Below, piece after piece: positions 1 through 64,000 of a stretch of 64,000 nt of DNA. The notes beneath the pieces were generated by a model. The model saw only the letters and a list, made by a program, of their open reading frames with translations, searched no databases and was not told the origin of the DNA. Where the stretch lies: NCBI GenBank assembly GCA_902777015.1, contig CACYSA010000001.1, forward strand, positions 50,525 to 114,524. The letters are read 5' to 3'. The stretch comes from an uncultured Erysipelotrichaceae bacterium (GTDB lineage: Bacteria > Bacillota_I > Bacilli_A > RFN20 > CAG-826). How positions within the stretch are numbered: the stretch's first letter is position 1; the number at the start of each line of letters is the position of its first letter. Position numbers and translations under genes: made by a program.

Positions 1-316
1 TAAAATCGAGCATCTCTTTCATTGATTGCCCACGAATGAATTCGTTAGCGATATATGGACGGCCTTCAATTGTGCCGTGATTATAAACTTTAACAATATT
101 TGGATGGTTTAGACTTGAGGCAATTGTGGCTTCATTTTGGAAACGACGAAGATTGATGGGATTTTTCATCACATCTTCTCTAATCATCTTAATAGCGACA
201 CGACGTTTATTAATGATATCTGTAGCTTCATAAACTTCCGCCATACCACCATGACCAATTCTTGCTTCAATGCGGTAGCGCCCATCTACTAGAGAACCAA
301 TTTTGATCGTGCTCAT
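1..316 (-). CDS. prkC: Hanks-type Ser/Thr protein kinase, first 105 codons only; gene runs off the left edge
   Basis: My reverse translation from ATG at 316 gives MSTIKIGSLVDGRYRIEARIGHGGMAEVYEATDIINKRRVAIKMI... This has the kinase Gly-loop (GHGGMAEV) and the VAIK lysine. ATGA start/stop overlap with the upstream PP2C gene, the classic prpC-prkC pair. Confidence 0.85.
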   Translation of the reverse strand, partial: MSTIKIGSLVDGRYRIEARIGHGGMAEVYEATDIINKRRVAIKMIREDVMKNPINLRRFQNEATIASSLNHPNIVKVYNHGTIEGRPYIANEFIRGQSMKEMLDF

Positions 317-1065
317 TCTTGGGCCTCCCAGATAACGACAGCAATGTTATCACTACCACCATTTTTATTGCCAATGGCAATAAGTTCGTTGACTTTTTGT
401 TCAACGGAATCGTCTCCTCTTAAGACTGATGTAATATCGCTTAATGGGACATTGTTATATAAACCATCACTACATAAGAGCACTCTTTCACCAGTATATG
501 GGAAAGAAGAGACAGCGACAGAGGCGCTTGGATAAACGCCTAAAGCGTTCATTAAAACGTGTCTTTTTGGATGGGTTAATGCTTCTTCAGGGGTGATTTG
601 ACCGGTTCTAATTAAATAACCGACATATGTTTGGTCTTCACTCATTTGTGTTAATTCACGTCTATTTCTTAAGAAGTAACAACGTGAATCACCAACATGG
701 CCTAAAACTGCCACATCTTTAAGAATCAATAACAATGTGATCGTTGTGCCCATTCCTTGATATGTTTTATTGCTTTGCGCTTGGGAATAGATTGATTTAT
801 TCGCTTCACGAATAACTTTTGATACCCACATCTTGGCAAAATATTTATTTAAAAAGCCTTTACGGTTTTTATAGGAAGAAACAACTGTATTGATTGCTAA
901 AGATGAGGCGAGATCGCCTTTACTTTGTCCACCCATGCCATCACAGACCACTAATAAGACATTACCAGAAGCATTAGTTAATGCTGCAGCTTGGTCTTCA
1001 TTAGAGAGGCGGACTTTTCCAATGTCAGTTTTAAAAGAGAAACGGCCAGTTAAATACTTTTTCAT
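313..1065 (-). CDS. prpC: PP2C-family Ser/Thr protein phosphatase
   Basis: 250 aa with PP2C motifs RLSNEDQ, VCDGMGG, GDSRCY and LLCSDGL. ATGA overlaps with rlmN (upstream) and the kinase (downstream). Confidence 0.9.
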   Translation of the reverse strand: MKKYLTGRFSFKTDIGKVRLSNEDQAAALTNASGNVLLVVCDGMGGQSKGDLASSLAINTVVSSYKNRKGFLNKYFAKMWVSKVIREANKSIYSQAQSNKTYQGMGTTITLLLILKDVAVLGHVGDSRCYFLRNRRELTQMSEDQTYVGYLIRTGQITPEEALTHPKRHVLMNALGVYPSASVAVSSFPYTGERVLLCSDGLYNNVPLSDITSVLRGDDSVEQKVNELIAIGNKNGGSDNIAVVIWEAQE

Positions 1066-2111
1066 ATGCTGGTCTCCTCAACTTTGGCTTTTAATTGACC
1101 ACACGCTGCATCAATATCTGAGCCAAATTCTTTTCTAATAGTCGCGGTTACTCCACCTTTCATTAGATAATCTAAGAAAGCGTGGACACGGTTACCACTA
1201 GAACGATGGAATTCTGGGAATTTATTTGTCTCATTATATGGGATGAGATTAACGTAACCCATCGTTCCTTTAATTAGTTTAATTAATTCTTGAGCGTGTT
1301 CTTTGGTATCGTTGATACCTTCTAGAAGAAGATATTCGTAGGTCACTCTTCTTTTAGTTTCTTTTTCATAATAACGGACCGCTTCCATCACTTTATCCAA
1401 AGGATAGGCACGGTTAATTTTCATTAATTTGCTTCTTAATTCATCATTAGGAGCGTGCAAAGATATCGCTAAATTGCTTTGCAGATGTTCATCAGCGAAT
1501 TTATAAATATTTTCCACGATACCACATGTTGAGATCGTGATATGTCTAGCACCGATTGCTAAACCTTTTGGGTGATTTAAGATTTTAATGAAATCTAAAA
1601 CGTTATCATAATTATCAAAAGGTTCACCTGTTCCCATAACAACAACATGGGTGACATGTTGACCTTTGTTTTCTTCTTTTAAGAGTTTGTTTATTAATAA
1701 AACTTGCCCCATCATTTCTTCTGGAAGTAAGTTTCTTTGTTTACCTAAGATACCACTGGAGCAAAATGAACAACCCATATTACAACCAACTTGTGAGCTC
1801 ACGCATACAGCGCAGCCATATGAGTAACGCATTAAGACACATTCGACTTTATAGCCATCTATTAGTTGGACTAATAATTTGATTGTGCCATCTTTACTCA
1901 CTTGTTTAGTGTGAATGCTTGGTAAATCTAAACAATATTTTTCTTTTAGAACTTCACGGAAAGATTTAGAAATATCACTCATCTCATCAAACGATGTGGC
2001 TTTCTTTTCATAAATCCACGAATAAAGTTGTGTGGCGCGATAAGGTTTTTGACCCTCACCCTCCATCACTTTGATGAGTTTATTCATTTCTAATCCGTAA
2101 AGGTTAATCAT
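1062..2111 (-). CDS. rlmN: 23S rRNA/tRNA adenine-C2 methyltransferase, radical SAM
   Basis: 349 aa with the radical-SAM cluster motif CNMGCSFC and a C-terminal catalytic Cys region (DIDAACGQL). Conserved position between rsmB and prpC. Confidence 0.9.
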   Translation of the reverse strand: MINLYGLEMNKLIKVMEGEGQKPYRATQLYSWIYEKKATSFDEMSDISKSFREVLKEKYCLDLPSIHTKQVSKDGTIKLLVQLIDGYKVECVLMRYSYGCAVCVSSQVGCNMGCSFCSSGILGKQRNLLPEEMMGQVLLINKLLKEENKGQHVTHVVVMGTGEPFDNYDNVLDFIKILNHPKGLAIGARHITISTCGIVENIYKFADEHLQSNLAISLHAPNDELRSKLMKINRAYPLDKVMEAVRYYEKETKRRVTYEYLLLEGINDTKEHAQELIKLIKGTMGYVNLIPYNETNKFPEFHRSSGNRVHAFLDYLMKGGVTATIRKEFGSDIDAACGQLKAKVEETSI

Positions 2112-3366
2112 TTTTCTTTTGTTTTCTTAATACAGCGAAATATGAGGAACTACCATATTTCTTATATGGGAAATATAGCTTATCTTTCACTAAGACAAAG
2201 TTCTCATTTTCCGCGAGGAATTCATTGATGACATTGATACTTTCTTTCTTTGAAAGAGTATCAACGAAGTAGATGAGATAGCCATCTTCTTCAACTTGTT
2301 CACTTGCTTCTTTAAGGGCAAGTTTTTGATTAGCGATTAATACATCTAGCTTTGCTAAATCAAAGCGGAGGAAATAATCTGGTAATAATTGTAATAAATT
2401 AAATCTTGAACTATCTGGCATAACGATAAATGTATGCACAGGTTTAGAAATACATGTGAGGATGGAAGAAGCTTGCGCTTCATAAACACTCACATTTTTA
2501 AGACCGTATTTGTACAAATAATTCTTTGTGCTTTTAGCGGTACCGATATTAGAAGCAATATAATCGATATTGCCCATGTTTTGATTTCTTGAAACAAAAT
2601 CAAGAAGAAGATCGTTAGGATATTCAGCATAAATAGCAATACCTCTTAATGGATCAAGGTCACCTTCATCAAGCATTTCTTTGAACGCTAATGGGAGAAG
2701 TGTCGCTAAACCTTTTTCATTAACAGGATGGGCTTTGTATTTACCTTCACCTTTAAATAAGGCAGTACCAGGAATGCCTTCAATAGCATCAAAGTCATTA
2801 GCGAATTGAAGGAAGAAATCTTCATCGCTAATTTTTTTGTTATTAATTCTGACCACTACTGGAGCTGGTTTGCTATTAGCTTTTAATGTTTTATTAGCGG
2901 AGATATGACCAAATTGCTTGGCCCACATTTTAATAATGTCACTTGGAGTGTTATAGCGGAAAGATAAGAATTCAAACGAACCAACTTCAATGTTTTCAGG
3001 AACGAGCTTCTTATCATTGAGATAAGGATTAATGAAGTCTTCAACTTTCATATCCCCTTCTTTTAAATAAGAATTAGCGTCTTTATTGCATTCTTCTTGG
3101 TTGAATTTTTTAATGAACAAAGCGTTAGATAACGCAATCAAAAGTGAAATAACACCATTTTTATCTAAGTCTCCATATTGTTTATTGATGACATAAGACA
3201 TCACTAGATAGTGACGTAAGACGCATCCCACAACTGCAGAGATGTTGGCTTTCTCTTCTTTAGGCATTTCATGTTTTCTAAATGCTTGTTTTAAAGCGAG
3301 AGAAAACGGTGTGTTTTCGTTGATGATTTTGTTTAAAATGTCTTTCGCTAAAATGTGTGGAGTCAT
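2104..3366 (-). CDS. rsmB: RsmB/Sun-like protein with NusB-like N-terminus and degenerate methyltransferase motifs (probable pseudoenzyme)
   Basis: 420 aa in the conserved rsmB slot. Colinear with RsmB, but AAPGGKT is replaced by AEYPNDL, DAPCSG by VMPDSSRF, and YSTCS by FVDTLS. See the finding at 2104-3366. Confidence 0.7.
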   Translation of the reverse strand: MTPHILAKDILNKIINENTPFSLALKQAFRKHEMPKEEKANISAVVGCVLRHYLVMSYVINKQYGDLDKNGVISLLIALSNALFIKKFNQEECNKDANSYLKEGDMKVEDFINPYLNDKKLVPENIEVGSFEFLSFRYNTPSDIIKMWAKQFGHISANKTLKANSKPAPVVVRINNKKISDEDFFLQFANDFDAIEGIPGTALFKGEGKYKAHPVNEKGLATLLPLAFKEMLDEGDLDPLRGIAIYAEYPNDLLLDFVSRNQNMGNIDYIASNIGTAKSTKNYLYKYGLKNVSVYEAQASSILTCISKPVHTFIVMPDSSRFNLLQLLPDYFLRFDLAKLDVLIANQKLALKEASEQVEEDGYLIYFVDTLSKKESINVINEFLAENENFVLVKDKLYFPYKKYGSSSYFAVLRKQKKND

Positions 3367-3388
3367 AATGACTTCTCTCCTGACTTAA

Positions 3389-3841
3389 TTAGTCTTTGTT
3401 GAAACTTTGGAAGATATCGCCAGTGAAGATTTCGTCTTCGCCTTCTCCTTCTTCCATGTCCTCATAATCCTCATTAGTAACATCAACTAAATTATCCGCG
3501 GCAATAAAGCGTGGATAGGATTCATTGAATTTACTGTAGCGATCATCTTGCGAATAATAGTAAAATTCAAGAATTTTATTAATCGCGACATCGCCGATAC
3601 TTTCTAAAATTAATTTCGCTACTTGGTCTTGTAAGACAGCGACTTTCTTAGGAGCGTGAACATGGATAATAATATTCCATGATGTTTGTTCCACGCCGTT
3701 ATGGAACACCATGTTTTCTGGTGCCACAAAAAGAATATCGTCTTCACTCATTTCGTATAACTTTGCTAAATTTGGAGTCATTTCACGAGATAAGCGTCCA
3801 ACGACGAATTGATCTAAACCATAAATGGTAATCGTAATCAT
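3389..3841 (-). CDS. Small acidic-tailed hypothetical protein, possibly DUF1904/tautomerase-like
   Basis: ORF trimmed to ATG 3841 (MITITIYGLDQ...), which has GAGGT 9 nt upstream. The ORF-track start at 3883 lies inside the priA-terminus repeat. The family call rests only on remembered sequence character. Confidence 0.5.
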   Translation of the reverse strand: MITITIYGLDQFVVGRLSREMTPNLAKLYEMSEDDILFVAPENMVFHNGVEQTSWNIIIHVHAPKKVAVLQDQVAKLILESIGDVAINKILEFYYYSQDDRYSKFNESYPRFIAADNLVDVTNEDYEDMEEGEGEDEIFTGDIFQSFNKD

Positions 3842-3862
3842 AAAAAATATACCTCGGGTATA

Positions 3863-3916
3863 AGTATAATACAGGAAATACATTTTTTATACTAAAAATT
3901 GTATGGATCAATATTA
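3863..3916 (-). repeat. Direct repeat copy C of the priA 3' terminus plus downstream spacer (putative distal island boundary)
   Basis: 3878-3916 (39 nt) is identical to 10289-10327, which holds the last 8 priA codons, the stop and 14 nt of spacer. A weaker match extends to 3863. Confidence 0.85.
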
Positions 3917-3933
3917 GTTATAGTTACCGATAG

Positions 3934-4446
3934 TTATTGAGTTGCTGAAGAATAATTATCTAATCTATCTTTAGTGCTTTTATTGCGACAATAATCATGA
4001 TAAATATCCAGCAAACTAAAAGCGTAATAATTAGCTTCTCTTTCAATGCTTCTACTGGTTCGATTTTTATCATCAAAAAAATACCATTGATAATAATATG
4101 TTAATAATTTTGTTAAGTTTAATAAAATATTGTCCATGTTTTCGATCGCTGACTTAGCTGCCACAAAAATACAAGGATAAACAATTAGATTCTCAGTTTT
4201 CTGTCCATTCACAAACTTTCCATAAATTCTTTTTCCACTTTCGTTAAGGAAAAATGAACAATTACGGATATAAATCTTACACCGAATAGGGAAAAAGTAC
4301 TTTTTTCTTAAAAAAGCAATATATTTTTTAATCAAGTTTCTTTCTTCAAAAGGATATTTTTTATCAAATAGCAATCTCAAGCCATGTTTTTTTGAATCCA
4401 AATAATACTTTTTACAATCAAAATCAATCCAAGAGTTATAGCTCAT
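3934..4446 (-). CDS. Candidate immunity protein for the RHS1 C-terminal toxin
   Basis: 170-aa ORF starting MSYNSW at ATG 4446. It overlaps the RHS1 stop (4436-4438) by 11 nt, with GGAGA upstream. The position immediately downstream of a polymorphic toxin is the only functional evidence. Confidence 0.55.
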   Translation of the reverse strand: MSYNSWIDFDCKKYYLDSKKHGLRLLFDKKYPFEERNLIKKYIAFLRKKYFFPIRCKIYIRNCSFFLNESGKRIYGKFVNGQKTENLIVYPCIFVAAKSAIENMDNILLNLTKLLTYYYQWYFFDDKNRTSRSIEREANYYAFSLLDIYHDYCRNKSTKDRLDNYSSATQ

Positions 4447-7400
4447 ATTCGTCTCCATCTCCAAATAAATAATCAAATTCATTTTCTATAAGCCATCCCA
4501 GAAAAAGTATATATTTCAAGTGGTCCCGACCAGGTGTATGGTGCTTAAGGGGTTTCCTTCCTCTTCTAAATTTGCATTTTGTATCAAACCTTTGTCTCGA
4601 TTTATTTTTTAATTCTCTTCCTTGCTTTTTTTGACCTGGCCTTGCATTTGGATCTTGTGGGTTAAATTCTTCGACTGTACAACCACTGGTTAGAACAGTT
4701 ATTTTCGTAAATTTATCTGTTGATTTGATTGTATCTTCACCGCTGAAATCTATCGTGTTAAAACTATCATTGATTGCATTTCCGATTTCGCTAATTGTTG
4801 AAGAAAGAGAATCTGAAAAGCTTTTTAAAGCTGGATATGCGATATAAACCAGTAATACACAACAAAGAAAAATACCAGAACAAGCGATTATAGTGAGTTC
4901 ATGTCCAAGAGGATCAAAATAGTTCATTGGATTATTGGCGCAGTAACAATATAAATTTAGCCCAAAAGAGTCTTTGTACTCTAAATATGCCCAATCATCA
5001 GGAGATATAAATCTACCTGTTTCTGGATCATAATATCTAGAAGTAAGCCAGTATAACTTTAAATCAGTATCGTAATAATAAGAACGATATCTAATTGGAT
5101 TAATATTACCAATGAATGAAGGGTCAGTATTCTCCAAACCATTAGAATCGAAAACTTTATGATAGCCCCACGCGTCGTAAACGTATCTTGCCACTACTTG
5201 GAAGCTACTATTTCTAATAGCAATAACATCTTGTTGAATATCCTTTTCGTAATAATAAACTTGATTATTAAAAACAAAGCCAATAACACCATTATGGGAA
5301 TTTAGATATAGTAAGGTATCAACATTATTTCTTACTTCACTGATGAGTGTTCCATTTATATAGTTATACTTTGTATAGTTTGTAGGACTGATAGATTTTA
5401 ATATCCTTTGTTTAAAACCATCATATTTAAAAGAAACTGTAACACTATTACTTACTTGATAAGTTTCTAGAAGCGTTCCTCTTGTCCAAGTTAAATTGTG
5501 ATTTCTATAAACAGTAGGATTACCATAGTTATCATATCGAATTGATTGATTATTATAAGAAGTCAATCTGTTAGGATGATTTGGATCATCATATGTGTAT
5601 AAATGCCAAGCTAAAATGTTACTAGGAGTTAGAGGCGATGAATAATCATATTCTTGTTTTGAAACAATGTTACCGTTATTATCGTAAGCAATGAAGAATC
5701 TACGATCTAATTGTTTGTTCCACTCTTCTATTAAACGTGAGTATTTATCATAAATATAGTCATTTGATTCTATTATTTGTGAAGATATCGACGTGAGATT
5801 AGAAATATTGCCAAGGCTATCATAGGTATAATGATCAGTCCTATGAAGCGTAGGAACATTGTTAGTGACACTATAATAAGAAACTGTCTTTGGAAGATTA
5901 TTACTTCTATTAGCGTCTGTTGATGAATGACAATAAGTAATTGTCTTTTTAAAGCCAGAATAGTTAATAAGAAGGGATTCTTCTGTTAACCGTGAATAGA
6001 CATCAACTTCATTGTCAACTTTTATAAAACTGCCACTATAAGCGATGGTTGATTTTTTTATAGTCTTCTCTAAGCCGTTGTTTGGATAATAAACGTAAGT
6101 GACATAGTATAAAGAGGCGACTGCCATCTCAACAAGGCGACGATTTTTTTCATATTCGTATGATACTGAAAGACCATTATAATCAACCTCTGTAGATATT
6201 AATTGGTTATAATAATCAAATTCATTCGTAATGTATGGGTTTAGATTTGGATCAAGTTGTGTAATGGCATTATCATTAATCGATATAGGATTATTGAAAT
6301 CATCGTATTCAAATTCTAGATATTCATCAGTGGTAACTCTATTTCTATTGTCAAACTCAGCATAACATTCATATCCATTTGCGTATCTAGTGTAATATCG
6401 ATAATTCTTCACAATGTCTTGATGAATGTTCGGAACGTATTCAATTTCTGCAATTTGATGATTATTATATTTGACTTCGCACACTTCTCCACCTGAAGAA
6501 TTGATGGTAAAAGTATTGTTGCTAGTTGCTAAAGAATAAGAGTCTTCACTTATGTAATTGTTATACTGGTCGAAGTAATTGGTGGCTGATGCTTTAAACT
6601 GAACGCTTTTTTCTCTTTCGCTTGTTATTGAATCAAAAGAACGTGACTCTATTAGACCATTAGGATACGTGATAACGTTGTTTCTTCCGAAACCGTTATA
6701 AGCATATGTCTTTGTGGATACGTTTTCACCGATTAGTTCACCACTACTTATGAGCTTATCCTCGTTTGAATTATCATAGGAGTTTTCGCTTAAAAAATAA
6801 TCATAACTGGAAACACTGCTAATTGTTTCTTCTAATAAGTTTCCACGATTGTCATAAGTATATTCTTCTACATAACTATCACTTCTTGTTACTTTTTGAA
6901 GGATATAATTCTCATCGTAATCATTTATATATGAATAACTATTAGTGCTACTTAGATGTTTAATTACTTCTTCCTCATAAAAGAAAGAGATATTACCACT
7001 TGAGAATGACTGGTTGTTATGCGAGATTCTTGTTACTTCAACAGTTGCATCATCCTTTGCATTTATTTTGTAAAAAGAAACATCAGCGGATGTACCTGGA
7101 CCAGCATATTTGATGCTTTTTGGACTATTTGACCAATTCATATTTAAGTAGTTTCTCATGCTAATGGTCAAAGAAGTAACGTTGTCCACTAGTTTTGTAA
7201 AATTATCAAACCAAAAATGATTAGAGCCACTACTATTGGTCCAGAACAATCTCTCGTTAGCGAGATAATCATCCATGGAGCAATGGTAATACTGCATATA
7301 GACACTTCCGTTTAAAAACACACCTTTGCCATTTGATAAAAAGTAATACGGTGTATCTCCATAAAAGAATACCGGACCATCAGTTCTAACGTTTGAGCAA

Positions 7401-8794
7401 AAAGCTTCGAACTCCCCAATTAGTGGCACTAGTTTAACTTCTTCAATAAAAACTGAATTTTGAAAATTCTTTGTGATGGTTAAATAAAACTTTCTTTGGG
7501 TGGAATGTCTAACACCAACTGGTGAGGCAAGAAGAGAGGTTCCATTTTTAAAATCTAGCATCGCTAAAGAATTACCATCATAGTCTTTTAATTCAACTGT
7601 GAGCGTGTCATTGTTTGCAAATTGGCCATAAATTCTAGCGTAGAACAAATATATTTTTTCTGATTGGATATTGCTGTTTCCGTTAACAATACTCTGATGA
7701 AACCATTCATTATTTGGCATGTCGTAGGTATATGATGACTGTTGGCCACCACTATTTAATTTAAAATGTATGATTTGATTATCATCGATGTCTTTTATTA
7801 AGCAATTAGCAAATTCTGAACTAAGTGTGAAATAACTGAGATTCCCTGAGCCTTGCGACTTTTGCGAAACTAATTGTTCTTGATTAAAATCATATAAAGT
7901 ATTAATTCCATGTGCATCTTTAACAGTCACCTTATTCTCGCCATAGTGATAATCAAAAGCATATCTAACATGATTTAAAGAAGAACTGAGAACTGAGACT
8001 TTATCGCTATAGTAATTAACAGTAAATGTATCGCCATTATCTAGTTCGAGTTCATATAAAAATGGGCTGCAGGTAAAGTTTTCTTCAATGATGTTATTAT
8101 CACCGATGTTTTTGGTGACTTTTGTCAAATAATAGTCGCTATTAAAAAGAACAGTAGATACTAGATTGTTATTGAAGTAAATCTCCACATGATTATAGTA
8201 ATAGGCAAAATAGACAGTTCTACCATAGTTATCACTGATATGGTCTATTTTTAACGAACCATTAGCACCGTCAATTAAATAAGATATGGAAACTTCCGCT
8301 GATAAAGACGATGTTATGTGTTGATGGATTAAGATAAGACGACCATATATGTCAAATTGTTGATAATTGCCATAATCATCAAATACTTTATAGCCACCAC
8401 TTTGGAGAGTTTCTAGCATTAAGCCAGAACCTTTTATATCGTAATATAGTGATGAGGAATTTATAGCTTTTTCAAACACATGTAAGAACCCATCTGAATC
8501 CTCATAATTATACTTATCAATGCTGGAATCATACTCGAGAAACACATGGTAATTTGTCTTGCATCCTTTAGGAAAACCAGTTGCATAATGTAGATATCCA
8601 ATAGAAACAGTATGCGTTTCGATATACTTTAATGATAAATTTAGTGGTAAATATCTTCCTGGCAAGGAGAATAGTTTTCGAGTAAAGTAAAGTTTTCCGT
8701 GTTCTAAATCGACCTTAAAAGAATAGTCTTTATAGTCGTGTTTTAAAAACTGCTTATATTTATCAAAATAGTAGCCAGCGAAATAGAAAGACAT
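4436..8794 (-). CDS. YD-repeat / RHS-family polymorphic toxin, 1452 aa
   Basis: Many YD repeats (YTYDNRGNLLEE, YTYDSLGNISN, IAYDNNGNIVSK, RYDNYGNPTVY). RHS core end is GNINPIRYRSYYYDTDLKLYWLTSRYYDPETGRFISPD...NPMNYFDPLGH, followed by a 154-aa variable C-terminus. GAGG lies 8 nt before the ATG at 8794. Confidence 0.9.
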   Translation of the reverse strand: MSFYFAGYYFDKYKQFLKHDYKDYSFKVDLEHGKLYFTRKLFSLPGRYLPLNLSLKYIETHTVSIGYLHYATGFPKGCKTNYHVFLEYDSSIDKYNYEDSDGFLHVFEKAINSSSLYYDIKGSGLMLETLQSGGYKVFDDYGNYQQFDIYGRLILIHQHITSSLSAEVSISYLIDGANGSLKIDHISDNYGRTVYFAYYYNHVEIYFNNNLVSTVLFNSDYYLTKVTKNIGDNNIIEENFTCSPFLYELELDNGDTFTVNYYSDKVSVLSSSLNHVRYAFDYHYGENKVTVKDAHGINTLYDFNQEQLVSQKSQGSGNLSYFTLSSEFANCLIKDIDDNQIIHFKLNSGGQQSSYTYDMPNNEWFHQSIVNGNSNIQSEKIYLFYARIYGQFANNDTLTVELKDYDGNSLAMLDFKNGTSLLASPVGVRHSTQRKFYLTITKNFQNSVFIEEVKLVPLIGEFEAFCSNVRTDGPVFFYGDTPYYFLSNGKGVFLNGSVYMQYYHCSMDDYLANERLFWTNSSGSNHFWFDNFTKLVDNVTSLTISMRNYLNMNWSNSPKSIKYAGPGTSADVSFYKINAKDDATVEVTRISHNNQSFSSGNISFFYEEEVIKHLSSTNSYSYINDYDENYILQKVTRSDSYVEEYTYDNRGNLLEETISSVSSYDYFLSENSYDNSNEDKLISSGELIGENVSTKTYAYNGFGRNNVITYPNGLIESRSFDSITSEREKSVQFKASATNYFDQYNNYISEDSYSLATSNNTFTINSSGGEVCEVKYNNHQIAEIEYVPNIHQDIVKNYRYYTRYANGYECYAEFDNRNRVTTDEYLEFEYDDFNNPISINDNAITQLDPNLNPYITNEFDYYNQLISTEVDYNGLSVSYEYEKNRRLVEMAVASLYYVTYVYYPNNGLEKTIKKSTIAYSGSFIKVDNEVDVYSRLTEESLLINYSGFKKTITYCHSSTDANRSNNLPKTVSYYSVTNNVPTLHRTDHYTYDSLGNISNLTSISSQIIESNDYIYDKYSRLIEEWNKQLDRRFFIAYDNNGNIVSKQEYDYSSPLTPSNILAWHLYTYDDPNHPNRLTSYNNQSIRYDNYGNPTVYRNHNLTWTRGTLLETYQVSNSVTVSFKYDGFKQRILKSISPTNYTKYNYINGTLISEVRNNVDTLLYLNSHNGVIGFVFNNQVYYYEKDIQQDVIAIRNSSFQVVARYVYDAWGYHKVFDSNGLENTDPSFIGNINPIRYRSYYYDTDLKLYWLTSRYYDPETGRFISPDDWAYLEYKDSFGLNLYCYCANNPMNYFDPLGHELTIIACSGIFLCCVLLVYIAYPALKSFSDSLSSTISEIGNAINDSFNTIDFSGEDTIKSTDKFTKITVLTSGCTVEEFNPQDPNARPGQKKQGRELKNKSRQRFDTKCKFRRGRKPLKHHTPGRDHLKYILFLGWLIENEFDYLFGDGDEYEL

Positions 8795-8803
8795 CTAAAA
8801 AAC

Positions 8804-9295
8804 CTCATAATCATTATAATTCACGGGATACATTTTTAATATTAAAAATTGTATGGATCGATATTAATCAATAATTCGTACTGACTGTTATAGGCGAATA
8901 GCTGTTGCATCTTTTCTAATATTTGATGGGCTTTATTTGGGTCACGATATTTCACGAGAATGTTTCTTAGATGGTAACCCATATCATAAGGTACATATGG
9001 AGTGGATGGGCCTAGTATTTGTCCTTCGTCCCCAAATTCATCATTAAGGAAGTCAACAACTTGATATGTATTTTCAATTTTGTTCGAGTTGTTTAAGTGA
9101 TGGAGGTTTTAAATAGAAAGAAATGACTCTATCATCTTTAACCTTCTTTAATGCTTGTCCAGCATCGTTGATTTCGATTTCTAATAAGACGTTTTTACCT
9201 TGATTACGAAGATCTTCAACAATGCTCTTTGGTGTACCGTATATGTTACCAACGAACTCTGCCTTTTTAAGAAGTTATTGCTTTATTATTCTTTT
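8804..9295 (-). pseudogene. Chimeric relic: internal gmk fragment fused to priA 3' fragment plus priA downstream spacer
   Basis: By hand alignment, 8804-9079 matches 10265-10540 (priA end plus 38-nt spacer) with about 16 mismatches in 276 nt. 9080-9263 matches 12682-12865 (inside gmk) with about 10 mismatches, and looser similarity runs to about 9295. The junction lies at an AATT microhomology. There is no start codon. Confidence 0.85.
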
Positions 9296-10233
9296 GCTTC
9301 TTCTATGGTTATTACTGGAAAGAATTTAAAGTAATTGAAATAAACATTAGAAAACATTTGGTATCCCGTTATTTCTTGTTTTATCATACTATAACCTATT
9401 ATTAAATAATCATATTTCCAATCCGCATTTGGATTGCCACGATATACAATGTATGAGATATTATCTTCAAAAGAATAATGCCAAAACGGTTTAAAATCAT
9501 ATTCCATCATAATCGAATAAATATCTTTTTTTATTAATTCAGCATCGAATAAAGAAACATTATAAGTATTGTCACGATTACGCAGTAATACTTTTTCTTC
9601 TATAAGGCATCTTCCGTCAATTAACTTACATTTCTCCTTGTAATACAATTCATCATCGAAGATTTTAATATCTTCGCTATCGCTAGGTATTTTTTCTAAT
9701 GTGTTATCAAACAAATCAAGTTCATAAAACCCAGAATTTGTTTTGTAATACATTTTTGAATCATAACCACTATTATATGATTCTATTTCTTCATCAAAAT
9801 AAAAAACAAATTCAAAATTATCAAAATTAGTATCTGTTTTTCCAATGCAATATTCTTTTTCTTGTTTATTGAAAAGAAAATAATAATGATTTTCTAAATA
9901 TACTAAAAATTTTACTATGTCATAGTCGCTGTTTTCTATTTTTAAACGCTGTTTAAAGTCATAATAGCTAATATAGTTTTCATATGAAAAATCTATATGA
10001 TGTGCATACTCTTTATCTAAAACACAAAAATTATCTCTACACAAAGGAACTAATCTTTGTTGGATTTGATTCTTTCTTTCCTTCCAAGAAGAATTAATTA
10101 AAGAGTCAATCGCTAGGCAAATTGCAACACCGATCGCCACAAGAGTAAAAGGGTTAAAAATTATCCAAATTGTAATCCATAAAGAGCGTGTTTTTTGCCA
10201 AAAAGTTTTTTCTTTTTTTGAATCAATTGCCAT
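9286..10233 (-). CDS. Hypothetical single-pass membrane protein (cassette gene X), Tyr/Asn/Phe-rich ectodomain
   Basis: 315 aa with an N-terminal TM helix (LWITIWIIFNPFTLVAIGVAICLAI). It lies between two copies of the priA-terminus repeat. Its last codons and stop lie in gmk-derived sequence. Confidence 0.7.
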   Translation of the reverse strand: MAIDSKKEKTFWQKTRSLWITIWIIFNPFTLVAIGVAICLAIDSLINSSWKERKNQIQQRLVPLCRDNFCVLDKEYAHHIDFSYENYISYYDFKQRLKIENSDYDIVKFLVYLENHYYFLFNKQEKEYCIGKTDTNFDNFEFVFYFDEEIESYNSGYDSKMYYKTNSGFYELDLFDNTLEKIPSDSEDIKIFDDELYYKEKCKLIDGRCLIEEKVLLRNRDNTYNVSLFDAELIKKDIYSIMMEYDFKPFWHYSFEDNISYIVYRGNPNADWKYDYLIIGYSMIKQEITGYQMFSNVYFNYFKFFPVITIEEAKE

Positions 10234-10302
10234 GATTATTCTTCTCTATCAAAATGTCTAATGACTCATAATCATTATAATTCACGGGATACATTTTTTA
10301 TA

Positions 10303-12498
10303 CTAAAAATTGTATGGATCAATATTAATCAAGAGTTCGTATTGACTGTTATAGGCGAATAGCTGTTGCATTTTTTCCAATATTTGATGGGCTTTATTTG
10401 GGTCGCGATATTTAACAAGGATGTTTCTTAGATGGTAACCCATATCATAAGGAACGTATGGAGTGGATGGTCCTAGTATTTGTCCTTCATCCCCAAATTC
10501 ATCATTAAGGAAGTCAACAACTTGATATGTATTTTCAATTAGATTCTCTTCGTTTTTAGCGCGTAAAGTCACACTCGCTAAATAGGCATATGGAGGATAA
10601 AATTGTAGTTTGCGCATTTCCATCTCTTTACGATAGAAAAGTTCATAATCTTGTCTAGCTGCGAACGTAATTGCGTAATGACTTGGAAGATATGTTTGAA
10701 TAATCGCGGTACCTGGTTTATCTTTTCTTCCAGATCTTCCAATGGCTTGAGTAATTAGTTGGAACGCTCTTTCGTTACTACGATAAGATGGCATTGATAA
10801 ACCAATGTCCGCTAAAACGATACCAACTAGGGTTACATCTGGGAAATCATGGCCTTTCGCTATCATTTGTGTACCAATTAAGACATTAGCTTCTTTCTTT
10901 CTAAATGCTTCAATTGTTTCAGGTATTTTGTTTCTATTTTTAGCACTATCACTATCTAGTCTTAATGTTTTAGCGCTCGGGAAAAGACGCTTAACTTCTT
11001 CTTCTATTTTTTCTGTTCCAAAGCCTGTTTTCATGAGATAGGAAGAGCCACAATCTGGACATGTTTCTTGCATTGGTTCAACATAATCACAGTGATGGCA
11101 TTTAAGCATGTTATCTCTTTTATGGTAGGTTAGTGCTATCCCACAAGTTGGACACTTAAAAACATGACCACAGTTACGACAAGTAACATGAGTGGAAAAT
11201 CCTCTTCTATTGATTAATAAGATAGCTTGTTCTTCTCTTGCTAATGTAATGTGAAGAACATCTCTTAAAGCATGAGAAAAGATATAACTATCCCTATCAA
11301 TGTTCTTATAATCAAGCATGTTCACAATCTTAGTGGTTGGTAGCTTTTGATTATTGATACGCTTATTTAAATAAAGCATATGATAGACGCCTTTTTGTCC
11401 TCTTGCTCTACTTTCTAAAGATGGAGTAGCGCTTGCTAAAAGGACTTTGGCGTTATTATATTTAGCGCGCATTATCGCTACTTCTCTAGCGTGATAGAAT
11501 GGTAAATTATCTTGTTTATATGATTCAGTATGTTCTTCATCTAGGATGATTAAGCCAATATTTTTAAGAGGAGCGAATATCGCACTTCGTACACCCACGA
11601 CTACTTTGCAGTCCCCATGATTAATCTTACGGTATTCATCATATTTTTCCGCAGGGGTTAATTCACTATGAAGAATAGCGACGTTATTTTGGAAACGATG
11701 GAGGAAATATTCCACCATCATGGGAGTTAATGATATTTCAGGAACAAGCATTAAAACTGATTTACCTTGTTTAAGAACTTGTTCGCTTAAAGATAGATAA
11801 ACTTCTGTTTTGCCGGACCCAGTAACACCCTCTAACAAGTAGACTAAATCATTAGAATTATTGAACTCATCAATAACCTTATTTTGATCATCGCTAAGTT
11901 TAGGAGGAGCACTATATTTATAATCAGGTATCTTTAACCTGCGTTTTTCTTCTTTAACAATCTTGATTCTTTGTTTTTCTAAAAGCTTTTCAATGATACT
12001 AGGAGATTTAACATCTCTTTTTAAAATACGACCATCGTTTTTAATTAATCTTAATAATTCGATTTGTTTATTTGTTAAATCAGATTCATCATCATTAATA
12101 ACTTCTAGATATTGATCATACGCAATTTTAGGAGCTTTTAATGATGTCTTTTTTGGTGATAAAGAAGGAGGTAACATTGATTGAAGAACACTAATCTTAG
12201 GCACTAGATAATATGAAGATACTTCATCTAATAAAGATAATAATTCTTCGTTTAATAATGGTTCATCATCAATGACATCTTTTATTTCAGAAATAGAGAA
12301 ACCCTTTTCTTCTTCATATTGTTCTATTGATTTATTAGTTTCTTCTACCTTTACTACGTAACCAATAATGTCTCGATGATTAAAATCAAGTAAGACACGG
12401 ATACCTTTCTTTAGAATTTTGCCACCATTATAAAAATAAGAAAAAGGACGGTTTAATGAGCTTTTAGCATATTCAATGAGAACTTCCACTACTTGCAT
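10303..12498 (-). CDS. priA: Primosomal replication restart helicase PriA
   Basis: 731 aa with Walker A GVTGSGKTEVY, DEEH box, and the Cys-rich zinc region CRNCGHVFKCPTCG...CHHCDY...CPDCGS. Confidence 0.95.
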   Translation of the reverse strand: MQVVEVLIEYAKSSLNRPFSYFYNGGKILKKGIRVLLDFNHRDIIGYVVKVEETNKSIEQYEEEKGFSISEIKDVIDDEPLLNEELLSLLDEVSSYYLVPKISVLQSMLPPSLSPKKTSLKAPKIAYDQYLEVINDDESDLTNKQIELLRLIKNDGRILKRDVKSPSIIEKLLEKQRIKIVKEEKRRLKIPDYKYSAPPKLSDDQNKVIDEFNNSNDLVYLLEGVTGSGKTEVYLSLSEQVLKQGKSVLMLVPEISLTPMMVEYFLHRFQNNVAILHSELTPAEKYDEYRKINHGDCKVVVGVRSAIFAPLKNIGLIILDEEHTESYKQDNLPFYHAREVAIMRAKYNNAKVLLASATPSLESRARGQKGVYHMLYLNKRINNQKLPTTKIVNMLDYKNIDRDSYIFSHALRDVLHITLAREEQAILLINRRGFSTHVTCRNCGHVFKCPTCGIALTYHKRDNMLKCHHCDYVEPMQETCPDCGSSYLMKTGFGTEKIEEEVKRLFPSAKTLRLDSDSAKNRNKIPETIEAFRKKEANVLIGTQMIAKGHDFPDVTLVGIVLADIGLSMPSYRSNERAFQLITQAIGRSGRKDKPGTAIIQTYLPSHYAITFAARQDYELFYRKEMEMRKLQFYPPYAYLASVTLRAKNEENLIENTYQVVDFLNDEFGDEGQILGPSTPYVPYDMGYHLRNILVKYRDPNKAHQILEKMQQLFAYNSQYELLINIDPYNF

Positions 12499-12510
12499 AT
12501 TTTACCGTCT

Positions 12511-13083
12511 TTAGTCTTTATCAAATTCCTTTAAGATTTTTATGATTTCTTCACCAGCGCGTTTAATACGATCGTTCATAATAACGAAATCGTAATTCTT
12601 TGCTTTTTCCATTTCAGCTTCCGCTTTAGCTAAACGCTTTTGGATGACTTCTTCAGTTTCTGATTTTCTTTTTCTAATTCTTTGTTCGAGTTGTTTGAGT
12701 GATGGCGGTTTTAAATAGAAAGAAATGACTCTATCATCTTTAACCTTCTTTAATACTTGTTCAGCACCGTTGATTTCGATTTCTAATAAGACGTTTTTGC
12801 CTTGATTACGGAGATCTTCAACAATGCTCTTTGGTGTACCATATCGGTTACCAACGAACTCTGCCCATTCTAAGAAATTATCGTTATCAATATTCTTTTG
12901 GAATTCTTCTTGAGAAACGAAGTAATATTCAACCCCATGTGTTTCTGTAGCGCGTGGCGCTCTTGTGGTCATGGAAATTGAAAAGACCATTGGGAAAGCA
13001 TCACGGTTCATAATATATTTTCTAACCGTGCCTTTACCGACACCAGATGGTCCACTAAGAATAATCAATAACCCTTTTTTCAT
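12511..13083 (-). CDS. gmk: Guanylate kinase
   Basis: 190 aa with P-loop GPSGVGKGT and YYFVS...FLEWAEFVGNRYGT. It lies 12 nt upstream of priA. Confidence 0.93.
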   Translation of the reverse strand: MKKGLLIILSGPSGVGKGTVRKYIMNRDAFPMVFSISMTTRAPRATETHGVEYYFVSQEEFQKNIDNDNFLEWAEFVGNRYGTPKSIVEDLRNQGKNVLLEIEINGAEQVLKKVKDDRVISFYLKPPSLKQLEQRIRKRKSETEEVIQKRLAKAEAEMEKAKNYDFVIMNDRIKRAGEEIIKILKEFDKD

Positions 13084-13248
13084 ATTATCAGTTATTTTAA
13101 ATGATATTTATTAATAAGGCAACATCTTCATTACCCTATTTTTACGCTACTAACGGACAATTCGTGTGTTTTGTATGCGAGTTTTATAAAGTACACTTTA
13201 TTTTCTCACATATCTTTTCAAAAGTGTTTTTGCTATCATAATAATTGT

Positions 13249-14619
13249 ATGAATTATTATTCTTATTCTGCATTTAAAGAAATTGTTAAAGAATTAAAAG
13301 AGAAGATTGTTGGCTGTCGTATTAATAACATTACGGTCATTAATTCTCATGACTTTTTATGCACCTTATCAATGATTAAAGATGAGAAGTTATTAATATC
13401 ATTAAACCATCAACATCCTTTTGTTTCTTTAATTGATGTAAAGAAAGTTGAACCAACAATTACTGGTTCGCTTAATGAAGCGCTTAGAAAGCATCTTAAA
13501 GATGCCTTTATTGTCGATATATCTCTAGATAATGATGATAGAATTGTTCATTTCATTATTCAAAAAGCTAATGATTATTATGAGAAAGTTGTTACCCATT
13601 TATATTTAGAATGCATTCCTCAAAGAGCAAACCTTATCTTTGTTAATGAAGATAATAAGATTATCCATGCTTTGCATTATTCTGGTATCACTACTTCTAG
13701 ACCAATACTTAATGATTTAAGTTATGAATATCCTAATAAGGGTGTTTTAAAAGATGAAGAAGTACCTACTTTAGAAGATATTAAGAAACAAGCAATTAAC
13801 TATTATGAAAATGCCTTATTAGTGCACAAGAAAGAAAAGTTCACACCACTTTATCGTTATATCAAATCTAGAATCAAATCATTAGAAAAGAAATCTAAAG
13901 TTTTAGCAGTAGAAATTGATGAGGCTAAAAGCCATCTTAACGATGCAGAAATTGGTAACTATTTATTAGCGTTTCAATATGATCAAAATGAACTTAATAA
14001 TTATTTAAAAGAAAACAATATATCTTTAGATAACTCTAAATCTTTAGTGGAAAATGCGAATAGTTATTTTAAGAAATATAAAAAGAGTAAAAGAACGATT
14101 GAGATGGCTAATATTGAAGTAGATAAAGCTAAAGAAGAAAGCGATTATTTAACTTATTTATTAAGTAGTTCACAGTTTATGAATGATGATGAACTCTTAG
14201 CGCTTTCTCAAGAACTACTTCCTAAGCAACACCTTAAAAAGAAACTAACTCCTATTAGATGTTCATATATCATCTATGATAACGTGAAGATTTCTTTTGG
14301 TAAGAACGCTTCAAGTAATAACGAATTAACATTTAAAATCGCTCATAAAGATGATACATATCTTCATATTAAAGATTATCATGGAGCGCATGTTATTATT
14401 CATGATTCTAATCCCTCTAATGAAGTTAAACTCGTAGCGGCGGAACTCTGCTTGATTCTTTCCAATAAATCCGCGGGTGATATCATGATTACTAACATGA
14501 AAAACGTTAAAAAAGGCCACGCTTTAGGCGAGGCTAATTTGCTTAATTATTCAATTATTACTTTAACTTCTATTAGAGAAGCCACTATATCCTTAATTAG
14601 TAATAAGAAAGATTACTAA
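13249..14619 (+). CDS. rqcH: NFACT-family protein (fibronectin-binding protein A / RqcH-like ribosome quality control factor)
   Basis: ORF trimmed to ATG 13249 (MNYYSYSAFKEIV...). It has an N-terminal NFACT-N-like region, a coiled-coil middle and a C-terminal NFACT-R/DUF814-like motif HIKDYHGAHVII. No clear SD sequence. Confidence 0.75.
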   Translation: MNYYSYSAFKEIVKELKEKIVGCRINNITVINSHDFLCTLSMIKDEKLLISLNHQHPFVSLIDVKKVEPTITGSLNEALRKHLKDAFIVDISLDNDDRIVHFIIQKANDYYEKVVTHLYLECIPQRANLIFVNEDNKIIHALHYSGITTSRPILNDLSYEYPNKGVLKDEEVPTLEDIKKQAINYYENALLVHKKEKFTPLYRYIKSRIKSLEKKSKVLAVEIDEAKSHLNDAEIGNYLLAFQYDQNELNNYLKENNISLDNSKSLVENANSYFKKYKKSKRTIEMANIEVDKAKEESDYLTYLLSSSQFMNDDELLALSQELLPKQHLKKKLTPIRCSYIIYDNVKISFGKNASSNNELTFKIAHKDDTYLHIKDYHGAHVIIHDSNPSNEVKLVAAELCLILSNKSAGDIMITNMKNVKKGHALGEANLLNYSIITLTSIREATISLISNKKDY

Positions 14620-14623
14620 GGCT

Positions 14624-14902
14624 TTAAAAATCGTTGTACAAGTATTTTATAACACCACAAATTAAAGCAATGAGATTAAAGTCATCTTCCAAACAGTTAT
14701 AATCATCACTATTAATAATATCTCTATCTATTGTACAAACGTTGCCTTTGTATACATAAAAATCCAATTGTCGATTATTTTTATCTTTTATAGTCAACGC
14801 CATGGTTGAAAGAGACTTTTTGTTGTATTGAAAATCTAAAACCGAACAACCATAAAAGTACAAAAACCATTCAATCAATTCTCTCATCTTTTTCTTTCTC
14901 AT
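14624..14902 (-). CDS. Candidate immunity protein for the RHS2 C-terminal toxin
   Basis: 92 aa from ATG 14902 (MRKKKMRELIEW...). The start overlaps the RHS2 stop as TAATG. Positional evidence only. Confidence 0.55.
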   Translation of the reverse strand: MRKKKMRELIEWFLYFYGCSVLDFQYNKKSLSTMALTIKDKNNRQLDFYVYKGNVCTIDRDIINSDDYNCLEDDFNLIALICGVIKYLYNDF

Positions 14903-17900
14903 TAAAACATTCTCCAATCTATTCCATGTTCAATCAAAAAATCAATTTCATCCCATAAAGCTGAAGTGGGCTTAGCTGCTCTTATACCAGTAACGGCAAA
15001 TTCACTTCCAAGCGTGATTGCATCGTTGAGAAAAGTCGCATTCAACTTCCATTGTTCGCACAAATCTAATGAGAAATAGACTTCTTTTGGTATGTCAAAA
15101 GCGCTCGCTCCAATATATTTTGCCACATTTAAATATGCCGGAAAGCTTCCAAGAACTGTAATCGCTTTTATAGGAAGAACATAATATTTTGTTATGGAAA
15201 AGCCAAGTATTCCGGTAATTTCGGTAATCATTGATCCAGCAACATATCCAATTATACCTCCAACAACAGCACCGCCAAGCGCTCCTAGTGCGGTTAGACC
15301 GAATAATTCCCAGCCTTCTTTCCCTTCGTTTTTCATTTTATTGTAAGTAATTACCCCGCCAATGGTGGCACCAATTAGCGCACCAGCGATTAAACCAAGC
15401 ATAGCAAGAGATATTGCCAAATGCCCATCTTCATCCATCAACATCACCGGATTATTATTACAATAAGCATATAGATGGAAACCTGAGATATTGTCTTGAT
15501 TTAAATATTGGAATTCATCTGGAGAAATGAACTGCATGATAGATGGATCATAATATCTGGCTAATAGATAATATAGGCCTGTTTCAACGTCATAATAATA
15601 GCCTTTATATCTAATCGGATTGATATTACCAACTGATGACATATTAGTGTCTTCATCACCTGTAGCAGTTAAAACTTTGTGATTACCCCAAGCGTCATAA
15701 ATATACCTAGTAACAAAGCTTCCCATTTTGTCAACGATACCAATTATTTGATTAAATGGATTTTTAACATAACGATAAGAAGTGCTAGATGAACCATTAT
15801 AGTAATTAAAGCCCACTATGCCGGTTTCATCATAGAAATACCTGATTTCTTTATTATCACTTCTCTTTTCGCCAATTAGTCTATTGTCATGATAATAGTA
15901 AGTAATCGTTAAGGAGTTATTGATCTTCTTTTGATATCTTCTATTTTGATAATCATAAGTAAACTGCACTGTTTGGTTTCCTTTAACGAACTGACTTAAT
16001 AATGTACCCCTAGTCCATTGATAAGTTTCATTTCCTTTTGTCAAACGATTACCGTATGCATCATATGTAAAAGTGATGTTACCAAAAGAAATCAATCTAC
16101 CCTTGATATCATAAGTTAACGAATTATTGCCAACTGTTGATAATCTTCCATATGTATCATAAGTATACGAACGATTATATTCAGAAAAAGAAACATTGTA
16201 TTCTTGTGTTATACGATTAAATCCATCGTAACTATACGCAAAGCGAGGGAATGATTCTCCATTAGTGTAAATACTAGAAAGATTGCCAAAAATATCATAG
16301 CTATAGGATTCTAAATAAACAGGATAAATTATCGTATTATTCGTTTCGTCTTCATTAATACCAAATGTAAAATTATATGGCAAAGAAGAACCATTAATAT
16401 ATGTTATGTCACTAATAAGACAGTTGGTGTTAACAGCAGCAAATACACTATAATGCTTTTTGACTCTACCGAAGTTATCTTTTTGAATATTGAACGTGTG
16501 AATAGTTACATTATGAAAATTATGATTCTCTAGCCTTATTTCAGTTTCATCAACACTGCGTATAAAAGACATATCATATAAGCCGAAATCATATATTGTT
16601 CCGTTAATGTAATAGCCTTCATCAATGATAAATTCATCGTTATTAAAATTAGTTGTAATCAAAGAATTATCGATTTGATCATAAGTGAACGATGTCACCA
16701 AACCACTAGCATCATTATGTTTATCAGTTATAGAAGTTAGATTTGAAGCAAAATAAGATTCACCACTATTTGTATATGAATAATCAACCTTGGTTTCACT
16801 ATTAAGACGAATATGGGTTAACTTTTTATAGTTGTTCCGTTGATAGACAAGCTGCAGGGAAGAAGGATAGTTGATAATAGTACTATTGCCGTTTTCCAAG
16901 ATAGAATACAAAGAAGAATAAGTATCATCACTTTCTAAAACTTTGTAAGTGATACCTTTTTCCATAGTGCTTTGAACAGCTTGATAATTTGTTGCACCAT
17001 TAGAAAAACTCTGAGTATTGTTAACATAGTTAATTCTATTAGTGTTTGTGCATTCAATATTATCATTTAAGCAAAAATTGATCTTAACTGGACCATCACC
17101 ATTAATGGTATATATGTATTTTTTTGAATAATAACTGTTTAAAATAGTTGATCCGCTAACAGTGTTTCTAACGATTGATGACGGACCGTATCTACCATAA
17201 GTTATATCAACACTATTTTTATCACTTGTTTTTCTAGAGATAAAACCTTTGTTGTTTTCGCTCGCCTCATAAAGAACGATAGTCTCTATTCCATCAGTGG
17301 ATATAACTTTCTTAAGTTCTCCATTAGTGAAGTATTCATATGTAGTTGTATTTGTGGACACAACATGAGCCACTAAAGGATTGCCACTCCATTTATATTC
17401 AGTGCTTGTCTTTTCAATTAGTTTTTCATAGTAATCGTAGGTTTTTATTTCTTCACTTATCTTACGAAATACACCATCAACGTATGTGCCATATCTAGTT
17501 GTTATTACTAGAGTATCATCGATAAAAGAATAATAAACTCTAGATGCAGTATCGTTCTCGGAAGATAATATTGTTCTATCTGGAGAAACGGTTTCAAAAT
17601 ACCAAACAAAGTCTTGTTCAGAATCAATATCGAAATTAGAGCAATTAAAAGAATTAAAAATAATATCGTTACCGTTAAATAGACAGAAGCGGAAATTATA
17701 AGAGTCCACTACTCGACCATCGTTAAAATATAACGGGTGAGCGTGAGGGGAATAGTTTCCATATAGTAAATCAAAACAATTATGTTGGTGTGAAATTGTA
17801 TTAAGAAGATCGTTTGGTGACATTCTTATTTCACCAGTAACATCAATAATCCTACTTGGTGTTTGATCGTAATAAGAAGGATAAAGACCAACAGAAGTCA

Positions 17901-19407
17901 CTTCATCAAATGAGTGAGTTCCATTAGCGTCTTTAAAAAATAAAGTTGTTTTTGCTTTTTTATCAAAATAGATGTCACCAATATCAACACTGACACTGTT
18001 GCAGTTTTCATTAATAAATGACAAATAAATTGTTAAAGAGGAGATATTATTAATATTTCTAGTTATTGGGACTTCCACTAACTGATATTTATCGAATTGA
18101 AGAACATTAATATCGACCGGCGAAGAAGATATGGTGTTTGATCCAGCAATGACTGCTCTTACTCTTTTAGATGTGTAGTCGTTTAATCTTAAATAAAACC
18201 TTAATACAAAATATCTATAATTGTTTAATAAAGAAATGGCATTATAAGAAAAATACAAAGAAATTGGTGAAGTTGCTCTAATAAATCTATGGTTGTTAAC
18301 ATAGATATGTTGGGTATTGCCTGTAATAGGAATATAAACACCAGTTTCTTTATATAATGTTGTAAAATCATCGGAAGATAAACCATTAAAAACCGCGGTG
18401 ATCTGAGCATTTTTATCCATTGAATAGGAATAAAATACACCGTTTTTAATGACACTCACCTCATTAGTGGTCACCCAATCATCCGTTCTTAAGCTATAAC
18501 CGATGCGCTGAATTGTTTCTATAGCGGTAAAAAGACCGTCACTTGGATGATAATATCCTTTAGATAGAGCTGTCACCAAAAAGTCATTGTATAAGTTTAT
18601 ATAATCGTAATGGATTTCATAAACATCATGAGTTTGATGATTGTCTAAATAGTCAATCCTGTCGAAAGATGAATCTGGTATTGAAAGATCGCTGTTATAA
18701 TGAAACGAATATAATTCTCTTTCATCACTAATACCAGCATCTATAGACATGCTTGTTAAAAAGTTAGATGTGTATTCCAAATGAAGCCTATTTGCAATAG
18801 CAATATTGTGATATAAGGTGATATATGAAAGTTTTGAATCGGTATAAGCAAAATTGATATGCGTATGAGTATCTCTTTCATCACAAACTCTTGTTAAAAA
18901 GCCGTTTGCATCATATACGATTGTTTTGATGTTAGTGTCGTCAAAGCCGTTAACAATTTGAACAAGTCGTCCATAATCGTCAAAATACAGCTTATCGTTT
19001 TTAGAATTAACGATTTCCGCCATAAAAGAGCTATCTTCATCAAAATATAAGTAGAGATTGCTTTCATTACAAAAATACAAGGAAGTTTTTACATAATAAA
19101 ATGTGTGTATATAACCAAAATCATCAATGTATTTATAAATTGGATGTTCGTTATCATCCTCACCATCTTCTATTAAGAATTGATGATAATTTGTTTTAAA
19201 TCTATCCGGAAGTCCTAAACAACGATTCGATATGCTTTGAGGCATTCTTGAATGATATACAAGATTAAAACTTAATTCATATGAGTCCCTACTAACAGAA
19301 ATGGCATCACTAATAAATCTCATTGATTGGTCAAACAAATTAAAGAAAGGATTGTCACCAATCTCTGTACTTGAAATATTCTGTCTAGGGAGAAGTTCAG
19401 TGGGCAT
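14902..19407 (-). CDS. YD-repeat / RHS-family polymorphic toxin, 1501 aa (paralogue of 4436-8794)
   Basis: YD repeats ([34 protein letters not shown]). RHS core end is [38 protein letters not shown]...[12 protein letters not shown], followed by a 172-aa variable C-terminus. Confidence 0.9.
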   Translation of the reverse strand: [1501 protein letters not shown]

Positions 19408-19432
19408 ATGATTCTATTTGTTATCTAACCTA

Positions 19433-19460
19433 ATTCTATCATTTACCACTGAAATAGCAA
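19433..19460 (-). promoter_or_regulatory. Putative sigma-A promoter for RHS2
   Basis: On the minus strand: TTGCTA (19460-19455), a 16-nt spacer, then TAGAAT (19438-19433). The -10 box lies about 25 nt upstream of ATG 19407, just downstream of the trmL stop. Confidence 0.45.
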
Positions 19461-19483
19461 CACGCACAATACGCGTACAGGCC

Positions 19484-19996
19484 TTAATCTTTGAATAAGA
19501 AATCTGGCCCCTTAATTGCTTCTTCAGTAGCGAGATTAGGGAACTTTTGTTGTCTAAGAACTTCATAGGCCACTAAAGCGACACAGTTAGATAAGTTTAA
19601 ACTTCTTGCTTCAGGGACCATTGGTATTCTCATTAATCTATCTTCATGACTTTTTAGGATGTCATGAGGAATACCAGTTGATTCTCTACCAAACATTAAA
19701 TAGATATCTTTAAGTGGATTTGATAAATCATAACTGGAATAGACCGTTTTAGCGTATCTAGTTACATAGAAAATATCGGCGAGAGGATTCTCTTTTACAA
19801 ACGCTTCATAGTCAGGATAAAACTTCATCTTTAAATCGTCGATATAGTCCATACCCACTCTTTTGAGGTCTTTATTATCCACAGAAAAAGTAATTGGTCC
19901 AATGATGTGAAGCGTCGCATGGATAGCGACACATGTTCTCATAATGTTACCAGTATTTTGTGGTTTTTCTGGACGATATAAGACGATATGAAGCAT
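19484..19996 (-). CDS. trmL: tRNA (cytidine/uridine-34 2'-O)-methyltransferase, SpoU/TrmL type
   Basis: 170 aa with PQNTGNIMRTC and the C-terminal knot motif LNLSNCVALVAYE. TAATG overlap with ppa. Confidence 0.8.
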   Translation of the reverse strand: MLHIVLYRPEKPQNTGNIMRTCVAIHATLHIIGPITFSVDNKDLKRVGMDYIDDLKMKFYPDYEAFVKENPLADIFYVTRYAKTVYSSYDLSNPLKDIYLMFGRESTGIPHDILKSHEDRLMRIPMVPEARSLNLSNCVALVAYEVLRQQKFPNLATEEAIKGPDFLFKD

Positions 19997-20559
19997 TAAT
20001 AGCCTCTAGCTTTTCTTTCCGCGACAATGCGTGGTTCAATATCGTGACGATATTTATCTAAACAATCTTGAATAATTTGTTCAGCGGCTTTTCTATCTTT
20101 AAATACTTCCACTGAAGTATCTTTACCTTCTAAGGATTTATAAACTTGGAAGAAGTGTTTGATTTCATCCATGATGTGAGGAGGAACTTCACTAATATCG
20201 TTATAGCCGTTATAGAATGGATCGTTTTTCGCAACAGCGATAATCTTTTCATCATTTAAACCGTTATCCGTCATGATGAGGACCCCAATTGGAAAACATT
20301 CTACAAGAGACATCGGCACTATTGCTTCAGAGCAAAGCACTAAAACATCAAGTGGGTCATAGTCATCAGCAAATGTACGAGGAATAAAACCATAGTTTTG
20401 TGGATAGTGAGTACTAGTAAACAAAACACGGTCTAAGATTAAATGACCTGTTTCTTTATCAAGTTCGTATTTATTTTTACTACCTTTAGATATTTCGATA
20501 ACAGCGATAAAGTCTTTGGGAGTAACACGAGAAATTTTAACATCATGCCATGAATGCAT
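19996..20559 (-). CDS. ppa: Family I soluble inorganic pyrophosphatase
   Basis: 187 aa with KYELDKETG, YPQNYGFIP and DYDPLDVLVL. Confidence 0.9.
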   Translation of the reverse strand: MHSWHDVKISRVTPKDFIAVIEISKGSKNKYELDKETGHLILDRVLFTSTHYPQNYGFIPRTFADDYDPLDVLVLCSEAIVPMSLVECFPIGVLIMTDNGLNDEKIIAVAKNDPFYNGYNDISEVPPHIMDEIKHFFQVYKSLEGKDTSVEVFKDRKAAEQIIQDCLDKYRHDIEPRIVAERKARGY

Positions 20560-20570
20560 AGGTTATCCTC

Positions 20571-23220
<2,650 letters not shown>

Positions 23221-23223
23221 AAA

Positions 23224-24732
23224 TTATTGATTTAAGTTTTCAAAAAATTCTTTCATCTCTTTTTTAAGGACTTCTTCATCCTCATTAGAGATTTCTTTAT
23301 TGTTTTGGATATTATCTAAAACATCTTGATGAGTTGCTTTGAATTGTTCATAAGCGGTATCAAGTGTTTTTCTCACTTCGTTTTTATCCAAGTTGTCTAA
23401 ATAACCATTCTTAGCGACATATAAGTCAAAGACTTGTTTATTTAATTGATAGACGTTATATTGCTTTTGCTTTAGCATCGCCATTAAGGCTTCACCATGA
23501 TTTAACACCGCTAAAGTGGAAGCATCTAAATCACTACCAAATTGAGAAAATGATTTCATTTCAAGATAGCTCGCTAATTCGATTTTTAATGCACGAGCAA
23601 CTTGTTTTGTGGCTTTAAACTGCGCGTCACCACCAACACGAGAGACAGATAAACCACTATCGATAGCCGGTCTTTGACCAGCGTTAAATAAATCGGCTTG
23701 TAAGAAGATTTGTCCGTCCGTAATAGAAATGACGTTAGTAGGAATATAAGCACTGATATCACCAGATTGTGTTTCTACAATTGGTAAAGCGGTAATGGAA
23801 CCACCACCAAATTCTGGTGCTAATTTGCATGCTCTTTCAAGTAATCTACTATGTAAATAGAAGACATCCCCTGGATAAGCTTCACGTCCTGGCGCTCTTT
23901 TTAAGAGCAATGATAAGGTACGATAAGCGACAGCGTGTTTACTTAAGTCATCATAAACGATTAAGACATCTTTACCTTGATACATGAATTCTTCCGCCAT
24001 AGCAACACCCGCATAAGGAGCGACATATAATAACGGAGCGGGTTCAGAGGCTGAGGCACTAACAACAATTGTATAATCCATGGCTTTAAAGCGTTTTAAT
24101 TTATCAACAATTTGGGCAACAGTAGAATTCTTTTGACCAATCGCAACATAAATACAAATCACACCTTTATCTTTTTGATTGATAATAGTGTCAATGGCAA
24201 TTGCTGTTTTACCTGTTTGTCTATCACCGATAATTAATTCTCTTTGTCCTCTACCGATTGGTGTCATAGCGTCGATCATGGTGATACCGGTTTCTAAAGG
24301 AGTATCAACACTTTTTCTTTTAATAACACCAGGAGCGATGACTTCAATTGGTCTTCTTTTATTTGTTTTAATATCACCTTGACCATCGATTGCTTGACCG
24401 AGTGAATTAACAACTCTACCTAAAAGTTCTTCACCCACTGGGACTTCCATAACCATCTTAGTGCGATTAACTAAATCGCCTTCTTTAACTAAATTATCAT
24501 TACCTAATAAAACAACACCCACACTATCGCTGTCTAGGTTCATAACCATGCCATATACATTATTTGGGAACAATAAAAGTTCACCAAGCATCGCTTTTTC
24601 TAAGCCGTAGACATTAGCAATGCCATCTCCAACAGAAACTACAGTACCAACATCGTTACTATCGATTTTGTGGCGGTAATTTTTAATTTGCTCTTTAATA
24701 AGAGCGCTTATTTCATTCGCGTGGATTTTCAT
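23224..24732 (-). CDS. atpA: F1 ATP synthase alpha subunit
   Basis: 502 aa with Walker A GDRQTGKT. Confidence 0.97.
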
Positions 24733-25272
24733 TTAGTTAAGCTCCTTTCCTAAGAGGTCAATTTGCATCTTTTCAAGTTGATTTTTAATTGAGCCATCAT
24801 AGACATGAGAATTGATGACGACTTTCACCCCACCGATTAAACTTGGATCAATACGGGAGATGAGTTCAACATCCATTTTTTCAATTTGACTGATTTTCGT
24901 TTTGATTTTGTTAATCGTTTCTTTATTAAGAGGAAACGCTGAATAAATGAGCCCTTCTTTCACGCCTTTATATTCATTGCATAATGAATTGAACGCTTGT
25001 AATACATCTTTGATGTAATTAGTGCGGTTATTATCGATAATTACTTTAATGAAGTTAACAATATCGTCATCAAAATCTTTAAGAATTTTACTAGCGATAT
25101 CTTGTCTTTCTTCTTTTGACATAAAGCGAGAATCTAGAAGCAATAAAAAGTCTTCATTATCGTCAATTATTTCCAATAATGCTTTTTCTTCCTCTTGGAG
25201 CTTAGAAAGTTTTTTTTCTTCTAAGGCCAAGGAGAATAATGCTTCTGCGTATGTTTGGGCTATTTGATTCAT
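24733..25272 (-). CDS. atpH: F1 ATP synthase delta (OSCP) subunit
   Basis: 179 aa, called from position and the OSCP-like N-terminus (YAEALFSLA). Confidence 0.85.
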   Translation of the reverse strand: MNQIAQTYAEALFSLALEEKKLSKLQEEEKALLEIIDDNEDFLLLLDSRFMSKEERQDIASKILKDFDDDIVNFIKVIIDNNRTNYIKDVLQAFNSLCNEYKGVKEGLIYSAFPLNKETINKIKTKISQIEKMDVELISRIDPSLIGGVKVVINSHVYDGSIKNQLEKMQIDLLGKELN

Positions 25273-25277
25273 TGTTA

Positions 25278-25820
25278 TTAATTTAATCGATTGATGAAAT
25301 CTTCGGCGAGTCTAGTATTATCTTTTTCATCGACTTCGCGTTTTAAGATTTCTTTTGAGGCAGTTAATGCAACATTAACCATCTCATTTCTAATGTCGTT
25401 AAGAGCGTCGACTTTGGCTTGCTCAATATCTTCTTGAGCGGCAAGTTTCATCTCTTTAACTTCTTCTTTAGCTTCTAACATCATTGCTTCATATTTTTCT
25501 TCGCCTTTTTTAGTGGCGTTTTCAATGATTAAGCTAGCTTCCGCTTTAGAGTCACTAAGGAGTTTTTTAGCTTCTTTAGTTTGTTCCACTGCTTCAGCGT
25601 GGTTCTTTTGTGCTTGATCTATTTCTTCTTGAATAAAGTCAGCGCGCTTTTTAAGCATTTTTTTAACCGGCTTATAAGCAAAGAAGAAAACCACAAGCAA
25701 AAGGATGATAAAAGAAGAGAATTGGATGACAAAAGAGAGCCAATTAGGTATTAGCTTATCGGCAATCGATTTCATTGTTTCACCAATGTTATCCATGTTA
25801 CTTAATATTTTAAGTACCAT
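25278..25820 (-). CDS. atpF: Fo ATP synthase b subunit
   Basis: One N-terminal TM helix and a long charged helix, in the expected operon position. The start may be an internal Met. Confidence 0.85.
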   Translation of the reverse strand: MVLKILSNMDNIGETMKSIADKLIPNWLSFVIQFSSFIILLLVVFFFAYKPVKKMLKKRADFIQEEIDQAQKNHAEAVEQTKEAKKLLSDSKAEASLIIENATKKGEEKYEAMMLEAKEEVKEMKLAAQEDIEQAKVDALNDIRNEMVNVALTASKEILKREVDEKDNTRLAEDFINRLN

Positions 25821-25835
25821 AAATCTTTCCTCCTT

Positions 25836-26060
25836 TTACTTTGTAAATAAAATCAAAATTGAGATGAGTAATGAGTAGATCGCTGTGGTTTCAACAAGAG
25901 CACAAGCGAGAATCATTGAAGTTCTGAGTTTGCCGTACATTTCAGGATTACGTGACATGCCGTCAAGTGCATGGGCACAAACCATACCTTCACCAAGAGC
26001 ACTAGGCATAACACCTAAGATGGCGATAGCAGCGGCTAAAACGTTTAATGAACCGGTCAT
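25836..26060 (-). CDS. atpE: Fo ATP synthase c subunit (ion site of two-carboxylate Na+ type)
   Basis: 74-aa helical hairpin with an RNPE loop. E24 sits in helix 1 and E57-T58-T59..Y62 in helix 2. Confidence 0.93.
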   Translation of the reverse strand: MTGSLNVLAAAIAILGVMPSALGEGMVCAHALDGMSRNPEMYGKLRTSMILACALVETTAIYSLLISILILFTK

Positions 26061-26800
26061 TGTTTCTTCCTCCTTTCTAAAGTATTTAAATCTATGTCTT
26101 CAGGAATTTCTTGACCAATGAATATTGAAGTCAAAAGAATGAAGACAAATGTCTGGATAAAACCAGAAAAGACATCAAAATAAGCGTGGAGAATGGCTAA
26201 AGGAATTGGGGCTAGGAACACTTGATTCCATTCTGTTTGCATGAATGAAAAGACCATGCCTGATAAATCTCTTAAAGCATATTCCACGATTGTTAATAAA
26301 GCCCAACCTGCAATAGCATTACCAAATAAACGCAAAGTGAGCGAAAGTAAAGGCGCCCACATGGAAATTAAGTTAATTGGTAAGAAGATTGGGATTGGGT
26401 CAATATAGCGTTTAAAATACGCCCATTTCGTAAATCTAACGGATGTGTAATGGATTAATAAGAATGTCGTTAAACCTAGAGACAACGGGATAGCCATATA
26501 TGTCACTGGTGAAGGTAAACCTGTTAATCCAAAGATGAATGAGATAAATAAATACATCGCCACACCCATGATAAAACCACCAAAGTTAGGTAATGTTGTA
26601 CCAACGAGTTCACGTGAGAAATTATCAAAGAATTTGACACCTATTTCCGCCACTAACAAAAGACCCTTTGGTTTTTTAAGGGGATTTTGACGCGCCGCTA
26701 AAATACCAACAATAATTGATAGAATAGCAATAATACCAATCACAATAAGTGAAGATATTAATTCTCCGGGGATGTCAGCTTTGAAAAAATTCTCAAACAT
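26057..26800 (-). CDS. atpB: Fo ATP synthase a subunit
   Basis: 247 aa, polytopic, with the conserved LRLFGN arginine motif (LTLRLFGNAIAG). Confidence 0.93.
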   Translation of the reverse strand: MFENFFKADIPGELISSLIVIGIIAILSIIVGILAARQNPLKKPKGLLLVAEIGVKFFDNFSRELVGTTLPNFGGFIMGVAMYLFISFIFGLTGLPSPVTYMAIPLSLGLTTFLLIHYTSVRFTKWAYFKRYIDPIPIFLPINLISMWAPLLSLTLRLFGNAIAGWALLTIVEYALRDLSGMVFSFMQTEWNQVFLAPIPLAILHAYFDVFSGFIQTFVFILLTSIFIGQEIPEDIDLNTLERRKKQ

Positions 26801-27179
26801 TTTTATCTTTTCCTATAAATGCGATGAATGTTAATAGGGAGTAACCTAAATAGGAAACTACAAGAAAGATGGGTGAGACAATCACGATCTTTAAGGTGAG
26901 TTGGAGGATGGCAAAGATAATCGTTAGAACCACTATTAGAGATAATCTTAAATAGATGGCGAAGATATCTAGCTTAACCCTCCCTTCACCTTTCTTTTTA
27001 TTTAAATAAAGTAAGAACCATGTAAGAGATACAATGATTCCACTAGTTAGAACCGCGAGAGGAATTTCATAATGACCAAGAAAGAATAAACATGATGTGC
27101 CGCCAATTGCGAGTATCATCGCAATTAGGGAGATCATAAAGGCCTTAAATTCAACTGTTTGGTTCCAAAATTTCTTCAT
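26793..27179 (-). CDS. atpI: Small 4-TM protein in the AtpI position
   Basis: 128 aa, four hydrophobic helices, immediately upstream of atpB. TAATG overlap with pfp. Called from position only. Confidence 0.5.
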   Translation of the reverse strand: MKKFWNQTVEFKAFMISLIAMILAIGGTSCLFFLGHYEIPLAVLTSGIIVSLTWFLLYLNKKKGEGRVKLDIFAIYLRLSLIVVLTIIFAILQLTLKIVIVSPIFLVVSYLGYSLLTFIAFIGKDKNV

Positions 27180-28306
27180 TATTTAACTTTGATACGTTTG
27201 AAGTTAGAAACAGGAGCGATGCCATCTTTATATGTTAATTTGACTTCGCCTTGGACTAATGGACGTAAATAGTCTCTGAAGCTATCGCTCATACGTGTAG
27301 CGTCGATAATCATTTCTGGTTTGACGTGGCTAACAGCGTTAGCAACTTTGCTTAATGGAGCGAGTTTATATTTAATCTTATATGGGTTTTGGCTAACTCT
27401 TTCAAAGATAACCATTTTACCTGTTCTACCTTTTAAAGCGGCTTGAACAGCTTTTTCACCAGTCTTGATAGCTTCTTTACGGTCCACTAAGGAGACGAAA
27501 GCTGGGAAGGCTCTTTGAACGATGGAGAATTCCACTGCTCTTGTACCGATGTCTAATCTATTTTCAACGATTCTGCAGAGTTCAGCAGCAGCGCCACCTA
27601 ATTGGGCGTGACCGAAGCCATCAACACGGACGTTGGTCATATCTCTTTCGAATTGTAAACCTTCAGAGATAGCAACTAAGGCAAAGCCTTTTTCTTTATA
27701 AACTCTTTCGACATCTTTTAAGAATTGTTCTAAGTCGAACTTCATTTCTGGTAAGTAAATGAGGTGTGGTCTTCCTTTTTTGAAACAGTTAGCGTCCATT
27801 GCAAAAGCGTTAACACTGTTCATGACAAATTTAGCAGCGCTTGGGAAACCTAAAGAGTGGTCAGTACAAGCTAAGTCGTTATCAATTGTTTTTGGCACAC
27901 CGATAACTTTGACATCATCGATACCTAATTCTTTAACGAGTTTGGCTAATTTATTACATGTATCCATGGAGTCGTTACCACCATTGATGAAAACATAACC
28001 GATGTTGTGTTTTTTGATGTTTTCAATGATCGCAGCGTATTCTGGAGTGTGAATATCCTTTGGAAGTTTTCTTCTGGTTGTACCTAAGATACTACCCGGA
28101 GTTTGGAGAAGAAGTTCGATTTGTTCATCATCTTCTAAACCTAAATCGATTAAATCGTCATCGATTAAGCCTTCAACACCGTGTTGAGAGCCATAGATGT
28201 GACCGATTAAATCTGGATGTTTTTTTGCTTCTTTAATCGCACCATATAATGATGTGTTAATGACTGAGGTTGGTCCACCGGATTGGATGTAAACCATGTT
28301 TTTCAT
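27179..28306 (-). CDS. pfp: Phosphofructokinase, predicted PPi-dependent
   Basis: 375 aa in the PFK family. It has GGNDS (Asp at the E. coli Gly104 position) and PKTIDND (Lys at the Gly124 position), both signatures of PPi specificity. Confidence 0.8.
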   Translation of the reverse strand: MKNMVYIQSGGPTSVINTSLYGAIKEAKKHPDLIGHIYGSQHGVEGLIDDDLIDLGLEDDEQIELLLQTPGSILGTTRRKLPKDIHTPEYAAIIENIKKHNIGYVFINGGNDSMDTCNKLAKLVKELGIDDVKVIGVPKTIDNDLACTDHSLGFPSAAKFVMNSVNAFAMDANCFKKGRPHLIYLPEMKFDLEQFLKDVERVYKEKGFALVAISEGLQFERDMTNVRVDGFGHAQLGGAAAELCRIVENRLDIGTRAVEFSIVQRAFPAFVSLVDRKEAIKTGEKAVQAALKGRTGKMVIFERVSQNPYKIKYKLAPLSKVANAVSHVKPEMIIDATRMSDSFRDYLRPLVQGEVKLTYKDGIAPVSNFKRIKVK

Positions 28307-28349
28307 AAGTGTAAATTCTCCTTTATATTTATATAAGATATATAACTAG

Positions 28350-28871
28350 TTAGATGATTTCCATGTGTAGATGTTTTAAAACATCAAAGGCCTTTTCTTG
28401 CATACTTAAATCGAATGAAGATGTGGCATCTCTAACAATCTTAATTCTGCAATATGGTGAGGCGAATGATTTAGCGATAACTGCATTAGAGAAAACACAA
28501 ATATCACTAACTAATCCACAGAGGTATATCTCATCGTAATTTTTCTTTTCGATATACTGACCGAGCTCTTTGCTACCAAAAGCATGTTTGATGAATGTTT
28601 TGGAATCACCAACAAGCTCATTAATTGATGGATATAATTCCCAACCTTTAGTGCCTTCAATGCAATGAGGTAATGGGAGGTATGCTCCTTCAGTAGTTTC
28701 TAAATAATCACTATCATGTGTATCATAAGTGAACACTACTTCATCATTATTGTCTTTGAACTTTTTAATTAGTTCCGCAATACGAGGGGCAATTTTATCA
28801 GCACCTTTGAATCCAAGGGCACCATCAACGAAATCGTTTTGATAATCGACGACAATGAGTAACTTTTTCAT
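28350..28871 (-). CDS. Isochorismatase-family cysteine hydrolase (nicotinamidase-like)
   Basis: 173 aa with VVDYQNDF and catalytic-Cys context LCGLVSDICV. Confidence 0.75.
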   Translation of the reverse strand: MKKLLIVVDYQNDFVDGALGFKGADKIAPRIAELIKKFKDNNDEVVFTYDTHDSDYLETTEGAYLPLPHCIEGTKGWELYPSINELVGDSKTFIKHAFGSKELGQYIEKKNYDEIYLCGLVSDICVFSNAVIAKSFASPYCRIKIVRDATSSFDLSMQEKAFDVLKHLHMEII

Positions 28872-29039
28872 ATTAAATCCTTCCTAGCCGAAACCACTAT
28901 ATCACATAATATATTTAAAAAATATAAAAATTGGAAAAAACCTTAATTGAAAAAACCACCTCGTAGAACAACGAAACATGTTTTATTTTAATTCTTGTCT
29001 TAAAATAGCTTTAAATCATTTAAAGTGCTCATCATCTAT

Positions 29040-29349
29040 TACGTTCTTGGATTTCAAGAAAATGTTTGTATTTTTAGCATCGATTATTCATACGTAATTT
29101 TGTTGCAAAAGAGGCAGCAGGTTTAGTTATTATCTTTGTTAATACACCAAGTTTGGCGCTTTATTGATAGCAACAATCATTGCTGCATCATTGTGTGACA
29201 CGATATGATCCTCGATTATGTTTATCATATTTATGTTTCTTTCCATAAAAGGATTTCTCTTACGACAGTTTCGAATATTAAATCATCATAATGCAAGAAT
29301 CTTGTGGAATACTTTTAGAAAAAAAGCAAAGACGATTGACGAACTTTAA
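29040..29349 (+). pseudogene. Possible decayed small membrane-protein gene
   Basis: Hydrophobic segments are split over three frames: MFVFLASIIHT / AKEAAGLVIIFVNTPSLAL / GALLIATIIAASLCDTI / MFIIFMFLSIKGFLLRQFRILNHHNARILWNTFRKKAKTIDEL-stop. The largest intact piece is 43 codons (29218-29349). Confidence 0.3.
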
Positions 29350-30536
29350 ATGCCGAAAAAGGTATTGTTATTAAATGATAAGAAATAAGTTTTATGAGCC
29401 TGAGAAGGTCTATATTCATTAAAAACATTAAACTTATCTATTTTCCCGGGACTAATCACTTCACATTCTCTTGAAAGTTGATCATATAGGAATAGTTTCC
29501 CATTGTAATAATACATGGCTCCGTTTAGATCGTAATCTATCAAAAACGCCCCATTTGGGTAATCTTTTATCAATGAGAGAGTATTTTTTGCAACATCTAA
29601 AGAAAACAAATAGGACTTTTTTAATCCGCAAATGCAGGTAGAAGGGTATATCGTGTAATCTTTAATAAGACAGTTTGAATCAGGTTTATATTCGTAGCAA
29701 GCAAACAATACATTATCTTCAATTATGTACGGTTGGCCATAAAGCATATTTACATCATAGTCAAAAGGGAAAGATGAAATACGACCACTGTTGTTTACAG
29801 TTAAAACTTTACTTTCTGAGATTGTTAATTCTAAATTTCGCGACAAGGAATAAATACTGTGATTATTTTCATTAACAATCATTTTTGTTTTTTTGGAGTT
29901 CTTTTCTGAAACAAATGTTATTTGCCCGTCATTTACATTTAATGTTAAAGAAGCGTCATCATCAATATAGTTAGTAGATTCAAGCACATTTTCAAGCAAA
30001 ACAGTCGTTTCTTTATCTATAAACCTGCATCTATTGAGAGAATAATAACTATTTTCTGGATAATAAACAGTAAAATACAAATAGTTTTCAGTACACTCTA
30101 TATCCGTAATCCAAATCCCTGGGTTGGTTGTAAAAGAATAAGAAAGCGATAAAGATTTGTCAAATATTTCAATTCTTGAATGATTGCTATCTTTTAGCGA
30201 CGATTTTTCATTAAGTATTAAAAAAGAAGCATTCGAAGTCATTCCAACAAGATTGTAATGTCCTTCCCCCACTATATTAGAATAGACATCTTCATAATAA
30301 GGCAGATTATTCTCTCTTGCGTTTAAACTATGCTTAAAAACTCCACTGTGCTGCGGTATCGAGAAATACGAATTACCACTAGTGTCTTCAAACAAAAATA
30401 ATGAATTGGTTAGAATTGTCGGATGATGGCATTCAATAGTAAATAAGCTACACGCTGAAAGAAGCGTGCTAAAACAAATCAACAATAAAATAGATTTATG
30501 GAAATTGCTTATTTGTCTAAAAAATAATCTTTTCAT
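29346..30536 (-). CDS. Hypothetical lipoprotein, Tyr/Asn-rich (possibly beta-propeller-like)
   Basis: Trimmed to ATG 30536 (MKRLFFRQISNFHKSILLLICFSTLLSAC). This gives a signal peptide with an LSAC lipobox. Confidence 0.7.
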   Translation of the reverse strand: MKRLFFRQISNFHKSILLLICFSTLLSACSLFTIECHHPTILTNSLFLFEDTSGNSYFSIPQHSGVFKHSLNARENNLPYYEDVYSNIVGEGHYNLVGMTSNASFLILNEKSSLKDSNHSRIEIFDKSLSLSYSFTTNPGIWITDIECTENYLYFTVYYPENSYYSLNRCRFIDKETTVLLENVLESTNYIDDDASLTLNVNDGQITFVSEKNSKKTKMIVNENNHSIYSLSRNLELTISESKVLTVNNSGRISSFPFDYDVNMLYGQPYIIEDNVLFACYEYKPDSNCLIKDYTIYPSTCICGLKKSYLFSLDVAKNTLSLIKDYPNGAFLIDYDLNGAMYYYNGKLFLYDQLSRECEVISPGKIDKFNVFNEYRPSQAHKTYFLSFNNNTFFGI

Positions 30537-30764
30537 CTTAAATTCAAAAAGCTGTCTATATTTATCAAATGGATAATTAGAATATGGATAAGTTGGCATA
30601 ACTTATTATAACATGCATTTTTTAACATAAACTACGTTTTTTGCCAAAAAATAAAGACGATTTTAGATAGATTATGCGTAAAAATGCGCTATAATAAAAT
30701 TGCTTGTAATCATCCATATATTTGGTTATGATATAGGACTTGACTTAAAGAGGAGACTATTATT

Positions 30765-32405
30765 ATGTCATTCAAAGTTATTTTTAATGGAAAAGAAAAG
30801 ATTTATGATGCTCCAATTACTGTCTTAGATATCGTTGGTAAAGACAAGGATATTGTCTGTGCTTACGTTAATAGACGTGTTCGTGAGTTAACATACACAA
30901 TTGATAAGGATTCAGAGATTGTGCCTTTAACCTGCAAAGACAGAGACGCAAAACCAATTTATGAAGCATCTTTACGTTTCTTAGTGGCGATGGCGATGCA
31001 CAAAATCCATCCAAATTATGAAATTAGATTTGCTTATAACGTTTCAAGAAGTATCTTCTTACAAATCTTAAATCCAGGCACAAGTGCTTCTGGTATTATG
31101 ATTAAAGAATTAATCGCTGAAATGAACCGTTTAGTGGAACTTGATTTACCACTTGAAAGAAAGATCGTTTCTAAAGAAGAAGCCGCGAGAATCTTTACTG
31201 AAGATGGCTATCAAGACAAAGTTGATATTTTAAAATATCGTCCAGAAAAGACCGCTCATATTTATAAATGTGGTAACTATCGTAACTACATGTATAACAG
31301 AATGGTTCCATCCACTGGTTATATTAGAAAATGGGCTGTTAGATATTATCACCCAGGCATGATTATTCAATATCCACGTCCTGACTATCATGGTGAAATT
31401 CCTCCATTTGAAGACGCTCCAACATTTGGCAAAACCTTAAAAAGAGCGCATCAATGGGCTTTAGCGACAGGTTGTAACACTATCGTTGGTATTAACGAAA
31501 GAATTGAACATGATGGCGATATCGAATTTATCACACTTTGTGAACAAAGACACAATCGTCAATTATGTGAATTAGGTCAAATGATTGAAGACGAAAAAGA
31601 ATCTATTCGTTTGATTTGTATCGCTGGTCCTTCTTCCTCTGGTAAGACCACATTCGCTAATAGATTAAGAATTGAATTATTATCACGTGGTATTAAAGCG
31701 GTTCGTATTTCTATGGACGACTACTATCTTGATAGAGGTAAAGCTCCATTAGATGAAGACGGCAAACCAGATTTAGAAAGTGCGGATGCTTTAGATATCG
31801 AATTATTTAACCAAAATTTATCTGATTTAATCGCTGGTTTAGAAGTTGAACTTCCTAAATACGACTTCAAATTAGGTTGTAGAGTGAAAGGTAGAACTTT
31901 AGTGGTTCCACAAGATCAACCAATTATTATTGAAGGCATTCACGCTTTAAATGAAAGATTAACAGCCTCTATTCCTGCTCACCAAAAGTTCAAAATCTTT
32001 ATTGCCCCACAATCACAAGTCAATATTGATAACCATAACCCAATGAGTTTAACTGACTTAAGACTTCTTAGAAGAATTGTCCGTGACCATCAATTCCGTA
32101 ACGCTTCTGCAATATCCACTATTGCGATGTGGCCAAGTGTTAGAAAAGGTGAATTCAAATGGATTTATAACACTCAAGAAGGCGCTAATTATGTCTTTAA
32201 TTCATTCTCAAGTTTTGAGCTTAGTGTTATGAAGAAATATGCGATGCCATTACTTGAAGAAATCGATACTGAAAGTGAGTATTATCCAGTCGCTGAAAGA
32301 CTTATTCGTATGCTTAAGTTCTTTGATGACTTATCTGATAAATGGGTTCCATGTAACTCTATTATTAGAGAATTCATCGGTGGTTCTTGTTACGAAGACG
32401 CTTAA
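30765..32405 (+). CDS. Uridine-kinase-family nucleoside kinase with N-terminal TGS-like domain
   Basis: 546 aa with P-loop GPSSSGKTT and a PRK/Udk-like region. GAGGAG lies upstream of the ATG. Confidence 0.7.
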   Translation: MSFKVIFNGKEKIYDAPITVLDIVGKDKDIVCAYVNRRVRELTYTIDKDSEIVPLTCKDRDAKPIYEASLRFLVAMAMHKIHPNYEIRFAYNVSRSIFLQILNPGTSASGIMIKELIAEMNRLVELDLPLERKIVSKEEAARIFTEDGYQDKVDILKYRPEKTAHIYKCGNYRNYMYNRMVPSTGYIRKWAVRYYHPGMIIQYPRPDYHGEIPPFEDAPTFGKTLKRAHQWALATGCNTIVGINERIEHDGDIEFITLCEQRHNRQLCELGQMIEDEKESIRLICIAGPSSSGKTTFANRLRIELLSRGIKAVRISMDDYYLDRGKAPLDEDGKPDLESADALDIELFNQNLSDLIAGLEVELPKYDFKLGCRVKGRTLVVPQDQPIIIEGIHALNERLTASIPAHQKFKIFIAPQSQVNIDNHNPMSLTDLRLLRRIVRDHQFRNASAISTIAMWPSVRKGEFKWIYNTQEGANYVFNSFSSFELSVMKKYAMPLLEEIDTESEYYPVAERLIRMLKFFDDLSDKWVPCNSIIREFIGGSCYEDA

Positions 32406-32424
32406 TAGATTAATTACTATTATT

Positions 32425-32453
32425 CCCTCCAGGTTTATGCTTGGAGGGTTTTT
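32425..32453 (+). terminator. Rho-independent terminator
   Basis: CCCTCCAGG-loop-CTTGGAGGG hairpin followed by TTTTT. Confidence 0.75.
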
Positions 32454-32531
32454 ATTATAATCATGATATTTTCTAGAAATTATCATCTGATAATGCTACT
32501 ATTTATCTTGTGATAAAAAGAGGACAATATC

Positions 32532-33068
32532 ATGACTGATCAAGAATACTTAGATAAAAATGAAAAGAAGATTGAAAATAGTAATGATTACATTAGCTAT
32601 TTATCAGAAAAACATATCATCAAAGAAGAAGATTTAGATGAATCAGAATTAGTGATTCTCGCTAAAAGATATAAAAGTAAAGGTGACTTAGCGGGTTCTA
32701 TCATTTGTGTTGTCGTTGGTATTCCATGTATTCTTTTAATCTTTGGCATCATCTTAGTGGTCTTTGGGGCGATGAACATTTCTAGATGGGTCAATAATAA
32801 CGACATCAAACATGAATGTGTCGCATGGTCTCCTTCTAGAAAACAAATTATTCTTTTTGAAAGCCATAATGTTATTTATGGTTTTGATCCTAGAGACATT
32901 AAATACATCTCTCATGATGGTAACGATAACATCGCTAAAGCGGTTATCAGATATAACGATAGAGAAAAGTTCTATTATCTTGGTAAATCAACTTTAGATG
33001 AAGTACAATCTTGTAACTTTGAAATCGGTAGATTGCAGAAGCAACTAAACGATGAAGAAAATAAATAA
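32532..33068 (+). CDS. Hypothetical membrane protein
   Basis: 178 aa with one long hydrophobic segment (IICVVVGIPCILLIFGIILVVFGAM). GAGGA upstream. Confidence 0.65.
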   Translation: MTDQEYLDKNEKKIENSNDYISYLSEKHIIKEEDLDESELVILAKRYKSKGDLAGSIICVVVGIPCILLIFGIILVVFGAMNISRWVNNNDIKHECVAWSPSRKQIILFESHNVIYGFDPRDIKYISHDGNDNIAKAVIRYNDREKFYYLGKSTLDEVQSCNFEIGRLQKQLNDEENK

Positions 33069-33091
33069 GGCTCGTTAGTTCGAGCCTTTTT
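33067..33091. terminator. Bidirectional terminator between convergent genes
   Basis: AAGGCTCG-TTAGTT-CGAGCCTT hairpin with T-runs on both strands. It overlaps the stop of the minus-strand gene. Confidence 0.7.
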
Positions 33092-34208
33092 CATTCCATC
33101 TTTTTTGTAATGATTTAAACGTTTCTAGTTCGCGTTTATGAATTATCACTAACTGTGAATAATAGACTTTACGCATTTCTTCATATTGTTGCATTTGTGA
33201 AGGGTTAACACGTTTAGAGAATAAAGAAGTAAACACCTTTTCTAATCTAAAGAATGACTCATATAGACTTAATAAAGTCATGTAATAGAAATATTCTTTA
33301 TTAGAATAAATTAATAAAGGTGTGCTATGGATGATTTCAGAAGATATTTCATACCTTTTTGCATACATTTCTAGTCCAGCGAGCTTTTCTAAACCATCTC
33401 TAAAATTAAGTTTAAAGTTAGGATCATCTTTATCAGCGATTAAATATAGCCAACCATATTCGATGTATTTACGGATATCTTTACTCTTTAAGCCATATCC
33501 TCTCATCTCTTCTTTCATTTCATAGAAGATTTTATCTTGTTCACTTTTATCTGGAATTGTGTCATTAAAAGCAAAACCAAAATTCATATGTCTAAGATAT
33601 TTATTAATAATTGGCTCTCCATATTTATCTAAAAGAATTAAAGTACATTCACATTCATGAAGAGTTCTCCAAGAAGAGAAAGCTTCTGTTTCATAGCCGT
33701 TTAATAGTTGCTCTAGAATGCTACGAGAAATAGTTAATGACTTCATTAATAGATCACTAATAAGAGATGATTGAGGATCATTTTTCTTATAGCCTTTAAC
33801 GATATTAAGCATGAAATTTAAATAGATATTTAAAGATGACGCTGGAGGAAGGAATCTATTACCTAATTTCTTTTCAACATGGTTAAAGATAGATAATGAT
33901 AAATATTTATCCGCGGCGACACTTGCCATAGAAGAAGGATATGTTTCATTTTCTTTAAATCTTTGAATGCCTTGTTCATCTAAATGAGAAATAGAATAAT
34001 AATATTCGCCGACGACATAAAGTAAGAGTTCAAATTGGTTAACTTCTTTAACCTCTATTTGACTATTTTCTTCATCGACATATCCAATGAGTTCATTAGC
34101 GAGTTCGTAGACACCATAAATATAACTAGCATCAAGAGGAACATTCACTTGAATGCTATTGATATAGTTTGTTACTTGCGCTTCACTCCAGATATTCTTT
34201 TTTTCCAT
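33075..34208 (-). CDS. Hypothetical helical protein, translationally coupled to glpK
   Basis: 377 aa. The ATG lies 1 nt after the glpK stop (TAA-C-ATG). No motif recognised. Confidence 0.7.
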   Translation of the reverse strand: MEKKNIWSEAQVTNYINSIQVNVPLDASYIYGVYELANELIGYVDEENSQIEVKEVNQFELLLYVVGEYYYSISHLDEQGIQRFKENETYPSSMASVAADKYLSLSIFNHVEKKLGNRFLPPASSLNIYLNFMLNIVKGYKKNDPQSSLISDLLMKSLTISRSILEQLLNGYETEAFSSWRTLHECECTLILLDKYGEPIINKYLRHMNFGFAFNDTIPDKSEQDKIFYEMKEEMRGYGLKSKDIRKYIEYGWLYLIADKDDPNFKLNFRDGLEKLAGLEMYAKRYEISSEIIHSTPLLIYSNKEYFYYMTLLSLYESFFRLEKVFTSLFSKRVNPSQMQQYEEMRKVYYSQLVIIHKRELETFKSLQKRWNEKGSN

Positions 34209-34209
34209 G

Positions 34210-35679
34210 TTATTTAAACATTCTTGTCGCTTTGACCGCTTTCTTCCAACCGCGATATAATTCTTTCACTTCTTTTTGTTTCATGATTGGATTATAAGTC
34301 GCTTGATATTCATGAATCTTCTTAATGCTTTCTAAATTAGGGAAATAACCGGATTGGAGACCCGCCATATAGGCCGCACCTAAAGCGGTTGTTTCTAAGC
34401 ATTGTGGTAATTTAATTGTTGTATGTAATATATCACTTTGGAACTGCATAAGATACTTATTTTTTGTAGCCCCACCGTCAACTTTTAATACAGTGATGCA
34501 TTGTCCTGCATCTTTTTGCATGACTTCCATCACGTCTTTACATTGATAGGCAATGCCTTCTAAACACGCTCTAACAAATTGGGAACGATTTGTACCTCTA
34601 GTTAAACCAAATACCGCGCCTCTAGCATCATCGTCCCAATAAGGTGTTCCTAAACCAGTAAAGGCTGGGACAACATAAACTTTAGTGCGATGACTTTGTT
34701 GGGCCACTTGTTCACATTCAGCGGAATCTTTGATGAGTTGCATTTCATCTCTCATCCATTGGACAACCGCTCCACCAACGAAGACTGAACCTTCTAAAGC
34801 GTAAGTAGCTTCTTCACCAATTTGCCACGCTACAGTTGTTAATAAGCCATTATGTGAGAAGACTGGTTTATTACCGGTATTAACTAATAAGAAACAACCA
34901 GTACCATAGGTATTTTTACTTTCACCAGCGGTAAAACATGTTTGACCAAATAAGGCTGCTTGTTGGTCACCAATAACACCTGTAATATGAGCGGAACATT
35001 TTAAATAACTAGCTTCGCCATAATCATAAGCACTTGGTTTGACGCTTGGTAGCATCTTCATTGGGATATTGAATAAAGCACATAATTCTTCATCCCACTT
35101 CATTTCATTAATATTAAATAATAATGTTCTAGAAGCATTAGTTACATCAGTAGCGTGCACTTTGCCTTTAGTTAATTTATAAATTATCCAAGAATCGATT
35201 GTGCCGAATAATAAATCACCAGATTCCGCTTTGTTTTGTCCATCTTCTAAATGATCAAGAATAAAACGAATCTTACTAGCGGAGAAATATGGATTAATTA
35301 ATAAACCAGTTCTTTGATGAATAAATTCTTTTTTATCTTCTAATTTATCGCATATTTCAGCGGATTGACGGGACTGCCATACAATGGCGTTACAAACAGG
35401 TAAGCCAGTTTTCTTTGACCACACTACTGAAGTTTCTCTTTGGTTTGTTAAACCAATAGAATCAATATCATCAATTGTTAAATTAGCCTTAATAAGGACT
35501 TCATTGATGACATCCACAACTGAGACCCAAATGGCTAAAGCATCAACTTCAACCCAACCAGAATGAGGGAAGATACATGATACCTCACGTTGGGCCATTT
35601 GGAATGGTTTACCGTTACGATCAAATAAAATGGCTCTTGAACTTGTTGTTCCTTGATCAATCGCTAAAATGTACTTCAT
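34210..35679 (-). CDS. glpK: Glycerol kinase
   Basis: 489 aa starting MKYILAIDQGTTSSRAILFD, with FGGY-family motifs throughout. Confidence 0.95.
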   Translation of the reverse strand: MKYILAIDQGTTSSRAILFDRNGKPFQMAQREVSCIFPHSGWVEVDALAIWVSVVDVINEVLIKANLTIDDIDSIGLTNQRETSVVWSKKTGLPVCNAIVWQSRQSAEICDKLEDKKEFIHQRTGLLINPYFSASKIRFILDHLEDGQNKAESGDLLFGTIDSWIIYKLTKGKVHATDVTNASRTLLFNINEMKWDEELCALFNIPMKMLPSVKPSAYDYGEASYLKCSAHITGVIGDQQAALFGQTCFTAGESKNTYGTGCFLLVNTGNKPVFSHNGLLTTVAWQIGEEATYALEGSVFVGGAVVQWMRDEMQLIKDSAECEQVAQQSHRTKVYVVPAFTGLGTPYWDDDARGAVFGLTRGTNRSQFVRACLEGIAYQCKDVMEVMQKDAGQCITVLKVDGGATKNKYLMQFQSDILHTTIKLPQCLETTALGAAYMAGLQSGYFPNLESIKKIHEYQATYNPIMKQKEVKELYRGWKKAVKATRMFK

Positions 35680-35690
35680 TTTTTTAACCT

Positions 35691-36947
35691 CTATATGCGT
35701 GTGGCCATCATTCTTTCAACATCGACCATTTCTTTAGCGATGTTCTTACTTAAGACGACCGCTCCGTCTTCACTTACTAAGACATCATCTTCGATACGGA
35801 CACCGACACCATATTTAGCAAAATATAAACCAGGTTCAACAGTAATGACATTACCGTTTTGAAGTGGTTTTTCTCTTAAAGAAATATCGTGAGTATCTAA
35901 ACCTAAATGATGAGAAACATTATGATAATAATAATTTCTAATATCGTCATTAATATCCATTAAGCCAGAATTGATGCATTGTTTACGTAAAAATTCGGTA
36001 GCGAATTCTTGTAAATCTTTAATGGTTAATCCTGGTTTAATCATTTGAATAACTGCTTTATTGCAGTTAAGGACTGCTTCATATATTTTAGCTTGAACAC
36101 CTTCAAACTTACCGTTTACTGGGAAAGTACGAGAAATATCCGCACTATATTCTTCGTGGTTATATCCAAGGTCGAAGAGTATTAAATCATTTTCCTTAAC
36201 GGTATCGTTTTGAGAAGGATAATGTAAACATGTCGCGTTTTTTCCTGAGGCCACGATTGTGGAGAACGCTAAGGTAGAACGTTCGTGTAAACGACCATAT
36301 AATTCAAAATAATCAGCGAGTTCGTGTTCTTTCATGCCCACTTTTAAGTGGTTAAGAGCGAAAGCAATGCCGTTATTTGTTCTTTCAATAGCTTTGACTA
36401 AACATTCAACTTCAGAAGCGGATTTAATCATTCTTAAATCTCTTAAGATTGGATAGCTATCAATGATGTTCTTTTGATAATCGAGCTGTATTTTAACTGA
36501 TAAATCATTCATGAACATCCCTTCTTTAAGTTTTTGTTCTGGAGAAGTTAAATCTAAATAAACACAATCGATATCGCCATATTGATTGTTTTCATTAGTG
36601 AGGGCTAAAGATAACATTGTTTCTAAGTTATCGCTTGTGTAAACACTATTTAAGCCACTGATATAAATTGCTTGTTCTGGAGTTAAGCGTTTACCTGTCC
36701 ACTTCTCTTTTAATTCACTATATGGATCAATGAAGAGGTAGGCTCTTCTTTCACCAATAGCCTTAATTAACATAAGCGCGCTGTGCTCTTGTTTAATACC
36801 TGTTAAATAATAGAAATTTTTATTAACCACAAATGGAAGATATTCATCTTCACTAGCGATTTTACTGACGCCAGAAAAGAATAAAGCCACGCTATTATCT
36901 TTCATTTGATCAAACACTTTTTTACGACGGTTTTCAAATTCAGACAT
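35691..36947 (-). CDS. pepP: M24-family Xaa-Pro aminopeptidase
   Basis: 418 aa with metal-ligand motifs DLGYNHEEYSADISRT, HHLGLDTHD, EPGLY and RIEDDV. Confidence 0.85.
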   Translation of the reverse strand: MSEFENRRKKVFDQMKDNSVALFFSGVSKIASEDEYLPFVVNKNFYYLTGIKQEHSALMLIKAIGERRAYLFIDPYSELKEKWTGKRLTPEQAIYISGLNSVYTSDNLETMLSLALTNENNQYGDIDCVYLDLTSPEQKLKEGMFMNDLSVKIQLDYQKNIIDSYPILRDLRMIKSASEVECLVKAIERTNNGIAFALNHLKVGMKEHELADYFELYGRLHERSTLAFSTIVASGKNATCLHYPSQNDTVKENDLILFDLGYNHEEYSADISRTFPVNGKFEGVQAKIYEAVLNCNKAVIQMIKPGLTIKDLQEFATEFLRKQCINSGLMDINDDIRNYYYHNVSHHLGLDTHDISLREKPLQNGNVITVEPGLYFAKYGVGVRIEDDVLVSEDGAVVLSKNIAKEMVDVERMMATRI

Positions 36948-36949
36948 AA

Positions 36950-37765
36950 TTATTCTCCTTTGATTTTATTGATGATTGATTGAATTTCTGGAAGGGCAAT
37001 CTTTTCAATTTCACCTGTATCCATGAGTTTGGTGTTATCACTGTTGAGTGGTAACTTACCTAAAATATCGAATTTCATTTGTTTAGCGAATTCATCTAAA
37101 TGTGATTCACCAAATAAAGGAATCTTTTCTTCACATTTTGGGCAGACAAGATATGACATATTTTCAACGACGCCTAAGACATGAATGTTCATCATTTCCG
37201 CCATCTTGATGGCTTTAGAAACGATTAAAGACACTAAGTCTTGAGGAGAGGTAACGATGATTAAATCATCGATTGGTAAGCTTTGGAATGTGGTTAAAGC
37301 GACATCACCTGTGCCTGGAGGCATATCGATTAATAAGACATCTAATTCGCCCCAAGCGACATCTTCAAAGAATTGCTTAACTAAATTACCTAATAATGGT
37401 CCTCTCCAAATGATTGGATCAGTTTCATTATCAAGCAATAAATTAGCGCTCATGATTTCAATGCCACCCTTGCTCTTCGCAGGATAGATGAAATTATTTT
37501 CGCCATAAGCTTTTTCTTTAATGCCGAAGGCTTTTGGAATACTTGGACCAGTAATATCAGCGTCTAAGATACCAACTTTTAAGCCGTTTCTATTTAAATA
37601 AGCAGCGATTGATGAGGTAACGAATGATTTACCAACACCACCTTTACCAGAAAGAACACCGATGATTCTTTTGATATTGCTTAATTCGTTTTGTTTTGAT
37701 TTTGTAATACGTTCCCCACAGCCTTCAACGCCGCAGGTATCACAGTTATGCGTACATTCTGCCAT
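36950..37765 (-). CDS. mrp: Mrp/NBP35/ApbC-family Fe-S cluster carrier ATPase
   Basis: 271 aa with deviant Walker A GKGGVGKS, a CPKC motif and a Cys-rich N-terminus. Confidence 0.88.
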   Translation of the reverse strand: MAECTHNCDTCGVEGCGERITKSKQNELSNIKRIIGVLSGKGGVGKSFVTSSIAAYLNRNGLKVGILDADITGPSIPKAFGIKEKAYGENNFIYPAKSKGGIEIMSANLLLDNETDPIIWRGPLLGNLVKQFFEDVAWGELDVLLIDMPPGTGDVALTTFQSLPIDDLIIVTSPQDLVSLIVSKAIKMAEMMNIHVLGVVENMSYLVCPKCEEKIPLFGESHLDEFAKQMKFDILGKLPLNSDNTKLMDTGEIEKIALPEIQSIINKIKGE

Positions 37766-37780
37766 ATGATGATTTCCTTT

Positions 37781-38161
37781 CTAAATACTGATTAACTCAC
37801 TCGCGTTAATGACATCCACTCCCGCTTGTAAGTATGTCCTCAACAATCTTGAGGCACCTAATAGAGTACCACCAAAATATCTAACAACCAAGAGAGCGAC
37901 ATTATTAATGTCTTTTTTATGTAAAAGCTCTAATAACGGATGTCCCGCTGTACCTTTTGGTTCCCCATCATCACTAGATTTGCTCTTCATGTTGACGCGG
38001 TAAGCATAGACGATATGTTTGGCTTTTTTATGTTCTTTACGAAGAAGGGCTAATAATGGTTTGAAATCTTCTTCGTTATTAAGTGGTACTAAGTAAGCGA
38101 TGAATTTAGATTTCATCACTTCGATTTGATTGATAAATTGCTTATTAACAGTACTAGCCAT
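37781..38161 (-). CDS. yigZ: IMPACT/YigZ-family protein
   Basis: Trimmed to ATG 38161 (MASTVNKQF...), 1 nt after the stop of the giant gene. UPF0029 motifs are present (DDGEPKGTAG, VVRYFGGTLLG). Confidence 0.8.
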   Translation of the reverse strand: MASTVNKQFINQIEVMKSKFIAYLVPLNNEEDFKPLLALLRKEHKKAKHIVYAYRVNMKSKSSDDGEPKGTAGHPLLELLHKKDINNVALLVVRYFGGTLLGASRLLRTYLQAGVDVINASELISI

Positions 38162-38162
38162 A

Positions 38163-41100
38163 TTAAATAAGAATTGTTGCTCCTGATAAGAAGGTATGGA
38201 TATATTCACCATATTCTTTAAATGAGAAAGTATTGCTGTAGATATTACTATCTACACTTGGATCAGTAACTGTTTCATCAACAGGAACAAACATTTCACC
38301 AGCATTGAGCACTAATGGGTTTCTCAATAGCTTGATATATTGATGGGCTTCAGTGAGATATAAAGCTTGAGCAAGATGTGAATTATTGCCTGCATCTTTA
38401 CCCATCATAGTAAAGCAGTTTTTAATTGATTCACTATTAGCCTTCATTGAAGCTGGGGTACTAGTTGTACCGATATAAGATAAGGAATCAATAATACCTT
38501 CTAAACCATCTCTTTCAACGACATCAAGTTCGTTATAGTCGCTTAAAGTTAATGTATTAGCATCATCATTACCAAAGCTAAATAATTGATAACGATAAGC
38601 AGCATATGCTGGAGTGGTATCAAGTTTAGTATATTGGTTTTCTAAGATGTAATTGAATAAACCAGAAACGAATTCAGAAGCAATTGCTGAACGTTTATAT
38701 TGTGTTGGATCGGTTTCATTAGTGGCGTTATAAGCGCATTCAACGATTTGTAAGATTAAGGCTTTCTTAGATTTAATTGTTTCGATATTGTTATCAGAGA
38801 ATGTTGTTGCGGTAATTTCATCTGTGGTTAAATCAATTAATTGCTTTAAGCCTTTGGCTTCAACGATATAAGTAATATCATTTTCATCTTCAAAATAATT
38901 ATGCATATGCACTAATTTGGAGAGAGTGGCAATCTTATCCGCTTCACTCTTAGCTGCTGTAGAAACATCAGCGTCTCTAGCGATATAAGAAGATAAATCA
39001 GCGCCTAAAGAATTATTAAGCATAATGCCTTGAGCGGTAATCTTTTGACCAGTTGTTAAAGTGTTATATTCATCATAATTACCCGCTAAAGAGGTATTTA
39101 AGATATGTGATTTATAGACATAACGTAATAAACCAGTTAAGCGTGTTTCGCCTTCACTACCTTGGACAAATTCATTTAAGTTATCCATATTGGTGACATA
39201 TTTTGGTGTGCCTTCTTTATGGATGGAATTCATCACTTGATAAATATTATCAATTTCTGTACCTTCATCCGCATTAGCGTTACTACCACCATAAACGACT
39301 TGGCCTAAACGATAATAGGCATAATTAACTGTGTCATAAGTAGTAAGTGTACCTAAATTAATGGAATCAAAACCATCTTTGATGAATTTTGGTAAAGCAT
39401 CACAAACGATATCAGAACTATTAACCGCTTTAAGCATGTTCTTAATATCGATTGGATCTAATTGATCAAGGGCAAAAGTTGAGATATCTAAAGATGAACC
39501 ACTACCTAAATCAGCGGCGGTATTAGCTAATTTCATAATGGCGTCAACTTCTTGTGACCACGCTAAACCTTGCGCTTTGTGATAGACATTTGTGGAAATA
39601 CCTGTATCGTCAGCTTGTGTCATTTCTTTAATGCGGTCATATAATTTTGCACTAGCGCTAGCTTGAGAATCATATGATGAATCATAAGCAAATGTATCTA
39701 AGCTAACGAAGGAGCAAATCTTAGCAATCATTTCTTCAAATAATGTATAACCATTATCAAATTTATCTGTGTAATAACTGATACCTGGATAATCGCCTCT
39801 TCTAGCAGGAGAATGGAACAAATTAGAATTATGCATATCCATGAGGATATCTTTAAGCGCTCCACCTTCACCTGTGATGGCTTTTAAGGCTAATGGATTA
39901 GACATTTCTTTACCGTCTAATTGTGTATCGAGTTCTTGATAATCTTCTAATAATTTAACGATGCTATTAATGTCTTTAGCTAAATATTTAGCGGTGTAAT
40001 TAGCTTCACTTCTAGCCACCGTATCGTTATAGAAATAATGATAATATGGATCAACACAACTGAAGTTGACTTTTTGGCCATTACTTTCAATATTGAATTG
40101 ATCGTTTTCAATAAAGATTTTATAAATGGTATTTGGTAAGCAGTCGCTTAATAAATTACTGTTATTTAAATCATTAAATAATGTTTCGATTGTTTCGATG
40201 TTGTCACTTCTCTTCATATCAACGTTGTTGATATTAGTGACAGTATTGCCATCTTTATCTTTTAACGAATAGAAAGCATCAACACTATTTAATAAATTAT
40301 CGATTTCAGTGTGATGTTTATTAATTTGAGTAGCGTAGTCTAAAGATAAATCACTAATTTCTTTATCAGTTAAGAATGTTGATTTAACAAGATAATCAAC
40401 CTTGGTATCTTTAGAAGAATAATTAGTGGCATTAGCATCTTTTGGTGAATTAGCGCCTAAATAGATACTATCTTTGATGCTGCTTTCTTTTAGCATCGAA
40501 TTGAATAAGCCTTGGAATGTAGTCACACTACCGACTTTAGCGGAACCTAAACGATGGAAGATATATGAATCGCCTAAATCTTTAAGCGCTTTTTTCATAT
40601 CATTTAAGAAACCATCTTTATTAAGTTTAGAATAATCAAAATTATTACTAGAATCGATAATGCCTTTATCTTTGGCTTTATTGATGACTTCATAGAAGTC
40701 CACTAGTTTATCAATTTCAGCTTTTCTAGCGACTCTTGCATTAGCGAAATCCATGATGTCGTAGTTAGCATCAATCATATAAGCGTTATAAGCACTTGAT
40801 AAATTGAAAGCACTATAACCATTTAATAAATTTTCACCAGCGATACGATAGAAGCTATATAAGCAGATACGTAAACATGATGTCTCATTAATTGAAGTTA
40901 ATAATCCTTCCACTAAGGAATTTGGTAATTGATTGAATGGTACTTGATTACCAGCATTTGGACCTTTAGTGGCTTTTTCTAAAACACGCATTGAATAGGT
41001 CATGAAACGGCAGACACGAGAAATTTCATCACTATCAAAGACATCAGTGTAATCACTAACGAATTTATCACTACCGAAATAATCACCCCAAACATTAGCT

Positions 41101-44100
41101 TCTTCAGCTAGATATTGACCGCTTGGGTTAGTTAAATCAGCTTCATGAGCGGCTAGGAAGGCTTCTTGCTTTACAGCGAAAACTTCATAATCACACCATT
41201 CAGTTGGTAATGTATCATCAGTATTGGCCAAACCTTTTAAATAGACGAAATCACGATAGGCAATCATATGAGTGTCCACTAAAGTGCCATCTGGATTATA
41301 AGCATTTTGATATTCAACGAAATATGGATCAGCATCAGTAACCATCTCTCCTGGTTTTTTACCCCAGCTATCTTTCCAAGTCCAAGTAGAATCAACATCA
41401 GGTTTTGGATCCGCTAATAGGTCATAATTACTACTATTAACTGTGAATTTAGCCATTGTGTCACTGACTTTACCGTAGAACCATTTACCAAATTGATAAT
41501 GTTTCACACTACTTTCATCAATATAAGTGAAGATACCAGAATGCGATAATTGATGGAGCATATCATTTAATTCAACGATGTTATGAAGTTTGCTCATATC
41601 AAAATTAGATAAGAATGTTTTTGCTTCTTCATCGTTAGCGGGCACTAAGGTATATAAAGAATCTAATAAATTACCGATATTATGGCCTTCATCTGTCCAA
41701 CTTGTGATATTGGAGAAAGAAACATGGTTACCAGTATCGATTAAGAAACCACTTAAAGTATCAGCAAACATCTTATCTAAGAATGGTCCTAAAGAAGATG
41801 AGAAGATATAAGATTTATCGATGAGGGTGAATAGTTTTGGTAAGCCAACTTTACCATCGCCTTCATCTTTTAAGTTAGAAATTGCGCTTCTAGTTAAGCC
41901 ATCTTTAAATAAATCAGCAGCGTTCATGACGTCGTGAGAAGCAACATATTTAATAATGTCACCAAAAGCATCGATTTCATCACCCCATGAATGGCCTGGG
42001 CTTTCAACATTGCGTAATGTATCTCTAGTCACAGTGAGACTGCTATCGCCGGTCATAGAGAAGACATATTCTAAAAGAATATAAAGGTTTTCATTCTTTT
42101 CATATGTATCACCTGCTTCAGGTGTTGGATTAATAATTGGATTTTCAATGATGGCTTTAAGGATAGAAGTTAAATCATCCACTAAAGAGACATCTTTAAG
42201 TTTATCCATAATGTTATCAGTACCACCATTAAATGCGGTAAAGACATTGGACAATTCATTCCAGTGATTGAGTAAAGAGGCTAAATCTGTGAATAATGAA
42301 CGATCAGTCTTTTTAGCGTCATGGTTAATCGCAGAAATCAAGATATCGTTTCTTAAACCCAAATCTTTAAAGGCATTAGTCACTTCTGGACCACCTAATA
42401 AAGATTTAATAATTGGAACGATACCAAAATATAAAAGTGAAGAATCTTCAATCTTGATAAGAGCTTCTTTAAAGACATCAATTGTGCTTGTTTTAATGGA
42501 GAAGAAATTGTTTGGATCATCCATGATGGTATTGATATTTTCACCAAATAAAACACCCACTAAGCCTTCATCTTTACCTAATGTACCTAAGATATTAAGG
42601 ATATTATTAAATTCATTTTTGAAATTAGAAAGGACAACGCCTTGACTTAATTTATCGACTGCGGCTTTATAACTGAGTTCATCAGTTTCAGTAGTATAGT
42701 CGGCATAGCTCTTCATGAAATCAAGACTATACAAGCTATTTAAAACAGTTGGTAAAGCCATTTCAAAAATCTTCATATCAAGTAAACAATAATGGCGATC
42801 TTCAAGGCGTTTACCTTTGTCAAAGACAATGGTACGACCATATTTATCAGCGTTTTTAACATGGCCTTCACTATCAATTTCACCAACGATTAATTGATTG
42901 AATTTAGAAATATTACGAGAGATAACTGTTGGAAGTCTGGTGTATTCTTCACCTTCCGCTGGTGTATAAGCACCTGTTTGCACTAAGAAAGCTTTTAAGA
43001 AATCTCTATCAATTGCCACTGTTTGATGGAGGAAATCAAATAAAGCATATAATTCAAAGCCCCAAGAGAATTCATTTAATTCTTCCCAAGAGAATGGAAG
43101 GAATTGCTTCATTGCGGCGCCTTGTTCGCCATTTTCAAACATATAAACGAAAGCAGGAACTAAGCGTGATAAGATTTTGGAATTGTCCATTGCTTTGAAA
43201 ACGTTCAATACTTCATCAAATTTATTACTATAAAGAATCTCATCTAAGAAATCGAATAAGTCATTACCTTGGAAACTACGGAAGTTACGCTTACCGTATT
43301 CATCAACAGTAATCAAAGCATCGATGATGCCACTTTCAAAGAAACTATTGACCATTTCTTGCACGTTACCAATTTCTTTATTCCATTCAACATCACTGAC
43401 ATTGAGTAAGTGTGCTGGTAGAACTTGATCAAGAACACCACTATTAAGAGCGAGTTCTGCCGCCATTGGTAAAATATTAGAAATGAGATTAGATTTTCCT
43501 AAGACATCAAAGATGGAATTAACTGTATCTTGATAGATAAGCCTCATTGCATCAAATGATGTTTTACCTTCTTGGTCTTTATAAATACCTTGAGTAGCGA
43601 TGACCGCTAAATCGGTGAGATTACCTAATTCGTTAACGATATTAACAACGACATCTTCACTAACACCAGTTGTAAATGTGCTAAATAATTTAGTGTCAAT
43701 GGTCATGCCGTTATCATCAACTGACCAGTTGAATAAGATTTTAGCAAATAAAGAATCATCATATGCATCGACGAAATTACCAATGTTCTGCACTATTTCA
43801 TTATCAGAAGTTGGTCTATTCTTTTGATACGATTGATTAAGCGAATTGATGATAGAAGTAAATGGTGTCATGAATAAGACTGTTAAAACCAAATATGTTG
43901 CTGCGGTTTCAATAGCTGCTAACCATCTGATTTTGACCACTCTTCTAGCGATGCGTGGAACAAGATGTTGAGCGATGAGGTACCAAGTGATAAATGACAA
44001 TAAGTTACCTAAGGTAACAATCAATATCATATCCACGATAAATAAAACTACTTTAATTAAAGATTCCACAATGGCGAAAGCAAAATTAGTCGCACTAGCG

Positions 44101-44462
44101 GAACTACTTGAAATATTAAATAACATGTACATGCCCTTGATGAATTCAGCGGCTGTTTCTTTAACCGTTGTCACCGGGACGTAATATGCCGATTCAACAC
44201 CATCTTTTACTTGCGATAATTTAAAAGTGCCAACGAGATATTGACCGATATTGAAGTTTTCAACAAACTTGCATATTGGGTCTAAAGTCACGAAGGCAAT
44301 GATGATTAAAGAGAGAATAAAGACCATGTTGTGGGTGGATTTCCAAACACCACGTCTAAAACCTCTAAATGCTGCAAGGGCAACACCGACAACTAGCGCA
44401 ATAAAAAGAACTAGTAAACCGATGTTAAGATAAGCTTTGATTTGATCGACATTGAGATTCAT
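38163..44462 (-). CDS. Giant (2099 aa) membrane-anchored protein of unknown function
   Basis: Uninterrupted 6.3 kb ORF. The first ~210 aa hold about 5-6 TM helices, and the N-terminus is somewhat CvpA-like (AAFRGFRRGVWKS). The remaining ~1900 aa are non-repetitive with no catalytic motif I recognise. Confidence 0.85.
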   Translation of the reverse strand: MNLNVDQIKAYLNIGLLVLFIALVVGVALAAFRGFRRGVWKSTHNMVFILSLIIIAFVTLDPICKFVENFNIGQYLVGTFKLSQVKDGVESAYYVPVTTVKETAAEFIKGMYMLFNISSSSASATNFAFAIVESLIKVVLFIVDMILIVTLGNLLSFITWYLIAQHLVPRIARRVVKIRWLAAIETAATYLVLTVLFMTPFTSIINSLNQSYQKNRPTSDNEIVQNIGNFVDAYDDSLFAKILFNWSVDDNGMTIDTKLFSTFTTGVSEDVVVNIVNELGNLTDLAVIATQGIYKDQEGKTSFDAMRLIYQDTVNSIFDVLGKSNLISNILPMAAELALNSGVLDQVLPAHLLNVSDVEWNKEIGNVQEMVNSFFESGIIDALITVDEYGKRNFRSFQGNDLFDFLDEILYSNKFDEVLNVFKAMDNSKILSRLVPAFVYMFENGEQGAAMKQFLPFSWEELNEFSWGFELYALFDFLHQTVAIDRDFLKAFLVQTGAYTPAEGEEYTRLPTVISRNISKFNQLIVGEIDSEGHVKNADKYGRTIVFDKGKRLEDRHYCLLDMKIFEMALPTVLNSLYSLDFMKSYADYTTETDELSYKAAVDKLSQGVVLSNFKNEFNNILNILGTLGKDEGLVGVLFGENINTIMDDPNNFFSIKTSTIDVFKEALIKIEDSSLLYFGIVPIIKSLLGGPEVTNAFKDLGLRNDILISAINHDAKKTDRSLFTDLASLLNHWNELSNVFTAFNGGTDNIMDKLKDVSLVDDLTSILKAIIENPIINPTPEAGDTYEKNENLYILLEYVFSMTGDSSLTVTRDTLRNVESPGHSWGDEIDAFGDIIKYVASHDVMNAADLFKDGLTRSAISNLKDEGDGKVGLPKLFTLIDKSYIFSSSLGPFLDKMFADTLSGFLIDTGNHVSFSNITSWTDEGHNIGNLLDSLYTLVPANDEEAKTFLSNFDMSKLHNIVELNDMLHQLSHSGIFTYIDESSVKHYQFGKWFYGKVSDTMAKFTVNSSNYDLLADPKPDVDSTWTWKDSWGKKPGEMVTDADPYFVEYQNAYNPDGTLVDTHMIAYRDFVYLKGLANTDDTLPTEWCDYEVFAVKQEAFLAAHEADLTNPSGQYLAEEANVWGDYFGSDKFVSDYTDVFDSDEISRVCRFMTYSMRVLEKATKGPNAGNQVPFNQLPNSLVEGLLTSINETSCLRICLYSFYRIAGENLLNGYSAFNLSSAYNAYMIDANYDIMDFANARVARKAEIDKLVDFYEVINKAKDKGIIDSSNNFDYSKLNKDGFLNDMKKALKDLGDSYIFHRLGSAKVGSVTTFQGLFNSMLKESSIKDSIYLGANSPKDANATNYSSKDTKVDYLVKSTFLTDKEISDLSLDYATQINKHHTEIDNLLNSVDAFYSLKDKDGNTVTNINNVDMKRSDNIETIETLFNDLNNSNLLSDCLPNTIYKIFIENDQFNIESNGQKVNFSCVDPYYHYFYNDTVARSEANYTAKYLAKDINSIVKLLEDYQELDTQLDGKEMSNPLALKAITGEGGALKDILMDMHNSNLFHSPARRGDYPGISYYTDKFDNGYTLFEEMIAKICSFVSLDTFAYDSSYDSQASASAKLYDRIKEMTQADDTGISTNVYHKAQGLAWSQEVDAIMKLANTAADLGSGSSLDISTFALDQLDPIDIKNMLKAVNSSDIVCDALPKFIKDGFDSINLGTLTTYDTVNYAYYRLGQVVYGGSNANADEGTEIDNIYQVMNSIHKEGTPKYVTNMDNLNEFVQGSEGETRLTGLLRYVYKSHILNTSLAGNYDEYNTLTTGQKITAQGIMLNNSLGADLSSYIARDADVSTAAKSEADKIATLSKLVHMHNYFEDENDITYIVEAKGLKQLIDLTTDEITATTFSDNNIETIKSKKALILQIVECAYNATNETDPTQYKRSAIASEFVSGLFNYILENQYTKLDTTPAYAAYRYQLFSFGNDDANTLTLSDYNELDVVERDGLEGIIDSLSYIGTTSTPASMKANSESIKNCFTMMGKDAGNNSHLAQALYLTEAHQYIKLLRNPLVLNAGEMFVPVDETVTDPSVDSNIYSNTFSFKEYGEYIHTFLSGATILI

Positions 44463-44549
44463 AATGAGAGCATGGATAACTTATAACAAGTTATGACTAT
44501 AAATAGTTCTGCTTTTAGTGTATAATTTTTTTAATAGGATTAAAAGTAA

Positions 44550-45350
44550 ATGTTACTCACATCTATTAAATGTTCCAATTGTGGAGCTTATCACGATGCG
44601 ACACTTGAAGAGTGTCCAGACTGTCATAAAAATAACGAATTACGCACATTAAAGGACTTCCCTAAAAATGTGTTTTTCTTACATCCTGTTGCTCAGATAG
44701 CGGTTTTTATTATTGGCTTTGCCTATGTTGGCATGCTAATTAGTGAAATATTTTTTAGCAGTTTTTTAGAGTCATCGATGGCGATTACTTCTTTGGCTTA
44801 TCTCACGATGGTCATTGGTATTTTAGCGGTTATCTTATTTACGAGAAGGAAGATATTTTTTAACTGCTTTAAGCATTTAAGCAATTACGTTATTGGCATC
44901 GTTATTGGCGCGATCGCAATTGGTTTAGGAATTATTATTTCAATGATTACTTCTATTTGGTATCAAGGAAATGAAAACATTAACCAAGCGGCAGCGGAAT
45001 CAGTGATTGTTGTTTACCCTATTTTATCCTTCTTATTGTTTGGTTTTTTAGGGCCGATATGTGAGGAATTAACATATCGTGTTGGTTTTTATTCTTTTTT
45101 AAGAAGATTTAATAAATATGTTGCTATAGTTGCCACAACAATTGTTTTTGCTTTAATTCATTTTAGATTTAATAATGAAGACATCATTAGTGAATTAGTA
45201 GCGCTTCCTCAATATCTTTTGATGGGCTTCTTATTAACATATGCTTATGAAAAAGGTGGTCCTAGTGCTTCTATGAGCGCGCATATCATGTATAATATAG
45301 CAAGCACAATTATGACATTACTGAGATATTATTATGGACAACAAGCGTAA
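44550..45350 (+). CDS. CPBP-family intramembrane glutamic endopeptidase with N-terminal zinc ribbon
   Basis: 266 aa with CSNCGAY...CPDCHK, then TM helices carrying EELTYR and FALIHF motifs. Confidence 0.78.
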   Translation: MLLTSIKCSNCGAYHDATLEECPDCHKNNELRTLKDFPKNVFFLHPVAQIAVFIIGFAYVGMLISEIFFSSFLESSMAITSLAYLTMVIGILAVILFTRRKIFFNCFKHLSNYVIGIVIGAIAIGLGIIISMITSIWYQGNENINQAAAESVIVVYPILSFLLFGFLGPICEELTYRVGFYSFLRRFNKYVAIVATTIVFALIHFRFNNEDIISELVALPQYLLMGFLLTYAYEKGGPSASMSAHIMYNIASTIMTLLRYYYGQQA

Positions 45351-46209
45351 ATTCCCTCTCATATTAAGTAGCTTTTGGCTTAAAATCATCGCCCTACTAA
45401 CGATGACTATTGATCATGTTGGTCTTGCTTTTGATATTGAACCATTTAGATATATTGGTCGCTTAGCCTTGCCTTTATTCTGCTTTATGATTGCGGAAGG
45501 GGCTATTCACACAAGAAGCTTTAAAAAATACGCTTTAAGATTAGGGGTGATGGCTAGTGTTATTTCATTAGCAATCCTTCTTTCTGAAGTCGTACCAGTG
45601 TTTAAAAATAACGGCTTATCGATGCGTAATGATGGCGTGATATTTATTGACCTACTTTTAGGCGCTGTTGCGGTTTATTTGTTAAGGCAAAATAAATGGT
45701 ATCTTAAGCTACTAGCTATCTTTCCATTAGCGTTTGGTGTTACTTCATATATTGTTTCTGCTTATGAATGTGTTGGGTGTGGACATGTTGTTCATTGGTT
45801 CCCATTTTTCATTAGAACACAATATGGATGGTATGGCATTTTATTAGTCATTGGCTTTTATCTTGCTCATCTATTAGCGGATGTCTTTATTAGTTATCGT
45901 AGTTCTTTAACTGGTATAGATAAGGAATTATATAAAGGTTCAAATCTTGAAAGAAATGCGATTAATATTATTTCCGTGCTTATTTTAGCCGTGATGACAT
46001 TAGGATATTTCCTATGTGAAAGCCTAGCCGCGGATGTTTGGGGAACAGTCAGTTTATATCAAATTCAACTTTACGCGATTATTGCTGGAGCGTTTATTTT
46101 GCTTTATAACGGTTTACGCGGATATAATAAAAAATGGTTCCAGTATGGTAGTTATCTATACTACCCATTACACATCATTGTTGTTGGAATCATACAGATG
46201 TTTATTTAG
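45334..46209 (+). CDS. TraX-family membrane protein
   Basis: 291 aa, polytopic, with the N-terminal motif LKIIALLTMTIDHVG. It overlaps the CPBP gene by 17 nt. Confidence 0.7.
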   Translation: MDNKRKFPLILSSFWLKIIALLTMTIDHVGLAFDIEPFRYIGRLALPLFCFMIAEGAIHTRSFKKYALRLGVMASVISLAILLSEVVPVFKNNGLSMRNDGVIFIDLLLGAVAVYLLRQNKWYLKLLAIFPLAFGVTSYIVSAYECVGCGHVVHWFPFFIRTQYGWYGILLVIGFYLAHLLADVFISYRSSLTGIDKELYKGSNLERNAINIISVLILAVMTLGYFLCESLAADVWGTVSLYQIQLYAIIAGAFILLYNGLRGYNKKWFQYGSYLYYPLHIIVVGIIQMFI

Positions 46210-46221
46210 GAGGTAAACCCC

Positions 46222-46524
46222 ATGTTAAAGCATATTAACGATCGTGAAGAATTCAAAGCCGCAATCGCGGAAGGTACTGTCTTAGTGGACTTTTTTGCCA
46301 CTTGGTGTGGTCCATGCAAAATGCTCTCTCCTGTTTTAGAAGAAGTGAGCAAAGAAGTTAACGCCACTATTATCAAAGTGGATGTTGATGAAGCTAGCAC
46401 TATTGCTGCTCAATTTGGCATTCAAGCTGTGCCAACATTAATCCTTTTCAAAAACGGTGAACGTGTTGATACAAGAATGGGCTATCAAAACAAAAACCAA
46501 TTATTAGCCTTTATTAATCAATAG
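46222..46524 (+). CDS. trxA: Thioredoxin
   Basis: 100 aa with the WCGPC active site. Confidence 0.95.
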   Translation: MLKHINDREEFKAAIAEGTVLVDFFATWCGPCKMLSPVLEEVSKEVNATIIKVDVDEASTIAAQFGIQAVPTLILFKNGERVDTRMGYQNKNQLLAFINQ

Positions 46525-46528
46525 TTTA

Positions 46529-46558
46529 TTGAAAAAACTAGTGAGAATGATATATAAT
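46529..46558 (+). promoter_or_regulatory. Putative promoter for tRNA-Gly
   Basis: TTGAAA (46529-46534), an 18-nt spacer, then TATAAT (46553-46558). This lies 12 nt before the tRNA 5' end. Confidence 0.45.
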
Positions 46559-46570
46559 CATTTTCGCTAC

Positions 46571-46644
46571 GCAAGTGTAGTTCAGTGGTAGAACATCAGC
46601 CTTCCAAGCTGATTATGCGGGTTCGATTCCCGTCACTTGCTCCA
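46571..46644 (+). tRNA. tRNA-Gly, anticodon UCC, CCA encoded
   Basis: Hand-folded cloverleaf. The acceptor GCAAGTG pairs with CACTTGC, and the D arm is GTTC-AGTGGTA-GAAC. The anticodon arm is TCAGC-CTTCCAA-GCTGA and the T arm is GCGGG-TTCGATT-CCCGT. The 3' end is the discriminator T followed by CCA. Confidence 0.93.
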
Positions 46645-46654
46645 GAAGAATAAT

Positions 46655-46678
46655 ACAGCACATATTGTGCTGTTTTTT
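46655..46678 (+). terminator. Rho-independent terminator after the tRNA
   Basis: ACAGCACA-TAT-TGTGCTGT hairpin followed by TTTTT. Confidence 0.8.
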
Positions 46679-46725
46679 ATTCTTTTCTAATTGTAAATAT
46701 AACGTAATTCCGTTATAATATAGCC

Positions 46726-47291
46726 ATGACATTTAAAGAATTACTAATTGAGAAAAACATCACTGGATATGGTTTAGCTAAAAGCGCTGGAATACCATAT
46801 ACCACTATAAGCGATTTGATTAATGGCAAAACAGTTATTCAAAACGTTTCACTAAAGCACGCAATTATGATAGCGGATGTTTTAAGCGTTGATGTAAAGT
46901 TCCTTAACGAACTGAATAGTTATACACCTATAGAGTTTAGATATTTTAGAAACAATCTCTTGAATGATTTAAAAAACGCCAATTCATTGGATTTTGCTAA
47001 GCGTTTAATCAAAACAAAAGAAATAGATTTCTACTATAAAAATAACGCTAAACCTTATGCATATTATTTATTGGCGTTAGTTGATTATTTGTATCGTAAA
47101 AAGGTCTGTCTATATTCATAGATAGGTATAACGAAATACGACGTGAAAAACTAGAAAAGCCGTTCTTTGTTGGAAGTGACTTGATATCGTTTGAAACAAT
47201 AGAAGAAGCCGAAAGAAAACTACAAATCAAAACAATACCAGAATTTAAGAAATTCAATATCATCGAAGAGGATGTTTTTAATGTTGCATAA
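46726..47291 (+). pseudogene. XRE-family HTH regulator interrupted by a -1 frameshift in an A5 run
   Basis: The N-terminal HTH ORF ends at 47121. In the adjacent frame the protein continues (KGLSIFIDRYNEIRREKLEKPFFVGS...NIIEEDVFNVA-stop at 47289-47291). One extra A at 47098-47102 would join the two parts. Confidence 0.65.
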
Positions 47292-47349
47292 TTTTTTGTG
47301 TGACATACTAGTACCCACCACTTAGAGAAGTGGATAGTGATTTAACATT

Positions 47350-47387
47350 CACCAAAATTGGTAAATCTTATTCCACCAGAATTGGTA
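47350..47387. repeat. Two copies of CACCA(A/G)AATTGGTA (ACCA-N4-TGGT dyads) spaced 24 nt apart
   Basis: Seen directly at 47350-47364 and 47374-47387. Confidence 0.6.
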
Positions 47388-47402
47388 GTTTTTATAATGT
47401 CA

Positions 47403-48310
47403 CTAACAATTACGAGTTATCGTTCTATTGCCTTCCTTTTGAACTACCGAGGATTCCTCGGTAACTGAATTATCTAATTCACCATCTTTCAAGATGTTCC
47501 TAATGTGGAGCCCAATATTGTCACTGTCAACATTAAATAGCAAAGACATCTCTCTTTGTGTTAACACTTTTGGATATCAATAGTTTTACCAAGTGCCTCT
47601 AGTCGCTTTTCGTTAGCTGCATAGCCTTTGATTAAGTAGTCTTTAAGAACACTGTTGACCCATCTTCTGAAAGTTATGCCTCGTTTCGATCTGACCGATA
47701 ACCAACAGAAACAATTATGTCGAGACTATATAGGCGAATTGTTCTTGTAACTCTTCTAGTACCTTCAAGTTGAACTTGTGCGCTTTCCGCACATGTTGAT
47801 TCTTTTTCTAACTCTTGATCATCATAAATATCATTTATGTGTCTTAAAATTCTTGTTCTGTCAACATCAAATAGCAAAGCCATCTCTCTTTGTGTTAACC
47901 ACTTTTGGATATCAATAGTTTTACCAAGCGCTTCAAGATGCTTTTGATCAATAGCGCAGCCCTTAATTAAATAATCTTTTAAAATCTCGTTAGCCCATCT
48001 TCTAAAAGCAATACCTCTTTGTGATTTTATTCTATATCCCACTGCAAGAATGACATCCAAATTATAAAATTTGGAAGGCCTGTAATTCACCCTTTCGTCG
48101 AATTTTTCGACGGAAGTGTTTTTATCTAGTTCCTCGCTAGAAAAAATGTTATTAATGTGGTAGGTTACAGTACTTCTTGCAGCGCCAAACAGTCTAGCAA
48201 TTTCCTCTTGCGTTAACCACACCGTGTCATGCTGTAAATCCGCTCGAACATCGAGCTCAAAACCATTATCAGTAAAAGTAACGGTTTTGTCTTTATTTAT
48301 TTTTCCTCAT
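47403..48310 (-). pseudogene. RhuM-family (virulence protein-like) gene: three tandem partial copies of the N-terminal module with frameshifts
   Basis: The WLTQxEMAxLF...VGYR...FRRWAN..LKDYLIKG...LEALGKTIDIQK unit occurs three times (about 48222-47905, 47904-47590, 47589-47403). I see frame breaks near 48295, 47680 and 47565. The DNA repeat 47500-47670 versus 47840-48010 is visible by eye. Confidence 0.7.
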
Positions 48311-48326
48311 ATATTTAAATATAAAT

Positions 48327-48989
48327 ATGAATTATCAAGAACTTGAAGAACACTTATTTGATGTTAGTGATAAGAAATACGCTGATTTCTCAAAATCGCT
48401 TTCTAATAGTGAATACATTTCTATTGGGGTGAAAATTCCAGTTCTTAAATCTTTAGTTAAAGAACATAAAGATGATCAAGATTTAAAAAAATCTGATTTC
48501 AAATTAGGTAAATATCTTGAAATTGATTTTATCTATTTCGCCCTATCACTTATAAGATGTAAAGACATTGATGGTCAGCTTAAGTTTTTAGAAAAGAATA
48601 TTGGTAAAGCAAAATCATGGGCGGTCACAGACACGATTACATCATATTTAAAGAAATTGACATTTGATAAATATTGGTCATTTTTCATGAAAAACCGTGA
48701 CGTCGATTACATTTTCACTAGAAGAATGGCTTTTATCCTTGGTTTGAAGTTTTATAAGGATGAAAGAATTATCGATGTTCTTCCTTACGTTAGAAAGAAT
48801 GAAGATTACATGGTCATGATGGCGGAAGCTTGGCTAATGGCCACAATTGCTATTACTTATGAAAATGATATTTTTAATTATCTTTCCACTTGTGATGATT
48901 TAATTTTAAAAAGAAAAACAATCTCAAAGATTTGTGATTCATTTAGATTCAATCAAATTTCTAAAGAAAGATTTAAATCTTTGAGGTAA
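48327..48989 (+). CDS. DNA alkylation repair (AlkD-like HEAT-repeat) family protein
   Basis: 220 aa. The N-terminal pattern YADFSKSLSNSEYISIGVKIPVLKSLVKEH is typical of the DNA_alkylation family. Confidence 0.6.
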   Translation: MNYQELEEHLFDVSDKKYADFSKSLSNSEYISIGVKIPVLKSLVKEHKDDQDLKKSDFKLGKYLEIDFIYFALSLIRCKDIDGQLKFLEKNIGKAKSWAVTDTITSYLKKLTFDKYWSFFMKNRDVDYIFTRRMAFILGLKFYKDERIIDVLPYVRKNEDYMVMMAEAWLMATIAITYENDIFNYLSTCDDLILKRKTISKICDSFRFNQISKERFKSLR

Positions 48990-48999
48990 GATATTTATT

Positions 49000-49605
49000 A
49001 TGAATTACGAAATTATATTAGCGACTAATAACAAGCACAAATTACAAGAGGTGAGACAAATACTCTCACCACATAAAATCGTTGTCTATGGACTTAATGA
49101 CCTTAACTTGAAAGTTAAGGATGTTGAAGAAAACGGTAAAACATACGCTGAAAACGCTTTGATTAAAGCAAAGGCGGTCCAAGAATTAGCCACTATGCCA
49201 ATCATCGCTGACGATTCTGGTTTAGAAATTACTGCTTTAGATAATAGACCAGGAATGTTCTCCGCTAGATTTGCTTCTTCTCAAGGTGGGCACGATAACG
49301 CCATTAAACAATTATTAAAAGAATTGGAAGATAAAGAAGATAGATCTGCTAGATTCGTTTGTGATATCGTTCTTCTTAATGCTGATAAAAACCCATTAAC
49401 ATTTGAAGGAATTGCTAAAGGAACAATTGCTAAAGAAAAACAAGGCGAAGGTGGCTTTGGCTATGATCCTATTTTCATTAGTGACGAAACCGGAACTTGT
49501 TTTGGAACAATGGGTCAAGAAGAAAAAAACACGGTCAGTCACCGTGCTAAAGCTTTAAAGAAGTTATTAGCTTACTTAAAGATAAATGGGTTTGTCCCAC
49601 TATAA
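49000..49605 (+). CDS. rdgB: Non-canonical purine NTP pyrophosphatase (RdgB/HAM1)
   Basis: 201 aa with ILATNNKHKLQE, DDSGLEI and GFGYDPIF. Confidence 0.9.
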   Translation: MNYEIILATNNKHKLQEVRQILSPHKIVVYGLNDLNLKVKDVEENGKTYAENALIKAKAVQELATMPIIADDSGLEITALDNRPGMFSARFASSQGGHDNAIKQLLKELEDKEDRSARFVCDIVLLNADKNPLTFEGIAKGTIAKEKQGEGGFGYDPIFISDETGTCFGTMGQEEKNTVSHRAKALKKLLAYLKINGFVPL

Positions 49606-50648
49606 TATTTCTTTTTAATTCTATTCTTCCATGCGAAGTGTAGGATAACTAGCACTAATGCGCCAACTGCTAATATTGCGCTTAAAACAATAACCAAAAT
49701 TTTAACAGCCAAAACATTAATGATGGCAGCTACAATAAAGCCTGCAATAGCGACAGTTAAGATCGCTAAAGCAAGTGGTAAAGATAAGAATTCTAAACGA
49801 TAAAGTAGGAAGTTATTTACAAAGACTTCCTCTTTTATTAATGACTTCTTACCATCCTCTCTAGTAAGAGCGTATTTATTGATAATTGGCTTACCATTTT
49901 TATCGACTTTTTGTTCGCCTTTAACACTTAAAATAGGCGTTCCATTAGCGTCGAATTTATGGAATTTACAAGCATAACCATCTGTTGTGTAGAATGTTTC
50001 TTTATGCACATCAGCGTAAGCTTCGCGTGATTTTTCTACGCGTTCAACAACTTCTTTGAATTGTTCTTTATTACTATCGATAAAGAATTTAGCTTCTTCA
50101 GCGATAAATACTTTATAGTCTTTAATCTCATCCACTCTTTTTAAATAAAGAATGATACAATCCATATCATAGAATTGGCTATGTAATGTGATTCTTTTTT
50201 TCAAGCGACTTTCATATGTATCAAGAGCGTCTAATAAGAGCATTAAGAAATTGAAATATTCATTAGCCCTTTCTTGATAATGGAACATTTTAGGAGCTTC
50301 TTGTTGATGCAAAGATTGGGCAAAAGTAATCTTGCCTTTTCTTGTGCTTGATAAATAGACCATTGATAAGATACGGCCCATATGAGCGACTTTGATTGAG
50401 TCATTTAAATCAATGATATGGGCAAATGTTTGATAAGCTTCTAAATATTGTGTTGTTTCAAATAAGGCTCTTGAAGCTTTCTTAAGATAATGGGAAATTA
50501 ATCCACCATAATTAGTAATCGCTTCTTTTGGAGACATGGCCGCCATACAGTTAGGGCAATAGCAAACCTCAGCGTCTTTATTAACGTCGAAGATGCGATC
50601 ATATTCGTCACCTTTACAATGTGTACAGAAACCTTTTTTCAGTGCCAT
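49572..50648 (-). CDS. Hypothetical zinc-ribbon protein with C-terminal TM helices
   Basis: 358 aa with CTHCKG...CYCPNC at the N-terminus and two or three hydrophobic helices near the C-terminus. Its 3' end overlaps rdgB by 34 nt, convergently. Confidence 0.7.
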   Translation of the reverse strand: MALKKGFCTHCKGDEYDRIFDVNKDAEVCYCPNCMAAMSPKEAITNYGGLISHYLKKASRALFETTQYLEAYQTFAHIIDLNDSIKVAHMGRILSMVYLSSTRKGKITFAQSLHQQEAPKMFHYQERANEYFNFLMLLLDALDTYESRLKKRITLHSQFYDMDCIILYLKRVDEIKDYKVFIAEEAKFFIDSNKEQFKEVVERVEKSREAYADVHKETFYTTDGYACKFHKFDANGTPILSVKGEQKVDKNGKPIINKYALTREDGKKSLIKEEVFVNNFLLYRLEFLSLPLALAILTVAIAGFIVAAIINVLAVKILVIVLSAILAVGALVLVILHFAWKNRIKKKYYSGTNPFIFK

Positions 50649-50674
50649 GCTATTATCTTACCACAAAAATGTAT

Positions 50675-51964
50675 TTATAATTCATTTTTATAAGCATTTT
50701 CTAAACGCTCTGTAGCTTTCTCTGCCTCTTTATAAATATCTTCGACACTTTCATTAAGATAGAATTTACCGTCTTCATATAAGATTTTACCGTTGATCAT
50801 TGTCATCTTAATATTGTCTTTGCTACCAGCATAAACTAAGTTAGTAACAATATTATTGAGTGGTTGCATGCTTGGTCTATTTAAGTCAATCATGATGATA
50901 TCCGCTAGTTTATTAACATCTAACACATCAGCGTCATTTAAGCCCATGGCTTTCGCACCATTGACTGTTGCCATCTTTAAGAATTCAAAAGCAGGGATGA
51001 ATCTATCATCTTGACTTTGAAGTCTATTAAATGACGCTAATAGGTACATTTCTTTAAACATATCTAAGCCATTATTGCTAGCAGGACCATCTGTACCAAT
51101 AGCGATATTAATACCCATGTTGTAGTATTTGGTAATTGGAACAATGCCCGCGGCTAATTTAGCGTTACTACATGGGCAAGTCACAATTGTCAAATTGTTG
51201 TCTTTAAATATTTGTGCTTCTTCATCAGTTAGATGGACACAGTGATAGCCACCTCCACCATAAGCAAATAAGCCATTTTCATATAAATATTTAGCAGGAG
51301 GCATATTATGTCTTTCAATACAGCCTTCTACTTCACCTTTAGTTTCACTAATATGGGTGAAGAATGGACTATGAGTCATCTCAATAGCTTCTTTTGTTTT
51401 AGCGATTCTATTTTCATCAGCGGTATATTCTGAATGTAGACCGACACAGAATCTTACTAAGCTATCTTTATTTTCGTTGTATTTACGATAGTTATTGATC
51501 TCTTGTTCTAAAGAAGTAACACCATGTTCGTATGTTCCTAAAAGTAATGAACGGATGCCAAAATCTTCAGCGCTTTTTGCCATTTCTGGAATGAAGAAAT
51601 AATAATCGAATATCGCCGTAATACCACTTGTTAAATATTCGAGATAAGCAACTTTGTTAAGAGCGTAAACATCTTCAGGAATGAGATGTTCTTCTCTAGG
51701 AAGGCAAGTATTAAATAACCATTCGTGTTGACGTTCATCATCCGCTTTACCGCGTAAGAATACCATCGAACTATGAGCGTGAGCGTTTTTAAAGCCTGGC
51801 ATTAATAAGTTCTTTTGACAATCAATTTCACGGTCAAAAGGTCCATAATTTTGATAATCATTACCGATATAGGCAATGCGGTTACCATTAACCACTAAAC
51901 TGCCTTCAATAATGTTTTCATCCTTCATTGTGAGGATACGGGCGTTTTTAAGTAGGATTTTCAT
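50675..51964 (-). CDS. mtaD: Amidohydrolase, MTA/SAH deaminase-like
   Basis: Trimmed to ATG 51964 (MKILLKNARILTM), which has an ATGA overlap with plsC and GGAGG upstream. Metal motif NAHAHS and later HLTD/GTDG motifs are present. Confidence 0.7.
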   Translation of the reverse strand: MKILLKNARILTMKDENIIEGSLVVNGNRIAYIGNDYQNYGPFDREIDCQKNLLMPGFKNAHAHSSMVFLRGKADDERQHEWLFNTCLPREEHLIPEDVYALNKVAYLEYLTSGITAIFDYYFFIPEMAKSAEDFGIRSLLLGTYEHGVTSLEQEINNYRKYNENKDSLVRFCVGLHSEYTADENRIAKTKEAIEMTHSPFFTHISETKGEVEGCIERHNMPPAKYLYENGLFAYGGGGYHCVHLTDEEAQIFKDNNLTIVTCPCSNAKLAAGIVPITKYYNMGINIAIGTDGPASNNGLDMFKEMYLLASFNRLQSQDDRFIPAFEFLKMATVNGAKAMGLNDADVLDVNKLADIIMIDLNRPSMQPLNNIVTNLVYAGSKDNIKMTMINGKILYEDGKFYLNESVEDIYKEAEKATERLENAYKNEL

Positions 51965-52644
51965 ATTTTGCCTCCTTCGCATATCTCTTTGAGATATAGC
52001 TCATATTCATGTAGCTTTTTAGCGACTTCATTAATTTTATTTTGATTTGGAACTGGACCCACCATTTCTTTAACGTTAAACGGCTTACCAATTACTAATT
52101 TAGTCATTCTCCAAATGCTTTCTCTTTTTTCATGATAGACGGGGATGATTGGTCGTCCTGATAAATAGGCCATTAAGACCACACCTCCTTTAAAGTCATC
52201 AACTTCACCATCTCTTTTAATATGGCCTTCAGGGAACAATGCAAGCACATGTCCATTAGCGACATATTGCCCTAAGAATTTCACCGTGGAGAAGGATGGT
52301 TTTTCTCGATCGATTGGATAAGAAAGAAAGACATTTCTATAAGCCCAAGATTGGAATTTATTCTTAAGTAATTCAGACATGAAAACGAAATGTAATCTTC
52401 TTGATAAGAACGCAGTAAGTAGGATAAATGGATCAGAGAAGCCAACATGGTTAGAAGAGATTAAAGCACCACCTTTAATTCTTTGTTTTGCTTCTTTGCC
52501 ATCATATATTTTCTTAATGCGATACCAGATCATTGTTTGCCAAAAGCCAAACCATTTCACAAAATCATAAAGAATGTATTTAAAAGAGAATAGTTTTGCT
52601 TTAGGTACTTTTTGTGGTTTTTTCTTTTGTTTTGTTTCGCTCAT
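51961..52644 (-). CDS. plsC: 1-acyl-sn-glycerol-3-phosphate acyltransferase family
   Basis: 227 aa with the HxxxxD motif (NHVGFSDP) and FPEGH. Confidence 0.8.
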   Translation of the reverse strand: MSETKQKKKPQKVPKAKLFSFKYILYDFVKWFGFWQTMIWYRIKKIYDGKEAKQRIKGGALISSNHVGFSDPFILLTAFLSRRLHFVFMSELLKNKFQSWAYRNVFLSYPIDREKPSFSTVKFLGQYVANGHVLALFPEGHIKRDGEVDDFKGGVVLMAYLSGRPIIPVYHEKRESIWRMTKLVIGKPFNVKEMVGPVPNQNKINEVAKKLHEYELYLKEICEGGKI

Positions 52645-52764
52645 ATCTCAACCTTTATATTTTATATAAGATTATAGATATTATCAATTATGGTTATCGA
52701 TTTTTATAAGCGTAAATCTTCTTTACTTTAAGATATCCATTTGTTATATTTTACAAAGTAAGGC

Positions 52765-53007
52765 TATGAAGGAAACAAGTAGACTTAGCGATGTTTACTA
52801 GAGAGTGGCTGGTAGGTGCAAAGCCATAAACTAACTAAGTTGAATACATTCCAGAGCTGCTTCCTGAACTAATAGTAGGGATAGACGGGTTCGCCCGAAA
52901 TAGCGAAGTGTCAAAGACACACTAAGGGATAGCTTGTGAAAGTTATCTAAATAGAGGTGGTACCACGATTAATCGTCCTCTATTCCTTTTTGGAATAGAG
53001 GTTTTTT
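52765..53007 (+). promoter_or_regulatory. T-box leader (tRNA-Tyr-sensing riboswitch) with terminator
   Basis: AGAGAG box near 52800. Specifier loop GAA-UAC-A with UAC (Tyr) at 52845-52847. T-box sequence AATAGAGGTGGTACCACG at about 52950-52967. Terminator CCTCTATTCC/GGAATAGAGG (52977-53001) plus T6. Confidence 0.85.
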
Positions 53008-53024
53008 ATAAGGAGTTACTTAAA

Positions 53025-54236
53025 ATGAAAATCTATGAAGAATTACAAAGAAGAGGATTAATTGCCCAAGTTACTGATGAAGCAGAAATTAGAGAACTCA
53101 TCAATAATGGAGGTGCGAGATTCTATATTGGTTTCGACCCTACCGCTGATTCATTACACGCTGGTCACTTTATGACATTAGTGTTAATGAAAAGATTACA
53201 ATTAGCCGGTAATAAACCTATCGTCGTTTTAGGCGGTGGTACTGGTTTAGTGGGTGATCCAAGTGGTCGTACCGATATGAGAGCGATGCTCACTGAAGAA
53301 CAAATTGCTCATAACTGTGAAAGATTTAAAGAACAAATTGGTCGCTTTATTGAATTTGGTGAAGATAAAGCCTTATGCGTTAATAACGCAGATTGGTTAA
53401 AAGGTTTAAAATACGTTGAACTTTTAAGAGATGTTGGTGCTTGTTTCTCTGTTAACAAAATGTTAACAGCGGAATGCTATAAGCAAAGAATGGAAAAAGG
53501 TTTAACATTCTTAGAATTCAACTACATGATTATGCAATCATATGACTTCTATCATTTACATGAACAATATGGCTGCAATATGGAATTTGGTGGTGATGAC
53601 CAATGGAGCAATATGCTTGCTGGTACAGAGCTCATCAGAAAGAAAACTGGTAAAGATGCCTACGCTTTAACTATTCCTCTATTAACTAATAGTGAAGGTA
53701 AAAAGATGGGTAAATCCGTTAACGGTGCGTTATGGTTAGATAAAGATAAAACATCCCCATATGAATTCTTCCAATATTGGAGAAATGTTAATGACGCGGA
53801 CGTTGACAAATGCTTAAAGATGATTACTTTTTTACCAATTGAAGAAATCGAAGAAATGGCAAAATGGCCAGGCGAAAGAATCAATGAAAAGAAAGAAATC
53901 TTAGCTTTTGAAATTACTAAATTAGTACATGGTGAAGAAGAAGCTAGAAAAGCATTAGAAGCCGCAAGGGCGTTATTCTCTGGTGAAGGTGATGACGCTA
54001 ATATGCCTACAACTGAAATCGAACTTGAAAATGATATCGGTTTATTAGACTTATTAGTGCTCACAAAATTAGCCGCTTCTAAAGGCGAAGCTAGGAGACT
54101 TATTGATCAAGGTGGTATCTCACTTAACGGTAACAAAATTAGCGATGTCAATTTAAGAATCACTAAAGTCGATTTAGCGGAACCAATCAAAATCAAGAAA
54201 GGTAAAAAAGCCTTCCATAAAGTCGTTCTTAAATAA
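53025..54236 (+). CDS. tyrS: Tyrosyl-tRNA synthetase
   Basis: 403 aa with HIGH-type motif (SLHAGH), KMSKS-type motif (KMGKS) and a C-terminal S4-like domain. AAGGAG lies upstream. Confidence 0.95.
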   Translation: MKIYEELQRRGLIAQVTDEAEIRELINNGGARFYIGFDPTADSLHAGHFMTLVLMKRLQLAGNKPIVVLGGGTGLVGDPSGRTDMRAMLTEEQIAHNCERFKEQIGRFIEFGEDKALCVNNADWLKGLKYVELLRDVGACFSVNKMLTAECYKQRMEKGLTFLEFNYMIMQSYDFYHLHEQYGCNMEFGGDDQWSNMLAGTELIRKKTGKDAYALTIPLLTNSEGKKMGKSVNGALWLDKDKTSPYEFFQYWRNVNDADVDKCLKMITFLPIEEIEEMAKWPGERINEKKEILAFEITKLVHGEEEARKALEAARALFSGEGDDANMPTTEIELENDIGLLDLLVLTKLAASKGEARRLIDQGGISLNGNKISDVNLRITKVDLAEPIKIKKGKKAFHKVVLK

Positions 54237-54260
54237 GAATTATTGATATTAAGGTATAGA

Positions 54261-54285
54261 AAAAAGTAGATTCGCTCTACTTTTT
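54261..54285. terminator. Bidirectional terminator between tyrS and the thioesterase gene
   Basis: AAAAAGTAGA-TTCGC-TCTACTTTTT hairpin. Confidence 0.75.
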
Positions 54286-54302
54286 CTTTGTTTTATTAGT
54301 TT

Positions 54303-55019
54303 TTATTCTTTAACGAATGTCACTTTTCCTAAAAATGATGTCGCACCATCGACTTTAACTTCAATGATTTCAGGATTAGCGTTATCACTATAGACATCCA
54401 CTATTTCGTTTTCTTTGATTTCTTTAAGATAATTTAAAGAGATGAAACTTGGACGATGTGTCTTATAAAATTCAAAGTCATGAACGTCCATTAATAATTC
54501 CACATAATGGACATTATTCATATGGCAGTTAAAGTCTAAATCACTATAGTGTATCTTTCTTGCTTCGACTTTGTTTCTAATACCTTCTGGGACGATTTTA
54601 GAAGGTAATGGTAATTCATATTCACTAGTTTCAGGTGGAAGTTTTGTGATCGTGTTTTTATCAACAATAACTCTTCTCGTTTTCGCATCGATTAATGCCC
54701 AAATTGATGAACATCTAACGATGAGATTTTTATTTTCATCAAGAATATAGAAATAACGAGGATATAGCATCGCCATATCTTTACCTGGATATGTGCAAAC
54801 TGTAATCTTTTCATTACAACGTGGTAAGCGAATGATTTCAGTATCCATACGAGTAATGACCCAATCTATTCCTCTTTTAGCTAAAGAGATAGAATCACAT
54901 TCTATTTTTTCAGTGGCTAACATCGCCATATCTTGAAAGATACGAAATAGATTCGAAGGTTTTAAATTAAAACGATAATCGACATCGTTATTAGAAATAA
55001 TAAATTCTTTTTGAAACAT
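54303..55019 (-). CDS. Acyl-ACP thioesterase family protein
   Basis: Trimmed to ATG 55019 (MFQKEFIISNNDVDY...). Double hot-dog pattern with HMNNVHY. Confidence 0.7.
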   Translation of the reverse strand: MFQKEFIISNNDVDYRFNLKPSNLFRIFQDMAMLATEKIECDSISLAKRGIDWVITRMDTEIIRLPRCNEKITVCTYPGKDMAMLYPRYFYILDENKNLIVRCSSIWALIDAKTRRVIVDKNTITKLPPETSEYELPLPSKIVPEGIRNKVEARKIHYSDLDFNCHMNNVHYVELLMDVHDFEFYKTHRPSFISLNYLKEIKENEIVDVYSDNANPEIIEVKVDGATSFLGKVTFVKE

Positions 55020-55023
55020 GCTG

Positions 55024-56115
55024 TTACTCCTTGATTGCCTTTTTAACTTTTTCTGCAGAGGCAAAGGCAAACATTAAATTATAGCCTCCACACATGCCAT
55101 CAATATCGAGCACTTCACCAGTAAAATATAGACCTTTTTCTTTCTTTGATTCTAAAGAATCATTGATTTCAGATAAAGAAAGACCACCATGACTGACTTC
55201 AGCGATTTGATAATCATAAAAATCTTTAAAAGTAAATGTGAGATTTTGAATATCTAAATTATTAACTAAAAGATAATCAGCAATCTTTGGTGAGACATAT
55301 TCGATATATTGGTCTTTATTGATCTTTTTATTGGTGTTAGCTAAATCTAAAACGATTTTAATATTGTTCTTATCTTTTAAACGATTAATCATTGAAGAGA
55401 TATTAAGCATGACAATGCCACTTAAGCCATCATCTTTAAATAAGATTTCGCCTTCTTCTTGATATATTAATTTACTGTCTTTAAATAATGAGACTTTACC
55501 TTTTTGTCTTTGACCAGAAATCTTCTTAGTGTTCTCTTTAACTTTTAAAGGACTTAACGTTGGTGATAATGTTTCAATCTTATAGCCATGTCTTTGTAGC
55601 ATATTTAAAGAAGTACCATCTGTACCGAGTTGAGGATAGCTACATCCACCGGCGGAAATGACTAGTTTATCAAACACGTGTTCGCTATTTTCGCTTTTTA
55701 CAATGAATTTATTATCTTGTTTTTGATAGTCTAAAACCTTTTCATTTAGATAGACTTCAATACCTAAACTTTCAATCTTTTTTATTAATTGAATAGCCAC
55801 TGTTTGAGCATTTAAAGAAACAGGATAGATTAAATTATCAATCGCGTAAGGATGAATACCATAGCTATCGAAAACACGAATGATATCTTGCGGTGTGAAT
55901 TCTTTTAATAATTCATTAGCGAGTTTGTTGTTGTATTTATTATCTAGTTCACCAGTATTCGTGTAATTACATCTACCATTACCAGTTACTAAGATCTTTT
56001 TTAATAATTTATCGTTTCTTTCAATGATAGAAACATCAAAAGAAGGATTGCTTTCTTTTAATCTAATTGCTAAGAAGGCACCTGAAGCACCACCACCGAT
56101 AATTCCAATTTTCAT
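55024..56115 (-). CDS. HI0933/BaiN-like NAD(FAD)-utilising flavoprotein
   Basis: Trimmed to ATG 56115 (MKIGIIGGGASGAF). The hallmark TGNGRCNYTN is present. Confidence 0.8.
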   Translation of the reverse strand: MKIGIIGGGASGAFLAIRLKESNPSFDVSIIERNDKLLKKILVTGNGRCNYTNTGELDNKYNNKLANELLKEFTPQDIIRVFDSYGIHPYAIDNLIYPVSLNAQTVAIQLIKKIESLGIEVYLNEKVLDYQKQDNKFIVKSENSEHVFDKLVISAGGCSYPQLGTDGTSLNMLQRHGYKIETLSPTLSPLKVKENTKKISGQRQKGKVSLFKDSKLIYQEEGEILFKDDGLSGIVMLNISSMINRLKDKNNIKIVLDLANTNKKINKDQYIEYVSPKIADYLLVNNLDIQNLTFTFKDFYDYQIAEVSHGGLSLSEINDSLESKKEKGLYFTGEVLDIDGMCGGYNLMFAFASAEKVKKAIKE

Positions 56116-56149
56116 AGGGAAATGATAACACTTAGTGTTAAAAAGCACA

Positions 56150-56174
56150 ATAAAGGACTAGGTTGCCCTAGTCC
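56150..56174 (-). terminator. Rho-independent terminator after the lipoprotein gene
   Basis: GGACTAGG-GCAA-CCTAGTCC hairpin on the minus strand, followed by TTTATT. Confidence 0.6.
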
Positions 56175-56195
56175 AATATTAGTTGTTTTGTCTAA

Positions 56196-57320
56196 TTATT
56201 CGCCAGCTTCTGCTTCTGGAATTTCAACAACAAAGCCAACGTTACCCCAAATGTTGTCTTCATTATGGACACCTGGGTGAGAGTAAACAGCGATTGTAGC
56301 GCCATCTTCTCTAGCGGTGACTGGATCACCGTCGATTTGGACAGTAGAAACGCAGTTTTCTTGTTTGTTTTCTTTGATGTTTAAGTGAGTATTATATTTA
56401 CCACTTGTCGCGTTAGCGGCCACCATGAAGTCAATATTGATATAAATGAACACTTCATTACCTTCTACTTTGTAGAAATAATATGGGTTACCTTCTGTTT
56501 GGCTGCCTTCTTTTCTAACACGTGTATTGGTGTTTGGAAGTTTTTGGAAGTTAACATAGGAATTGAATGCATCAAGTTGATCTTGTGTTAAATTTTCCTT
56601 ATTAGCACCACCGATCTTAGCAAAGATACCAGTATGGTCATAAACATTCTTTTCAATGGAGACTTTTTCAATTCTCACTGGTCCTAAGTTATCAACGACA
56701 AGTTTTGGAGCATTGCCCGCTTCTTGGTCGTTACGGAAATAGAACTTATATTCTGCGTCTTGTAAGACGGTTTCACTGGCGGTGACTTCATCTAGCGCTT
56801 GGTAGAAGCCTTTTGAACCGGTGTAAACTTGATATTTTTCACCACCGACGAAATTAATACCTGTAATTTTTAATTCAGCGGTGAATTTATTATTTTCGAT
56901 AGCAACTTCAAATTTGTAATCCGCATCTGCTGGTGTTTCTTTACCATAGATGAATGGATCTTCTTCCGCTGCTGGAGTTGGATCTGCTCCTTCACCTTCG
57001 CCACCTTCTTCAGGATCGGCTTGGCCACTAGAAGATTGATAAGTCATTAAACCAAAAGCGAAATTGAGTTTGGTTTCTTTAATGTCTTCAACTGAACCTT
57101 TAATTTGGAGATAAACATCGTTTTCCTTTTTAACGAGATCCATTTCTTCGTAATAAACTGCTGGAACTGGAACACGTTCTTTTGAGGTAGTTGGAGCTTT
57201 GGATGATGTGGCAGGTGTTTTTGAACCTCCCGCTTTTGAAGTGTTAGAATTACCGTTACAGGCACCTAAGATTAAAGTGGAAGCAACAAGTAAAGCACCT
57301 AAAAGTTTTTTTGCTTTCAT
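56196..57320 (-). CDS. Lipoprotein of unknown function
   Basis: Trimmed to ATG 57320 (MKAKKLLGALLVASTLILGAC), which has a signal peptide and LGAC lipobox. A Ser/Thr/Pro-rich linker follows, then a ~300-aa domain. Confidence 0.8.
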   Translation of the reverse strand: MKAKKLLGALLVASTLILGACNGNSNTSKAGGSKTPATSSKAPTTSKERVPVPAVYYEEMDLVKKENDVYLQIKGSVEDIKETKLNFAFGLMTYQSSSGQADPEEGGEGEGADPTPAAEEDPFIYGKETPADADYKFEVAIENNKFTAELKITGINFVGGEKYQVYTGSKGFYQALDEVTASETVLQDAEYKFYFRNDQEAGNAPKLVVDNLGPVRIEKVSIEKNVYDHTGIFAKIGGANKENLTQDQLDAFNSYVNFQKLPNTNTRVRKEGSQTEGNPYYFYKVEGNEVFIYINIDFMVAANATSGKYNTHLNIKENKQENCVSTVQIDGDPVTAREDGATIAVYSHPGVHNEDNIWGNVGFVVEIPEAEAGE

Positions 57321-57362
57321 AAAAAATTCCCTTCTGTACATACGTACCATAAAAAACAAATA

Positions 57363-57383
57363 GTTGTTTCCCCCGAAAACAAC
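57363..57383 (-). terminator. Possible terminator downstream of the permease gene
   Basis: GTTGTTT-loop-AAACAAC hairpin with a T-rich tract following on the minus strand. Confidence 0.4.
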
Positions 57384-57428
57384 ATTCTTACCTTTATAAT
57401 AAGAATATTTAATCAAATAGACAAGACA

Positions 57429-58910
57429 CTATTTTTTAGCGCGTTTATGAAATAAAGGAATATTCATACTATCTGGAAGAACCCATGAAAGTATAAACGA
57501 GATAATAAACATATTAAGGACACAGCTTGATAATAAATCACCAAGCCAACCCACTCCTAAACTATCAAATAAAGATGTTGAAGTAGCAATACCTAAATCG
57601 GTAGAAACTGTCGCTACAGTAATACCAAAGCCTAAGCACACACTGATAGCGGCAATCATAATGTTTTTATCAGACCAACCAGCTTCTGATATTGATTTCA
57701 TACCAATGACAACGATTGTACCGAATAAGATGACCATCGTACCACCGATAACAACATCAGGAATGGCTAAAATGAAATTAGCAATTGGTGGGAATAAGCC
57801 AGCGAGAATTAAGAATAATGCACCAACGAATATTGTTGAACGATTAATAACTTTAGTTTGGGCAACAATACCAACATTTTCAGAGAATGTTGTTAATGGT
57901 AAGGCACCAAAGAAGGCACCGATTGAAGCGTTAATGCCATCTGTTGTAATCGCACCCATGATTTCACGTTTTGTTGGTTCTCTTTCTAAACCTGCTTTAG
58001 CAACAGCGGTTGTATTACCAATACCTTCTACGACAGTGACAATAAAGCAGACACAAGATAAGATACATGGCACTAATTCAAAACGAAGTTTTGTAATATC
58101 AATGAAATGTGGGAAATCAAATATGCCGTGTGGACCAATTAAGTCATTCGCATCGATAGCCATGGATGAAAAATCAACCATACCAGGAATAAGGCAGCTC
58201 ACAATAAAGCCCACAGCGATACCAACGATAATATTGATGTTTTTCCAAACACCTTTAAATAAAAGTGACCATAATAAGGCACTTGTAATAGTTACTAAAG
58301 CGACAATGATATAACAAAAATAAGGGACATCCGTTGGTGTATGACCAGTAGCAATCACACTAGCGATGACACTATCGCCACCAAAGAAACTATTCGCGCC
58401 GCTGCCAACAAGAGATAAACCAACGCCTAAAATAACAATAGCGGGGACGATTGGTTTAATTAATCTCCCCCAGAATCGATATAATAACGAGAAAACAATA
58501 GCAAATAAGCCACCAACAATAATGGAACCCATAATTGTGTAATAGCCCGCTTCTCCTCCACCTGCATCTTGACCAATAGCAATAAGAATTGGTACAAAGG
58601 CAAACGAAGTACCAGCAACAACAGGTAATCTAGCGCCTAATAATAACTGAATAATTGTTCCTAAGCCCGCCATAAATAAAGCGGCTAATATGGAGAATGT
58701 TGCAAAGTTACTAGCATATAAGCCGATTGCGGATAAGACGATGACGATTGGGGCGATATTCGCGGCAAACATTGCTAAAACGTGTTGAATACCAAAAGGT
58801 ATCGCACTCCCTAGAGGGGCACGATTATCAAGTTTAAAAAGGTTCTCTTTTTCAGCAGGACCTTTAAATACGTTTCTAACACCTTGTCCTAAATCTTTAA
58901 AAAATTTCAT
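57429..58910 (-). CDS. NCS2-family nucleobase:cation symporter (xanthine/uracil permease type)
   Basis: About 493 aa from ATG 58910, polytopic, with Gly/Ala/Ile-rich helices typical of NCS2. The start lies 1 nt after the stop of the repeat-protein gene. Confidence 0.8.
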   Translation of the reverse strand: MKFFKDLGQGVRNVFKGPAEKENLFKLDNRAPLGSAIPFGIQHVLAMFAANIAPIVIVLSAIGLYASNFATFSILAALFMAGLGTIIQLLLGARLPVVAGTSFAFVPILIAIGQDAGGGEAGYYTIMGSIIVGGLFAIVFSLLYRFWGRLIKPIVPAIVILGVGLSLVGSGANSFFGGDSVIASVIATGHTPTDVPYFCYIIVALVTITSALLWSLLFKGVWKNINIIVGIAVGFIVSCLIPGMVDFSSMAIDANDLIGPHGIFDFPHFIDITKLRFELVPCILSCVCFIVTVVEGIGNTTAVAKAGLEREPTKREIMGAITTDGINASIGAFFGALPLTTFSENVGIVAQTKVINRSTIFVGALFLILAGLFPPIANFILAIPDVVIGGTMVILFGTIVVIGMKSISEAGWSDKNIMIAAISVCLGFGITVATVSTDLGIATSTSLFDSLGVGWLGDLLSSCVLNMFIISFILSWVLPDSMNIPLFHKRAKK

Positions 58911-58911
58911 T

Positions 58912-59253
58912 TTACGCAAATAATAAGGCGATTAGAGCCATCATTTGTTCATTGGTAAGGAATCCTTCGATTTCATACTTATATGAACCACAATATTCTC
59001 TAATTCTGTTTCCTTCAATTGTGGCGATATACGGGCCACAATATCTTCTAATGTTATTTCCTTCAACAGTTAACAAATAGCTACCACAATATCTTCTAAT
59101 TTGATTGCCACATATTTCGTATTTATAAGAGCCACAATATTCTCTAATATAGCCTCTTTCAATTTGAAAACGATAAGGACCACAATATTCACGAATCTTG
59201 TCGCCTTCAAATTCAAGTATGTAACTACCACAATATCTTCTAACTCTTGCCAT
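58912..59253 (-). CDS. Small repeat protein: six 16-aa R(R/E)YCG(S/P)Y...I repeats plus a hydrophobic tail
   Basis: 113 aa. The repeats are visible in both protein and DNA (48-nt period). It resembles what I remember of the '4-fold beta flower' repeat class, from memory only. Confidence 0.7.
   Translation of the reverse strand: MARVRRYCGSYILEFEGDKIREYCGPYRFQIERGYIREYCGSYKYEICGNQIRRYCGSYLLTVEGNNIRRYCGPYIATIEGNRIREYCGSYKYEIEGFLTNEQMMALIALLFA
58954..59241 (-). repeat. Six imperfect 48-nt tandem repeats (coding)
   Basis: The motif CCACAATAT(T/C)(C/T)TCTAAT recurs every 48 nt on the plus strand. Confidence 0.85.
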
Positions 59254-59339
59254 AACTATTTTTCTTCTTTGCAGAGTACATCATTTTACATGATATTACT
59301 TTGTTTGTCCTCAAATATTTTAATATTTTTAAAAACGTA

Positions 59340-59362
59340 ATAAAAGCGGTTTTCAAACCGCT
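59340..59362 (-). terminator. Rho-independent terminator after the EAL gene
   Basis: AGCGGT-TTGAAA-ACCGCT hairpin on the minus strand, followed by TTTTATT. Confidence 0.7.
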
Positions 59363-59369
59363 CTTATAA

Positions 59370-61640
59370 TTAGTCGATCATCTTTTTAGCGAGATTGTAT
59401 TCGCCTTCATCAATTTTCTTCATTAATTCTTCGTAGGAAAGAGGCTTACCATATAGATAACCTTGCAATCTACCACAGCTTGCTTCTTCTAAGAAGGCAG
59501 CTTGTTCAGCGGTTTCAACACCTTCACATAATGTCTTCATGCCAATTTGTTCCGCTAAGGAGATAACAGATTTAATTAAGGCTTTAGCCTTTTCATTGCC
59601 GTTAAAGCCAATTAAGAAAGCCATATCAAGTTTTAAAACATCAAAGTCATAATCTTTTAAGACGTTAAATGAAGAATAACCACTACCGAAATCATCAAGC
59701 CAAGTAGCAAAGCCTTTTTCATGTAAACGATTAATGGTGTTCTTTAATGTATCTGTTTCATTTGTTAAAGCACTTTCAGTGATTTCAACGTGTAACAATT
59801 CATGTGGGATTTTATATTGTTCCACCGTGGAAGAAACAACATCAACGATATCAATTAAACCAAAGTCCGCTCTTGAGAAGTTAATGGAAACAGGTAAGAC
59901 TGGCAAACCATTATCAAGATTATGACGGATATCAACGCAGACGATTCTTAAGATTTCTTTATCTAACTTGTAAACAAGTTGAGCGCTTTCTAATGCTGGA
60001 ACGAATTTAGCAGGAGAAAGGAAACCATATTTTGGATCAATCCATCTCGCTAAAGCTTCAACACCACATAAGGTTCTACCTTTAGACCAGACAACTGGTT
60101 GATAGAATGCTTTAATGTAGCCATTTTTAATCGCTTCATCAATATGAGTGACAATATATTGCACCATTAAGTAATTATCATGCATCTTATCGTCATACCA
60201 TAAGATGAGTTTATTGCTTGGCATACGTTTTAGTTCAGCGTGAGCGTAACGCGCTTTTTCAACTGCATAGTGTGGATCTTCGTCTGGGTTATAGACCGCA
60301 GCAGCACCAACTTTAATGCTTGGTTTAACATCAGCGTCTTGACTTTCCACTCGACGAGCAATTTCTTGAATCTTGTCTTCAATGTTTTGATTCGCGGAGA
60401 AGACCACAAAGTGGTCATCTGATTGACGAGACACTAACGCTAATTCCTTAAATGTTTCATTAATAATTTGACCAACAGTCTTTAAAAACTCATTACCTTT
60501 TTCAAAACCTTTTTGATCGTTATAAACTTTGAAGTTTGTGATATTAATGAATAGATAAACACTATCACCACGTTGAATGTTATATTTAGCAATTGTTTCT
60601 TTTACTCTTAAAGTAAAATATTCAAATGATAATAATCCAGTTAATGTATCTTTAGTGGCTAATTCTTCTAATTCTTCATCCTTTTTAGCTTCACTAATAC
60701 GTTGGTTATAAATGGAAATACACACCATGGTTAAGGAAATAAAGAATGTGAGATAGTTGACTTGGTCACCTTCTGGGAATCCTCTACCACCTAAATTAAC
60801 AACGTTGCTAATTGCTAAATAGAAGCCTAAGAACAATGTACCTAAAACACCGATAGAAATGAGTGGGTTCCAAATCAATAAGCAACCAATGTAAATGGTA
60901 AACATTAAGAAGCAGATAATTTGTTTATGTTCGTAAGCAAAGCTGTTTTGAGCGTCATTCATTGTCACTTTATTGCCCGCAGCATCATAGAACACTTTAG
61001 TGCTAATAAAGTCACCATAAGAAACCATCACGCCAAACATTAAGCAAACAAAGGCAAATAAGGAGATGACCATAACGGAGCTTAATGATGCACGTTTACC
61101 ACCTTTATAACGGTAAATAGAAGCAAAGATAATACCTAAGTCGAAAAGGAATACGGAAATATAGAAGATGATTTTAAAGATACCATATATGACTTTAGGT
61201 TGTGTTGTTTTAGTGGCGTCTAAAACGATTGAACCATATTGGAATTCTAAAGGTAATAAGCAACAAACTGCTAAGGATAAACCACCAAAAACGATTGGAA
61301 TAATCATCTTGCTTAATGATCTCTTGCTACTTAAATATTGTAAAGAATAAACAAACATGGCTACGCCAAAGAATAGTAATAAGATGAAGTTGGAGGTGTT
61401 TTGGAAAATGATTTTAAAGACGGCTTGGAAAGTAACTGTTTCTAATGCTGCAACTGAAGGGACGATATATTTATGTGTTTGTCTTAAAATAAGCCAAGCT
61501 TCCAAGACAAAGACAACCGCGGACATAAAGACAGCGGATCGCATGTTTGCTTCATTTAAATAATTTTTGACATATTTTGAATTTCTATGAATTCCAAAGA
61601 TATTCAAGAAACCATTCCAAATTTTCGATAAAATTTTCAT
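59370..61640 (-). CDS. Membrane-bound c-di-GMP phosphodiesterase: ~8 TM, degenerate GGDEF, intact EAL
   Basis: 756 aa. The GGDEF site reads SDDHF and the upstream DxD reads NIT. EAL motifs are intact: GVEALARW, SINFS, EITES, DDFGSGYSS, KLD, EGVE and QGY. Confidence 0.85.
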   Translation of the reverse strand: MKILSKIWNGFLNIFGIHRNSKYVKNYLNEANMRSAVFMSAVVFVLEAWLILRQTHKYIVPSVAALETVTFQAVFKIIFQNTSNFILLLFFGVAMFVYSLQYLSSKRSLSKMIIPIVFGGLSLAVCCLLPLEFQYGSIVLDATKTTQPKVIYGIFKIIFYISVFLFDLGIIFASIYRYKGGKRASLSSVMVISLFAFVCLMFGVMVSYGDFISTKVFYDAAGNKVTMNDAQNSFAYEHKQIICFLMFTIYIGCLLIWNPLISIGVLGTLFLGFYLAISNVVNLGGRGFPEGDQVNYLTFFISLTMVCISIYNQRISEAKKDEELEELATKDTLTGLLSFEYFTLRVKETIAKYNIQRGDSVYLFINITNFKVYNDQKGFEKGNEFLKTVGQIINETFKELALVSRQSDDHFVVFSANQNIEDKIQEIARRVESQDADVKPSIKVGAAAVYNPDEDPHYAVEKARYAHAELKRMPSNKLILWYDDKMHDNYLMVQYIVTHIDEAIKNGYIKAFYQPVVWSKGRTLCGVEALARWIDPKYGFLSPAKFVPALESAQLVYKLDKEILRIVCVDIRHNLDNGLPVLPVSINFSRADFGLIDIVDVVSSTVEQYKIPHELLHVEITESALTNETDTLKNTINRLHEKGFATWLDDFGSGYSSFNVLKDYDFDVLKLDMAFLIGFNGNEKAKALIKSVISLAEQIGMKTLCEGVETAEQAAFLEEASCGRLQGYLYGKPLSYEELMKKIDEGEYNLAKKMID

Positions 61641-61657
61641 ACTATTCTCAACCCTTT

Positions 61658-64000
61658 TTACTTAACTTCACATTTCAATATGTAGTCGATATTTTTACCT
61701 AAACCAGCAACACATCGGAATTTAAGCGCAAGCTTAATCTTATTATTATCTTTATCAAAGACTTCGAGTTCTTTTTCAAAGTCTTCTTTCTTTTCATGGT
61801 GTTTAAAAAATTCTTTATCTAATTCATCAATGCTCACTTTGCCTTGAGTCACACGTTTAAAGAAGATGTTGTTATTTAGCTCTTCTTCTAACTTTATTGG
61901 AGTGATGCCAAAGATATCACTCAAGCCGTGAGAGACAACATTAAATACTAAATAATCGTTCACTTTAGAAATGAATATCATGTTATCGTTTGAATTATTC
62001 GCAATTAATTCTTTAGCTTCTTTTAAGTTAGCTGTTTCACTATCGTTAGAGGCTGCACCATAGAAGAGTTCCCCATCTTCTCTCTTACCCAAATAATAGA
62101 AATGAATTCTAAACGACATGTATAAGCCATCGCTTCTGGCGAATCTAGTAAAGCATATCGCACCTGTTAAACGGTTTTCCATGGCTTGTTTTAATGCGGA
62201 GAATAAACCAGGGATATCTTCCTCAGGAACGAATTGTTCAATATTATCTAATCTAGTAGCGAAATCTGGAACATTGACAGCTTGATAGAATTGTTGGTTA
62301 AAACGCACAATATCAACATGTTCATCATGCCAAGAATAGAAGGCAACAGCGCCTAAAATATTATTGAGCATGGTATCTGAATATAAGTTTTTATCAAGGA
62401 ATTCTCTAATACGGAATTGTTCATTTGCCTTAACGACAAAGCCACGATCGTCAATGTTATTTTCATCAAGCATTAATTGTTCAAATTGTTCTGCGGACAT
62501 TGGTCTATAGAAATAGAAACCTTGAATATAGCGGCAGCCTAAATCGATTAAGAAGTCCGCTTGTTGTTTTGTTTCTACACCTTCAACGATAATTGGTAAG
62601 CCCATTGTTTTGGCCATGTTGACGACAGATTCAATAACACGTACGCCTTTCTTATAGTCAGCGCCTTCTAAACGTAAGAACTTAGAGTCTAATTTAATAG
62701 CGTCTAATTTAATGGAAGAAAGCATATTTAATGAAGAATAACCACTACCAAAGTCATCCATTAAGACTGAGAAACCATTTTTCTTTAAATTAGAAACGAG
62801 TTCTTCGATAAGAGTTGTTGTTTCTGCATAAGCAGATTCGGTAATTTCAATCTTAATTAATTTATGTGGAATATGATATTTATCCGCTAAATCGTTAATG
62901 GCTTTTGCCACATCAAAGTTATAAATATCGATACGGGAAACATTAATTGAAACAGGAACAGCTCTATGACCACCAGCAATCCAATCACTTAAGGACTTAC
63001 AAATCTTGTCCCATAAATATTGGTCTAAGTCGGTTACGAAGTTATATTTTTCTAGAATTGGAATAAATTCTGCTGGGGAAACCATTGTTCCATCTTTTTT
63101 AATCCATCTGGCTAAAGCTTCAACACCCGCAATCTTTCCTGAACTAGCGCGACATTGTGGTTGTAAATAGAAAGTGATTTCATCGTTTTTTATCGCGTAC
63201 ATGAAATCAGTAAGGATACGATATTCATGTTCGGCTAAATATTGCATATCAGAATTGTAATAACAAATTCTATTTCTAACATTATCTTTAGCTTTAGAAG
63301 CGGCAATACTTGATCTATCGAAAGCATCAACAAGGTTCATACCTTTTTCTAAAAGAGCAACACCAAAGGCTGGTAAGAAACCTGTTGTTAAGCCAAAAGA
63401 AGCGATATGTGCACGTATTCTCTCATACAAAGCGGATGTTTTATCTTTATCAAATTCCGCTAAGATAGCGAAGTCATCTTGACCAAAATAACCAGCAACG
63501 CCACCCATTTCTTTTTCACTATCAAATAATTCAGCACCGACTTTAGCTAATAAGTAGTCACCTTTTTCACGACCATACCACTCATCAAAGAATTTGAAGT
63601 GTTCGATATCAATAAAGATGATACTCCATTGTTTTTCTTGGTTTTCTTTGACGATTTCTTCAGCGCGTTTAAAGAAGTCTTTGCCTGTTAATAAGCCTGT
63701 AACTTGGTCACGGCCAACAGATATGACACCTGTTTCATCGCCTATGGCACCTATTCTTCTAGTCATTAAGTTATGAACATCAAAGATGTATAGTCTAAAC
63801 ATGCCTGGAGGAATGCCGTTTTCTTCGCCAGCGATAACGCATTGTTCAACGTAGCGATAATCGCCGTCTTGAAGTTTATATCTGAAATGCGCTAAATCGA
63901 AATTTGGTATTTTAGCATTTGCTAATCTTTCGAAGAAGCCATCTATTTTCATCAACGCTAAATAAGCACCAACGTCATCTGGGTGGACGATATGATTAGC
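61658..64000 (-). CDS. Cytoplasmic degenerate-GGDEF / EAL protein with extra C-terminal sensor-like region; 5' end probably outside the window
   Basis: The GGDEF site reads GQDDF. EAL motifs are intact (GVEALARW, EITES, DDFGSGYSS, EGVE, QGF). The frame stays open from 63956 to 64000 (ANHIVHPDDVGAYLAL), there is no SD before ATG 63952, and HPDD is PAS-like. Confidence 0.8.
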   Translation of the reverse strand, partial: ANHIVHPDDVGAYLALMKIDGFFERLANAKIPNFDLAHFRYKLQDGDYRYVEQCVIAGEENGIPPGMFRLYIFDVHNLMTRRIGAIGDETGVISVGRDQVTGLLTGKDFFKRAEEIVKENQEKQWSIIFIDIEHFKFFDEWYGREKGDYLLAKVGAELFDSEKEMGGVAGYFGQDDFAILAEFDKDKTSALYERIRAHIASFGLTTGFLPAFGVALLEKGMNLVDAFDRSSIAASKAKDNVRNRICYYNSDMQYLAEHEYRILTDFMYAIKNDEITFYLQPQCRASSGKIAGVEALARWIKKDGTMVSPAEFIPILEKYNFVTDLDQYLWDKICKSLSDWIAGGHRAVPVSINVSRIDIYNFDVAKAINDLADKYHIPHKLIKIEITESAYAETTTLIEELVSNLKKNGFSVLMDDFGSGYSSLNMLSSIKLDAIKLDSKFLRLEGADYKKGVRVIESVVNMAKTMGLPIIVEGVETKQQADFLIDLGCRYIQGFYFYRPMSAEQFEQLMLDENNIDDRGFVVKANEQFRIREFLDKNLYSDTMLNNILGAVAFYSWHDEHVDIVRFNQQFYQAVNVPDFATRLDNIEQFVPEEDIPGLFSALKQAMENRLTGAICFTRFARSDGLYMSFRIHFYYLGKREDGELFYGAASNDSETANLKEAKELIANNSNDNMIFISKVNDYLVFNVVSHGLSDIFGITPIKLEEELNNNIFFKRVTQGKVSIDELDKEFFKHHEKKEDFEKELEVFDKDNNKIKLALKFRCVAGLGKNIDYILKCEVK

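Follow-up and report, generated by a model that had tools for sequence, protein, structure and literature searches.

A probable recombination-built and decaying Rhs toxin island behind priA in a rumen Bacilli species

The 6.4 kb located 3' of the essential gene priA in the window (the whole 64 kb stretch of DNA which was analysed) contain an intact Rhs toxin-immunity pair, a leftover immunity gene and scraps of housekeeping genes. This region is probably a decaying, recombination-built island of Rhs polymorphic toxins, lying between priA and a small downstream gene in one rumen Bacilli species, in which the priA termini are the scars of duplicative recombination and not attachment sites. Its assembly by ordinary recombination, with no mobile-element enzyme, is the most likely course of events. 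The features, all on the minus strand, are as follows:

12511..13083, minus: gmk (guanylate kinase), intact (Pfam Guanylate_kin, E 5e-49); source of the fragment at 9079-9304
10303..12498, minus: priA, intact, 731 aa, with the full PriA Pfam domain set
10265..10555, minus: copy A by repeat comparison, the live priA 3' end (last ~80 codons) and a derived spacer, sp*; sp* is at 10265-10288 and the 39-nt block O(A) at 10289-10327
10223..10264, minus: probably what is left of a deleted Rhs toxin gene at its 3' end, from its likeness to toxin C-termini
9286..10233, minus: gene X, by homology an orphan Rhs immunity gene, 315 aa, N-terminal membrane segment
9079..9304, minus: gmk fragment, codons ~58-134, by alignment to intact gmk
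9079..9094, minus: gmk/priA deletion junction with microhomology AATT(-)GAAAA, by sequence comparison
8795..9094, minus: copy B, a displaced priA 3' end (78 codons) with O(B) (8828-8866), sp* (8804-8827) and a leader up to the RHS1 ATG
4436..8794, minus: RHS1, intact Rhs-repeat toxin, 1452 aa (Pfam RHS_repeat)
3934..4482, minus: imm1, candidate RHS1 immunity gene, assigned by position only
3842..3916, minus: copy C, consisting of O(C) (3878-3916), recognized by its identity to O(A), and the ancestral spacer spC
3389..3841, minus: a small DUF1904-like gene ("small"), the first gene of the downstream rsmB-rlmN-prpC operon

The priA product shows 50-99% amino acid identity to those of 80 genome loci. 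With a repeat finder, copies A (10265-10555) and B (8804-9094) matched over 291 nt at 92%, with 16 mismatches counted over 276 nt, and copy C (3878-3916) was identical to copy A (10289-10327) at 39/39 positions. A wider repeat family of 57 nt (84-89%) comprises 3860-3916, 8810-8866 and 10271-10327. A previous sequence-only reading of this DNA had described three direct copies of the priA terminus; its positions, mismatch count and 39-nt identity were all reproduced, its calls of priA, X, RHS1, the immunity candidate and small match ours, and the collinearity of the copies, which it had left for checking, was found with the repeat finder. A spacer of 38 nt is present in two copies (0 and 1 mismatch) where no matches are expected (100 shuffles).

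O(C) is made up of the last eight priA codons, the stop codon and 12 nt beyond. The adjoining spC includes both a conserved promoter-like block and small's ribosome-binding site, and matches the priA-small junction in other species at 83-87% identity. In approximately 125 related loci priA is followed directly by small (within ~50 nt), as it is in at least nine contigs of the same species (L081, L141-L146, L162, L163), and in one of these empty-site contigs, L081, the point where similarity to the window switches is precisely position 3916. The suggestion that copy C and its spacer represent the ancestral priA-to-small junction is thereby borne out. The same reading had placed one spacer before each cassette; two copies of the 38 nt do exist, but they are not cassette-specific, since this is the clade-wide conserved, promoter-like priA-small spacer in duplicate. 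Each module, lying behind its own copy, may be expressed from that spacer.

What went unnoticed earlier is that copy B is fused to an internal piece of gmk, the gene upstream of priA, of 185-226 nt. Positions 9079-9263 align without gaps to gmk (12681-12865) at 95%, and the similarity continues with indels through a degraded part at 9264-9304. The fusion retains the native gmk-to-priA order across the short microhomology AATT(-)GAAAA. It recurs in L134 (sequence read) and in L137, L138 and L147 (collinear BLAST alignment). The gmk fragment carries four amino acid changes at clade-invariant positions, none of which is present in the L134 fragment. Since it is joined to this internal gmk fragment, copy B is, on sequence comparison, the remnant of a duplicated gmk-priA segment and no att site. 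It reaches 252 nt further into priA, and all 15 nucleotide differences from the coding part of copy A are synonymous, from which it follows that copy B derives from the functional priA allele of another strain. Its variants are indeed common to the live priA alleles of other strains, and it is nearly clonal among contigs of the window type.

Gene X is 48% identical to P0002, which is located 25 nt downstream of the C-terminus of an Rhs toxin in L135, and 21-27% identical to the immunity-position proteins of L012, L151 and L154; at four other loci, an Rhs toxin is followed by an X-family protein in the immunity position. In the window the gene comes after priA and the spacer, from which it is separated by nothing more than a toxin-like remnant of 13 codons. 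This stretch (10223-10264), together with the last six nucleotides of the spacer (10265-10270), reads YESLDILIEKNNHGN followed by a stop, and there is an 11-nt overlap with the start of X. Toxins which precede X-family immunity genes have similar C-termini, for example that of L135, ending in FDHIIEEYQHEKE and a stop, and the remnant/X junction recurs in L001, L134 and L137. The likeness is suggestive of a remnant: ~13 codons left from the 3' end of an Rhs toxin gene which has been deleted. Gene X, previously taken for an independent cassette, is accordingly better described from its homology and this remnant as a predicted orphan of the Rhs immunity family: it is homologous to the immunity genes of intact pairs, its own upstream toxin is absent, and that toxin would have been lost by deletion. 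The last five codons of gene X are gmk-derived. The corresponding gene of L001, X', appears to be a chimera made in register from two X-family genes; the second parent of this chimera was looked for and not found.

RHS1 possesses the repeat shell of the Rhs/YD-repeat proteins (Pfam RHS_repeat, E 5e-8), and its 43 full-length homologs are mostly annotated as PF05593. The shell extends to approximately residue 1296 (..NYFDPLGH), the conserved core ending in a DPxG(L/H)-type motif, and is followed by a variable C-terminal toxin. Over the shell, RHS1 is 50-83% identical to paralogs at other loci, with differing C-termini; P0004 is 83% identical over 89% of the length. Similarly, the Rhs proteins of L006 and L012 are 92% identical to residue 1312, after which both the C-terminus and the downstream gene diverge. 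The imm1 gene has no Pfam match and is unrelated to the X family; it overlaps the 3' end of RHS1 (its true start may be ~4446), and this position fits a cognate immunity gene, making it a candidate for that role by position only. In two relatives, L012 and L006, the Rhs family of RHS1 is found directly upstream of gmk (50% over the shell, same N-terminus), and in L012 an X-family immunity gene comes after it.

Four structural alleles occur in this one species: the empty site; X only (L001, priA-sp*-X'-O-small); X with the gmk/priA remnant (L137 and L138, priA-sp*-X-gmk'-priA'-O-spC-small), in which RHS1 is lacking and copy B is continuous with the ancestral junction; and the window form, which has RHS1-imm1 as well. 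The predicted polymorphism between priA and small, with empty sites and other contents among relatives, is therefore real, and the term "hotspot" applies in a narrow sense only, since the cargo is of the Rhs family alone and in one species. Differences between strains are distributed as a mosaic. L147 differs from the window at three positions in the 6.5 kb island versus 29 in the adjoining 545 nt of priA, and L158 and L159 show two differences in the 5.4 kb RHS1-imm1-O-small segment, ~1% in X and copy B, and 2% in rsmB. The drop from 1-6% to ~0.04% falls exactly at the repeat borders in all three contigs, which places the recombination breakpoints at the repeats. Because RHS1-imm1 is only ~0.04% divergent between strains whose flanks are 1-6% apart, we conclude that it spread by homologous recombination through the repeats, as a homology-driven route would have it. 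Strains evidently exchange and lose modules in this manner, via the repeats and the flanking core genes.

The history which we favour begins with the arrival behind priA of an Rhs-immunity cassette of the family found just upstream of gmk-priA in relatives. This would have been a single duplicative event, either by homology-facilitated illegitimate recombination (homologous pairing on one side and an illegitimate join on the other) or by unequal exchange between sister chromosomes. The priA end and the promoter-like spacer would thereby have been duplicated, such that priA retained its 3' end and the downstream operon its spacer, if that is a promoter. Deletions would then have trimmed the redundant DNA, so that what is left is gmk' plus priA' at copy B and only 39 nt at copy C, and the deletion of one Rhs toxin would have orphaned immunity gene X. 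Two marks of homology-anchored displacement were found, namely a displaced anchor from a different allele (copy B, and likewise the spoU duplicate of L165, described below) and later homologous exchange in the flanks (L147, L158, L159). The first duplicative event is one which we infer rather than observe, and the simple intermediate, full priA-sp*-Rhs-imm-O-small, is absent from all contigs examined, which counts against this history. Two other observations also speak against it: the left edge of copy C is nucleotide-identical in the window, where it adjoins imm1, and in L001, where it adjoins a different gene end, which random trimming does not predict; and sp* departs from the ancestral spacer at ~8/26 positions beside an identical 39 nt.

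An origin wholly within one genome would dispense with incoming DNA: an L012-like RHS-imm-gmk-priA segment would have been tandemly duplicated two or three times and reduced by deletion to one working copy of each gene. The remnants do lie in the expected order (X, gmk', priA', spacer), L012 has the arrangement RHS, X-like immunity gene, gmk-priA-small, and Rhs remnants are present upstream of gmk in L063 and L091. We nevertheless hold this to be unlikely, as no fewer than five separate deletions would be needed, of which several would have to be precise; copy B is undecayed relative to copy A (0/15 non-synonymous) and bears the polymorphisms of other strains; the mosaic divergence implies neighbouring modules of unlike history; and the chimeric X' of L001 is not derivable from the content of the window.

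Consistent with what had been noted from the sequence, a Pfam scan of ORFs of ≥120 aa in the 64 kb revealed no integrase, transposase, relaxase or other recombinase. A second site, spoU/rqcH, 5 kb away, has the same geometry as priA/small. Its right-hand duplicate of the spoU terminus is longest in L165 (84 nt), shorter in L137 (20 nt) and shortest in the window (~12 nt); the differences between the L165 duplicate and its partner are mostly synonymous (sequences read by eye). These findings fit trimmed duplicates rather than a fixed core. One could regard the cassettes as remnants of integrative elements which accreted in tandem at the priA 3' end around a 39-nt att core, the recombinase having been lost or acting in trans (CIMEs). 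The identity of the 39-nt block in window copies A and C, the like sp* boundary after copies A and B, the constant left edge of copy C beside two cargoes and the second nearby terminus duplicated around an Rhs-linked cassette are all in keeping with this. We judge it quite unlikely, given that no recombinase gene was found in the 64 kb, that integration does not yield a copy extending 252 nt further into priA and joined to gmk, and that the "core" varies among copies and strains (three mismatches in O(B); three positions between O(A) and O(C) of L137). Furthermore, no O-like site (≤9 mismatches) was detected near the Rhs paralogs of L151-L157, L135, L012 and L006, nor were flanking repeats found at the paralogous Rhs loci (PFOR, glgB, rqcH-gmk), the spoU duplicates vary in length by strain, and the priA and spoU sites have no recognizable sequence in common. 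The att-like interpretation of the repeats, raised in the sequence-only reading, does not survive these points. The repeats are also of unequal length (291 nt plus the gmk fragment, 57 nt and 39 nt). As a class, an att-flanked element (ICE, IME or CIME) fits poorly for want of a recombinase among the ORFs scanned in the 64 kb (an enzyme encoded elsewhere may act in trans), a constant core and the same site elsewhere with related cargo. An integron-type cassette array was rejected, the same scan showing no integrase and the repeat consisting of host coding sequence and intergenic spacer; no attC-like inverted-repeat site was seen among the inverted repeats listed.

A novel mechanism acting in trans, which places Rhs toxin or immunity cassettes directly behind housekeeping stop codons and duplicates 20-90 nt of the terminus, seems very doubtful to us. 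It leans on two sites 5 kb apart and on the constant edge of the right-hand priA copy beside two different cargoes. The duplicate of the priA block also carries the conserved promoter-like spacer.

That the nested repeats are an assembly artefact, with strain variants chimerically joined, is effectively refuted: the source is uncultured, 291-nt repeats can mislead short-read assemblers and some contigs break inside copy B (L134), but L147, L158 and L159, which stem from different samples and assemblers, each run through the three copies and agree in their junctions, and several further contigs cover each junction separately. Parts of the layout are covered by L148, L149, L160 and L161, and the imm1/copy C/small junction by L139 and L140; all of these contigs (L139, L140, L147-L149, L158-L161) are 99.3-100% identical to the window. 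The layout has the support of at least seven independent metagenome contigs, the comparison sequences all being metagenome assemblies in which strains may be blurred.

On the favoured recombination history, the locus provides a well-resolved natural case of a toxin-immunity island built and traded without a mobility gene in an uncultured rumen bacterium, with four structural alleles captured in public metagenomes and an orphan immunity gene which outlives its toxin. Where cargo is flanked by direct repeats of the 3' end of a gene, these are not necessarily att sites, and may instead be displaced allelic copies of an essential-gene terminus. Here the displaced priA termini may have been kept because the terminus overlaps the conserved promoter-like spacer before the next operon. 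An annotation of the locus should flag the pieces of gmk and priA, and likewise the remnant of the toxin end, as pseudogene fragments, and should assign gene X to the Rhs immunity family.

In the ICESt1/ICESt3 family at fda of Streptococcus thermophilus, integrative and cis-mobilisable elements accrete in tandem at gene 3' ends. As in that family, the cargo sits downstream of a conserved gene's 3' end, direct repeats of that end bound and subdivide it, and the inner units lack an integrase; unlike it, the present locus has no integrase at all, no constant core, and very unequal repeats, one of which is joined to the upstream gene.

The locus is best read as a variant on the displacement already described for Rhs and type VI effectors. 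In the Enterobacteriaceae, Rhs C-termini are displaced and orphan toxin/immunity modules result (Jackson et al. 2009, PMC2935791; Koskiniemi et al. 2014, PMC3967940). The two systems share a conserved shell with a variable C-terminus and an immunity gene, the survival of displaced older modules as orphans which begin with a piece of the upstream conserved sequence, and direct repeats which mediate homologous gain and loss (PMC2935791, PMC3967940). They differ in that the anchor here is the priA 3' end, a gmk piece and the downstream spacer rather than the rhs core, that whole Rhs genes and not merely C-terminal tips are stacked or deleted, and that the intact pair has the orphan immunity gene on its upstream side. 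The effector-immunity modules of the Vibrio cholerae type VI system are displaced sequentially by homology-facilitated illegitimate recombination (Kirchberger et al. 2017, PMC5361080), and the mechanism proposed here would share with them a conserved upstream anchor, an illegitimate other end and an ancestral immunity gene kept as an orphan; in both, whole modules are later replaced between strains by homologous recombination. In contrast to V. cholerae, no secretion-system cluster serves as anchor, two essential genes are part-duplicated along with a conserved spacer, and the host is an uncultured Gram-positive-type rumen bacterium. Finally, tandem paralogous immunity genes for the type VII secretion toxins of Firmicutes are reported to recombine homologously (Garrett et al. 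2022, PMC9484751); the L001 X', with its resemblance to a chimera of X-family genes, recalls this, although what is found here is a single orphan and not a long array.

The three direct copies of the priA terminus in the window are most likely recombination scars in a decaying Rhs toxin-immunity island, and not the att sites of a new cassette system. Comparison of the window with itself confirmed the copies at the positions given by the sequence-only reading: copy A, the live end of priA, copy B and copy C. Positions 8804-9094 and 10265-10555 (copies B and A) align over 291 nt with 92% identity, the roughly 16 mismatches counted by hand in 276 nt proving to be exactly 16, and copy C (3878-3916) is identical to 10289-10327 at 39/39 positions. 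A 57-nt repeat family is common to all three, and the 38-nt spacer occurs twice in the window against zero expected by chance. We designate the 39-nt block O, with O(A), O(B) and O(C) in the respective copies, the derived spacer after A and B sp*, and the ancestral spacer spC. The gene calls matched the earlier assignments, the order on the minus strand being gmk, priA, X, RHS1, a 182-aa ORF over the RHS1 end, a DUF1904-like gene (small) and rsmB-rlmN-prpC. An exact-protein look-up with priA gave no match. The G+C content is slightly lower in the island (27-34% versus 32-38%), which is not diagnostic.

A copy of part of gmk, the gene upstream of priA, had been overlooked. Positions 9079-9263 are a 95% match to the internal gmk stretch 12681-12865, and the similarity continues with indels to about 9304, so that the last five codons of X are gmk-derived. 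This fragment (gmk') meets copy B at the short microhomology AATT(-)GAAAA; because the two are joined, copy B (priA') is read as the residue of a second gmk-priA segment after an internal deletion of approximately 2.1 kb.

A one-genome-per-species scan with priA yielded 80 loci, in metagenome-assembled genomes of 'Bacilli' or Erysipelotrichaceae from rumen and gut, and a scan of metagenomes with the small gene yielded 53 further loci. In essentially all loci of both scans the small gene lies no more than about 50 nt after priA, and the clade comparison bears out the proposal that copy C and its spacer are the displaced ancestral junction. Throughout the clade the priA terminus and spacer are conserved as one block, ..GAYCCNTACAATTTTTAG TATAAAAAATGTAT..TGTATTATA..GAGG..ATG, in which the downstream operon probably has its promoter and ribosome-binding site. 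A consensus promoter/terminator scan was uninformative (51 matches versus 53 expected) and left the spacers unflagged, so it is solely from clade-wide conservation that a promoter role is proposed. Within the window's species, taken as an identical small protein and 97-100% DNA identity, the site shows four structural alleles, one of them empty, rather than the uniform content of an old fixed rearrangement.

Structural alleles between priA and the small gene (X', L001 version of X; imm1, candidate immunity gene of RHS1)
E (empty): L081, L141-L146, L162, L163
X1: L001; priA-O-sp*-X'-O-spC-small
X2: L137, L138; priA-O-sp*-X-gmk'-priA'-O-spC-small, copy B being continuous with the ancestral junction, without RHS1
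W: the window form; X2 plus sp*-RHS1-imm1-O

An assembly artefact was rejected, since the same junctions recur in contigs from other samples. Three of these (L147, L158, L159) cross all three copies with identical junctions. Sections of the layout are present in L148, L149, L160 and L161, and L139 and L140 contain the junction imm1/copy C/small, with identities of 99.3-100%. The X-gmk and gmk-priA junctions are also present in L134, L137 and L138, contigs that are about 4% divergent.

Over 78 priA codons the differences between copies A and B are all synonymous (15/15) and the proteins identical. Taken with the empty-site alleles, copies A and B of several strains form a star-like set; its members lie 10-17 differences apart and for the most part combine the same shared synonymous polymorphisms. 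Because the differences are synonymous and shared, copy B is no old in-place duplicate that decayed; judged from these substitutions, it once stood in a working priA of another lineage or was converted from such a gene. The gmk fragment beside it has decayed in the window, with indels and four changes at clade-invariant residues that are absent in L134. A comparison of window 10303-10555 with L147, L158, L137, L081 and L001 shows at least six alleles of the final 240 nt of priA, with 10-23 synonymous differences, all encoding the same protein and sharing variants mosaically; the species population appears to recombine heavily.

RHS1 encodes an intact Rhs-repeat protein in which a shell ending in ..FDPLGH precedes a variable C-terminus. 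Its family is found at other intergenic sites in related genomes.

RHS1 paralogues in related genomes
L012 3951-9222 (L006 likewise): between rqcH and gmk
L151 10001-15347 (JAGBLL010000041, same metagenome-assembled genome as L001): after PFOR
L154 245-5567 (also L155, L156): before glgB

The paralogues in L151, L154 and L012 have 50-83% shell identity to RHS1, and each is accompanied by an X-family immunity gene. Similarity starts at the ATG in each case; between L151 and RHS1 the first 30 coding nt are identical and the upstream DNA is unrelated. No O-like sites, priA-like site or flanking repeats were found at these other Rhs loci. Gene X itself gave no Pfam hit. P0002 of L135, positioned 25 nt behind an Rhs toxin C-terminus, shares 48% identity with it, and membrane-anchored proteins of 300-323 aa at the immunity position in L012, L151 and L154 are homologous to it, a relationship which marks X as an Rhs immunity gene without its toxin. 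Between the spacer and the start of X an ORF end reads YESLDILIEKNNHGN before its stop codon, overlaps X by 11 nt and resembles cognate toxin ends; the same spacer-X junction occurs in L001, L134 and L137. These features are suggestive, and not proof, of a deletion that would have removed the toxin and retained X. In L001 (3117-4050) X' is frameshifted near 3785 and its last third has about 30-36% protein identity to X, in register, as if it were a recombinant of two tandem X-family genes; database searches returned no homologue of that C-terminal third, the putative second parent.

A second variable Rhs site, similar in geometry to the first, lies at 14624-19407 between the convergent genes spoU (19484-19996) and rqcH (13171-14619), the stop codons of which overlap in close relatives that have no insert.

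Content of the spoU/rqcH site
Window: RHS2 (1501 aa), the second Rhs gene, and orf97
L137 3775-4170: only a distant 96-aa orf97 homologue (26% identity), with a perfect 20-nt repeat of the spoU terminus on its flanks
L165 789-2248: three small ORFs and, behind them, 84 nt of the spoU 3' end in a divergent second copy

The L165 duplicate is 86% identical to its partner and 94% to the window's allele, the differences from the partner being mostly synonymous on a by-eye reading of the two sequences. With lengths of 84, 20 and about 12 nt, the spoU repeats look more like trimmed duplicates than like a fixed recombination core.

Further features of the window
38163-44462 (-): 2099-aa ORF with a hydrophobic N-terminus; no Pfam match at E 1e-5, not detectably Rhs
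47524-48222: some 335 nt duplicated internally (42 nt at 95% plus 126 nt at 75%), in and beside a truncated RhuM-family ORF adjoining an HTH regulator; perhaps the decayed remains of a mobile element or defence system
58963-59210: five tandem 48-nt units, 61-73% identical, between xanthine/uracil permease and GGDEF-EAL genes; perhaps a small repeat protein, perhaps a degenerate array

The gene order in L012 and L006 is rqcH (leftward), RHS-imm (X family in L012) and gmk-priA-O-spacer-small. A single duplicative event could have produced priA-O-sp*/RHS-imm-gmk'-priA'-O-spC-small, and would explain the native order of X, gmk' and priA', the two priA ends being different alleles, and the Rhs start codon standing at the place of that of the small gene. 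It might have been an unequal exchange that duplicated RHS-imm-gmk-priA-spacer; the allelic evidence fits better with a fragment from an L012- or L006-like strain which would have paired homologously on the right and joined illegitimately on the left, at the ribosome-binding site/ATG of the small gene. Only insertions duplicating the block would be viable and, since the end of priA overlaps the conserved spacer, taken as the promoter of the next operon, selection alone could give the att-like look. Later deletions would have cut back the redundant copy, so that one unit kept gmk'-priA' and another 39 nt.

Divergence between the window and L147, L158 and L159 is mosaic, with breakpoints at the repeats. 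L147 differs at 3 positions across the 6.5 kb stretch that begins at spacer A and reaches the small gene, versus 29 in the adjacent left 545 nt of priA. L158 and L159 show 2 differences across the 5.4 kb of RHS1-imm1-O-small; divergence is about 1% through X, gmk' and copy B and 2% from rsmB onward. RHS1-imm1 is thus a nearly clonal segment set in backgrounds of different ancestry. Such a pattern is the signature of a recent homologous transfer in which copy B plus its spacer formed one homology arm and the small gene the opposite one. The allele series can likewise be explained by recombination between direct repeats: W becomes X2 through O(B) x O(C), and A x B or A x C leads to alleles that are simpler or empty.

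Of the sequence-only reading, the nested insertion, the displaced junction and the homology-driven spread hold, as does the absence of an integrase, transposase or relaxase nearby (none in the 64 kb, counting ORFs of 120 aa or longer); the att-like repeats are instead best read as scars of a duplicated gmk-priA-spacer segment. A trans-acting, site-directed mechanism is improbable. It is kept alive by the relative-less end of X', by the left edge of copy C, which is the same in the window and L001 despite different neighbouring cargo, by the divergence of sp* from the ancestral spacer (about 8/26 positions, beside a perfectly conserved 39 nt), and by the absence of a one-cassette allele, full-length priA followed directly by sp*-RHS1, from exact look-ups with small, RHS1 and gmk. 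Resemblance of the DNA just left of copy C to degraded priA, or between the window and L001, was not significant (shuffle p 0.8-0.97), and the likeness of sp* to the DNA upstream of the L151 paralogue, as if it were the cassette's own leader, was inseparable from plain AT-rich upstream resemblance. An integron-like reading was rejected, there being neither integrase nor attC.

The history favoured here follows the model put forward for the type VI effector-immunity arrays of Vibrio cholerae (PMC5361080) and for Rhs C-terminal displacement (PMC2935791, PMC3967940). Unlike in those systems, the conserved anchor here is the end of a housekeeping gene.

Follow-up and report, generated by a model that had tools for sequence, protein, structure and literature searches.

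A candidate Rhs toxin-immunity cassette with a membrane helix, a conserved polybasic motif and a degenerate zincin-like partner

The Rhs gene, its cargo and the surrounding cassette

We analyzed a window of 64,000 nucleotides, that is, the whole stretch of DNA under study, from the genome of an uncultured Erysipelotrichaceae bacterium (GenBank assembly GCA_902777015.1, contig CACYSA010000001.1, positions 50,525 to 114,524). The locus described here consists of a gene for an Rhs protein and a smaller gene directly downstream, together with the repeats that surround them (table 1).

Two stretches of the Rhs protein matched RHS_repeat in a Pfam search of all its 1452 aa (PF05593, E 5e-8), and the YD dipeptide pattern runs all along the translation. 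The Rhs-associated core contains both RYYDPETGRF and the closing NPMNYFDPLGH, a terminal boundary of the DPxG[LH] type. A sequence-only reading made earlier on this DNA had described a canonical YD/RHS shell ending in DPxG(L/H), a description borne out by PF05593, by the full-length match to TIGR03696 and by the end of the core, YCANNPMNYFDPLGH. The cargo starts at DPLG|H, which we presume from the sequence to be the autoproteolytic boundary of the core, the completeness of the core motif suggesting that the protein cleaves itself after DPLG. At the N-terminus of the protein, neither a signal peptide nor a PAAR, LXG, SpvB/TcdB or wall-binding domain was found in Pfam and NCBIfam searches (E≤1), and no hydrophobic leader was seen in the translation. 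A second Rhs protein within the window likewise has no N-terminal trafficking domain; its cargo opens with glycine-zipper helices.

The cargo that follows the core is 154 aa long (4439-4900). The division of this C-terminal region into four parts, proposed in the sequence-only reading, could be followed in the translation: LTIIACSGIFLCCVLLVYIAYPAL, a Ser/Thr-rich linker, PGQKKQGRELKNKSRQRFDTKCKFRRGRKPLKHHTPGRDH and DYLFGDGDEYEL. In the first part, Kyte-Doolittle values of at least 1.6 in a 19-aa window span residues 1-29 of the C-terminal region, and AlphaFold predicts a helix from residue 2 to 49 (pLDDT 86-96). The linker shows no conservation in alignment A4 and has a low pLDDT. The 48-aa basic block that follows has 17 K/R versus 4 D/E, a pI of 11.3 and a net charge of about +13; AlphaFold gave it no fold and a low confidence (pLDDT 50-66), which the shallow alignment may partly explain. 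The last 24 aa contain 7 D/E and no K/R, and a helix is predicted there at residues 125-146 (pLDDT up to 84). Based on these models, the cargo is probably not a folded enzyme and its basic motif is probably disordered.

The cassette is bounded by members of a 57-nt repeat family (D3) located at 3860-3916, 8810-8866 and 10271-10327, with 84-89% identity. Upstream of the Rhs gene there is a mosaic of pseudogene fragments, in which a copy of the 3' end of priA (8804-9094) matches positions 10265-10555 at 92% and a copy of an internal fragment of gmk (9079-9263) matches positions 12681-12865 at 95%. A 46-aa ORF in this mosaic (8842-8982) repeats the C-terminus of PriA. Besides the Rhs gene, the only gene inside the repeat-bounded cassette is the downstream partner, and no further copies of toxin or partner were found within the window. 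A scan of positions 3300-10400 for promoters and terminators revealed no enrichment over shuffled sequences.

Table 1. Positions in the window of the cassette genes, their parts and the adjoining repeats
Feature	Position	Strand	Basis
57-nt direct repeat (last priA codons and downstream intergenic region), downstream edge of the cassette	3860..3916	.	
Candidate immunity protein, 170 aa, soluble, zincin-like fold, catalytic motif lost	3934..4446	-	
Degenerate active-site helix KLLTYYYQW, corresponding to AHELTHYYQW (HExxHxxQ) in relatives	4084..4110	-	Alignment A2
Rhs/YD-repeat protein, 1452 aa	4436..8794	-	ORF list and translation, RHS_repeat, TIGR03696
Tail ILFLGWLIENEFDYLFGDGDEYEL, hydrophobic/aromatic, then acidic	4439..4510	-	Tail lengths across the family
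Conserved polybasic motif DPNARPGQKKQGRELKNKSRQRFDTKCKFRRGRKPLKHHTPGRDHLKY, 48 aa	4511..4654	-	Family-defining unit, alignment A4
Linker, acidic, Ser/Thr-rich, variable, residues 26-82 of the C-terminal region	4655..4825	-	Alignment A4
Predicted transmembrane helix LTIIACSGIFLCCVLLVYIAYPAL, hydrophobic, Cys-rich, start of the putatively released C-terminal region	4826..4897	-	Kyte-Doolittle, AlphaFold
Rhs-associated core, aa 1206-1298	4901..5179	-	TIGR03696 positions 1-76 of 76, E 2.5e-17
Mosaic of pseudogene fragments upstream of the Rhs gene	8804..9263	.	Repeat families D1 and D2

A family of polybasic motifs at the ends of Rhs proteins

The basic block belongs to a family of motifs of 47-53 aa with the consensus DPxARPGQKKQGRExKxK…PxKHTPGRxHxKY, found in 241 protein clusters (50% identity, E≤1e-3), mostly from gut Bacillota. 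The motif is always C-terminal, and half of the family members stop no more than five residues past HRKY (HxKY). Long members are RHS_repeat proteins and many relatives carry the TEN_YD-shell Pfam domain; many others are short orphan fragments that start inside the Rhs core and lie in arrays with other Rhs fragments. A variety of Rhs proteins and of orphan cassettes thus carry the motif, as befits a variable cargo. About 20 positions are invariant, including non-charged ones; those of alignment A4 comprise R87, Q90, K91, K92, Q93, G94, R95, E96, K98, K100, H121, T122 and G124. A hydrophobic helix within the 150 aa upstream of the motif was detected by Kyte-Doolittle analysis in 85% of the members (100/117). 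In one relative (P0266) the motif is directly followed by Tox-WTIP, a two-helix pore-former domain, indicating that the motif accompanies membrane helices in either order.

The same module is present on a conspecific metagenome contig (L087), where basic block and tail differ from those of the window by three synonymous and no non-synonymous changes, all four non-synonymous differences between the two copies falling in the helix or the linker. This protein-level conservation, together with the retention of the basic block in 241 clusters, argues against a chance origin of the module. Across 24 loci, moreover, the QKK codons of the motif vary synonymously, which indicates conservation at the protein level and rules out DNA-level conservation or a recombination site within the motif. 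A programmed -1 frameshift at the heptamer CA A AAA AAG (4625-4631) was also considered, as the heptamer is in frame; it was rejected given the same codon variation and a -1 frame that closes after 3-38 codons in the 24 loci.

Searches of the C-terminal region against Pfam, NCBIfam, PADLOC, PHROGs and PDB sequences were all negative, and no sequence relative was found in PDB with either a single sequence or a profile as query. The claim that this domain is unassignable therefore stands as far as named families are concerned, but the domain is not unique, given its occurrence in 241 clusters. No correspondence was apparent between the motif family and the nine short "PT" toxins of Nachmias et al., which according to their description are folded enzymes. 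Toxin and partner both belong to sizeable unnamed families whose members are annotated only as hypothetical proteins, which argues for a real, uncharacterised bacterial weapon and against a one-off.

The downstream partner and its degenerate active site

The 170-aa partner ORF starts with an ATG at 4446, is preceded by a ribosome-binding site (GGAGA) and ends at 3934. Its overlap of 11 nt with the toxin stop, pointed out earlier, is confirmed by the position of the Rhs stop codon (4436-4438). An ORF homologous to it, with 26-44% identity, is conserved directly downstream of the toxin at other loci (L001, L002, L003-L006, L087, L092 and others). The partner family comprises at least 375 clusters; in about 26 of 80 genome loci the gene lies directly 3' of such a toxin and it is an orphan elsewhere, with about two thirds of the partner-family genes in genomes not adjacent to a toxin of this kind. 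The identities of toxin core and partner are correlated (r 0.66, a value reached in none of 2000 permutations), a correlation that linkage alone could explain. The partner gene is also retained at loci with a decayed toxin or none. A homologue from Bacillus mycoides lies in an Rhs orphan array, adjoining a WapI-like gene, and orphan copies include some on Bacillus and Priestia plasmids and one on a gut phage contig. Such orphans fit orphan immunity genes, but they fit a broader function equally well. Taken together, synteny, co-divergence and orphan arrays suggest that the ORF behaves like a cognate immunity gene, as the sequence-only reading had proposed from its position, and they support the view of the locus as a module of the Rhs toxin-immunity type.

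The partner is predicted to be soluble, with no signal peptide and no membrane segment detected. It had no significant match in Pfam, NCBIfam or PADLOC, and a sequence search of PDB returned nothing meaningful. With a pI of 9.4 (family median 7.8), the protein is itself basic, so that a simple neutralisation of charge is unlikely, and a model of immunity in which the partner serves as an acidic "sponge" could be discarded.

The AlphaFold model of the partner (pLDDT 89.5) is of the α/β type, with β-strands and three long helices. Foldseek searches of BFVD returned uncharacterised phage proteins and several SprT, IrrE and Zn-protease entries (E down to 2e-5, TM 0.54-0.70), the only match of the IrrE type being an IrrE-N-like phage protein at E 0.05. 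Foldseek matches in PDB were weak (E≥0.026) and comprised anthrax lethal factor, YbeY and ulilysin. Pfam matches of the partner family stayed below threshold (best E 0.008-0.08) and were spread over several zincin families, while PF06114 (ImmA/IrrE, Peptidase_M78) matched none of 44 family members at E≤5. The partner relatives contain AHELTHYYQW…ERQA, that is, the HExxHxxQ…E signature of the PVC-metallopeptidase, which belongs to the small zincins along with SprT-like and ImmA/IrrE-like domains. The layout of the PVC metallopeptidases (Zhang et al.), with His on the second long helix and Glu on the third, is also that of the partner model.

The statement that the 170-aa protein has no recognisable motif thus has to be revised: it is predicted to be a zincin-fold protein in which the HExxHxxQ…E of its relatives has degenerated to KLLTYYYQW. 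HExxH is kept in 108 of 120 partner relatives and lost in 12, including the copy of the window, in which KLLTY stands for HELTH and both His and the catalytic Glu are gone; the downstream E..A is present in 107 of the 120. This loss coincides with a feature of the toxin. The hydrophobic-acidic toxin tail is specific to the clade whose partner lost HExxH, being 18-24 aa long in all six pairs with a dead partner, whereas in the 19 pairs with an HExxH partner the tails all stay below 16 aa. These cases are not independent, since one or a few evolutionary events lie behind the association.

A proposed mode of action and its alternatives

In nearly all discussions of polymorphic toxins, those of the Rhs type included, the cargo is a folded enzyme and the immunity protein blocks it by tight binding. 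We propose, with a probability of roughly 0.55, that the present cassette delivers a membrane-tethered, probably non-enzymatic polycationic peptide, which is neutralised by a catalytically dead binder derived from a zincin. The polymorphic cassette would have recombined into the priA-rsmB housekeeping operon, at the 3' end of priA, of an Erysipelotrichaceae-like gut bacterium. The Rhs shell would enclose the 154-aa cargo and cleave itself after DPLG. Once released at the target cell, the cargo would insert its helix into the cytoplasmic membrane and the +13 peptide would end up on the cytoplasmic side, a placement in keeping with the positive-inside rule and with an inside-negative membrane potential. 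There the basic motif, presumed to be the toxic moiety, would bind a conserved target and stop growth. Candidate targets are a polyanion (the ribosome or other RNA, DNA, acidic lipids) or a specific protein, and the invariance of the Q, G, E and T residues of the motif argues for a specific recognition.

The 170-aa cytosolic protein would be the immunity factor, descended from a small HExxHxxQ…E zincin. Relatives that retain this pattern, which are the majority, may cleave the peptide and thereby neutralise it. The partner of the window, its catalytic residues being lost, would have to act by binding, probably through the extra C-terminal tail gained by its cognate toxins, although this last point is conjecture. 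A broader scenario, in which a cytosolic zincin is the standard defence and proteolyses the disordered polycationic peptide, and in which the window lineage turned to a dead binder as its toxin gained a C-terminal handle, is put forward only tentatively and may well not hold.

Another possibility, which we consider unlikely, is a cargo that acts as a membrane-depolarising or pore-forming toxin, in which case the helices would kill and the basic motif would be a topology signal, an anchor or a voltage-responsive tail. Small holin-like proteins also pair membrane helices with basic C-terminal tails. In the motif family, membrane helices occur in 85% of the members and P0266 combines the motif with the predicted pore-former Tox-WTIP; glycine zippers are present in the cargo of the second Rhs protein of the window. 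The helices and the linker are variable, however, whereas the basic motif is nearly invariant, including its Q, G, E, T and P residues, and a mere topology signal would not need such conservation of non-charged positions. Furthermore, immunity to pore-formers is usually membrane-bound, whereas the partner found here is predicted to be soluble and cytosolic. A precedent for this reading as well as for the proposal above comes from Bacillus inaquosorum, where the cargo of a teneurin-like YD shell has a predicted membrane segment, as does that of the window when compared by description, and permeabilises membranes of E. coli; its published description calls it hydrophobic and membrane-deforming and mentions no conserved polybasic motif (PMC13018210). 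Tox-WTIP (PF15654), a predicted non-catalytic two-helix pore-former, is likewise a small non-enzymatic Rhs cargo that spans the membrane, but the C-terminal region of the window has no PF15654 match, no RxxR and no Wx[ST]IP, and its conserved part is hydrophilic.

That the basic block is a compact metal-dependent nuclease, or some other enzyme acting on nucleic acids, seems quite improbable. Its high positive charge and the conserved H121, H127, E96 and D83 (alignment A4) are compatible with such an activity. A table entry of Zhang et al. (2012) lists Ntox39 as a Firmicutes-only, Rhs-associated domain with "several basic residues" and no immunity protein identified; by this description it may correspond to the motif family, from which it differs in being described as all-β. 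Against a nuclease, the unit has only 47-53 aa, with half of the members ending within five residues of HRKY, and the AlphaFold model lacks a fold (pLDDT 50-66). No match to HNH/His-Me, EndoU, colicin, Ntox or Tox-xHH domains was obtained in Pfam or NCBIfam at E≤1, nor was any found in PDB with the profile. The suggestion that an HH..H cluster would suit a nucleic-acid-targeting activity found no support for a nuclease fold; only H121 and H127 are conserved, and most members have Lys where the "HH" begins.

Very improbable, in our view, is that the zincin-family partner is a processing or maturation peptidase, a cargo chaperone or a peptidase linked by chance, and not an immunity factor. HExxHxxQ…E is indeed the signature of the toxin-releasing PVC metallopeptidases (Zhang et al.), the site is kept in 90% of the partner relatives and many partner copies lie away from any toxin. 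Nevertheless, a maturation enzyme should not shed its catalytic residues while the toxin stays under purifying selection, and the partner is the only other gene of the cassette, holds the immunity position in orphan arrays and persists without an intact toxin. Unlike the PVC metallopeptidases, it is a standalone protein in the immunity position and not an N-terminal releasing domain. Finally, the idea that there is no toxin at all and that helix and basic tail anchor the YD shell at the surface of the producer, as in a teneurin-like adhesin, can be set aside as extremely improbable: a helix followed by a positive tail does resemble a stop-transfer anchor and no N-terminal secretion signal was found on the Rhs protein, but the segment follows an autoproteolytic core that is complete, the occurrence of displaced orphan C-terminal fragments, each with its partner gene, is a hallmark of polymorphic toxins, and an anchor would need neither about 20 invariant positions nor a co-diverging cytosolic partner.

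Among known systems, the cassette resembles the Rhs/YD-repeat toxins of Gram-positive bacteria, such as WapA/WapI of B. subtilis, and Rhs orphan toxin-immunity arrays, with which it shares the YD shell, the DPxG core, a variable cargo, a small gene directly downstream, here a candidate immunity gene, and, among its relatives, displaced orphan C-terminal/immunity pairs. It differs from them in that neither a signal peptide nor an LXG, PAAR or wall-binding domain was found at the N-terminus of the window Rhs protein, and in its cargo, a helix with a short, probably disordered polybasic peptide in place of a folded tRNase or other enzyme. [quoted passage not shown] (2012). Should the HExxH relatives of the partner cleave the peptide, theirs would likewise be an immunity by enzymatic destruction or reversal, replacing binding or acting besides it; the partner copy of the window differs in that it cannot be catalytic. 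Our literature searches found no proteolytic or zincin immunity protein, and nothing specific on Rhs toxins of Lachnospiraceae or Erysipelotrichaceae.

The motif family is widespread in Clostridia and Bacilli from human and animal guts. It has as conserved cargo a short basic peptide, probably unfolded, that is carried on a membrane helix, and its partner is protease-like in nine of ten cases. If our reading is correct, this would add a type of effector, the delivered peptide inhibitor, and a type of immunity, degradation, that are both new, with the first proteolytic immunity protein. The clades with active and with dead partners would then constitute a natural experiment on the passage of a toxin-immunity pair from catalysis to binding. 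The large number of orphan partner genes suggests that the toxin exerts real selection in gut communities.

The Rhs cassette and its insertion beside priA

The window contains an Rhs cassette with a complete core, whose cargo joins a helix to a conserved polybasic motif. The module belongs to the Rhs kind of polymorphic toxins, with the 170-aa downstream ORF (the partner) as its putative immunity gene. The repeats, the core and an exchangeable cargo are all present; in translation and profile searches, neither Rhs protein of the window showed a recognisable leader or trafficking domain. The entire TIGR03696 model of the Rhs-associated core is matched at residues 1206-1298 (E 2.5e-17), and the core end reads ...RYYDPETGRFISPDD...YCANNPMNYFDPLGH. 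The sequence-only reading divided the following 154 residues into four parts, and translation and composition counts agree exactly: a hydrophobic, Cys-rich helix, a Ser/Thr-rich and acidic linker, a 48-aa basic block (pI 11.3; 17 K/R vs 4 D/E) and a final 24 aa, first hydrophobic and afterwards acidic. Its 11-nt overlap between the 170-aa ORF and the Rhs stop codon was also confirmed, the ORF running from an ATG at 4446, preceded by GGAGA, to 3934.

Features of the two Rhs modules and of the duplicated sequences around the first
Feature	Coordinates	Strand	Remarks
Rhs ORF, 1452 aa	4436-8794	minus	matches RHS_repeat, E 5e-8
C-terminal region of this protein, 154 aa	4439-4900	minus	
57-nt direct repeats, three copies	3860-3916, 8810-8866, 10271-10327		last codons/stop region of priA plus downstream spacer
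Copy of priA 3' end, 291 nt, 92% identical	8804-9094 vs 10265-10555		part of mosaic upstream of Rhs gene
Copy of internal gmk fragment, 185 nt, 95% identical	9079-9263 vs 12681-12865		adjoins priA copy
Second Rhs protein, 1501 aa	14902-19407	minus	without leader
Candidate immunity gene of second Rhs protein, 97 aa	14624-14917	minus	overlaps Rhs end

The neighbouring genes (gmk, priA, rsmB-like, rlmN and a PP2C phosphatase) form a housekeeping row conserved in Bacillota; the best named relative of RlmN, with 82% identity, is from an Erysipelotrichaceae MAG, and GC content is about 32%. The Rhs gene and the 170-aa ORF are flanked by the first two copies of the 57-nt repeat, and a mosaic of pseudogene fragments (8804-9263) lies upstream of the Rhs gene. 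These repeats and the priA and gmk fragment copies therefore identify the module as a recombination-borne insertion at the priA 3' end. The same module occupies the same place in L087, a metagenome contig of a conspecific strain (SRR15023582).

The duplicated sequences bracket the Rhs-immunity cassette and, separately, a 315-aa ORF (9286-10233, minus strand), and the priA 3' region looks like a recombination hot spot having received at least two insertions. Located between priA and the duplicate of its end, a short distance upstream of the Rhs gene, this ORF encodes an N-terminal membrane helix and has a very low GC content (24-27%). Searches of Pfam, PHROGs and PADLOC gave no match; it might encode an accessory or export factor, or represent an unrelated insertion. 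Farther along the window, a 2099-aa ORF (38163-44462, minus strand) had no Pfam match at E<=0.01.

A polybasic motif associated with membrane helices

The sequence-only reading could assign the cargo to no named toxin family, and searches of Pfam, NCBIfam, PADLOC, PHROGs and PDB sequences likewise gave no match. Membership tests placed it outside Tox-WTIP and outside every named nuclease family tested. To judge from its homologues, the region is not an orphan: it has 46 relatives among 5.8 billion proteins, and a family profile run against 1.84 billion cluster representatives placed 241 clusters in the motif family at E<=1e-3 (172 at E<=1e-10).

Only the basic block can be aligned across the cargo family. 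The motif is 47-53 aa long, with the consensus D-P-x-A-R-P-G-Q-K-K-Q-G-R-E-x-K-x-K ... P-x-K-H-T-P-G-R-x-H-x-K-[YFW], in which R87, Q90, K91, K92, Q93, G94, R95, E96, K98, K100, H121, T122 and G124 (numbered within the C-terminal region) are invariant. It is C-terminal without exception; 74 of the 142 parsed members end within five residues of it, and the others carry short, varied tails. Among the members, the long ones (up to 2282 aa) are RHS_repeat proteins, and many others are short ORFs that start within the Rhs core and lie in arrays with other Rhs fragments, that is, classic orphan cassettes of polymorphic toxins. The family profile matched nothing in the PDB. Codon comparisons indicate that selection on the motif works at the protein level: the QKK codons vary synonymously across 24 loci, and between the window and L087 the basic block and tail differ by three synonymous and no non-synonymous changes; helix and linker show four non-synonymous changes.

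The Q-K-K codons also form CA A AAA AAG (4625-4631, minus strand), which is a perfect -1 slippery heptamer of the dnaX type and correctly framed. Frameshifting was rejected: the heptamer is not conserved across 24 related loci and the -1 frame is short, so AT-rich Lys codons probably produced the sequence incidentally.

Of 117 members, 100 have a strongly hydrophobic stretch (19 aa or longer) within the 150 aa preceding the motif, many of them bearing a WNPxGW...LG signature. P0266, a 526-aa metagenomic Rhs fragment, has no upstream helix and reverses the order seen in most members, with the motif at residues 393-452 directly followed by a Tox-WTIP two-helix pore-former (485-526, E 1e-15); membrane helices can thus accompany the motif on either side. 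When the window's cargo was modelled with AlphaFold2 from the family alignment, residues 2-49 formed a confident helix (pLDDT 86-96), the basic block scored 50-66 and the tail formed a helix with pLDDT up to 84.

The cargo of the second Rhs protein opens, after MDEDGH, with glycine-zipper helices (Gly-zipper_Omp, E 8e-7), and a C-terminal domain of about 110 aa follows, unrelated to the motif and assigned to no family; its 97-aa neighbour matched no family either. Both Rhs cargos of the window open with helices, suggesting that here membrane helices after the cleavage point are a general delivery feature, with the payload behind them. A published precedent for a YD-shell cargo with a membrane segment is the teneurin-like protein of Bacillus inaquosorum, whose hydrophobic cargo, predicted to contain a membrane segment, makes E. 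coli permeable (PMC13018210). The sole name possibly matching the motif family is Ntox39, a one-line table entry of Zhang et al. (2012) reading Firmicutes, Rhs-associated, 'several basic residues' and no immunity protein.

The partner as a candidate immunity protein of probable zincin descent

The partner is conserved, co-diverging, cytosolic and probably zincin-derived. In every context retrieved, the toxin is directly followed by a homologue (about 160 aa, 26-44% identity). At least 375 clusters were recovered by profile search, none with a Pfam domain and all named 'hypothetical' or not at all. A scan of one genome per species yielded 80 loci, mainly in gut and rumen Clostridia; other carriers include Ruminococcus callidus ATCC 27760, Bacillus mycoides, an Anaeroplasmataceae MAG and a Fusobacteria MAG. 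A basic-motif toxin lies directly upstream in about 26 of the 80, the remainder being orphans or at contig ends.

In B. mycoides, an orphan partner behind Rhs fragments adjoins a WapI-like immunity gene. Orphans of the HExxH type occur on B. mycoides plasmid p33 (NZ_CP035985.1, 31145-31630) and Priestia megaterium pMLY91_1, both annotated as hypothetical proteins, and on a human-faecal phage contig (MT835851.1, 87-566; 65.6% identical to the protein P0047). These plasmid and phage orphans suggest, if tentatively, that the defence gene travels with mobile elements, and the Bacillus and Priestia ones offer culturable sources for experiments.

Toxin-core and partner identities are correlated over 26 distinct pairs (r 0.66) and within the HExxH clade (r 0.58), values reached by none of 2000 permutations in either case. 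Synteny, orphans and co-divergence all fit a cognate immunity gene, although linkage alone could explain the correlation. At L032 and L036, frameshifted or degenerate toxin copies adjoin intact partner genes, so the toxin decays and the immunity gene is kept. At L091, gene calling upstream of the partner yields an ORF that stops before the motif; the motif itself lies intact with its tail in another frame. The immunity gene of L087 (647-1147) has lost its last four residues through a TCA-to-TGA change at codon 167 and differs from that of the window by nine amino-acid substitutions and eight synonymous changes; it is evolving faster than the toxin motif.

The most apt description of the partner family is that of a small zincin, as yet unclassified. 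Most relatives carry AHELTHYYQW...ERQA, that is, HExxHxxQ...E, on helices two and three, a motif and layout matching the PVC metallopeptidase as given by Zhang et al.; HExxH is found in 108 of 120 relatives and the downstream Glu in 107. AlphaFold2 models the partner confidently (pLDDT 89.5) as three long helices and a small sheet, and the fold also points, weakly, to a zincin. Foldseek against viral models ranked uncharacterised phage proteins first (E 2e-5, TM 0.54-0.70) and SprT-like, IrrE-N-like, 'Zn-dependent protease' and 'Peptidase' entries next, and its weak PDB matches were led by zincins or metal hydrolases (anthrax lethal factor, YbeY, ulilysin, serralysin). Pfam matches of family members are sub-threshold and spread over several zincin families.

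The sequence-only reading saw no motif in the 170-aa protein; most of its relatives carry one, and the window copy is among the 10% with the site lost. The copy reads KLLTYYYQW, keeping the invariant scaffold residues T116, Y118, Q120 and W121, and cannot be a metallopeptidase because the HExxH that defines zincins is gone. It is basic (pI 9.4; family median 7.8), which rules out a role as an acidic sponge for the toxin. Zhang et al. (2012) name Imm-ARG as the single enzymatic immunity protein then known, and a proteolytic one did not turn up in our literature searches. The Rhs vehicle is ordinary; payload and immunity lineage are both unusual and undescribed.

Toxin tails, lost active sites and a possible mechanism

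Loss of HExxH in the partner is correlated with a tail on the toxin. All six pairs with such partners (window/L087, L001, L002, L015, L091 and L092) have a toxin with an extra 18-24 aa, hydrophobic-aromatic and then acidic; in the 19 distinct pairs with intact HExxH the tails measure 0-10 aa, without a single one of 16 aa or more. The six probably represent one or a few evolutionary events. This pattern suggests that main-clade partners may act catalytically on the bare peptide, and in the window's clade stoichiometric binding seems to have replaced catalysis, with the newly acquired tail as the handle.

We propose that the Rhs shell would enclose the cargo and cleave itself after DPLG, and that the cargo would be set free at the target cell. 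Its helix would enter the membrane, bringing the +13 peptide to the cytoplasmic face or across it, aided by the inside-negative potential; the peptide would then bind a conserved target, and the partner would neutralise it. The invariance of Q, G, E, T and P argues that the motif acts at a specific site and not by generic charge, and the solubility of the partner speaks for a decisive encounter in the cytoplasm. In its Pro/Lys/Arg-rich second half, ending in ...HRKY-COOH, the motif bears what we take to be a loose resemblance to proline-rich, ribosome-targeting antimicrobial peptides.

What the first reader, a model, noticed from the sequence alone, without database searches (positions are those of the whole stretch)
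8804..9295. Chimeric gmk'-'priA relic 1.5 to 3.5 kb from the intact genes
On the minus strand this segment reads as an internal piece of gmk (roughly codons 59-133, matching 12682 to about 12900). It is joined directly to the last ~80 codons of priA plus the spacer (matching 10265-10540). Both parts are close to but not identical with the intact genes, at about 94-95 percent identity by my count. The junction (9076-9082) sits at an AATT microhomology. A second copy of the whole gmk-priA block must therefore once have existed here or on a donor molecule. It then lost about 2.3 kb by internal deletion and was truncated at the gmk side by gene X. The divergence shows the event is not very recent, or that the copy came from a related strain.
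Basis: seen in the sequence. Interest (0 to 1): 0.65.

Follow-up and report, generated by a model that had tools for sequence, protein, structure and literature searches.

The report
Decaying gmk–priA scar in toxin island
The segment is a real, non-functional leftover of a second copy of two housekeeping genes (gmk and priA). It was left behind when DNA from a related strain was stitched in next to priA while a rumen bacterium stacked an immunity-like gene and an RHS toxin module, so it is an informative scar but of an ordinary kind.

Summary
On the minus strand, 9304-9080 is gmk codons 59-134 and 9079-8842 is priA codons 654-731 plus stop. These are followed by a copy of the priA-downstream spacer that runs up to the RHS start codon (E = 3e-85 and 1e-121).

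The window is a rumen Bacilli MAG. The relic lies inside a 6.4-kb insertion (ORF315, relic, RHS toxin, immunity gene) between priA and the next operon gene, which are adjacent in 78 other species-level genomes.

It is not an assembly artefact. Both junctions recur base-for-base in more than 10 independent assemblies from several sequencing projects (cattle and sheep rumen among them).

All 14 sense-codon differences from the intact priA are synonymous. They are polymorphisms also seen in other strains' functional alleles, so the copy is an allele from a related strain, not an in-place paralogue that drifted. It is also old. Carriers about 4-5% apart share both junctions but have decayed independently, with changes at invariant Gmk residues, other replacements and a frameshift.

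The best reading is a duplicative integration of conspecific chromosomal DNA, via a circular intermediate or homology-facilitated illegitimate recombination. That event kept an orphan immunity-like gene while a toxin module sat alongside it. A 2,140-bp deletion followed.

This is a known kind of event. Interest is modest.

The parts
9080..9304 (-). gmk' pseudogene fragment, gmk codons 59-134. The first ~47 nt are degenerate.
   Evidence: BLASTN match to 12681-12910. Alignments. Replacements R80I, G->D, E->G and V->A fall at residues invariant in 17 relatives.
8842..9079 (-). 'priA pseudogene fragment, priA codons 654-731 plus stop.
   Evidence: BLASTN match to 10303-10540. 14 changed sense codons plus the stop codon (TAG->TAA), with no amino-acid change. 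The only start codon in this frame gives a 46-aa ORF that is not on record as a called gene.
8795..8841 (-). Copy of the priA-downstream intergenic spacer. It supplies the GAGG ribosome-binding site and the start-codon position of the RHS gene.
   Evidence: Colinear with the native priA-ORF150 spacers of 13 species up to the ATG. The 24-nt 'spAB' part is identical to 10265-10288.
9303..9304 (.). Joint J1: the last sense codon of ORF315 fused in frame to gmk codon 59, with a 1-nt overlap.
   Evidence: A goat-rumen contig (L099, protein P0013) has the native ORF315 end ...VITI-stop and diverges from the window exactly at 9304.
9079..9080 (.). Joint J2: gmk codon 134/135 joined to priA codon 653/654. 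2,140 bp are missing.
   Evidence: Contigs spanning it with 0 mismatches occur in runs X1, X2 and X6.
9286..10233 (-). ORF315, a membrane-anchored protein of an RHS-immunity-like family. Here it is an orphan, and it ends in 5 codons (EEAKE) taken from gmk'.
   Evidence: Homologues lie directly downstream of RHS toxin genes in L012 (24.7% identity) and L092 (48% identity). No Pfam family matches.
10265..10540 (-). Parent copy A: 3' end of the intact priA plus spacer.
12681..12910 (-). Parental segment of the intact gmk.
4436..8794 (-). RHS/YD-repeat toxin gene (1452 aa) that starts right after the relic's spacer.
   Evidence: Pfam RHS_repeat hit. Homology to an RHS gene found in other contexts breaks exactly at the ATG, 8794.
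3934..4482 (-). Putative cognate immunity gene (182 aa), overlapping the RHS 3' end.
   Evidence: Assigned by position only. It is 100% conserved in all 10 contigs that carry it. No Pfam family matches.
3865..3916 (-). Copy C: the last 25 nt of priA plus the native spacer, immediately upstream of the next operon gene. It is the right-hand direct repeat of the insertion.
   Evidence: In relatives without the insertion, both window flanks map onto one 52-nt site.
3389..3841 (-). ORF150 (listed as 164 aa from an upstream ATG), the conserved gene that normally follows priA directly.
   Evidence: Adjacent to priA in 78 other species-level genomes. Called as 150 aa in L094.

Best explanation
The segment is a non-functional recombination scar. 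It is what remains of a second, allelic copy of the gmk-priA block.

**Shown**
- The window's species carries a lineage-specific 6.4-kb insertion between priA and ORF150. Its content is ORF315 (an orphan immunity-like gene), the relic, an RHS toxin gene and its immunity gene.
- Each cargo gene is preceded by a copy of the priA end plus the intergenic spacer.
- The relic's priA part is a different allele from the resident priA, of the kind that segregates among conspecific strains.
- Joints J1 and J2 arose once. They are inherited or co-transferred with the island.
- The relic is decaying independently in different carriers.

**Inferred**
1. A chromosomal fragment running from gmk codon 59 through priA and the spacer to the end of ORF315 came from a strain with ORF315 downstream of priA.
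2. Its two ends were joined, giving J1 with 1 nt of overlap and an in-frame fusion. This may have been a circular molecule or an equivalent unequal or illegitimate exchange.
3. It then integrated by a single homologous crossover in the gmk-priA homology of a strain with another allele. This gave: gmk-priA-spacer-ORF315-J1-gmk'(59-190)-priA-spacer-(RHS-immunity)-ORF150.
4. The redundant second copy, a 2.6-kb direct repeat, was then trimmed by a 2,140-bp deletion (J2).
5. The in-frame ORF315::Gmk' fusion was closed by small indels that create TAATAA five codons after J1.

The net effect was to keep ORF315 while an RHS toxin-immunity module sits next to it. This parallels the displacement and stacking model proposed for effector-immunity arrays. 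The relic's spacer part now provides the ribosome-binding site and start context of the RHS gene. The gmk' and 'priA parts themselves do nothing.
For: **Homology and anatomy:**

**The insertion is lineage-specific**
- L002-L005 have priA directly followed by ORF150, and both window flanks map to one 52-nt site there.
- The same adjacency holds in 78 species-level genomes.
- Empty sites also exist in near-identical strains L081, L089 and L090.

**Allelic origin**
- All 14 changed sense codons are synonymous, and the stop changes TAG to TAA. The chance of this under random substitution is 1e-10 to 4e-8.
- Four functional alleles are mutually 92.8-94.5% identical at the DNA level with identical protein.
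- The relic variants are shared with other strains' intact alleles and with outgroups.
- The closest intact allele to the relic is that of L094, at 96.1%.

**Single origin and age**
- J1 and J2 are identical in L082, L084, L085, L087, L091, L094, L095, L100 and L104.
- Decay differs by lineage:
  - R80I in the window and L082 only.
  - G->D, E->G and V->A in the cattle group only.
  - I654N, D670N and Q705H in L091.
  - Three replacements plus a 2-nt deletion in L094.

**Native partner states exist**
- ORF315 with its own stop codon, followed by a paralogous gene, occurs in L099.
- ORF315 plus relic without the RHS module occurs in L094 and L095.

**ORF315 family is in the immunity position** after RHS genes.

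**The island moves or recombines as a unit.** It is 99-100% identical among carriers whose intact priA is only 91.7-98.6% identical to the window's.

**Not an artefact.** Junction-spanning contigs appear in independent runs and studies, and the depth of relic-specific unitigs is close to that of the flanks.

**Literature.** Kirchberger et al. 2017 (PMC5361080) proposed homology-facilitated illegitimate recombination for stacking effector-immunity modules while retaining the old immunity gene.
Against: - The order of events cannot be fixed. The state without RHS (L094) may be either ancestral or a later deletion between the 52-nt repeats.
- A strain with an intact priA followed directly by this RHS, the postulated partner state, was not found. 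All 10 contigs carrying the immunity gene already have the relic.
- Both joints have only 1 nt of strict overlap. To my knowledge, microhomologies reported for homology-facilitated illegitimate recombination are usually longer.
- No circular intermediate has been observed.
- The cluster of 8 substitutions and 3 indels in the first 47 nt of gmk' is only explained by conjecture, either selection to close the fusion frame or error-prone joining.
- One low-depth sheep contig (run X13) crosses J2 but diverges at 9115, which the model does not predict.
Confidence: 0.72

Rival explanations
1. In-place tandem duplication of gmk-priA within one genome, followed by deletion and neutral divergence, with no DNA from another strain.
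For: The two pieces keep the order and strand of the parent genes and lie only 1.2-3.4 kb from them. The gmk' part does show neutral-type decay.
Against: - About 6% divergence in 'priA without a single amino-acid change is not neutral drift (P about 1e-9).
- The variants are shared with other strains' functional alleles and with outgroups.
- The relic is closer to L094's intact allele (96.1%) than to its own genome's (94.2%).
- A pure tandem duplication would also duplicate ORF315, which is present only once.
Confidence: 0.1
2. Site-specific cassette system. The priA end, with its AT-rich inverted repeat, is an attachment site. Toxin and immunity cargo integrate there as circles through a host recombinase. 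The relic is chromosomal DNA picked up by an aberrant excision.
For: - Each cargo is flanked by direct repeats of the priA end plus spacer.
- The left boundary of copy C is the same to within 1 nt behind two different cargoes, in the window and in L001.
- The inverted repeat ATACAATTTTT-AGTAT-AAAAAATGTAT spans the stop codon in all copies.
- The switch from variable priA to the conserved island falls at the priA stop.
Against: - No integrase or recombinase lies in the island, and none appears among the Pfam-annotated neighbours.
- The site is unoccupied in 78 other species-level genomes.
- The near-identity of the 52 nt is explained by cross-species conservation of that sequence.
- The relic's homology extends 276 + 226 nt beyond any plausible core site.
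- The hairpin is weak (-4 to -5 kcal/mol).
Confidence: 0.12
3. The relic is retained because it is functional, either as a PriA C-terminal peptide (46-aa ORF 8842-8982) or as a leader or regulatory RNA for the RHS gene.
For: - There are no amino-acid changes in the window's 'priA part.
- The relic is 99-100% conserved among RHS carriers.
- Two metatranscriptome contigs are of relic type, one of them spanning J2.
- The spacer part does carry the conserved GAGG and start context now used by RHS.
Against: - Other carriers have replacements in 'priA (L091, L094) and a frameshift in gmk' (L094).
- Synonymous-only differences also cover codons upstream of the only start codon.
- The 46-aa product is not on record as a called gene.
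- Conservation among RHS carriers is no higher than in the rest of the island.
- RNA depth is 2-3, and DNA carry-over cannot be excluded.
Confidence: 0.05
4. Metagenomic mis-assembly that joins reads of two co-existing strains.
For: The window is a MAG from samples that hold several strains. Unitigs break at the repeats.
Against: - J1 and J2 are crossed by contigs with 0 mismatches in X1, X2 and X6.
- The whole architecture recurs in assemblies from different samples, studies and assemblers.
- Depth of relic-specific unitigs matches the flanks (X1: 7-7.4 against 9-9.7).
- A 1-nt overlap cannot mislead a 31-mer assembler.
Confidence: 0.01

Closest known systems
Orphan-immunity arrays formed by displacement or stacking of effector-immunity modules (Vibrio cholerae T6SS, Kirchberger et al. 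2017, PMC5361080; Rhs orphan modules, Poole et al. 2011, PMC3150448; Koskiniemi et al. 2014, PMC3967940)
   Same: A toxin-immunity module sits next to a retained immunity-like gene that lacks its toxin. The locus is polymorphic among close strains. Homologous flanks combined with an illegitimate joint are invoked.
   Different: - The scar here is made of housekeeping genes (gmk, priA), not toxin 3' ends.
- The retained gene lies upstream of the new module.
- The locus is inside a conserved housekeeping operon of a rumen Firmicute, not a secretion-system cluster.
- Toxin and immunity activities are untested.
Homology-facilitated illegitimate recombination in transformable bacteria (de Vries & Wackernagel 2002; Prudhomme et al. 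2002; Meier & Wackernagel 2003, as cited in PMC5361080)
   Same: Integration of DNA with one homologous side and one non-homologous joint. Duplications or deletions occur at the border.
   Different: Joint overlaps here are only 1 nt. The topology needs a circular intermediate or a sister chromosome. Competence of this organism is unknown.
Campbell-type (single-crossover) integration of a circular DNA, which duplicates the homology region
   Same: It predicts exactly two direct copies of gmk59-priA flanking the inserted ORF315, with the circle-closing joint (J1) between them.
   Different: It is known mainly from plasmids, suicide vectors and aberrantly excised elements. No replicon or excision function is seen here.
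Integrative elements that target the 3' end of a gene and carry a copy of it (att duplication)
   Same: Direct repeats of the target gene's 3' end flank the insertion. The target gene stays intact.
   Different: There is no integrase, the site is empty in 78 related species, and the middle repeat extends into 500 nt of core-gene sequence.

Membership tests
Duplicated (non-processed) pseudogene fragment | Significant homology to a functional gene in the same genome. | tested here: met
   E = 1e-121 for priA and 3e-85 for gmk.
Duplicated (non-processed) pseudogene fragment | Disabled coding capacity: truncation, frameshift, no start codon. | tested here: met
   Both pieces are internal or terminal fragments. 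There are indels in gmk'. The gmk frame stops one codon after J2.
Duplicated (non-processed) pseudogene fragment | Relaxed selective constraint. | tested here: met
   Replacements fall at Gmk residues invariant in 17 relatives. Replacements and frameshifts are lineage-specific in L091 and L094. The window's own 'priA part shows none.
RHS/YD-repeat polymorphic toxin locus with cognate and orphan immunity genes | Large protein with RHS/YD repeats. | tested here: met
   Pfam PF05593 matches the 1452-aa and 1501-aa ORFs.
RHS/YD-repeat polymorphic toxin locus with cognate and orphan immunity genes | Variable C-terminal toxin domain after the core-ending DPxG motif, with a small immunity gene immediately downstream. 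| tested here: inconclusive
   The sequence ...NYFDPLGH is followed by ~190 aa with no family match, then an overlapping 182-aa ORF. Activity was not tested.
RHS/YD-repeat polymorphic toxin locus with cognate and orphan immunity genes | Orphan immunity gene, meaning a homologue of a gene found directly after a toxin gene elsewhere. | tested here: met
   ORF315 homologues directly follow RHS genes in L012 and L092. This is positional evidence only.
Product of homology-facilitated illegitimate recombination | One side joined by homology and the other by an illegitimate joint at a short microhomology. | tested here: inconclusive
   J1 and J2 have 1 nt of strict overlap. The homologous side is inferred from allele mosaics.
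Product of homology-facilitated illegitimate recombination | Uptake of foreign or conspecific DNA by a competent recipient. | not testable with these tools
   Allelic origin is shown. The route of DNA entry is unknown.
Site-specific integrative element (att duplication) | An element-encoded or dedicated recombinase. | tested here: not met
   No recombinase domain in the island ORFs or in the annotated neighbours.
Site-specific integrative element (att duplication) | Direct repeats at both ends that share a core with the empty site. | tested here: met
   A 52-nt repeat, and a single copy in empty sites.
Site-specific integrative element (att duplication) | Recurrent use of the same site in independent lineages. 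| tested here: not met
   78 other species-level genomes have priA directly followed by ORF150.

The most novel reading that the evidence does not exclude
The priA-end plus intergenic module may be a reusable docking site. On this reading, toxin and immunity cargo of these rumen Bacilli travel as circular chromosomal excision products. These re-integrate by a single crossover, or through a host recombinase acting on the AT-rich inverted repeat. The gmk'-'priA relic would then be the fossil of one aberrantly excised circle that carried flanking housekeeping genes, in effect a specialised-transduction-like pick-up without a phage.
Probability: 0.12. Interest if true: 0.6.

Novelty: new member of a known kind. 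Interest (0 to 1): 0.3.

Why it matters
Scars made of core-gene fragments are rare direct records of how polymorphic toxin and immunity islands are assembled.

This one shows several things in an uncultured rumen lineage:
- Cargo was stacked by a duplicative exchange between conspecific chromosomes, not by a dedicated mobile element.
- The immunity-like gene was kept.
- The island then spread among strains whose flanking priA differs by up to 8%.

It also gives practical markers (J1 and J2) for tracking this island in rumen metagenomes.

It does not reveal a new kind of system.

Tried and rejected
- **Looking for an intact donor allele.** I scanned metagenome contigs with a relic-specific 27-mer. 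It returned only one contig, an empty-site strain with yet another priA allele. No donor with an intact relic-type priA followed by RHS was found.
- **Looking up the 46-aa relic ORF as a called gene.** It is not on record.
- **Looking for an RHS-only state through the immunity protein.** All 10 contigs already carry the relic.
- **Promoter and terminator scan of 3700-13300.** Counts equal the shuffled expectation, so there is no support for a promoter in the relic.
- **Pfam searches** of the RHS C-termini, ORF315, the 182-aa ORF and the 2099-aa ORF, run at E <= 1. No credible family was found, apart from a glycine zipper in the second RHS tail.
- **The idea that ORF315 natively precedes gmk, as in L012, so that J1 would be a simple deletion.** I rejected this as the primary model. 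In the same species ORF315 with its native stop is followed by a paralogous gene, not gmk, and is already preceded by the priA end plus spacer.
- **RNA evidence.** It is too thin to say more than 'possibly transcribed'.
- **Three 'other letters' at 9153, 9159 and 9165 in several runs.** These turned out to be the intact gmk laid onto the relic, not relic variants.

Full report
**1. Observation**

BLASTN of 8700-9400 against the rest of the window finds two strong matches:
- 8804-9079 matches 10265-10540 (276 nt, 94.2%, ungapped, E = 1e-121).
- 9079-9304 matches 12681-12910 (90.4%, 3 gaps, E = 3e-85).

The parent ORFs are guanylate kinase (12511-13083, minus) and PriA (10303-12498, minus) by Pfam.

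Read on the minus strand, the segment has three parts:
- gmk codons 59-134.
- priA codons 654-731 plus stop, joined directly to the gmk piece.
- 38 nt that match the sequence after the intact priA.

The gmk'/'priA joint (J2) is at 9079/9080. Its strict overlap is 1 nt. The AATT reading needs a 2-nt gap. The two parental points are 2,140 bp apart. A third, 52-nt copy of the priA end plus spacer lies at 3865-3916.

**2. Context**

The window is a rumen Bacilli/Erysipelotrichaceae-like MAG.

In relatives L002-L005, priA is followed directly by the next operon gene. That gene is ORF150, which ORF listing extends to 164 aa. Both flanks of the window map onto a single 52-nt site in those relatives. 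The same adjacency holds in 78 other species-level genomes.

So 10275-3917 is a lineage-specific 6.4-kb insertion. On the minus strand it contains:
- ORF315 (10233-9286).
- The relic.
- A 1452-aa RHS-repeat protein (8794-4436).
- An overlapping 182-aa ORF in the immunity position.

ORF315 homologues lie immediately after RHS toxin genes in L012 (RHS 3951-8294, then ORF 8296-9222) and in L092 (48% identity). ORF315 is therefore best read as an orphan immunity-like gene, on positional evidence.

The spacer after the relic is colinear with the native priA-ORF150 spacer of 13 species. The colinearity runs through a conserved TGtATTATAcT element, the GAGG and the ATG. The RHS start codon thus sits where ORF150's start normally sits.

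**3. Not an artefact**

Contigs with 0 mismatches cross J2 in runs X1, X2 and X6. Others cross the ORF315/gmk' joint (J1) in X1, X3 and X6. Relic-specific unitigs have the same depth as the flanks.

The full architecture recurs in ENA and Logan assemblies from different samples and sequencing projects, with cattle and sheep rumen among them: L082, L084, L085, L087, L091, L094, L095, L100 and L104.

**4. Origin of the copy**

In the 78 priA codons, all 14 changed sense codons are synonymous, and the stop changes TAG to TAA. With 20-30% of random changes expected to be synonymous, the chance of this is 1e-10 to 4e-8.

Functional priA alleles of the window, L001 and L081, together with the relic, are mutually 92.8-94.5% identical in DNA and identical in protein. 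The relic's variants are a mosaic of polymorphisms seen in other strains' intact genes and in outgroups. Its nearest intact allele is that of L094, at 96.1%.

The divergence therefore arose in functional genes of different strains, not by decay in place.

**5. Age and decay**

J1 and J2 are identical in all carriers, including L091 and L094, which differ from the window by about 4-5% over the locus. Decay since then is lineage-specific:

| Lineage | Change |
|---|---|
| Window and L082 only | AGA to ATA (R80I) |
| Cattle group, not L091 or L094 | G->D, E->G, V->A in the invariant NGAEQV motif |
| L091 | I654N, D670N, Q705H in 'priA |
| L094 | Three replacements in 'priA and a 2-nt deletion in gmk' |

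The relic is therefore a true pseudogene that predates the split of its carriers. Alternatively, it travelled with the island.

Among RHS carriers the island is 99-100% identical, while the adjacent intact priA is only 91.7-98.6% identical to the window's. The switch falls at the priA stop codon. This shows recombination at the island border.

**6. The gmk-side joint (J1)**

A goat-rumen contig (L099) has ORF315 ending ...VITI-stop, followed by a paralogous membrane-protein gene. It departs from the window exactly at 9304.

In the window the stop codon is replaced by gmk codon 59 onward, in frame. A 2-nt deletion and TAATAA end the ORF after five extra codons (EEAKE).

The first ~47 nt of gmk' carry 8 substitutions and 3 indels that all relic lineages share. 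This is far denser than anywhere else in the relic. I can only conjecture the cause: selection to close an ORF315::Gmk' fusion, or error-prone joining.

**7. States of the locus seen in the species complex**

| State | Example contigs |
|---|---|
| Empty | L081, L089, L090 |
| ORF315 variant plus 25-nt priA end | L001 |
| ORF315 plus paralogue | L099 |
| ORF315 plus relic, then ORF150 directly | L094, L095 |
| ORF315 plus relic plus RHS plus immunity | Window and at least 7 others |
| RHS only | Not found |

**8. Mechanism (inferred)**

The simplest path needs one illegitimate joint, one homologous crossover and one deletion.
1. A fragment running from gmk codon 59 to the end of ORF315, from a strain with ORF315 downstream of priA, has its ends joined (J1).
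2. It integrates by a single crossover in the gmk-priA homology of a strain with another allele. That duplicates gmk59-priA around ORF315.
3. The 2,140-bp J2 deletion then removes most of the redundant copy.

A linear-DNA version is equivalent: a homologous anchor on one side, an illegitimate joint on the other, and a sister chromosome. Whether the RHS module was already in the recipient or came later by ordinary homologous replacement cannot be decided. The RHS-less state may be ancestral, or it may be a deletion between the 52-nt repeats.

The outcome retains an immunity-like gene while a toxin-immunity module sits beside it. This matches the logic proposed for effector-immunity arrays, where homology-facilitated illegitimate recombination was invoked (PMC5361080).

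**9. Rivals**

- In-place duplication with drift is contradicted by the synonymous-only, population-shared differences.
- A site-specific cassette system is not excluded. In its favour are the repeats at each cargo, the same copy-C boundary in two contexts, and an inverted repeat over the stop codon. Against it are the absence of a recombinase, the empty site in 78 species, and a relic that extends 500 nt beyond any core.
- A functional role for gmk' or 'priA is contradicted by decay in other carriers. Only the spacer part is plausibly co-opted as the RHS translation-start region. Promoter scans gave nothing above chance, and RNA evidence is thin.

**10. Verdict**

I refine it to 'an allelic copy from a related strain, and an old shared scar'.

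It is a new instance of a known kind of event. It is useful as a marker and as a mechanistic record, but it is not a new system.

Noticed in passing
window 14624-19407 (minus strand): A second RHS gene (1501 aa, with a glycine-zipper tail) and a 97-aa ORF are inserted between the SpoU methylase and the NFACT gene. They are absent from L002-L005 and L094. L094 has only a 96-aa distant homologue of the 97-aa ORF at that position (26% identity), which is another orphan-immunity pattern.
   Followed up: partly
L006 3706-9191 and L012 3951-9222: In two related species an RHS gene (about 60% identical in its N-terminal region to the window's 1452-aa RHS) and its downstream gene sit between NFACT and gmk. 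This is a third insertion point around the same gmk-priA block.
   Followed up: partly
window 10290-10320, 8829-8859, 3874-3904: An AT-rich inverted repeat, ATACAATTTTT-AGTAT-AAAAAATGTAT, spans the priA stop codon in all three copies and is conserved in other species. The predicted hairpin is weak (-4 to -5 kcal/mol). Its role is unknown.
   Followed up: partly
window 9263-9304: The first ~47 nt of gmk' carry 8 substitutions and 3 small indels, shared by all relic lineages. The rest of the relic differs from the intact genes by about 5-6% and has no indels in the window. The window also has one A fewer than L091, L094 and the X5 contigs in the A-run at 9263.
   Followed up: partly
run X13 (sheep), contig laid on window 9047-9115: A low-depth contig crosses J2 but diverges from the window at 9115, 36 nt into gmk'. 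This suggests a further rearranged relic variant in a sheep lineage.
   Followed up: no
L084 1066-1190: A 58-nt tandem duplication covers the leader and first codons of ORF315 in one carrier. It could be real or an assembly slip.
   Followed up: no
L100 5673-10047: In one carrier the RHS gene is split into 455-aa and 997-aa ORFs, so the toxin gene may be inactivated there while the immunity gene is intact.
   Followed up: no
window 38163-44462 (minus strand): A 2099-aa ORF has no Pfam match at E <= 1. It is followed by a UPF0029-family gene.
   Followed up: no
runs X5 and X8, contigs ending at window 8794: An RHS gene 96% identical over its first 500 nt has a different upstream sequence, starting exactly at the ATG. 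The RHS coding sequence therefore also exists at another locus in related strains.
   Followed up: no
window 3389-3883: The 164-aa ORF is probably 150 aa, starting at 3841 (MITITIYG...). The extra 14 codons run through the spacer. The gene has only a weak DUF1904 hit but is syntenic with priA across the whole order.
   Followed up: partly

Follow-up and report, generated by a model that had tools for sequence, protein, structure and literature searches.

Organization of the trmL/rqcH site

In the 64,000-nt stretch of DNA from an uncultured Erysipelotrichaceae bacterium that was analysed here (the window), we found a 4.9-kb accessory island inserted between trmL and rqcH, whose products were recognized in a domain search as a SpoU methylase and an NFACT protein. 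The island consists of a promoter-like region, the gene for a 1501-aa RHS protein (RHS2; ORF 14902..19407, minus strand) and a small gene downstream of it, immA (Table 1). An earlier sequence-only reading had described this layout, and its structural statements proved correct to the base. The gap from the trmL stop codon to the RHS2 start codon is 76 nt and holds TTGCTA-16-TAGAAT, the stop codons of immA and rqcH are separated by 4 nt, and the 92-aa immA frame opens at the toxin stop, its ATG overlapping the TAA as TAATG, with a GGAG Shine–Dalgarno sequence 9 nt upstream. In the translation, the RHS core ends in NNPVMLMDEDGH and is followed by a 172-aa C-terminal region (CT), in which both of the glycine-zipper segments that had been described were found, with a hydropathy of 2.0 each. 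No meaningful flanking repeats and no integrase were found as mobile-element signatures in the island of the window. An 85-nt duplication of the trmL end was seen at one related locus (L012) only.

Table 1 Features of the RHS2 island, in window coordinates
Feature	Position	Strand	Remarks
Accessory island (promoter-like region, RHS2 and immunity gene)	14620..19484	−	Missing in same-species genome
76-nt leader	19408..19483	−	TTGCTA (19460-19455), 16-nt spacer, TGaTAGAAT
RHS2 N-terminal region and YD-repeat shell (aa 1-1329)	15421..19407	−	PF05593, TIGR01643
RHS-associated core (aa 1237-1329), ending NNPVMLMDEDGH	15421..15699	−	TIGR03696, E 3.7e-21
CT hydrophobic helix 1 (aa 1330-1355), GxxxGxxxGxxxG zipper right after core	15343..15420	−	
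Deletion endpoint of the orphan remnants L007-L011	15312..15312	−	Codon W1366, loop between helices
CT hydrophobic helix 2 (aa 1368-1394), glycine zipper	15226..15306	−	Gly-zipper_Omp, hydropathy 1.98
Soluble toxin-type domain (aa 1410-1501), 92 aa	14905..15180	−	C-terminal family of at least 872 representatives
immA, 92-aa candidate immunity gene	14624..14902	−	Start overlaps RHS2 stop; soluble

The 76-nt leader had been proposed to carry a promoter of its own. Its −10 element, at 19438-19433, has a TG extension, and a terminator-like hairpin for trmL (19478-19460) overlaps its −35 element. The motif is present and is kept across strains, but the match itself is statistically undistinctive: 24 promoter-like sites were observed against 29.1 ± 4.6 in shuffles of this AT-rich DNA. 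The leader is nearly identical at the related loci L012 and L013, and in the strain at L008 the −35 element, the spacing and the extended −10 element are retained directly upstream of an orphan remnant of the island. A real RHS2 promoter is therefore plausible because of conservation across strains, not because of the scan score.

RHS2 is an RHS/YD-repeat protein with a DPxG-variant core end

The repeats of RHS2 matched PF05593 (E 1.1e-9) and TIGR01643 (E 8.7e-5), the match of its core to TIGR03696 (Rhs_assc_core) lay above the cutoff of 32.5, and homologues of RHS2 bear PF25023 (TEN_YD-shell). The core closes in the context YYDP...SPD...DEDGH, where DEDGH is a variant of the DPxG motif that reads DPSGH in close homologues, and this end of the core is predicted to be an autoproteolysis site. 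The description of RHS2 as a paralogue of the other RHS protein, RHS1, turned out to be loose. They are 34% identical along the final ~335 aa of the shell, and BLASTP also aligned a weak N-terminal stretch (E 2e-5) but nothing in the ~880 aa in between, so that the relation is distant.

Only RHS domains were found in RHS2 with Pfam and NCBIfam, with no signal peptide and no LXG, WXG or PAAR domain, and hydropathy in the first 100 aa reaches a maximum of 0.54. Signal peptides are likewise missing from those homologues that were inspected, some of which have Big_3 domains. Neither a secretion signal nor a secretion system turned up when the protein, the island and the window were examined. Since trafficking domains vary among Rhs subgroups, a missing one does not exclude RHS2 from the Rhs toxins. 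Its repeats, core, variable CT and downstream gene support the assignment of RHS2 to the Rhs/YD-repeat polymorphic toxins.

The CT joins a glycine-zipper hairpin to a widespread soluble domain

The motif GxxxGxxxGxxxG is present in both hydrophobic helices of the CT, and Pfam Gly-zipper_Omp (PF13488) matched above its cutoff (E 6.7e-7), best over CT residues 43-67. The same hairpin precedes a different C-terminal domain in one homologue (P0004). Within the clade of RHS2 relatives P0006-P0028, all 18 CTs with a recognizable core end open with a hydrophobic segment, and their last 110 aa are mostly unrelated. Conversely, among the relatives of the soluble domain a hydrophobic segment lies upstream in only 35 of 105. 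By these comparisons the hairpin is a module separate from its payload, and its role in this RHS clade, the data suggest, is generic and not payload-specific. A comparison of the CT with PDB chains gave no match better than E 0.1; none of the nine matches at E ≤ 10 was a toxin of the Tse5, EsxX or TspA type, which the PDB copy may not include.

The soluble part of the CT, which the sequence-only reading had left unassigned, belongs to a family for which 872 or more cluster representatives were retrieved at E ≤ 1e-3. In 147 of the 149 relatives examined, no more than 18 aa separate it from the C-terminus, and its carriers include RHS proteins (20 of 40 scanned) and one PT-HINT protein. The CT is thus not a conserved housekeeping domain, as its soluble part forms the tip of RHS and PT-HINT polymorphic toxins. 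Three residues are invariant in the family (G1420, N1456 and E1487) and two more near-invariant (Y1425 and W1453); the invariant ones are all kept in the protein of the window. The names of the relatives are uninformative, e.g., "RHS repeat-associated protein".

Neither single sequences nor a profile of the soluble domain gave a sequence match in Pfam, NCBIfam or the PDB, and neither the domain nor any of three canonical relatives hit a Pfam model with the threshold relaxed to E ≤ 10. More generally, PADLOC, Pfam, NCBIfam and the PDB yielded nothing for the CT and immA except the glycine zipper. Literature searches for a deoxyribosyltransferase-like polymorphic toxin and for the motifs of the family returned no match to the domain, which may be identical to one of the families PT1-PT9 of a toxin-discovery preprint. 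An AlphaFold model built on a 50-sequence alignment had a pLDDT of 93.7 (45 with a 5-sequence alignment) and predicts a three-layer alpha/beta fold. Searching with this model by Foldseek, we obtained N-deoxyribosyltransferases as the best matches in BFVD (E 9e-3, probability 0.98) and, in the PDB, 1t1j, ThsB TIR domains, a nucleoside deoxyribosyltransferase (NDT) and Rcl at the top (best E 0.08). No match reached E ≤ 1e-3, and the TM-scores of ~0.5-0.61 belong to a small Rossmann-like domain, a type that matches many folds. The modelled fold thus weakly resembles NDT and TIR folds.

immA is conserved with the CT

Hydropathy in the immA product does not exceed 1.21, so that no transmembrane segment is predicted. 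The expectation that the 92-aa frame would be conserved together with the CT was borne out: the pair occurs in the window, at L013 and at L007, L008, L010 and L011, with immA 95-97% identical in L008 and L013. Distant homologues of immA also follow the toxin domain at L003-L006, L031 and L033. A word-indexed search returned a single immA homologue, and the family was linked by synteny and pairwise BLAST. immA matched immA2 at E 1e-4 and a 91-aa protein of L003 at E 7e-4. The genes that overlap the toxin stop in L031 and L033 matched the L003 protein at E 7e-6 and each other at E 4e-5, and are linked to immA only through the L003 chain. Similarity within the family is weak, with pairwise E values of 1e-4 to 7e-6 that come from tiny searches.

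L033 encodes an RHS protein from Gemmatimonadota in which no clear hydrophobic helices precede the toxin domain. Because the downstream family tracks the soluble domain even where such helices are not clear, the soluble domain is likely the toxin moiety. From the position and conservation of immA, we infer that it is the cognate immunity gene.

The site varies among strains

Polymorphism of the CT and the immunity gene at this locus, which the sequence-only reading had anticipated, was found in four forms: a site that is empty, an alternative CT with its own downstream gene, a diverged shell that bears the cassette of the window, and an orphan CT remnant together with the immunity gene. Scans of genome and metagenome contigs with the RHS2 protein returned no relatives; the empty sites were found with rqcH as the query. 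In Bacilli bacterium RGIG9223 (L015), a genome of the same species, window position 14619 is joined directly to 19485, both flanks are 96.5% identical in nucleotide sequence, and the stop codons of trmL and rqcH overlap at the junction. The site is also empty in 12 further related genomes.

At L012, the shell is ~95% identical to that of the window at the nucleotide level (92-100% in most of the segments compared and 82-88% in two). Homology ends at ~15440; the CT beyond that point is unrelated, and it is followed by a gene for a 106-aa protein and by two further small genes. L013 presents the reverse: its shell has diverged (56-82% nucleotide identity), whereas its core end, CT and immA are 93-97% identical, the jump lying between ~15740 and ~15590. 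The breakpoints in these two comparisons mark the end of the RHS2 core as a zone of cassette recombination.

Four orphan loci (L007, L008, L010 and L011) have no shell: the promoter-like region is present, the CT sets in at codon 1366, and immA follows; L009 has the same junction on a contig that ends inside the remnant. The toxin-domain frame is intact in the orphans; the one in-frame start it offers is a GTG that falls within helix 2, and an ATG slightly upstream of this GTG is out of frame. The orphan cassette is 95% identical to that of the window at the nucleotide level, against 85-88% for its flanks. In L003, an orphan CT fragment is preceded by a stub of core sequence. The synonymous divergence (dS) of the cassette is 0.02-0.05, compared with 0.7-0.9 for trmL, ppa and rqcH. 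Given that the dS of the cassette is far below that of its flanks, these data indicate recent horizontal transfer of the CT-immunity cassette. The cassette has an omega of ~1.6, which is not significantly above 1 (3.5 synonymous vs 19.5 non-synonymous substitutions), and the flanking genes have one of 0.07.

Discussion

The overall system described here is already known, as RHS toxin-immunity modules are of a well-known kind. In the Rhs/YD-repeat toxins, such as enterobacterial Rhs and WapA of Bacillus and Streptococcus, CT-immunity cassettes are displaceable and orphan modules occur (Zhang et al., 2012, PMC3482391), and orphan immunity has been described for Rhs effectors of Serratia (PMC10539506). 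The island shares with these systems the YD repeats, the RHS-associated core with a terminal D-x-x-G motif, the near-identical shell with an unrelated CT in another strain, the immunity gene that overlaps the toxin stop, the orphan CT fragments after a core stub (L003) or a promoter-like region (L008), and the breakpoints in the conserved core end. It differs from them in several respects. RHS2 has no Sec signal, unlike WapA, and no PAAR/VgrG link or LXG domain was found at its locus. Its host is an uncultured rumen Bacilli lineage, the scorable CTs of this RHS clade all start with a hydrophobic segment, and the toxin and immunity families of RHS2 have no match in the databases searched.

Taking these results together, we consider it probable (about 0.72) that the island is a strain-variable element encoding an RHS polymorphic toxin and its cognate immunity protein. 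The earlier view of a diversifying interbacterial toxin is supported, with toxicity and immunity as putative properties. Gene structure, family assignments, the empty site, the replaced cassette, the orphan state, recent horizontal transfer and the joint occurrence of toxin domain and immunity family are shown by the data. Toxicity and immunity, like cleavage, hairpin function, enzymatic activity and export, are what we infer, as the elements of a mechanism in which the N-terminal region and shell (~1330 aa) would encapsulate the 172-aa CT, and autoproteolysis at ...DEDGH would release it. The glycine-zipper hairpin would insert in the target membrane and carry or anchor the payload, and the soluble 92-aa domain would be the specific toxic moiety, acting in the cytoplasm. 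Going by the weak likeness of its fold to TIR domains and nucleoside 2-deoxyribosyltransferase, our best guess is that this domain may act as an N-glycosidase on NAD+ or nucleotides. The immA product would neutralize the toxin by binding. The CT and immunity cassette would be swapped among strains and species via recombination in the conserved core end, and strains without the shell may have kept the promoter-like region, CT remnant and immunity gene as protection.

The enzymatic guess draws on NDT, DNPH1 (Rcl) and TIR (ThsB) proteins, which recurred among the top Foldseek matches of the modelled domain in two libraries, a weak likeness. A catalytic Glu is a hallmark of the NDT/DNPH1/TIR N-glycosidases. 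The soluble-domain family likewise has an invariant Glu (E1487), the structural equivalence of the two being putative. Unlike these enzymes, the domain is short (~90 aa) and has no sequence-profile match. Also to be weighed against the proposed mechanism is that a helical hairpin entering the membrane from the outer face would strand the C-terminal domain outside the cell unless it oligomerized or were pulled through. The weak fold matches, the DEDG variant motif and the failure to find a secretion signal or system were likewise counted against it.

Two known toxins bear on the role of the hairpin. Tse5 of P. aeruginosa is an Rhs cage with a membrane-inserting, pore-forming CT that is delivered by type VI secretion (PMC10684867). 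Like Tse5, RHS2 has a shell that would keep its strongly hydrophobic CT covered up to the moment of delivery, and a CT that starts at the predicted autoproteolysis site. However, the whole CT of Tse5 is the pore former, whereas in RHS2 a distinct, conserved soluble domain comes after the hairpin, and the immunity protein is soluble as well; moreover, the CT of RHS2 has no detectable similarity to any PDB chain. EsxX of S. aureus is an LXG glycine-zipper toxin neutralized by a soluble cytoplasmic immunity pair, ExiAB (PMC12744356). It shares with RHS2 a C-terminal glycine zipper, an adjoining small soluble immunity gene and immunity that is kept in toxin-less strains. Unlike RHS2, it has an LXG domain and type VII secretion and lacks an RHS shell and an extra enzymatic-type domain; it also has the membrane immunity proteins ExiCD, of which no RHS2 counterpart was seen.

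These parallels raise the alternative that the CT is mainly a glycine-zipper depolarizing or pore-forming toxin like Tse5-CT, EsxX, TspA, Tse4 and Ssp6, the soluble domain being an accessory for targeting or regulation and immA sequestering the zipper in the producer cytoplasm as ExiAB does for EsxX. The two perfect GxxxG zippers, the Gly-zipper_Omp match above cutoff, the precedent of an RHS shell that chaperones a membrane-inserting CT (Tse5; PMC10684867) and that of a soluble pair which neutralizes a glycine-zipper toxin (PMC12744356) are consistent with this. Nevertheless, the soluble domain forms a widespread C-terminal family in its own right, has invariant polar residues and mostly occurs without upstream hydrophobic segments, and the immunity family tracks it even in an RHS protein that has no clear hydrophobic helices upstream. 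In addition, every scorable CT of the clade starts with a hydrophobic segment whatever its payload, the orphans retain the soluble domain and only part of helix 2, and no PDB chain is similar to the CT in sequence. We therefore regard a mainly pore-forming CT as unlikely, while a dual-action toxin is possible.

A module that acts inside its producer, as an addiction (toxin-antitoxin-like) or abortive-infection element stabilizing itself at trmL/rqcH, would agree with the finding of no signal peptide or known trafficking domain and with orphans that hold an intact toxin-domain frame, the immunity gene and the promoter-like region. Such a module is very improbable, given that the shell, core and variable CT, cassette swapping and orphan immunity are hallmarks of interbacterial polymorphic toxins (Zhang et al., 2012, PMC3482391). 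Furthermore, no PADLOC defence-system match was obtained, a 4-kb shell is needless for an intracellular toxin-antitoxin pair, and in the orphans the toxin frame could start only at the GTG in helix 2, the upstream ATG being out of frame. The toxin might instead be aimed at rumen eukaryotes (protozoa or fungi), in a habitat rich in eukaryotic grazers. Some RHS/Tc toxins are indeed anti-eukaryotic. The tightly coupled immunity-type gene, however, implies a target in the producer as well, and toxin-less strains keep that gene, which fits bacterial competition; a eukaryotic target thus seems scarcely probable.

On the preferred reading of an interbacterial RHS toxin with its immunity protein, the locus offers a clean natural series among closely related rumen bacteria: an empty site, a full one, one whose tip has been swapped, one in which a diverged shell bears the tip of the window, and a remnant with only immunity that has kept the promoter-like region. 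The synonymous divergence of the cassette, 20- to 40-fold below that of the flanking genes, documents the traffic of toxins and immunity genes within a gut community not yet amenable to culture. The analysis also exposes a toxin-domain family carried on RHS toxins, one of them from Gemmatimonadota, and the small immunity family that partners it, and both could receive Pfam-type models. A broader conjecture, which we hold to be rather doubtful, is that rumen Bacilli have a distinct RHS architecture for single-membrane targets, with no signal peptide and with an encapsulated CT that always opens with one or two hydrophobic helices, often glycine zippers. The helices would insert and take interchangeable soluble toxins across without a secretion machine, the payload here being a new, widespread NAD+- or nucleotide-destroying family of deoxyribosyltransferase/TIR-like fold with a new immunity family. 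The hydrophobic start of the CT provides a testable idea of how an RHS payload may cross into Gram-positive or wall-less targets.

Results

The locus consists of RHS2, a 1501-aa RHS protein, and immA, a candidate immunity gene whose ATG is preceded by GGAG. Their position between trmL and rqcH, their sequences, and the 76-nt (trmL to RHS2) and 4-nt (immA stop to rqcH stop) gaps described in a sequence-only reading were all reproduced. RHS2 carries RHS repeats (PF05593, E 1.1e-9) and an RHS-associated core domain (TIGR03696, aa 1237-1329, E 3.7e-21) ending in NNPVMLMDEDGH. Both glycine-zipper helices previously proposed for its 172-aa C-terminal region (CT) are present, with the Pfam model Gly-zipper_Omp above cutoff (E 6.7e-7) and a hydropathy of ~2.0 each. 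RHS1 (4436..8794), the other RHS protein of the window, had been called a paralogue of RHS2; it is a relative, although only a distant one: the final ~335 aa of the YD-repeat shell are 34% identical, and one N-terminal stretch shows weak similarity. Neither RHS2 nor the homologues inspected yielded a signal peptide or trafficking domain, and secretion genes were not found anywhere in the 64-kb window. Elsewhere in the window are a 2099-aa protein with N-terminal transmembrane helices and no Pfam or NCBIfam match (38163-44462, minus strand) and a tandem pair of GGDEF-EAL proteins (59370-63955, minus strand; 756 and 765 aa), which indicates cyclic-di-GMP signalling genes in the lineage.

Genes of the RHS2 locus and their neighbours
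Feature	Coordinates	Strand	Remarks
RHS2 ORF	14902..19407	minus	1501 aa, uninterrupted
immA ORF	14624..14902	minus	92 aa; ATG overlaps RHS2 stop TAA (TAATG)
SpoU-type methylase, trmL-like	19484..19996	minus	upstream neighbour of RHS2
NFACT protein, rqcH-like	13171..14619	plus	downstream neighbour, convergent with immA

Searching with the rqcH protein gave 16 loci. Almost all carry labels of metagenome-assembled genomes from rumen or gut, under the names 'Bacilli bacterium', 'uncultured Erysipelotrichaceae' or 'uncultured Bacillales'. L015, from Bacilli bacterium RGIG9223 (water deer rumen; 96.5% nt identity to the window on both flanks), fuses window 14619 directly to 19485 with no island between, and the trmL and rqcH stop codons overlap at the junction (...AAAGATTAGTAATC...). 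The exact empty junction in L015, together with the same tight junction in 12 further related genomes, indicates that window 14620-19484 is a 4.9-kb accessory island, variable within the species. The stretch containing RHS1 (3917-10264) looks like another such island; the related genome L022 aligns with window 1-3916 and then 10265-13142, skipping 6.3 kb. The RHS1 CT has a hydrophobic segment directly after DPLGH and a Lys/Arg-rich tail at its end, and a 182-aa ORF without family match (3934-4482) overlaps the RHS1 3′ end. A second hotspot for insertions is the gmk-rqcH gap, which in the window is tight (13084-13170): three related genomes, L018-L020, hold another RHS there (about 6000-7000 in L018; 41% identity over the core), and same-species L015 (235-3285) holds a 1016-aa lipoprotein with collagen-like GxK/GxQ repeats.

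A swapped tip was found in locus L012, where an RHS gene (encoding P0007) is flanked by trmL upstream and rqcH downstream. Most 300-nt windows of this gene are 92-100% identical to the window, with two dips to 82-88%, and similarity spans from the leader to about 15440, the core end, where it ends completely. The L012 CT (NYCDPSGHF...) has glycine-rich hydrophobic segments and a C-terminal domain different from the window's; a 106-aa gene and then two more small genes lie downstream. The spacer after the 106-aa gene contains an unexplained 33-nt direct repeat (5469-5545; 82% identical, 44-nt spacing). Copies of the trmL 3′ end form an 85-nt direct repeat (295-379 and 6295-6379; 86% identical, spacing 6000 nt) on either side of the 6-kb L012 island, like attL/attR sites; no integrase is present. 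This bounding repeat suggests that the island first integrated by a single crossover within the 3′ end of trmL. L013 and L008 retain about 15 nt of the repeat; the window keeps no part of it, the right-hand copy having been lost.

In L013, the RHS shell (P0008) has only 56-80% nt identity to the window; identity rises to 93-97% across the final ~170 nt of the core, the CT and immA. An intact paralogue of immA, immA2 (5121-5408; 95 aa), follows immA in L013 and is absent from the window. The L013 RHS gene lacks one A near codon 19 (about 217-300; GGTGACATCC vs GGTGACAATCC), so translation is called from an internal Met; either the gene has a real 5′ frameshift or the assembly is in error.

Four loci from different assemblies (L007, L008, L010 and L011), with flanks 85-88% identical to the window, have no shell whatever: the promoter-like region is fused to the CT at codon W1366, which lies in the inter-helix loop, and the 92-aa gene is intact after the CT remnant (95% nt identity). 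L009 has the same junction, its contig stopping within the remnant. The three independent assemblies that reach immA2 (L007, L008 and L010; L008 3305-3622) have one common 1-nt deletion in a T-run of this gene. Locus L003 resembles an orphan array, possibly with an inversion: its RHS gene seems split into a signal-peptide-bearing N-terminal part (2-1960, minus strand) and a C-terminal part (2100-3725, plus strand). Next come the CT and immunity gene belonging to this RHS, then an orphan cassette whose CT is of the window's family, and lastly another hydrophobic CT-like ORF.

Nei-Gojobori comparison of the window with L008 gave dS 0.71-0.89 and omega 0.07 for trmL, ppa and rqcH, against dS 0.045 and omega ~1.6 for the CT remnant and dS 0.021 and omega ~1.7 for the 92-aa gene. 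Given that the dS of the cassette (CT plus immA) is far below that of the flanking genes, these values indicate that the cassette was exchanged long after the two lineages split. Selection on it is relaxed or diversifying, with substitution counts too small to establish omega above 1.

RHS2 had also been credited with its own promoter. TTGCTA-16-TAGAAT, with a TG extension, is indeed present in the leader, but this AT-rich region holds no excess of such matches (24 vs 29.1 +/- 4.6 in shuffles). Both the -35 element and the extended -10, with their spacing, are kept in the four shell-less loci despite a diverged surrounding leader, and this conservation is the strongest evidence for a real promoter.

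The CT comprises two separable modules, a hairpin (aa 1330-1394) and a soluble domain (aa ~1410-1501); P0004 has the same hairpin followed by an unrelated C-terminal domain. Among the closest RHS homologues (P0006-P0028), a hydrophobic segment begins within 14 residues of the D-x-x-G motif in 18 of the 18 with a locatable core end, and the last 110 aa are mostly unrelated to one another. More distant RHS proteins (e.g., Xanthomonas, Phosphitispora) have no hydrophobic segment after the core.

When 1.84 billion cluster representatives were searched with a profile of the soluble domain, 872 proteins matched at E<=1e-3, of which 96 reached E<=1e-10; the source names inspected were generic. The domain ends no more than 18 residues from the C-terminus in 147 of 149 members examined, and a hydrophobic segment precedes it in only 35 of 105 with enough upstream sequence. 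Among 40 carriers scanned, 20 have RHS repeats and one a PT-HINT domain, and no Pfam model covers the soluble domain. In the consensus (TVLGHYPxY..A..GA..F.IP...W..M...EQWAAN.KFLDRAI..G..F.LAT......GS.L..E..YL...GY), G1420, N1456 and E1487 are invariant and Y1425 and W1453 nearly so, all kept in the window. Sequence or profile searches of Pfam, NCBIfam and PDB gave no match. The AlphaFold model, built with a 50-sequence alignment, is confident (pLDDT 93.7, pTM 0.84) and alternates strands and helices. Foldseek found no strong match to it: the best in PDB, a weak one, was 1t1j (E 0.08, prob 0.89), other top PDB matches being the ThsB TIR domains 8wcf and 9b7d, the putative deoxyribosyltransferase 4mcj and Rcl 4fyk, and the best in BFVD were N-deoxyribosyltransferases (E 9e-3, prob 0.98) and DUF4406.

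The immA protein lacks hydrophobic segments (maximum hydropathy 1.21), and no database match was found for it. It is similar to immA2 (E 1e-4) and to a 91-aa protein (E 7e-4) encoded after an orphan member of the window's CT family in L003-L006. In both of the two distant toxin-domain members examined, a small gene overlaps the toxin stop: a 106-aa gene at P0129 (L031) and a 146-aa gene at the Gemmatimonadota RHS P0141 (L033). Their products match the L003 protein (E 7e-6) and each other (E 4e-5), have a common FGN/FDN-hydrophobic strand motif, and are tied to immA only via a chain of similarities through the L003 protein. Because P0141, which has no clear hydrophobic helices ahead of its toxin domain, still precedes an immunity-like gene, the immunity family tracks the soluble domain rather than the hairpin.

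Discussion

The locus is an RHS polymorphic toxin island with cassettes replaced at the core end, an immunity gene left orphaned in some relatives, and recent horizontal transfer; we judge the sequence-only interpretation correct and the observation real. Cassette displacement and orphan immunity are textbook behaviour of Rhs polymorphic toxins, and the RHS2 system has the tested defining features of that class except an identifiable trafficking determinant. Homology with other Rhs proteins makes it likely (probability roughly 0.8) that the CT is cleaved at ...DEDGH and kept in the shell. Neutralisation of the CT through binding by immA is equally likely. That the immunity family tracks the soluble domain is the main argument that this domain is the specific toxic moiety, acting in the cytoplasm, where a soluble immunity protein can meet it; we lean towards this assignment. 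There is perhaps an even chance that the hairpin enters the target membrane and aids payload crossing or adds depolarisation. Tse5, whose shell chaperones a membrane-inserting CT, is a precedent (PMC10684867).

The main alternative is a pure glycine-zipper pore toxin whose zipper is sequestered by a soluble immunity protein, as in the parallel case of EsxX-ExiAB (PMC12744356); it is weakened by the independent distribution of the soluble domain and its immunity family. Less likely are an addiction or defence module acting inside the cell, for which PADLOC gave no matches, and an anti-eukaryotic toxin, given a coupled immunity gene that is also kept in strains without the toxin.

As to the activity of the favoured toxic moiety, the soluble domain, the model offers a lead: the fold is predicted to be Rossmann-like, possibly akin to the NDT/TIR N-glycosidase superfamily, whose key residue is a single catalytic Glu. 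N-glycosidase-like activity on NAD+ or nucleotides is the best guess, held with low confidence. The domain may equal one 'PT' family of a toxin-discovery preprint (10.1101/2021.10.19.465003).

New here, on the searches made, are two families without database match, the soluble domain and its partner immunity proteins, and a hydrophobic segment that opens every scorable CT of this RHS clade. Also new here is the set of locus states (empty, full, swapped, diverged shell and orphan), which is unusually complete.
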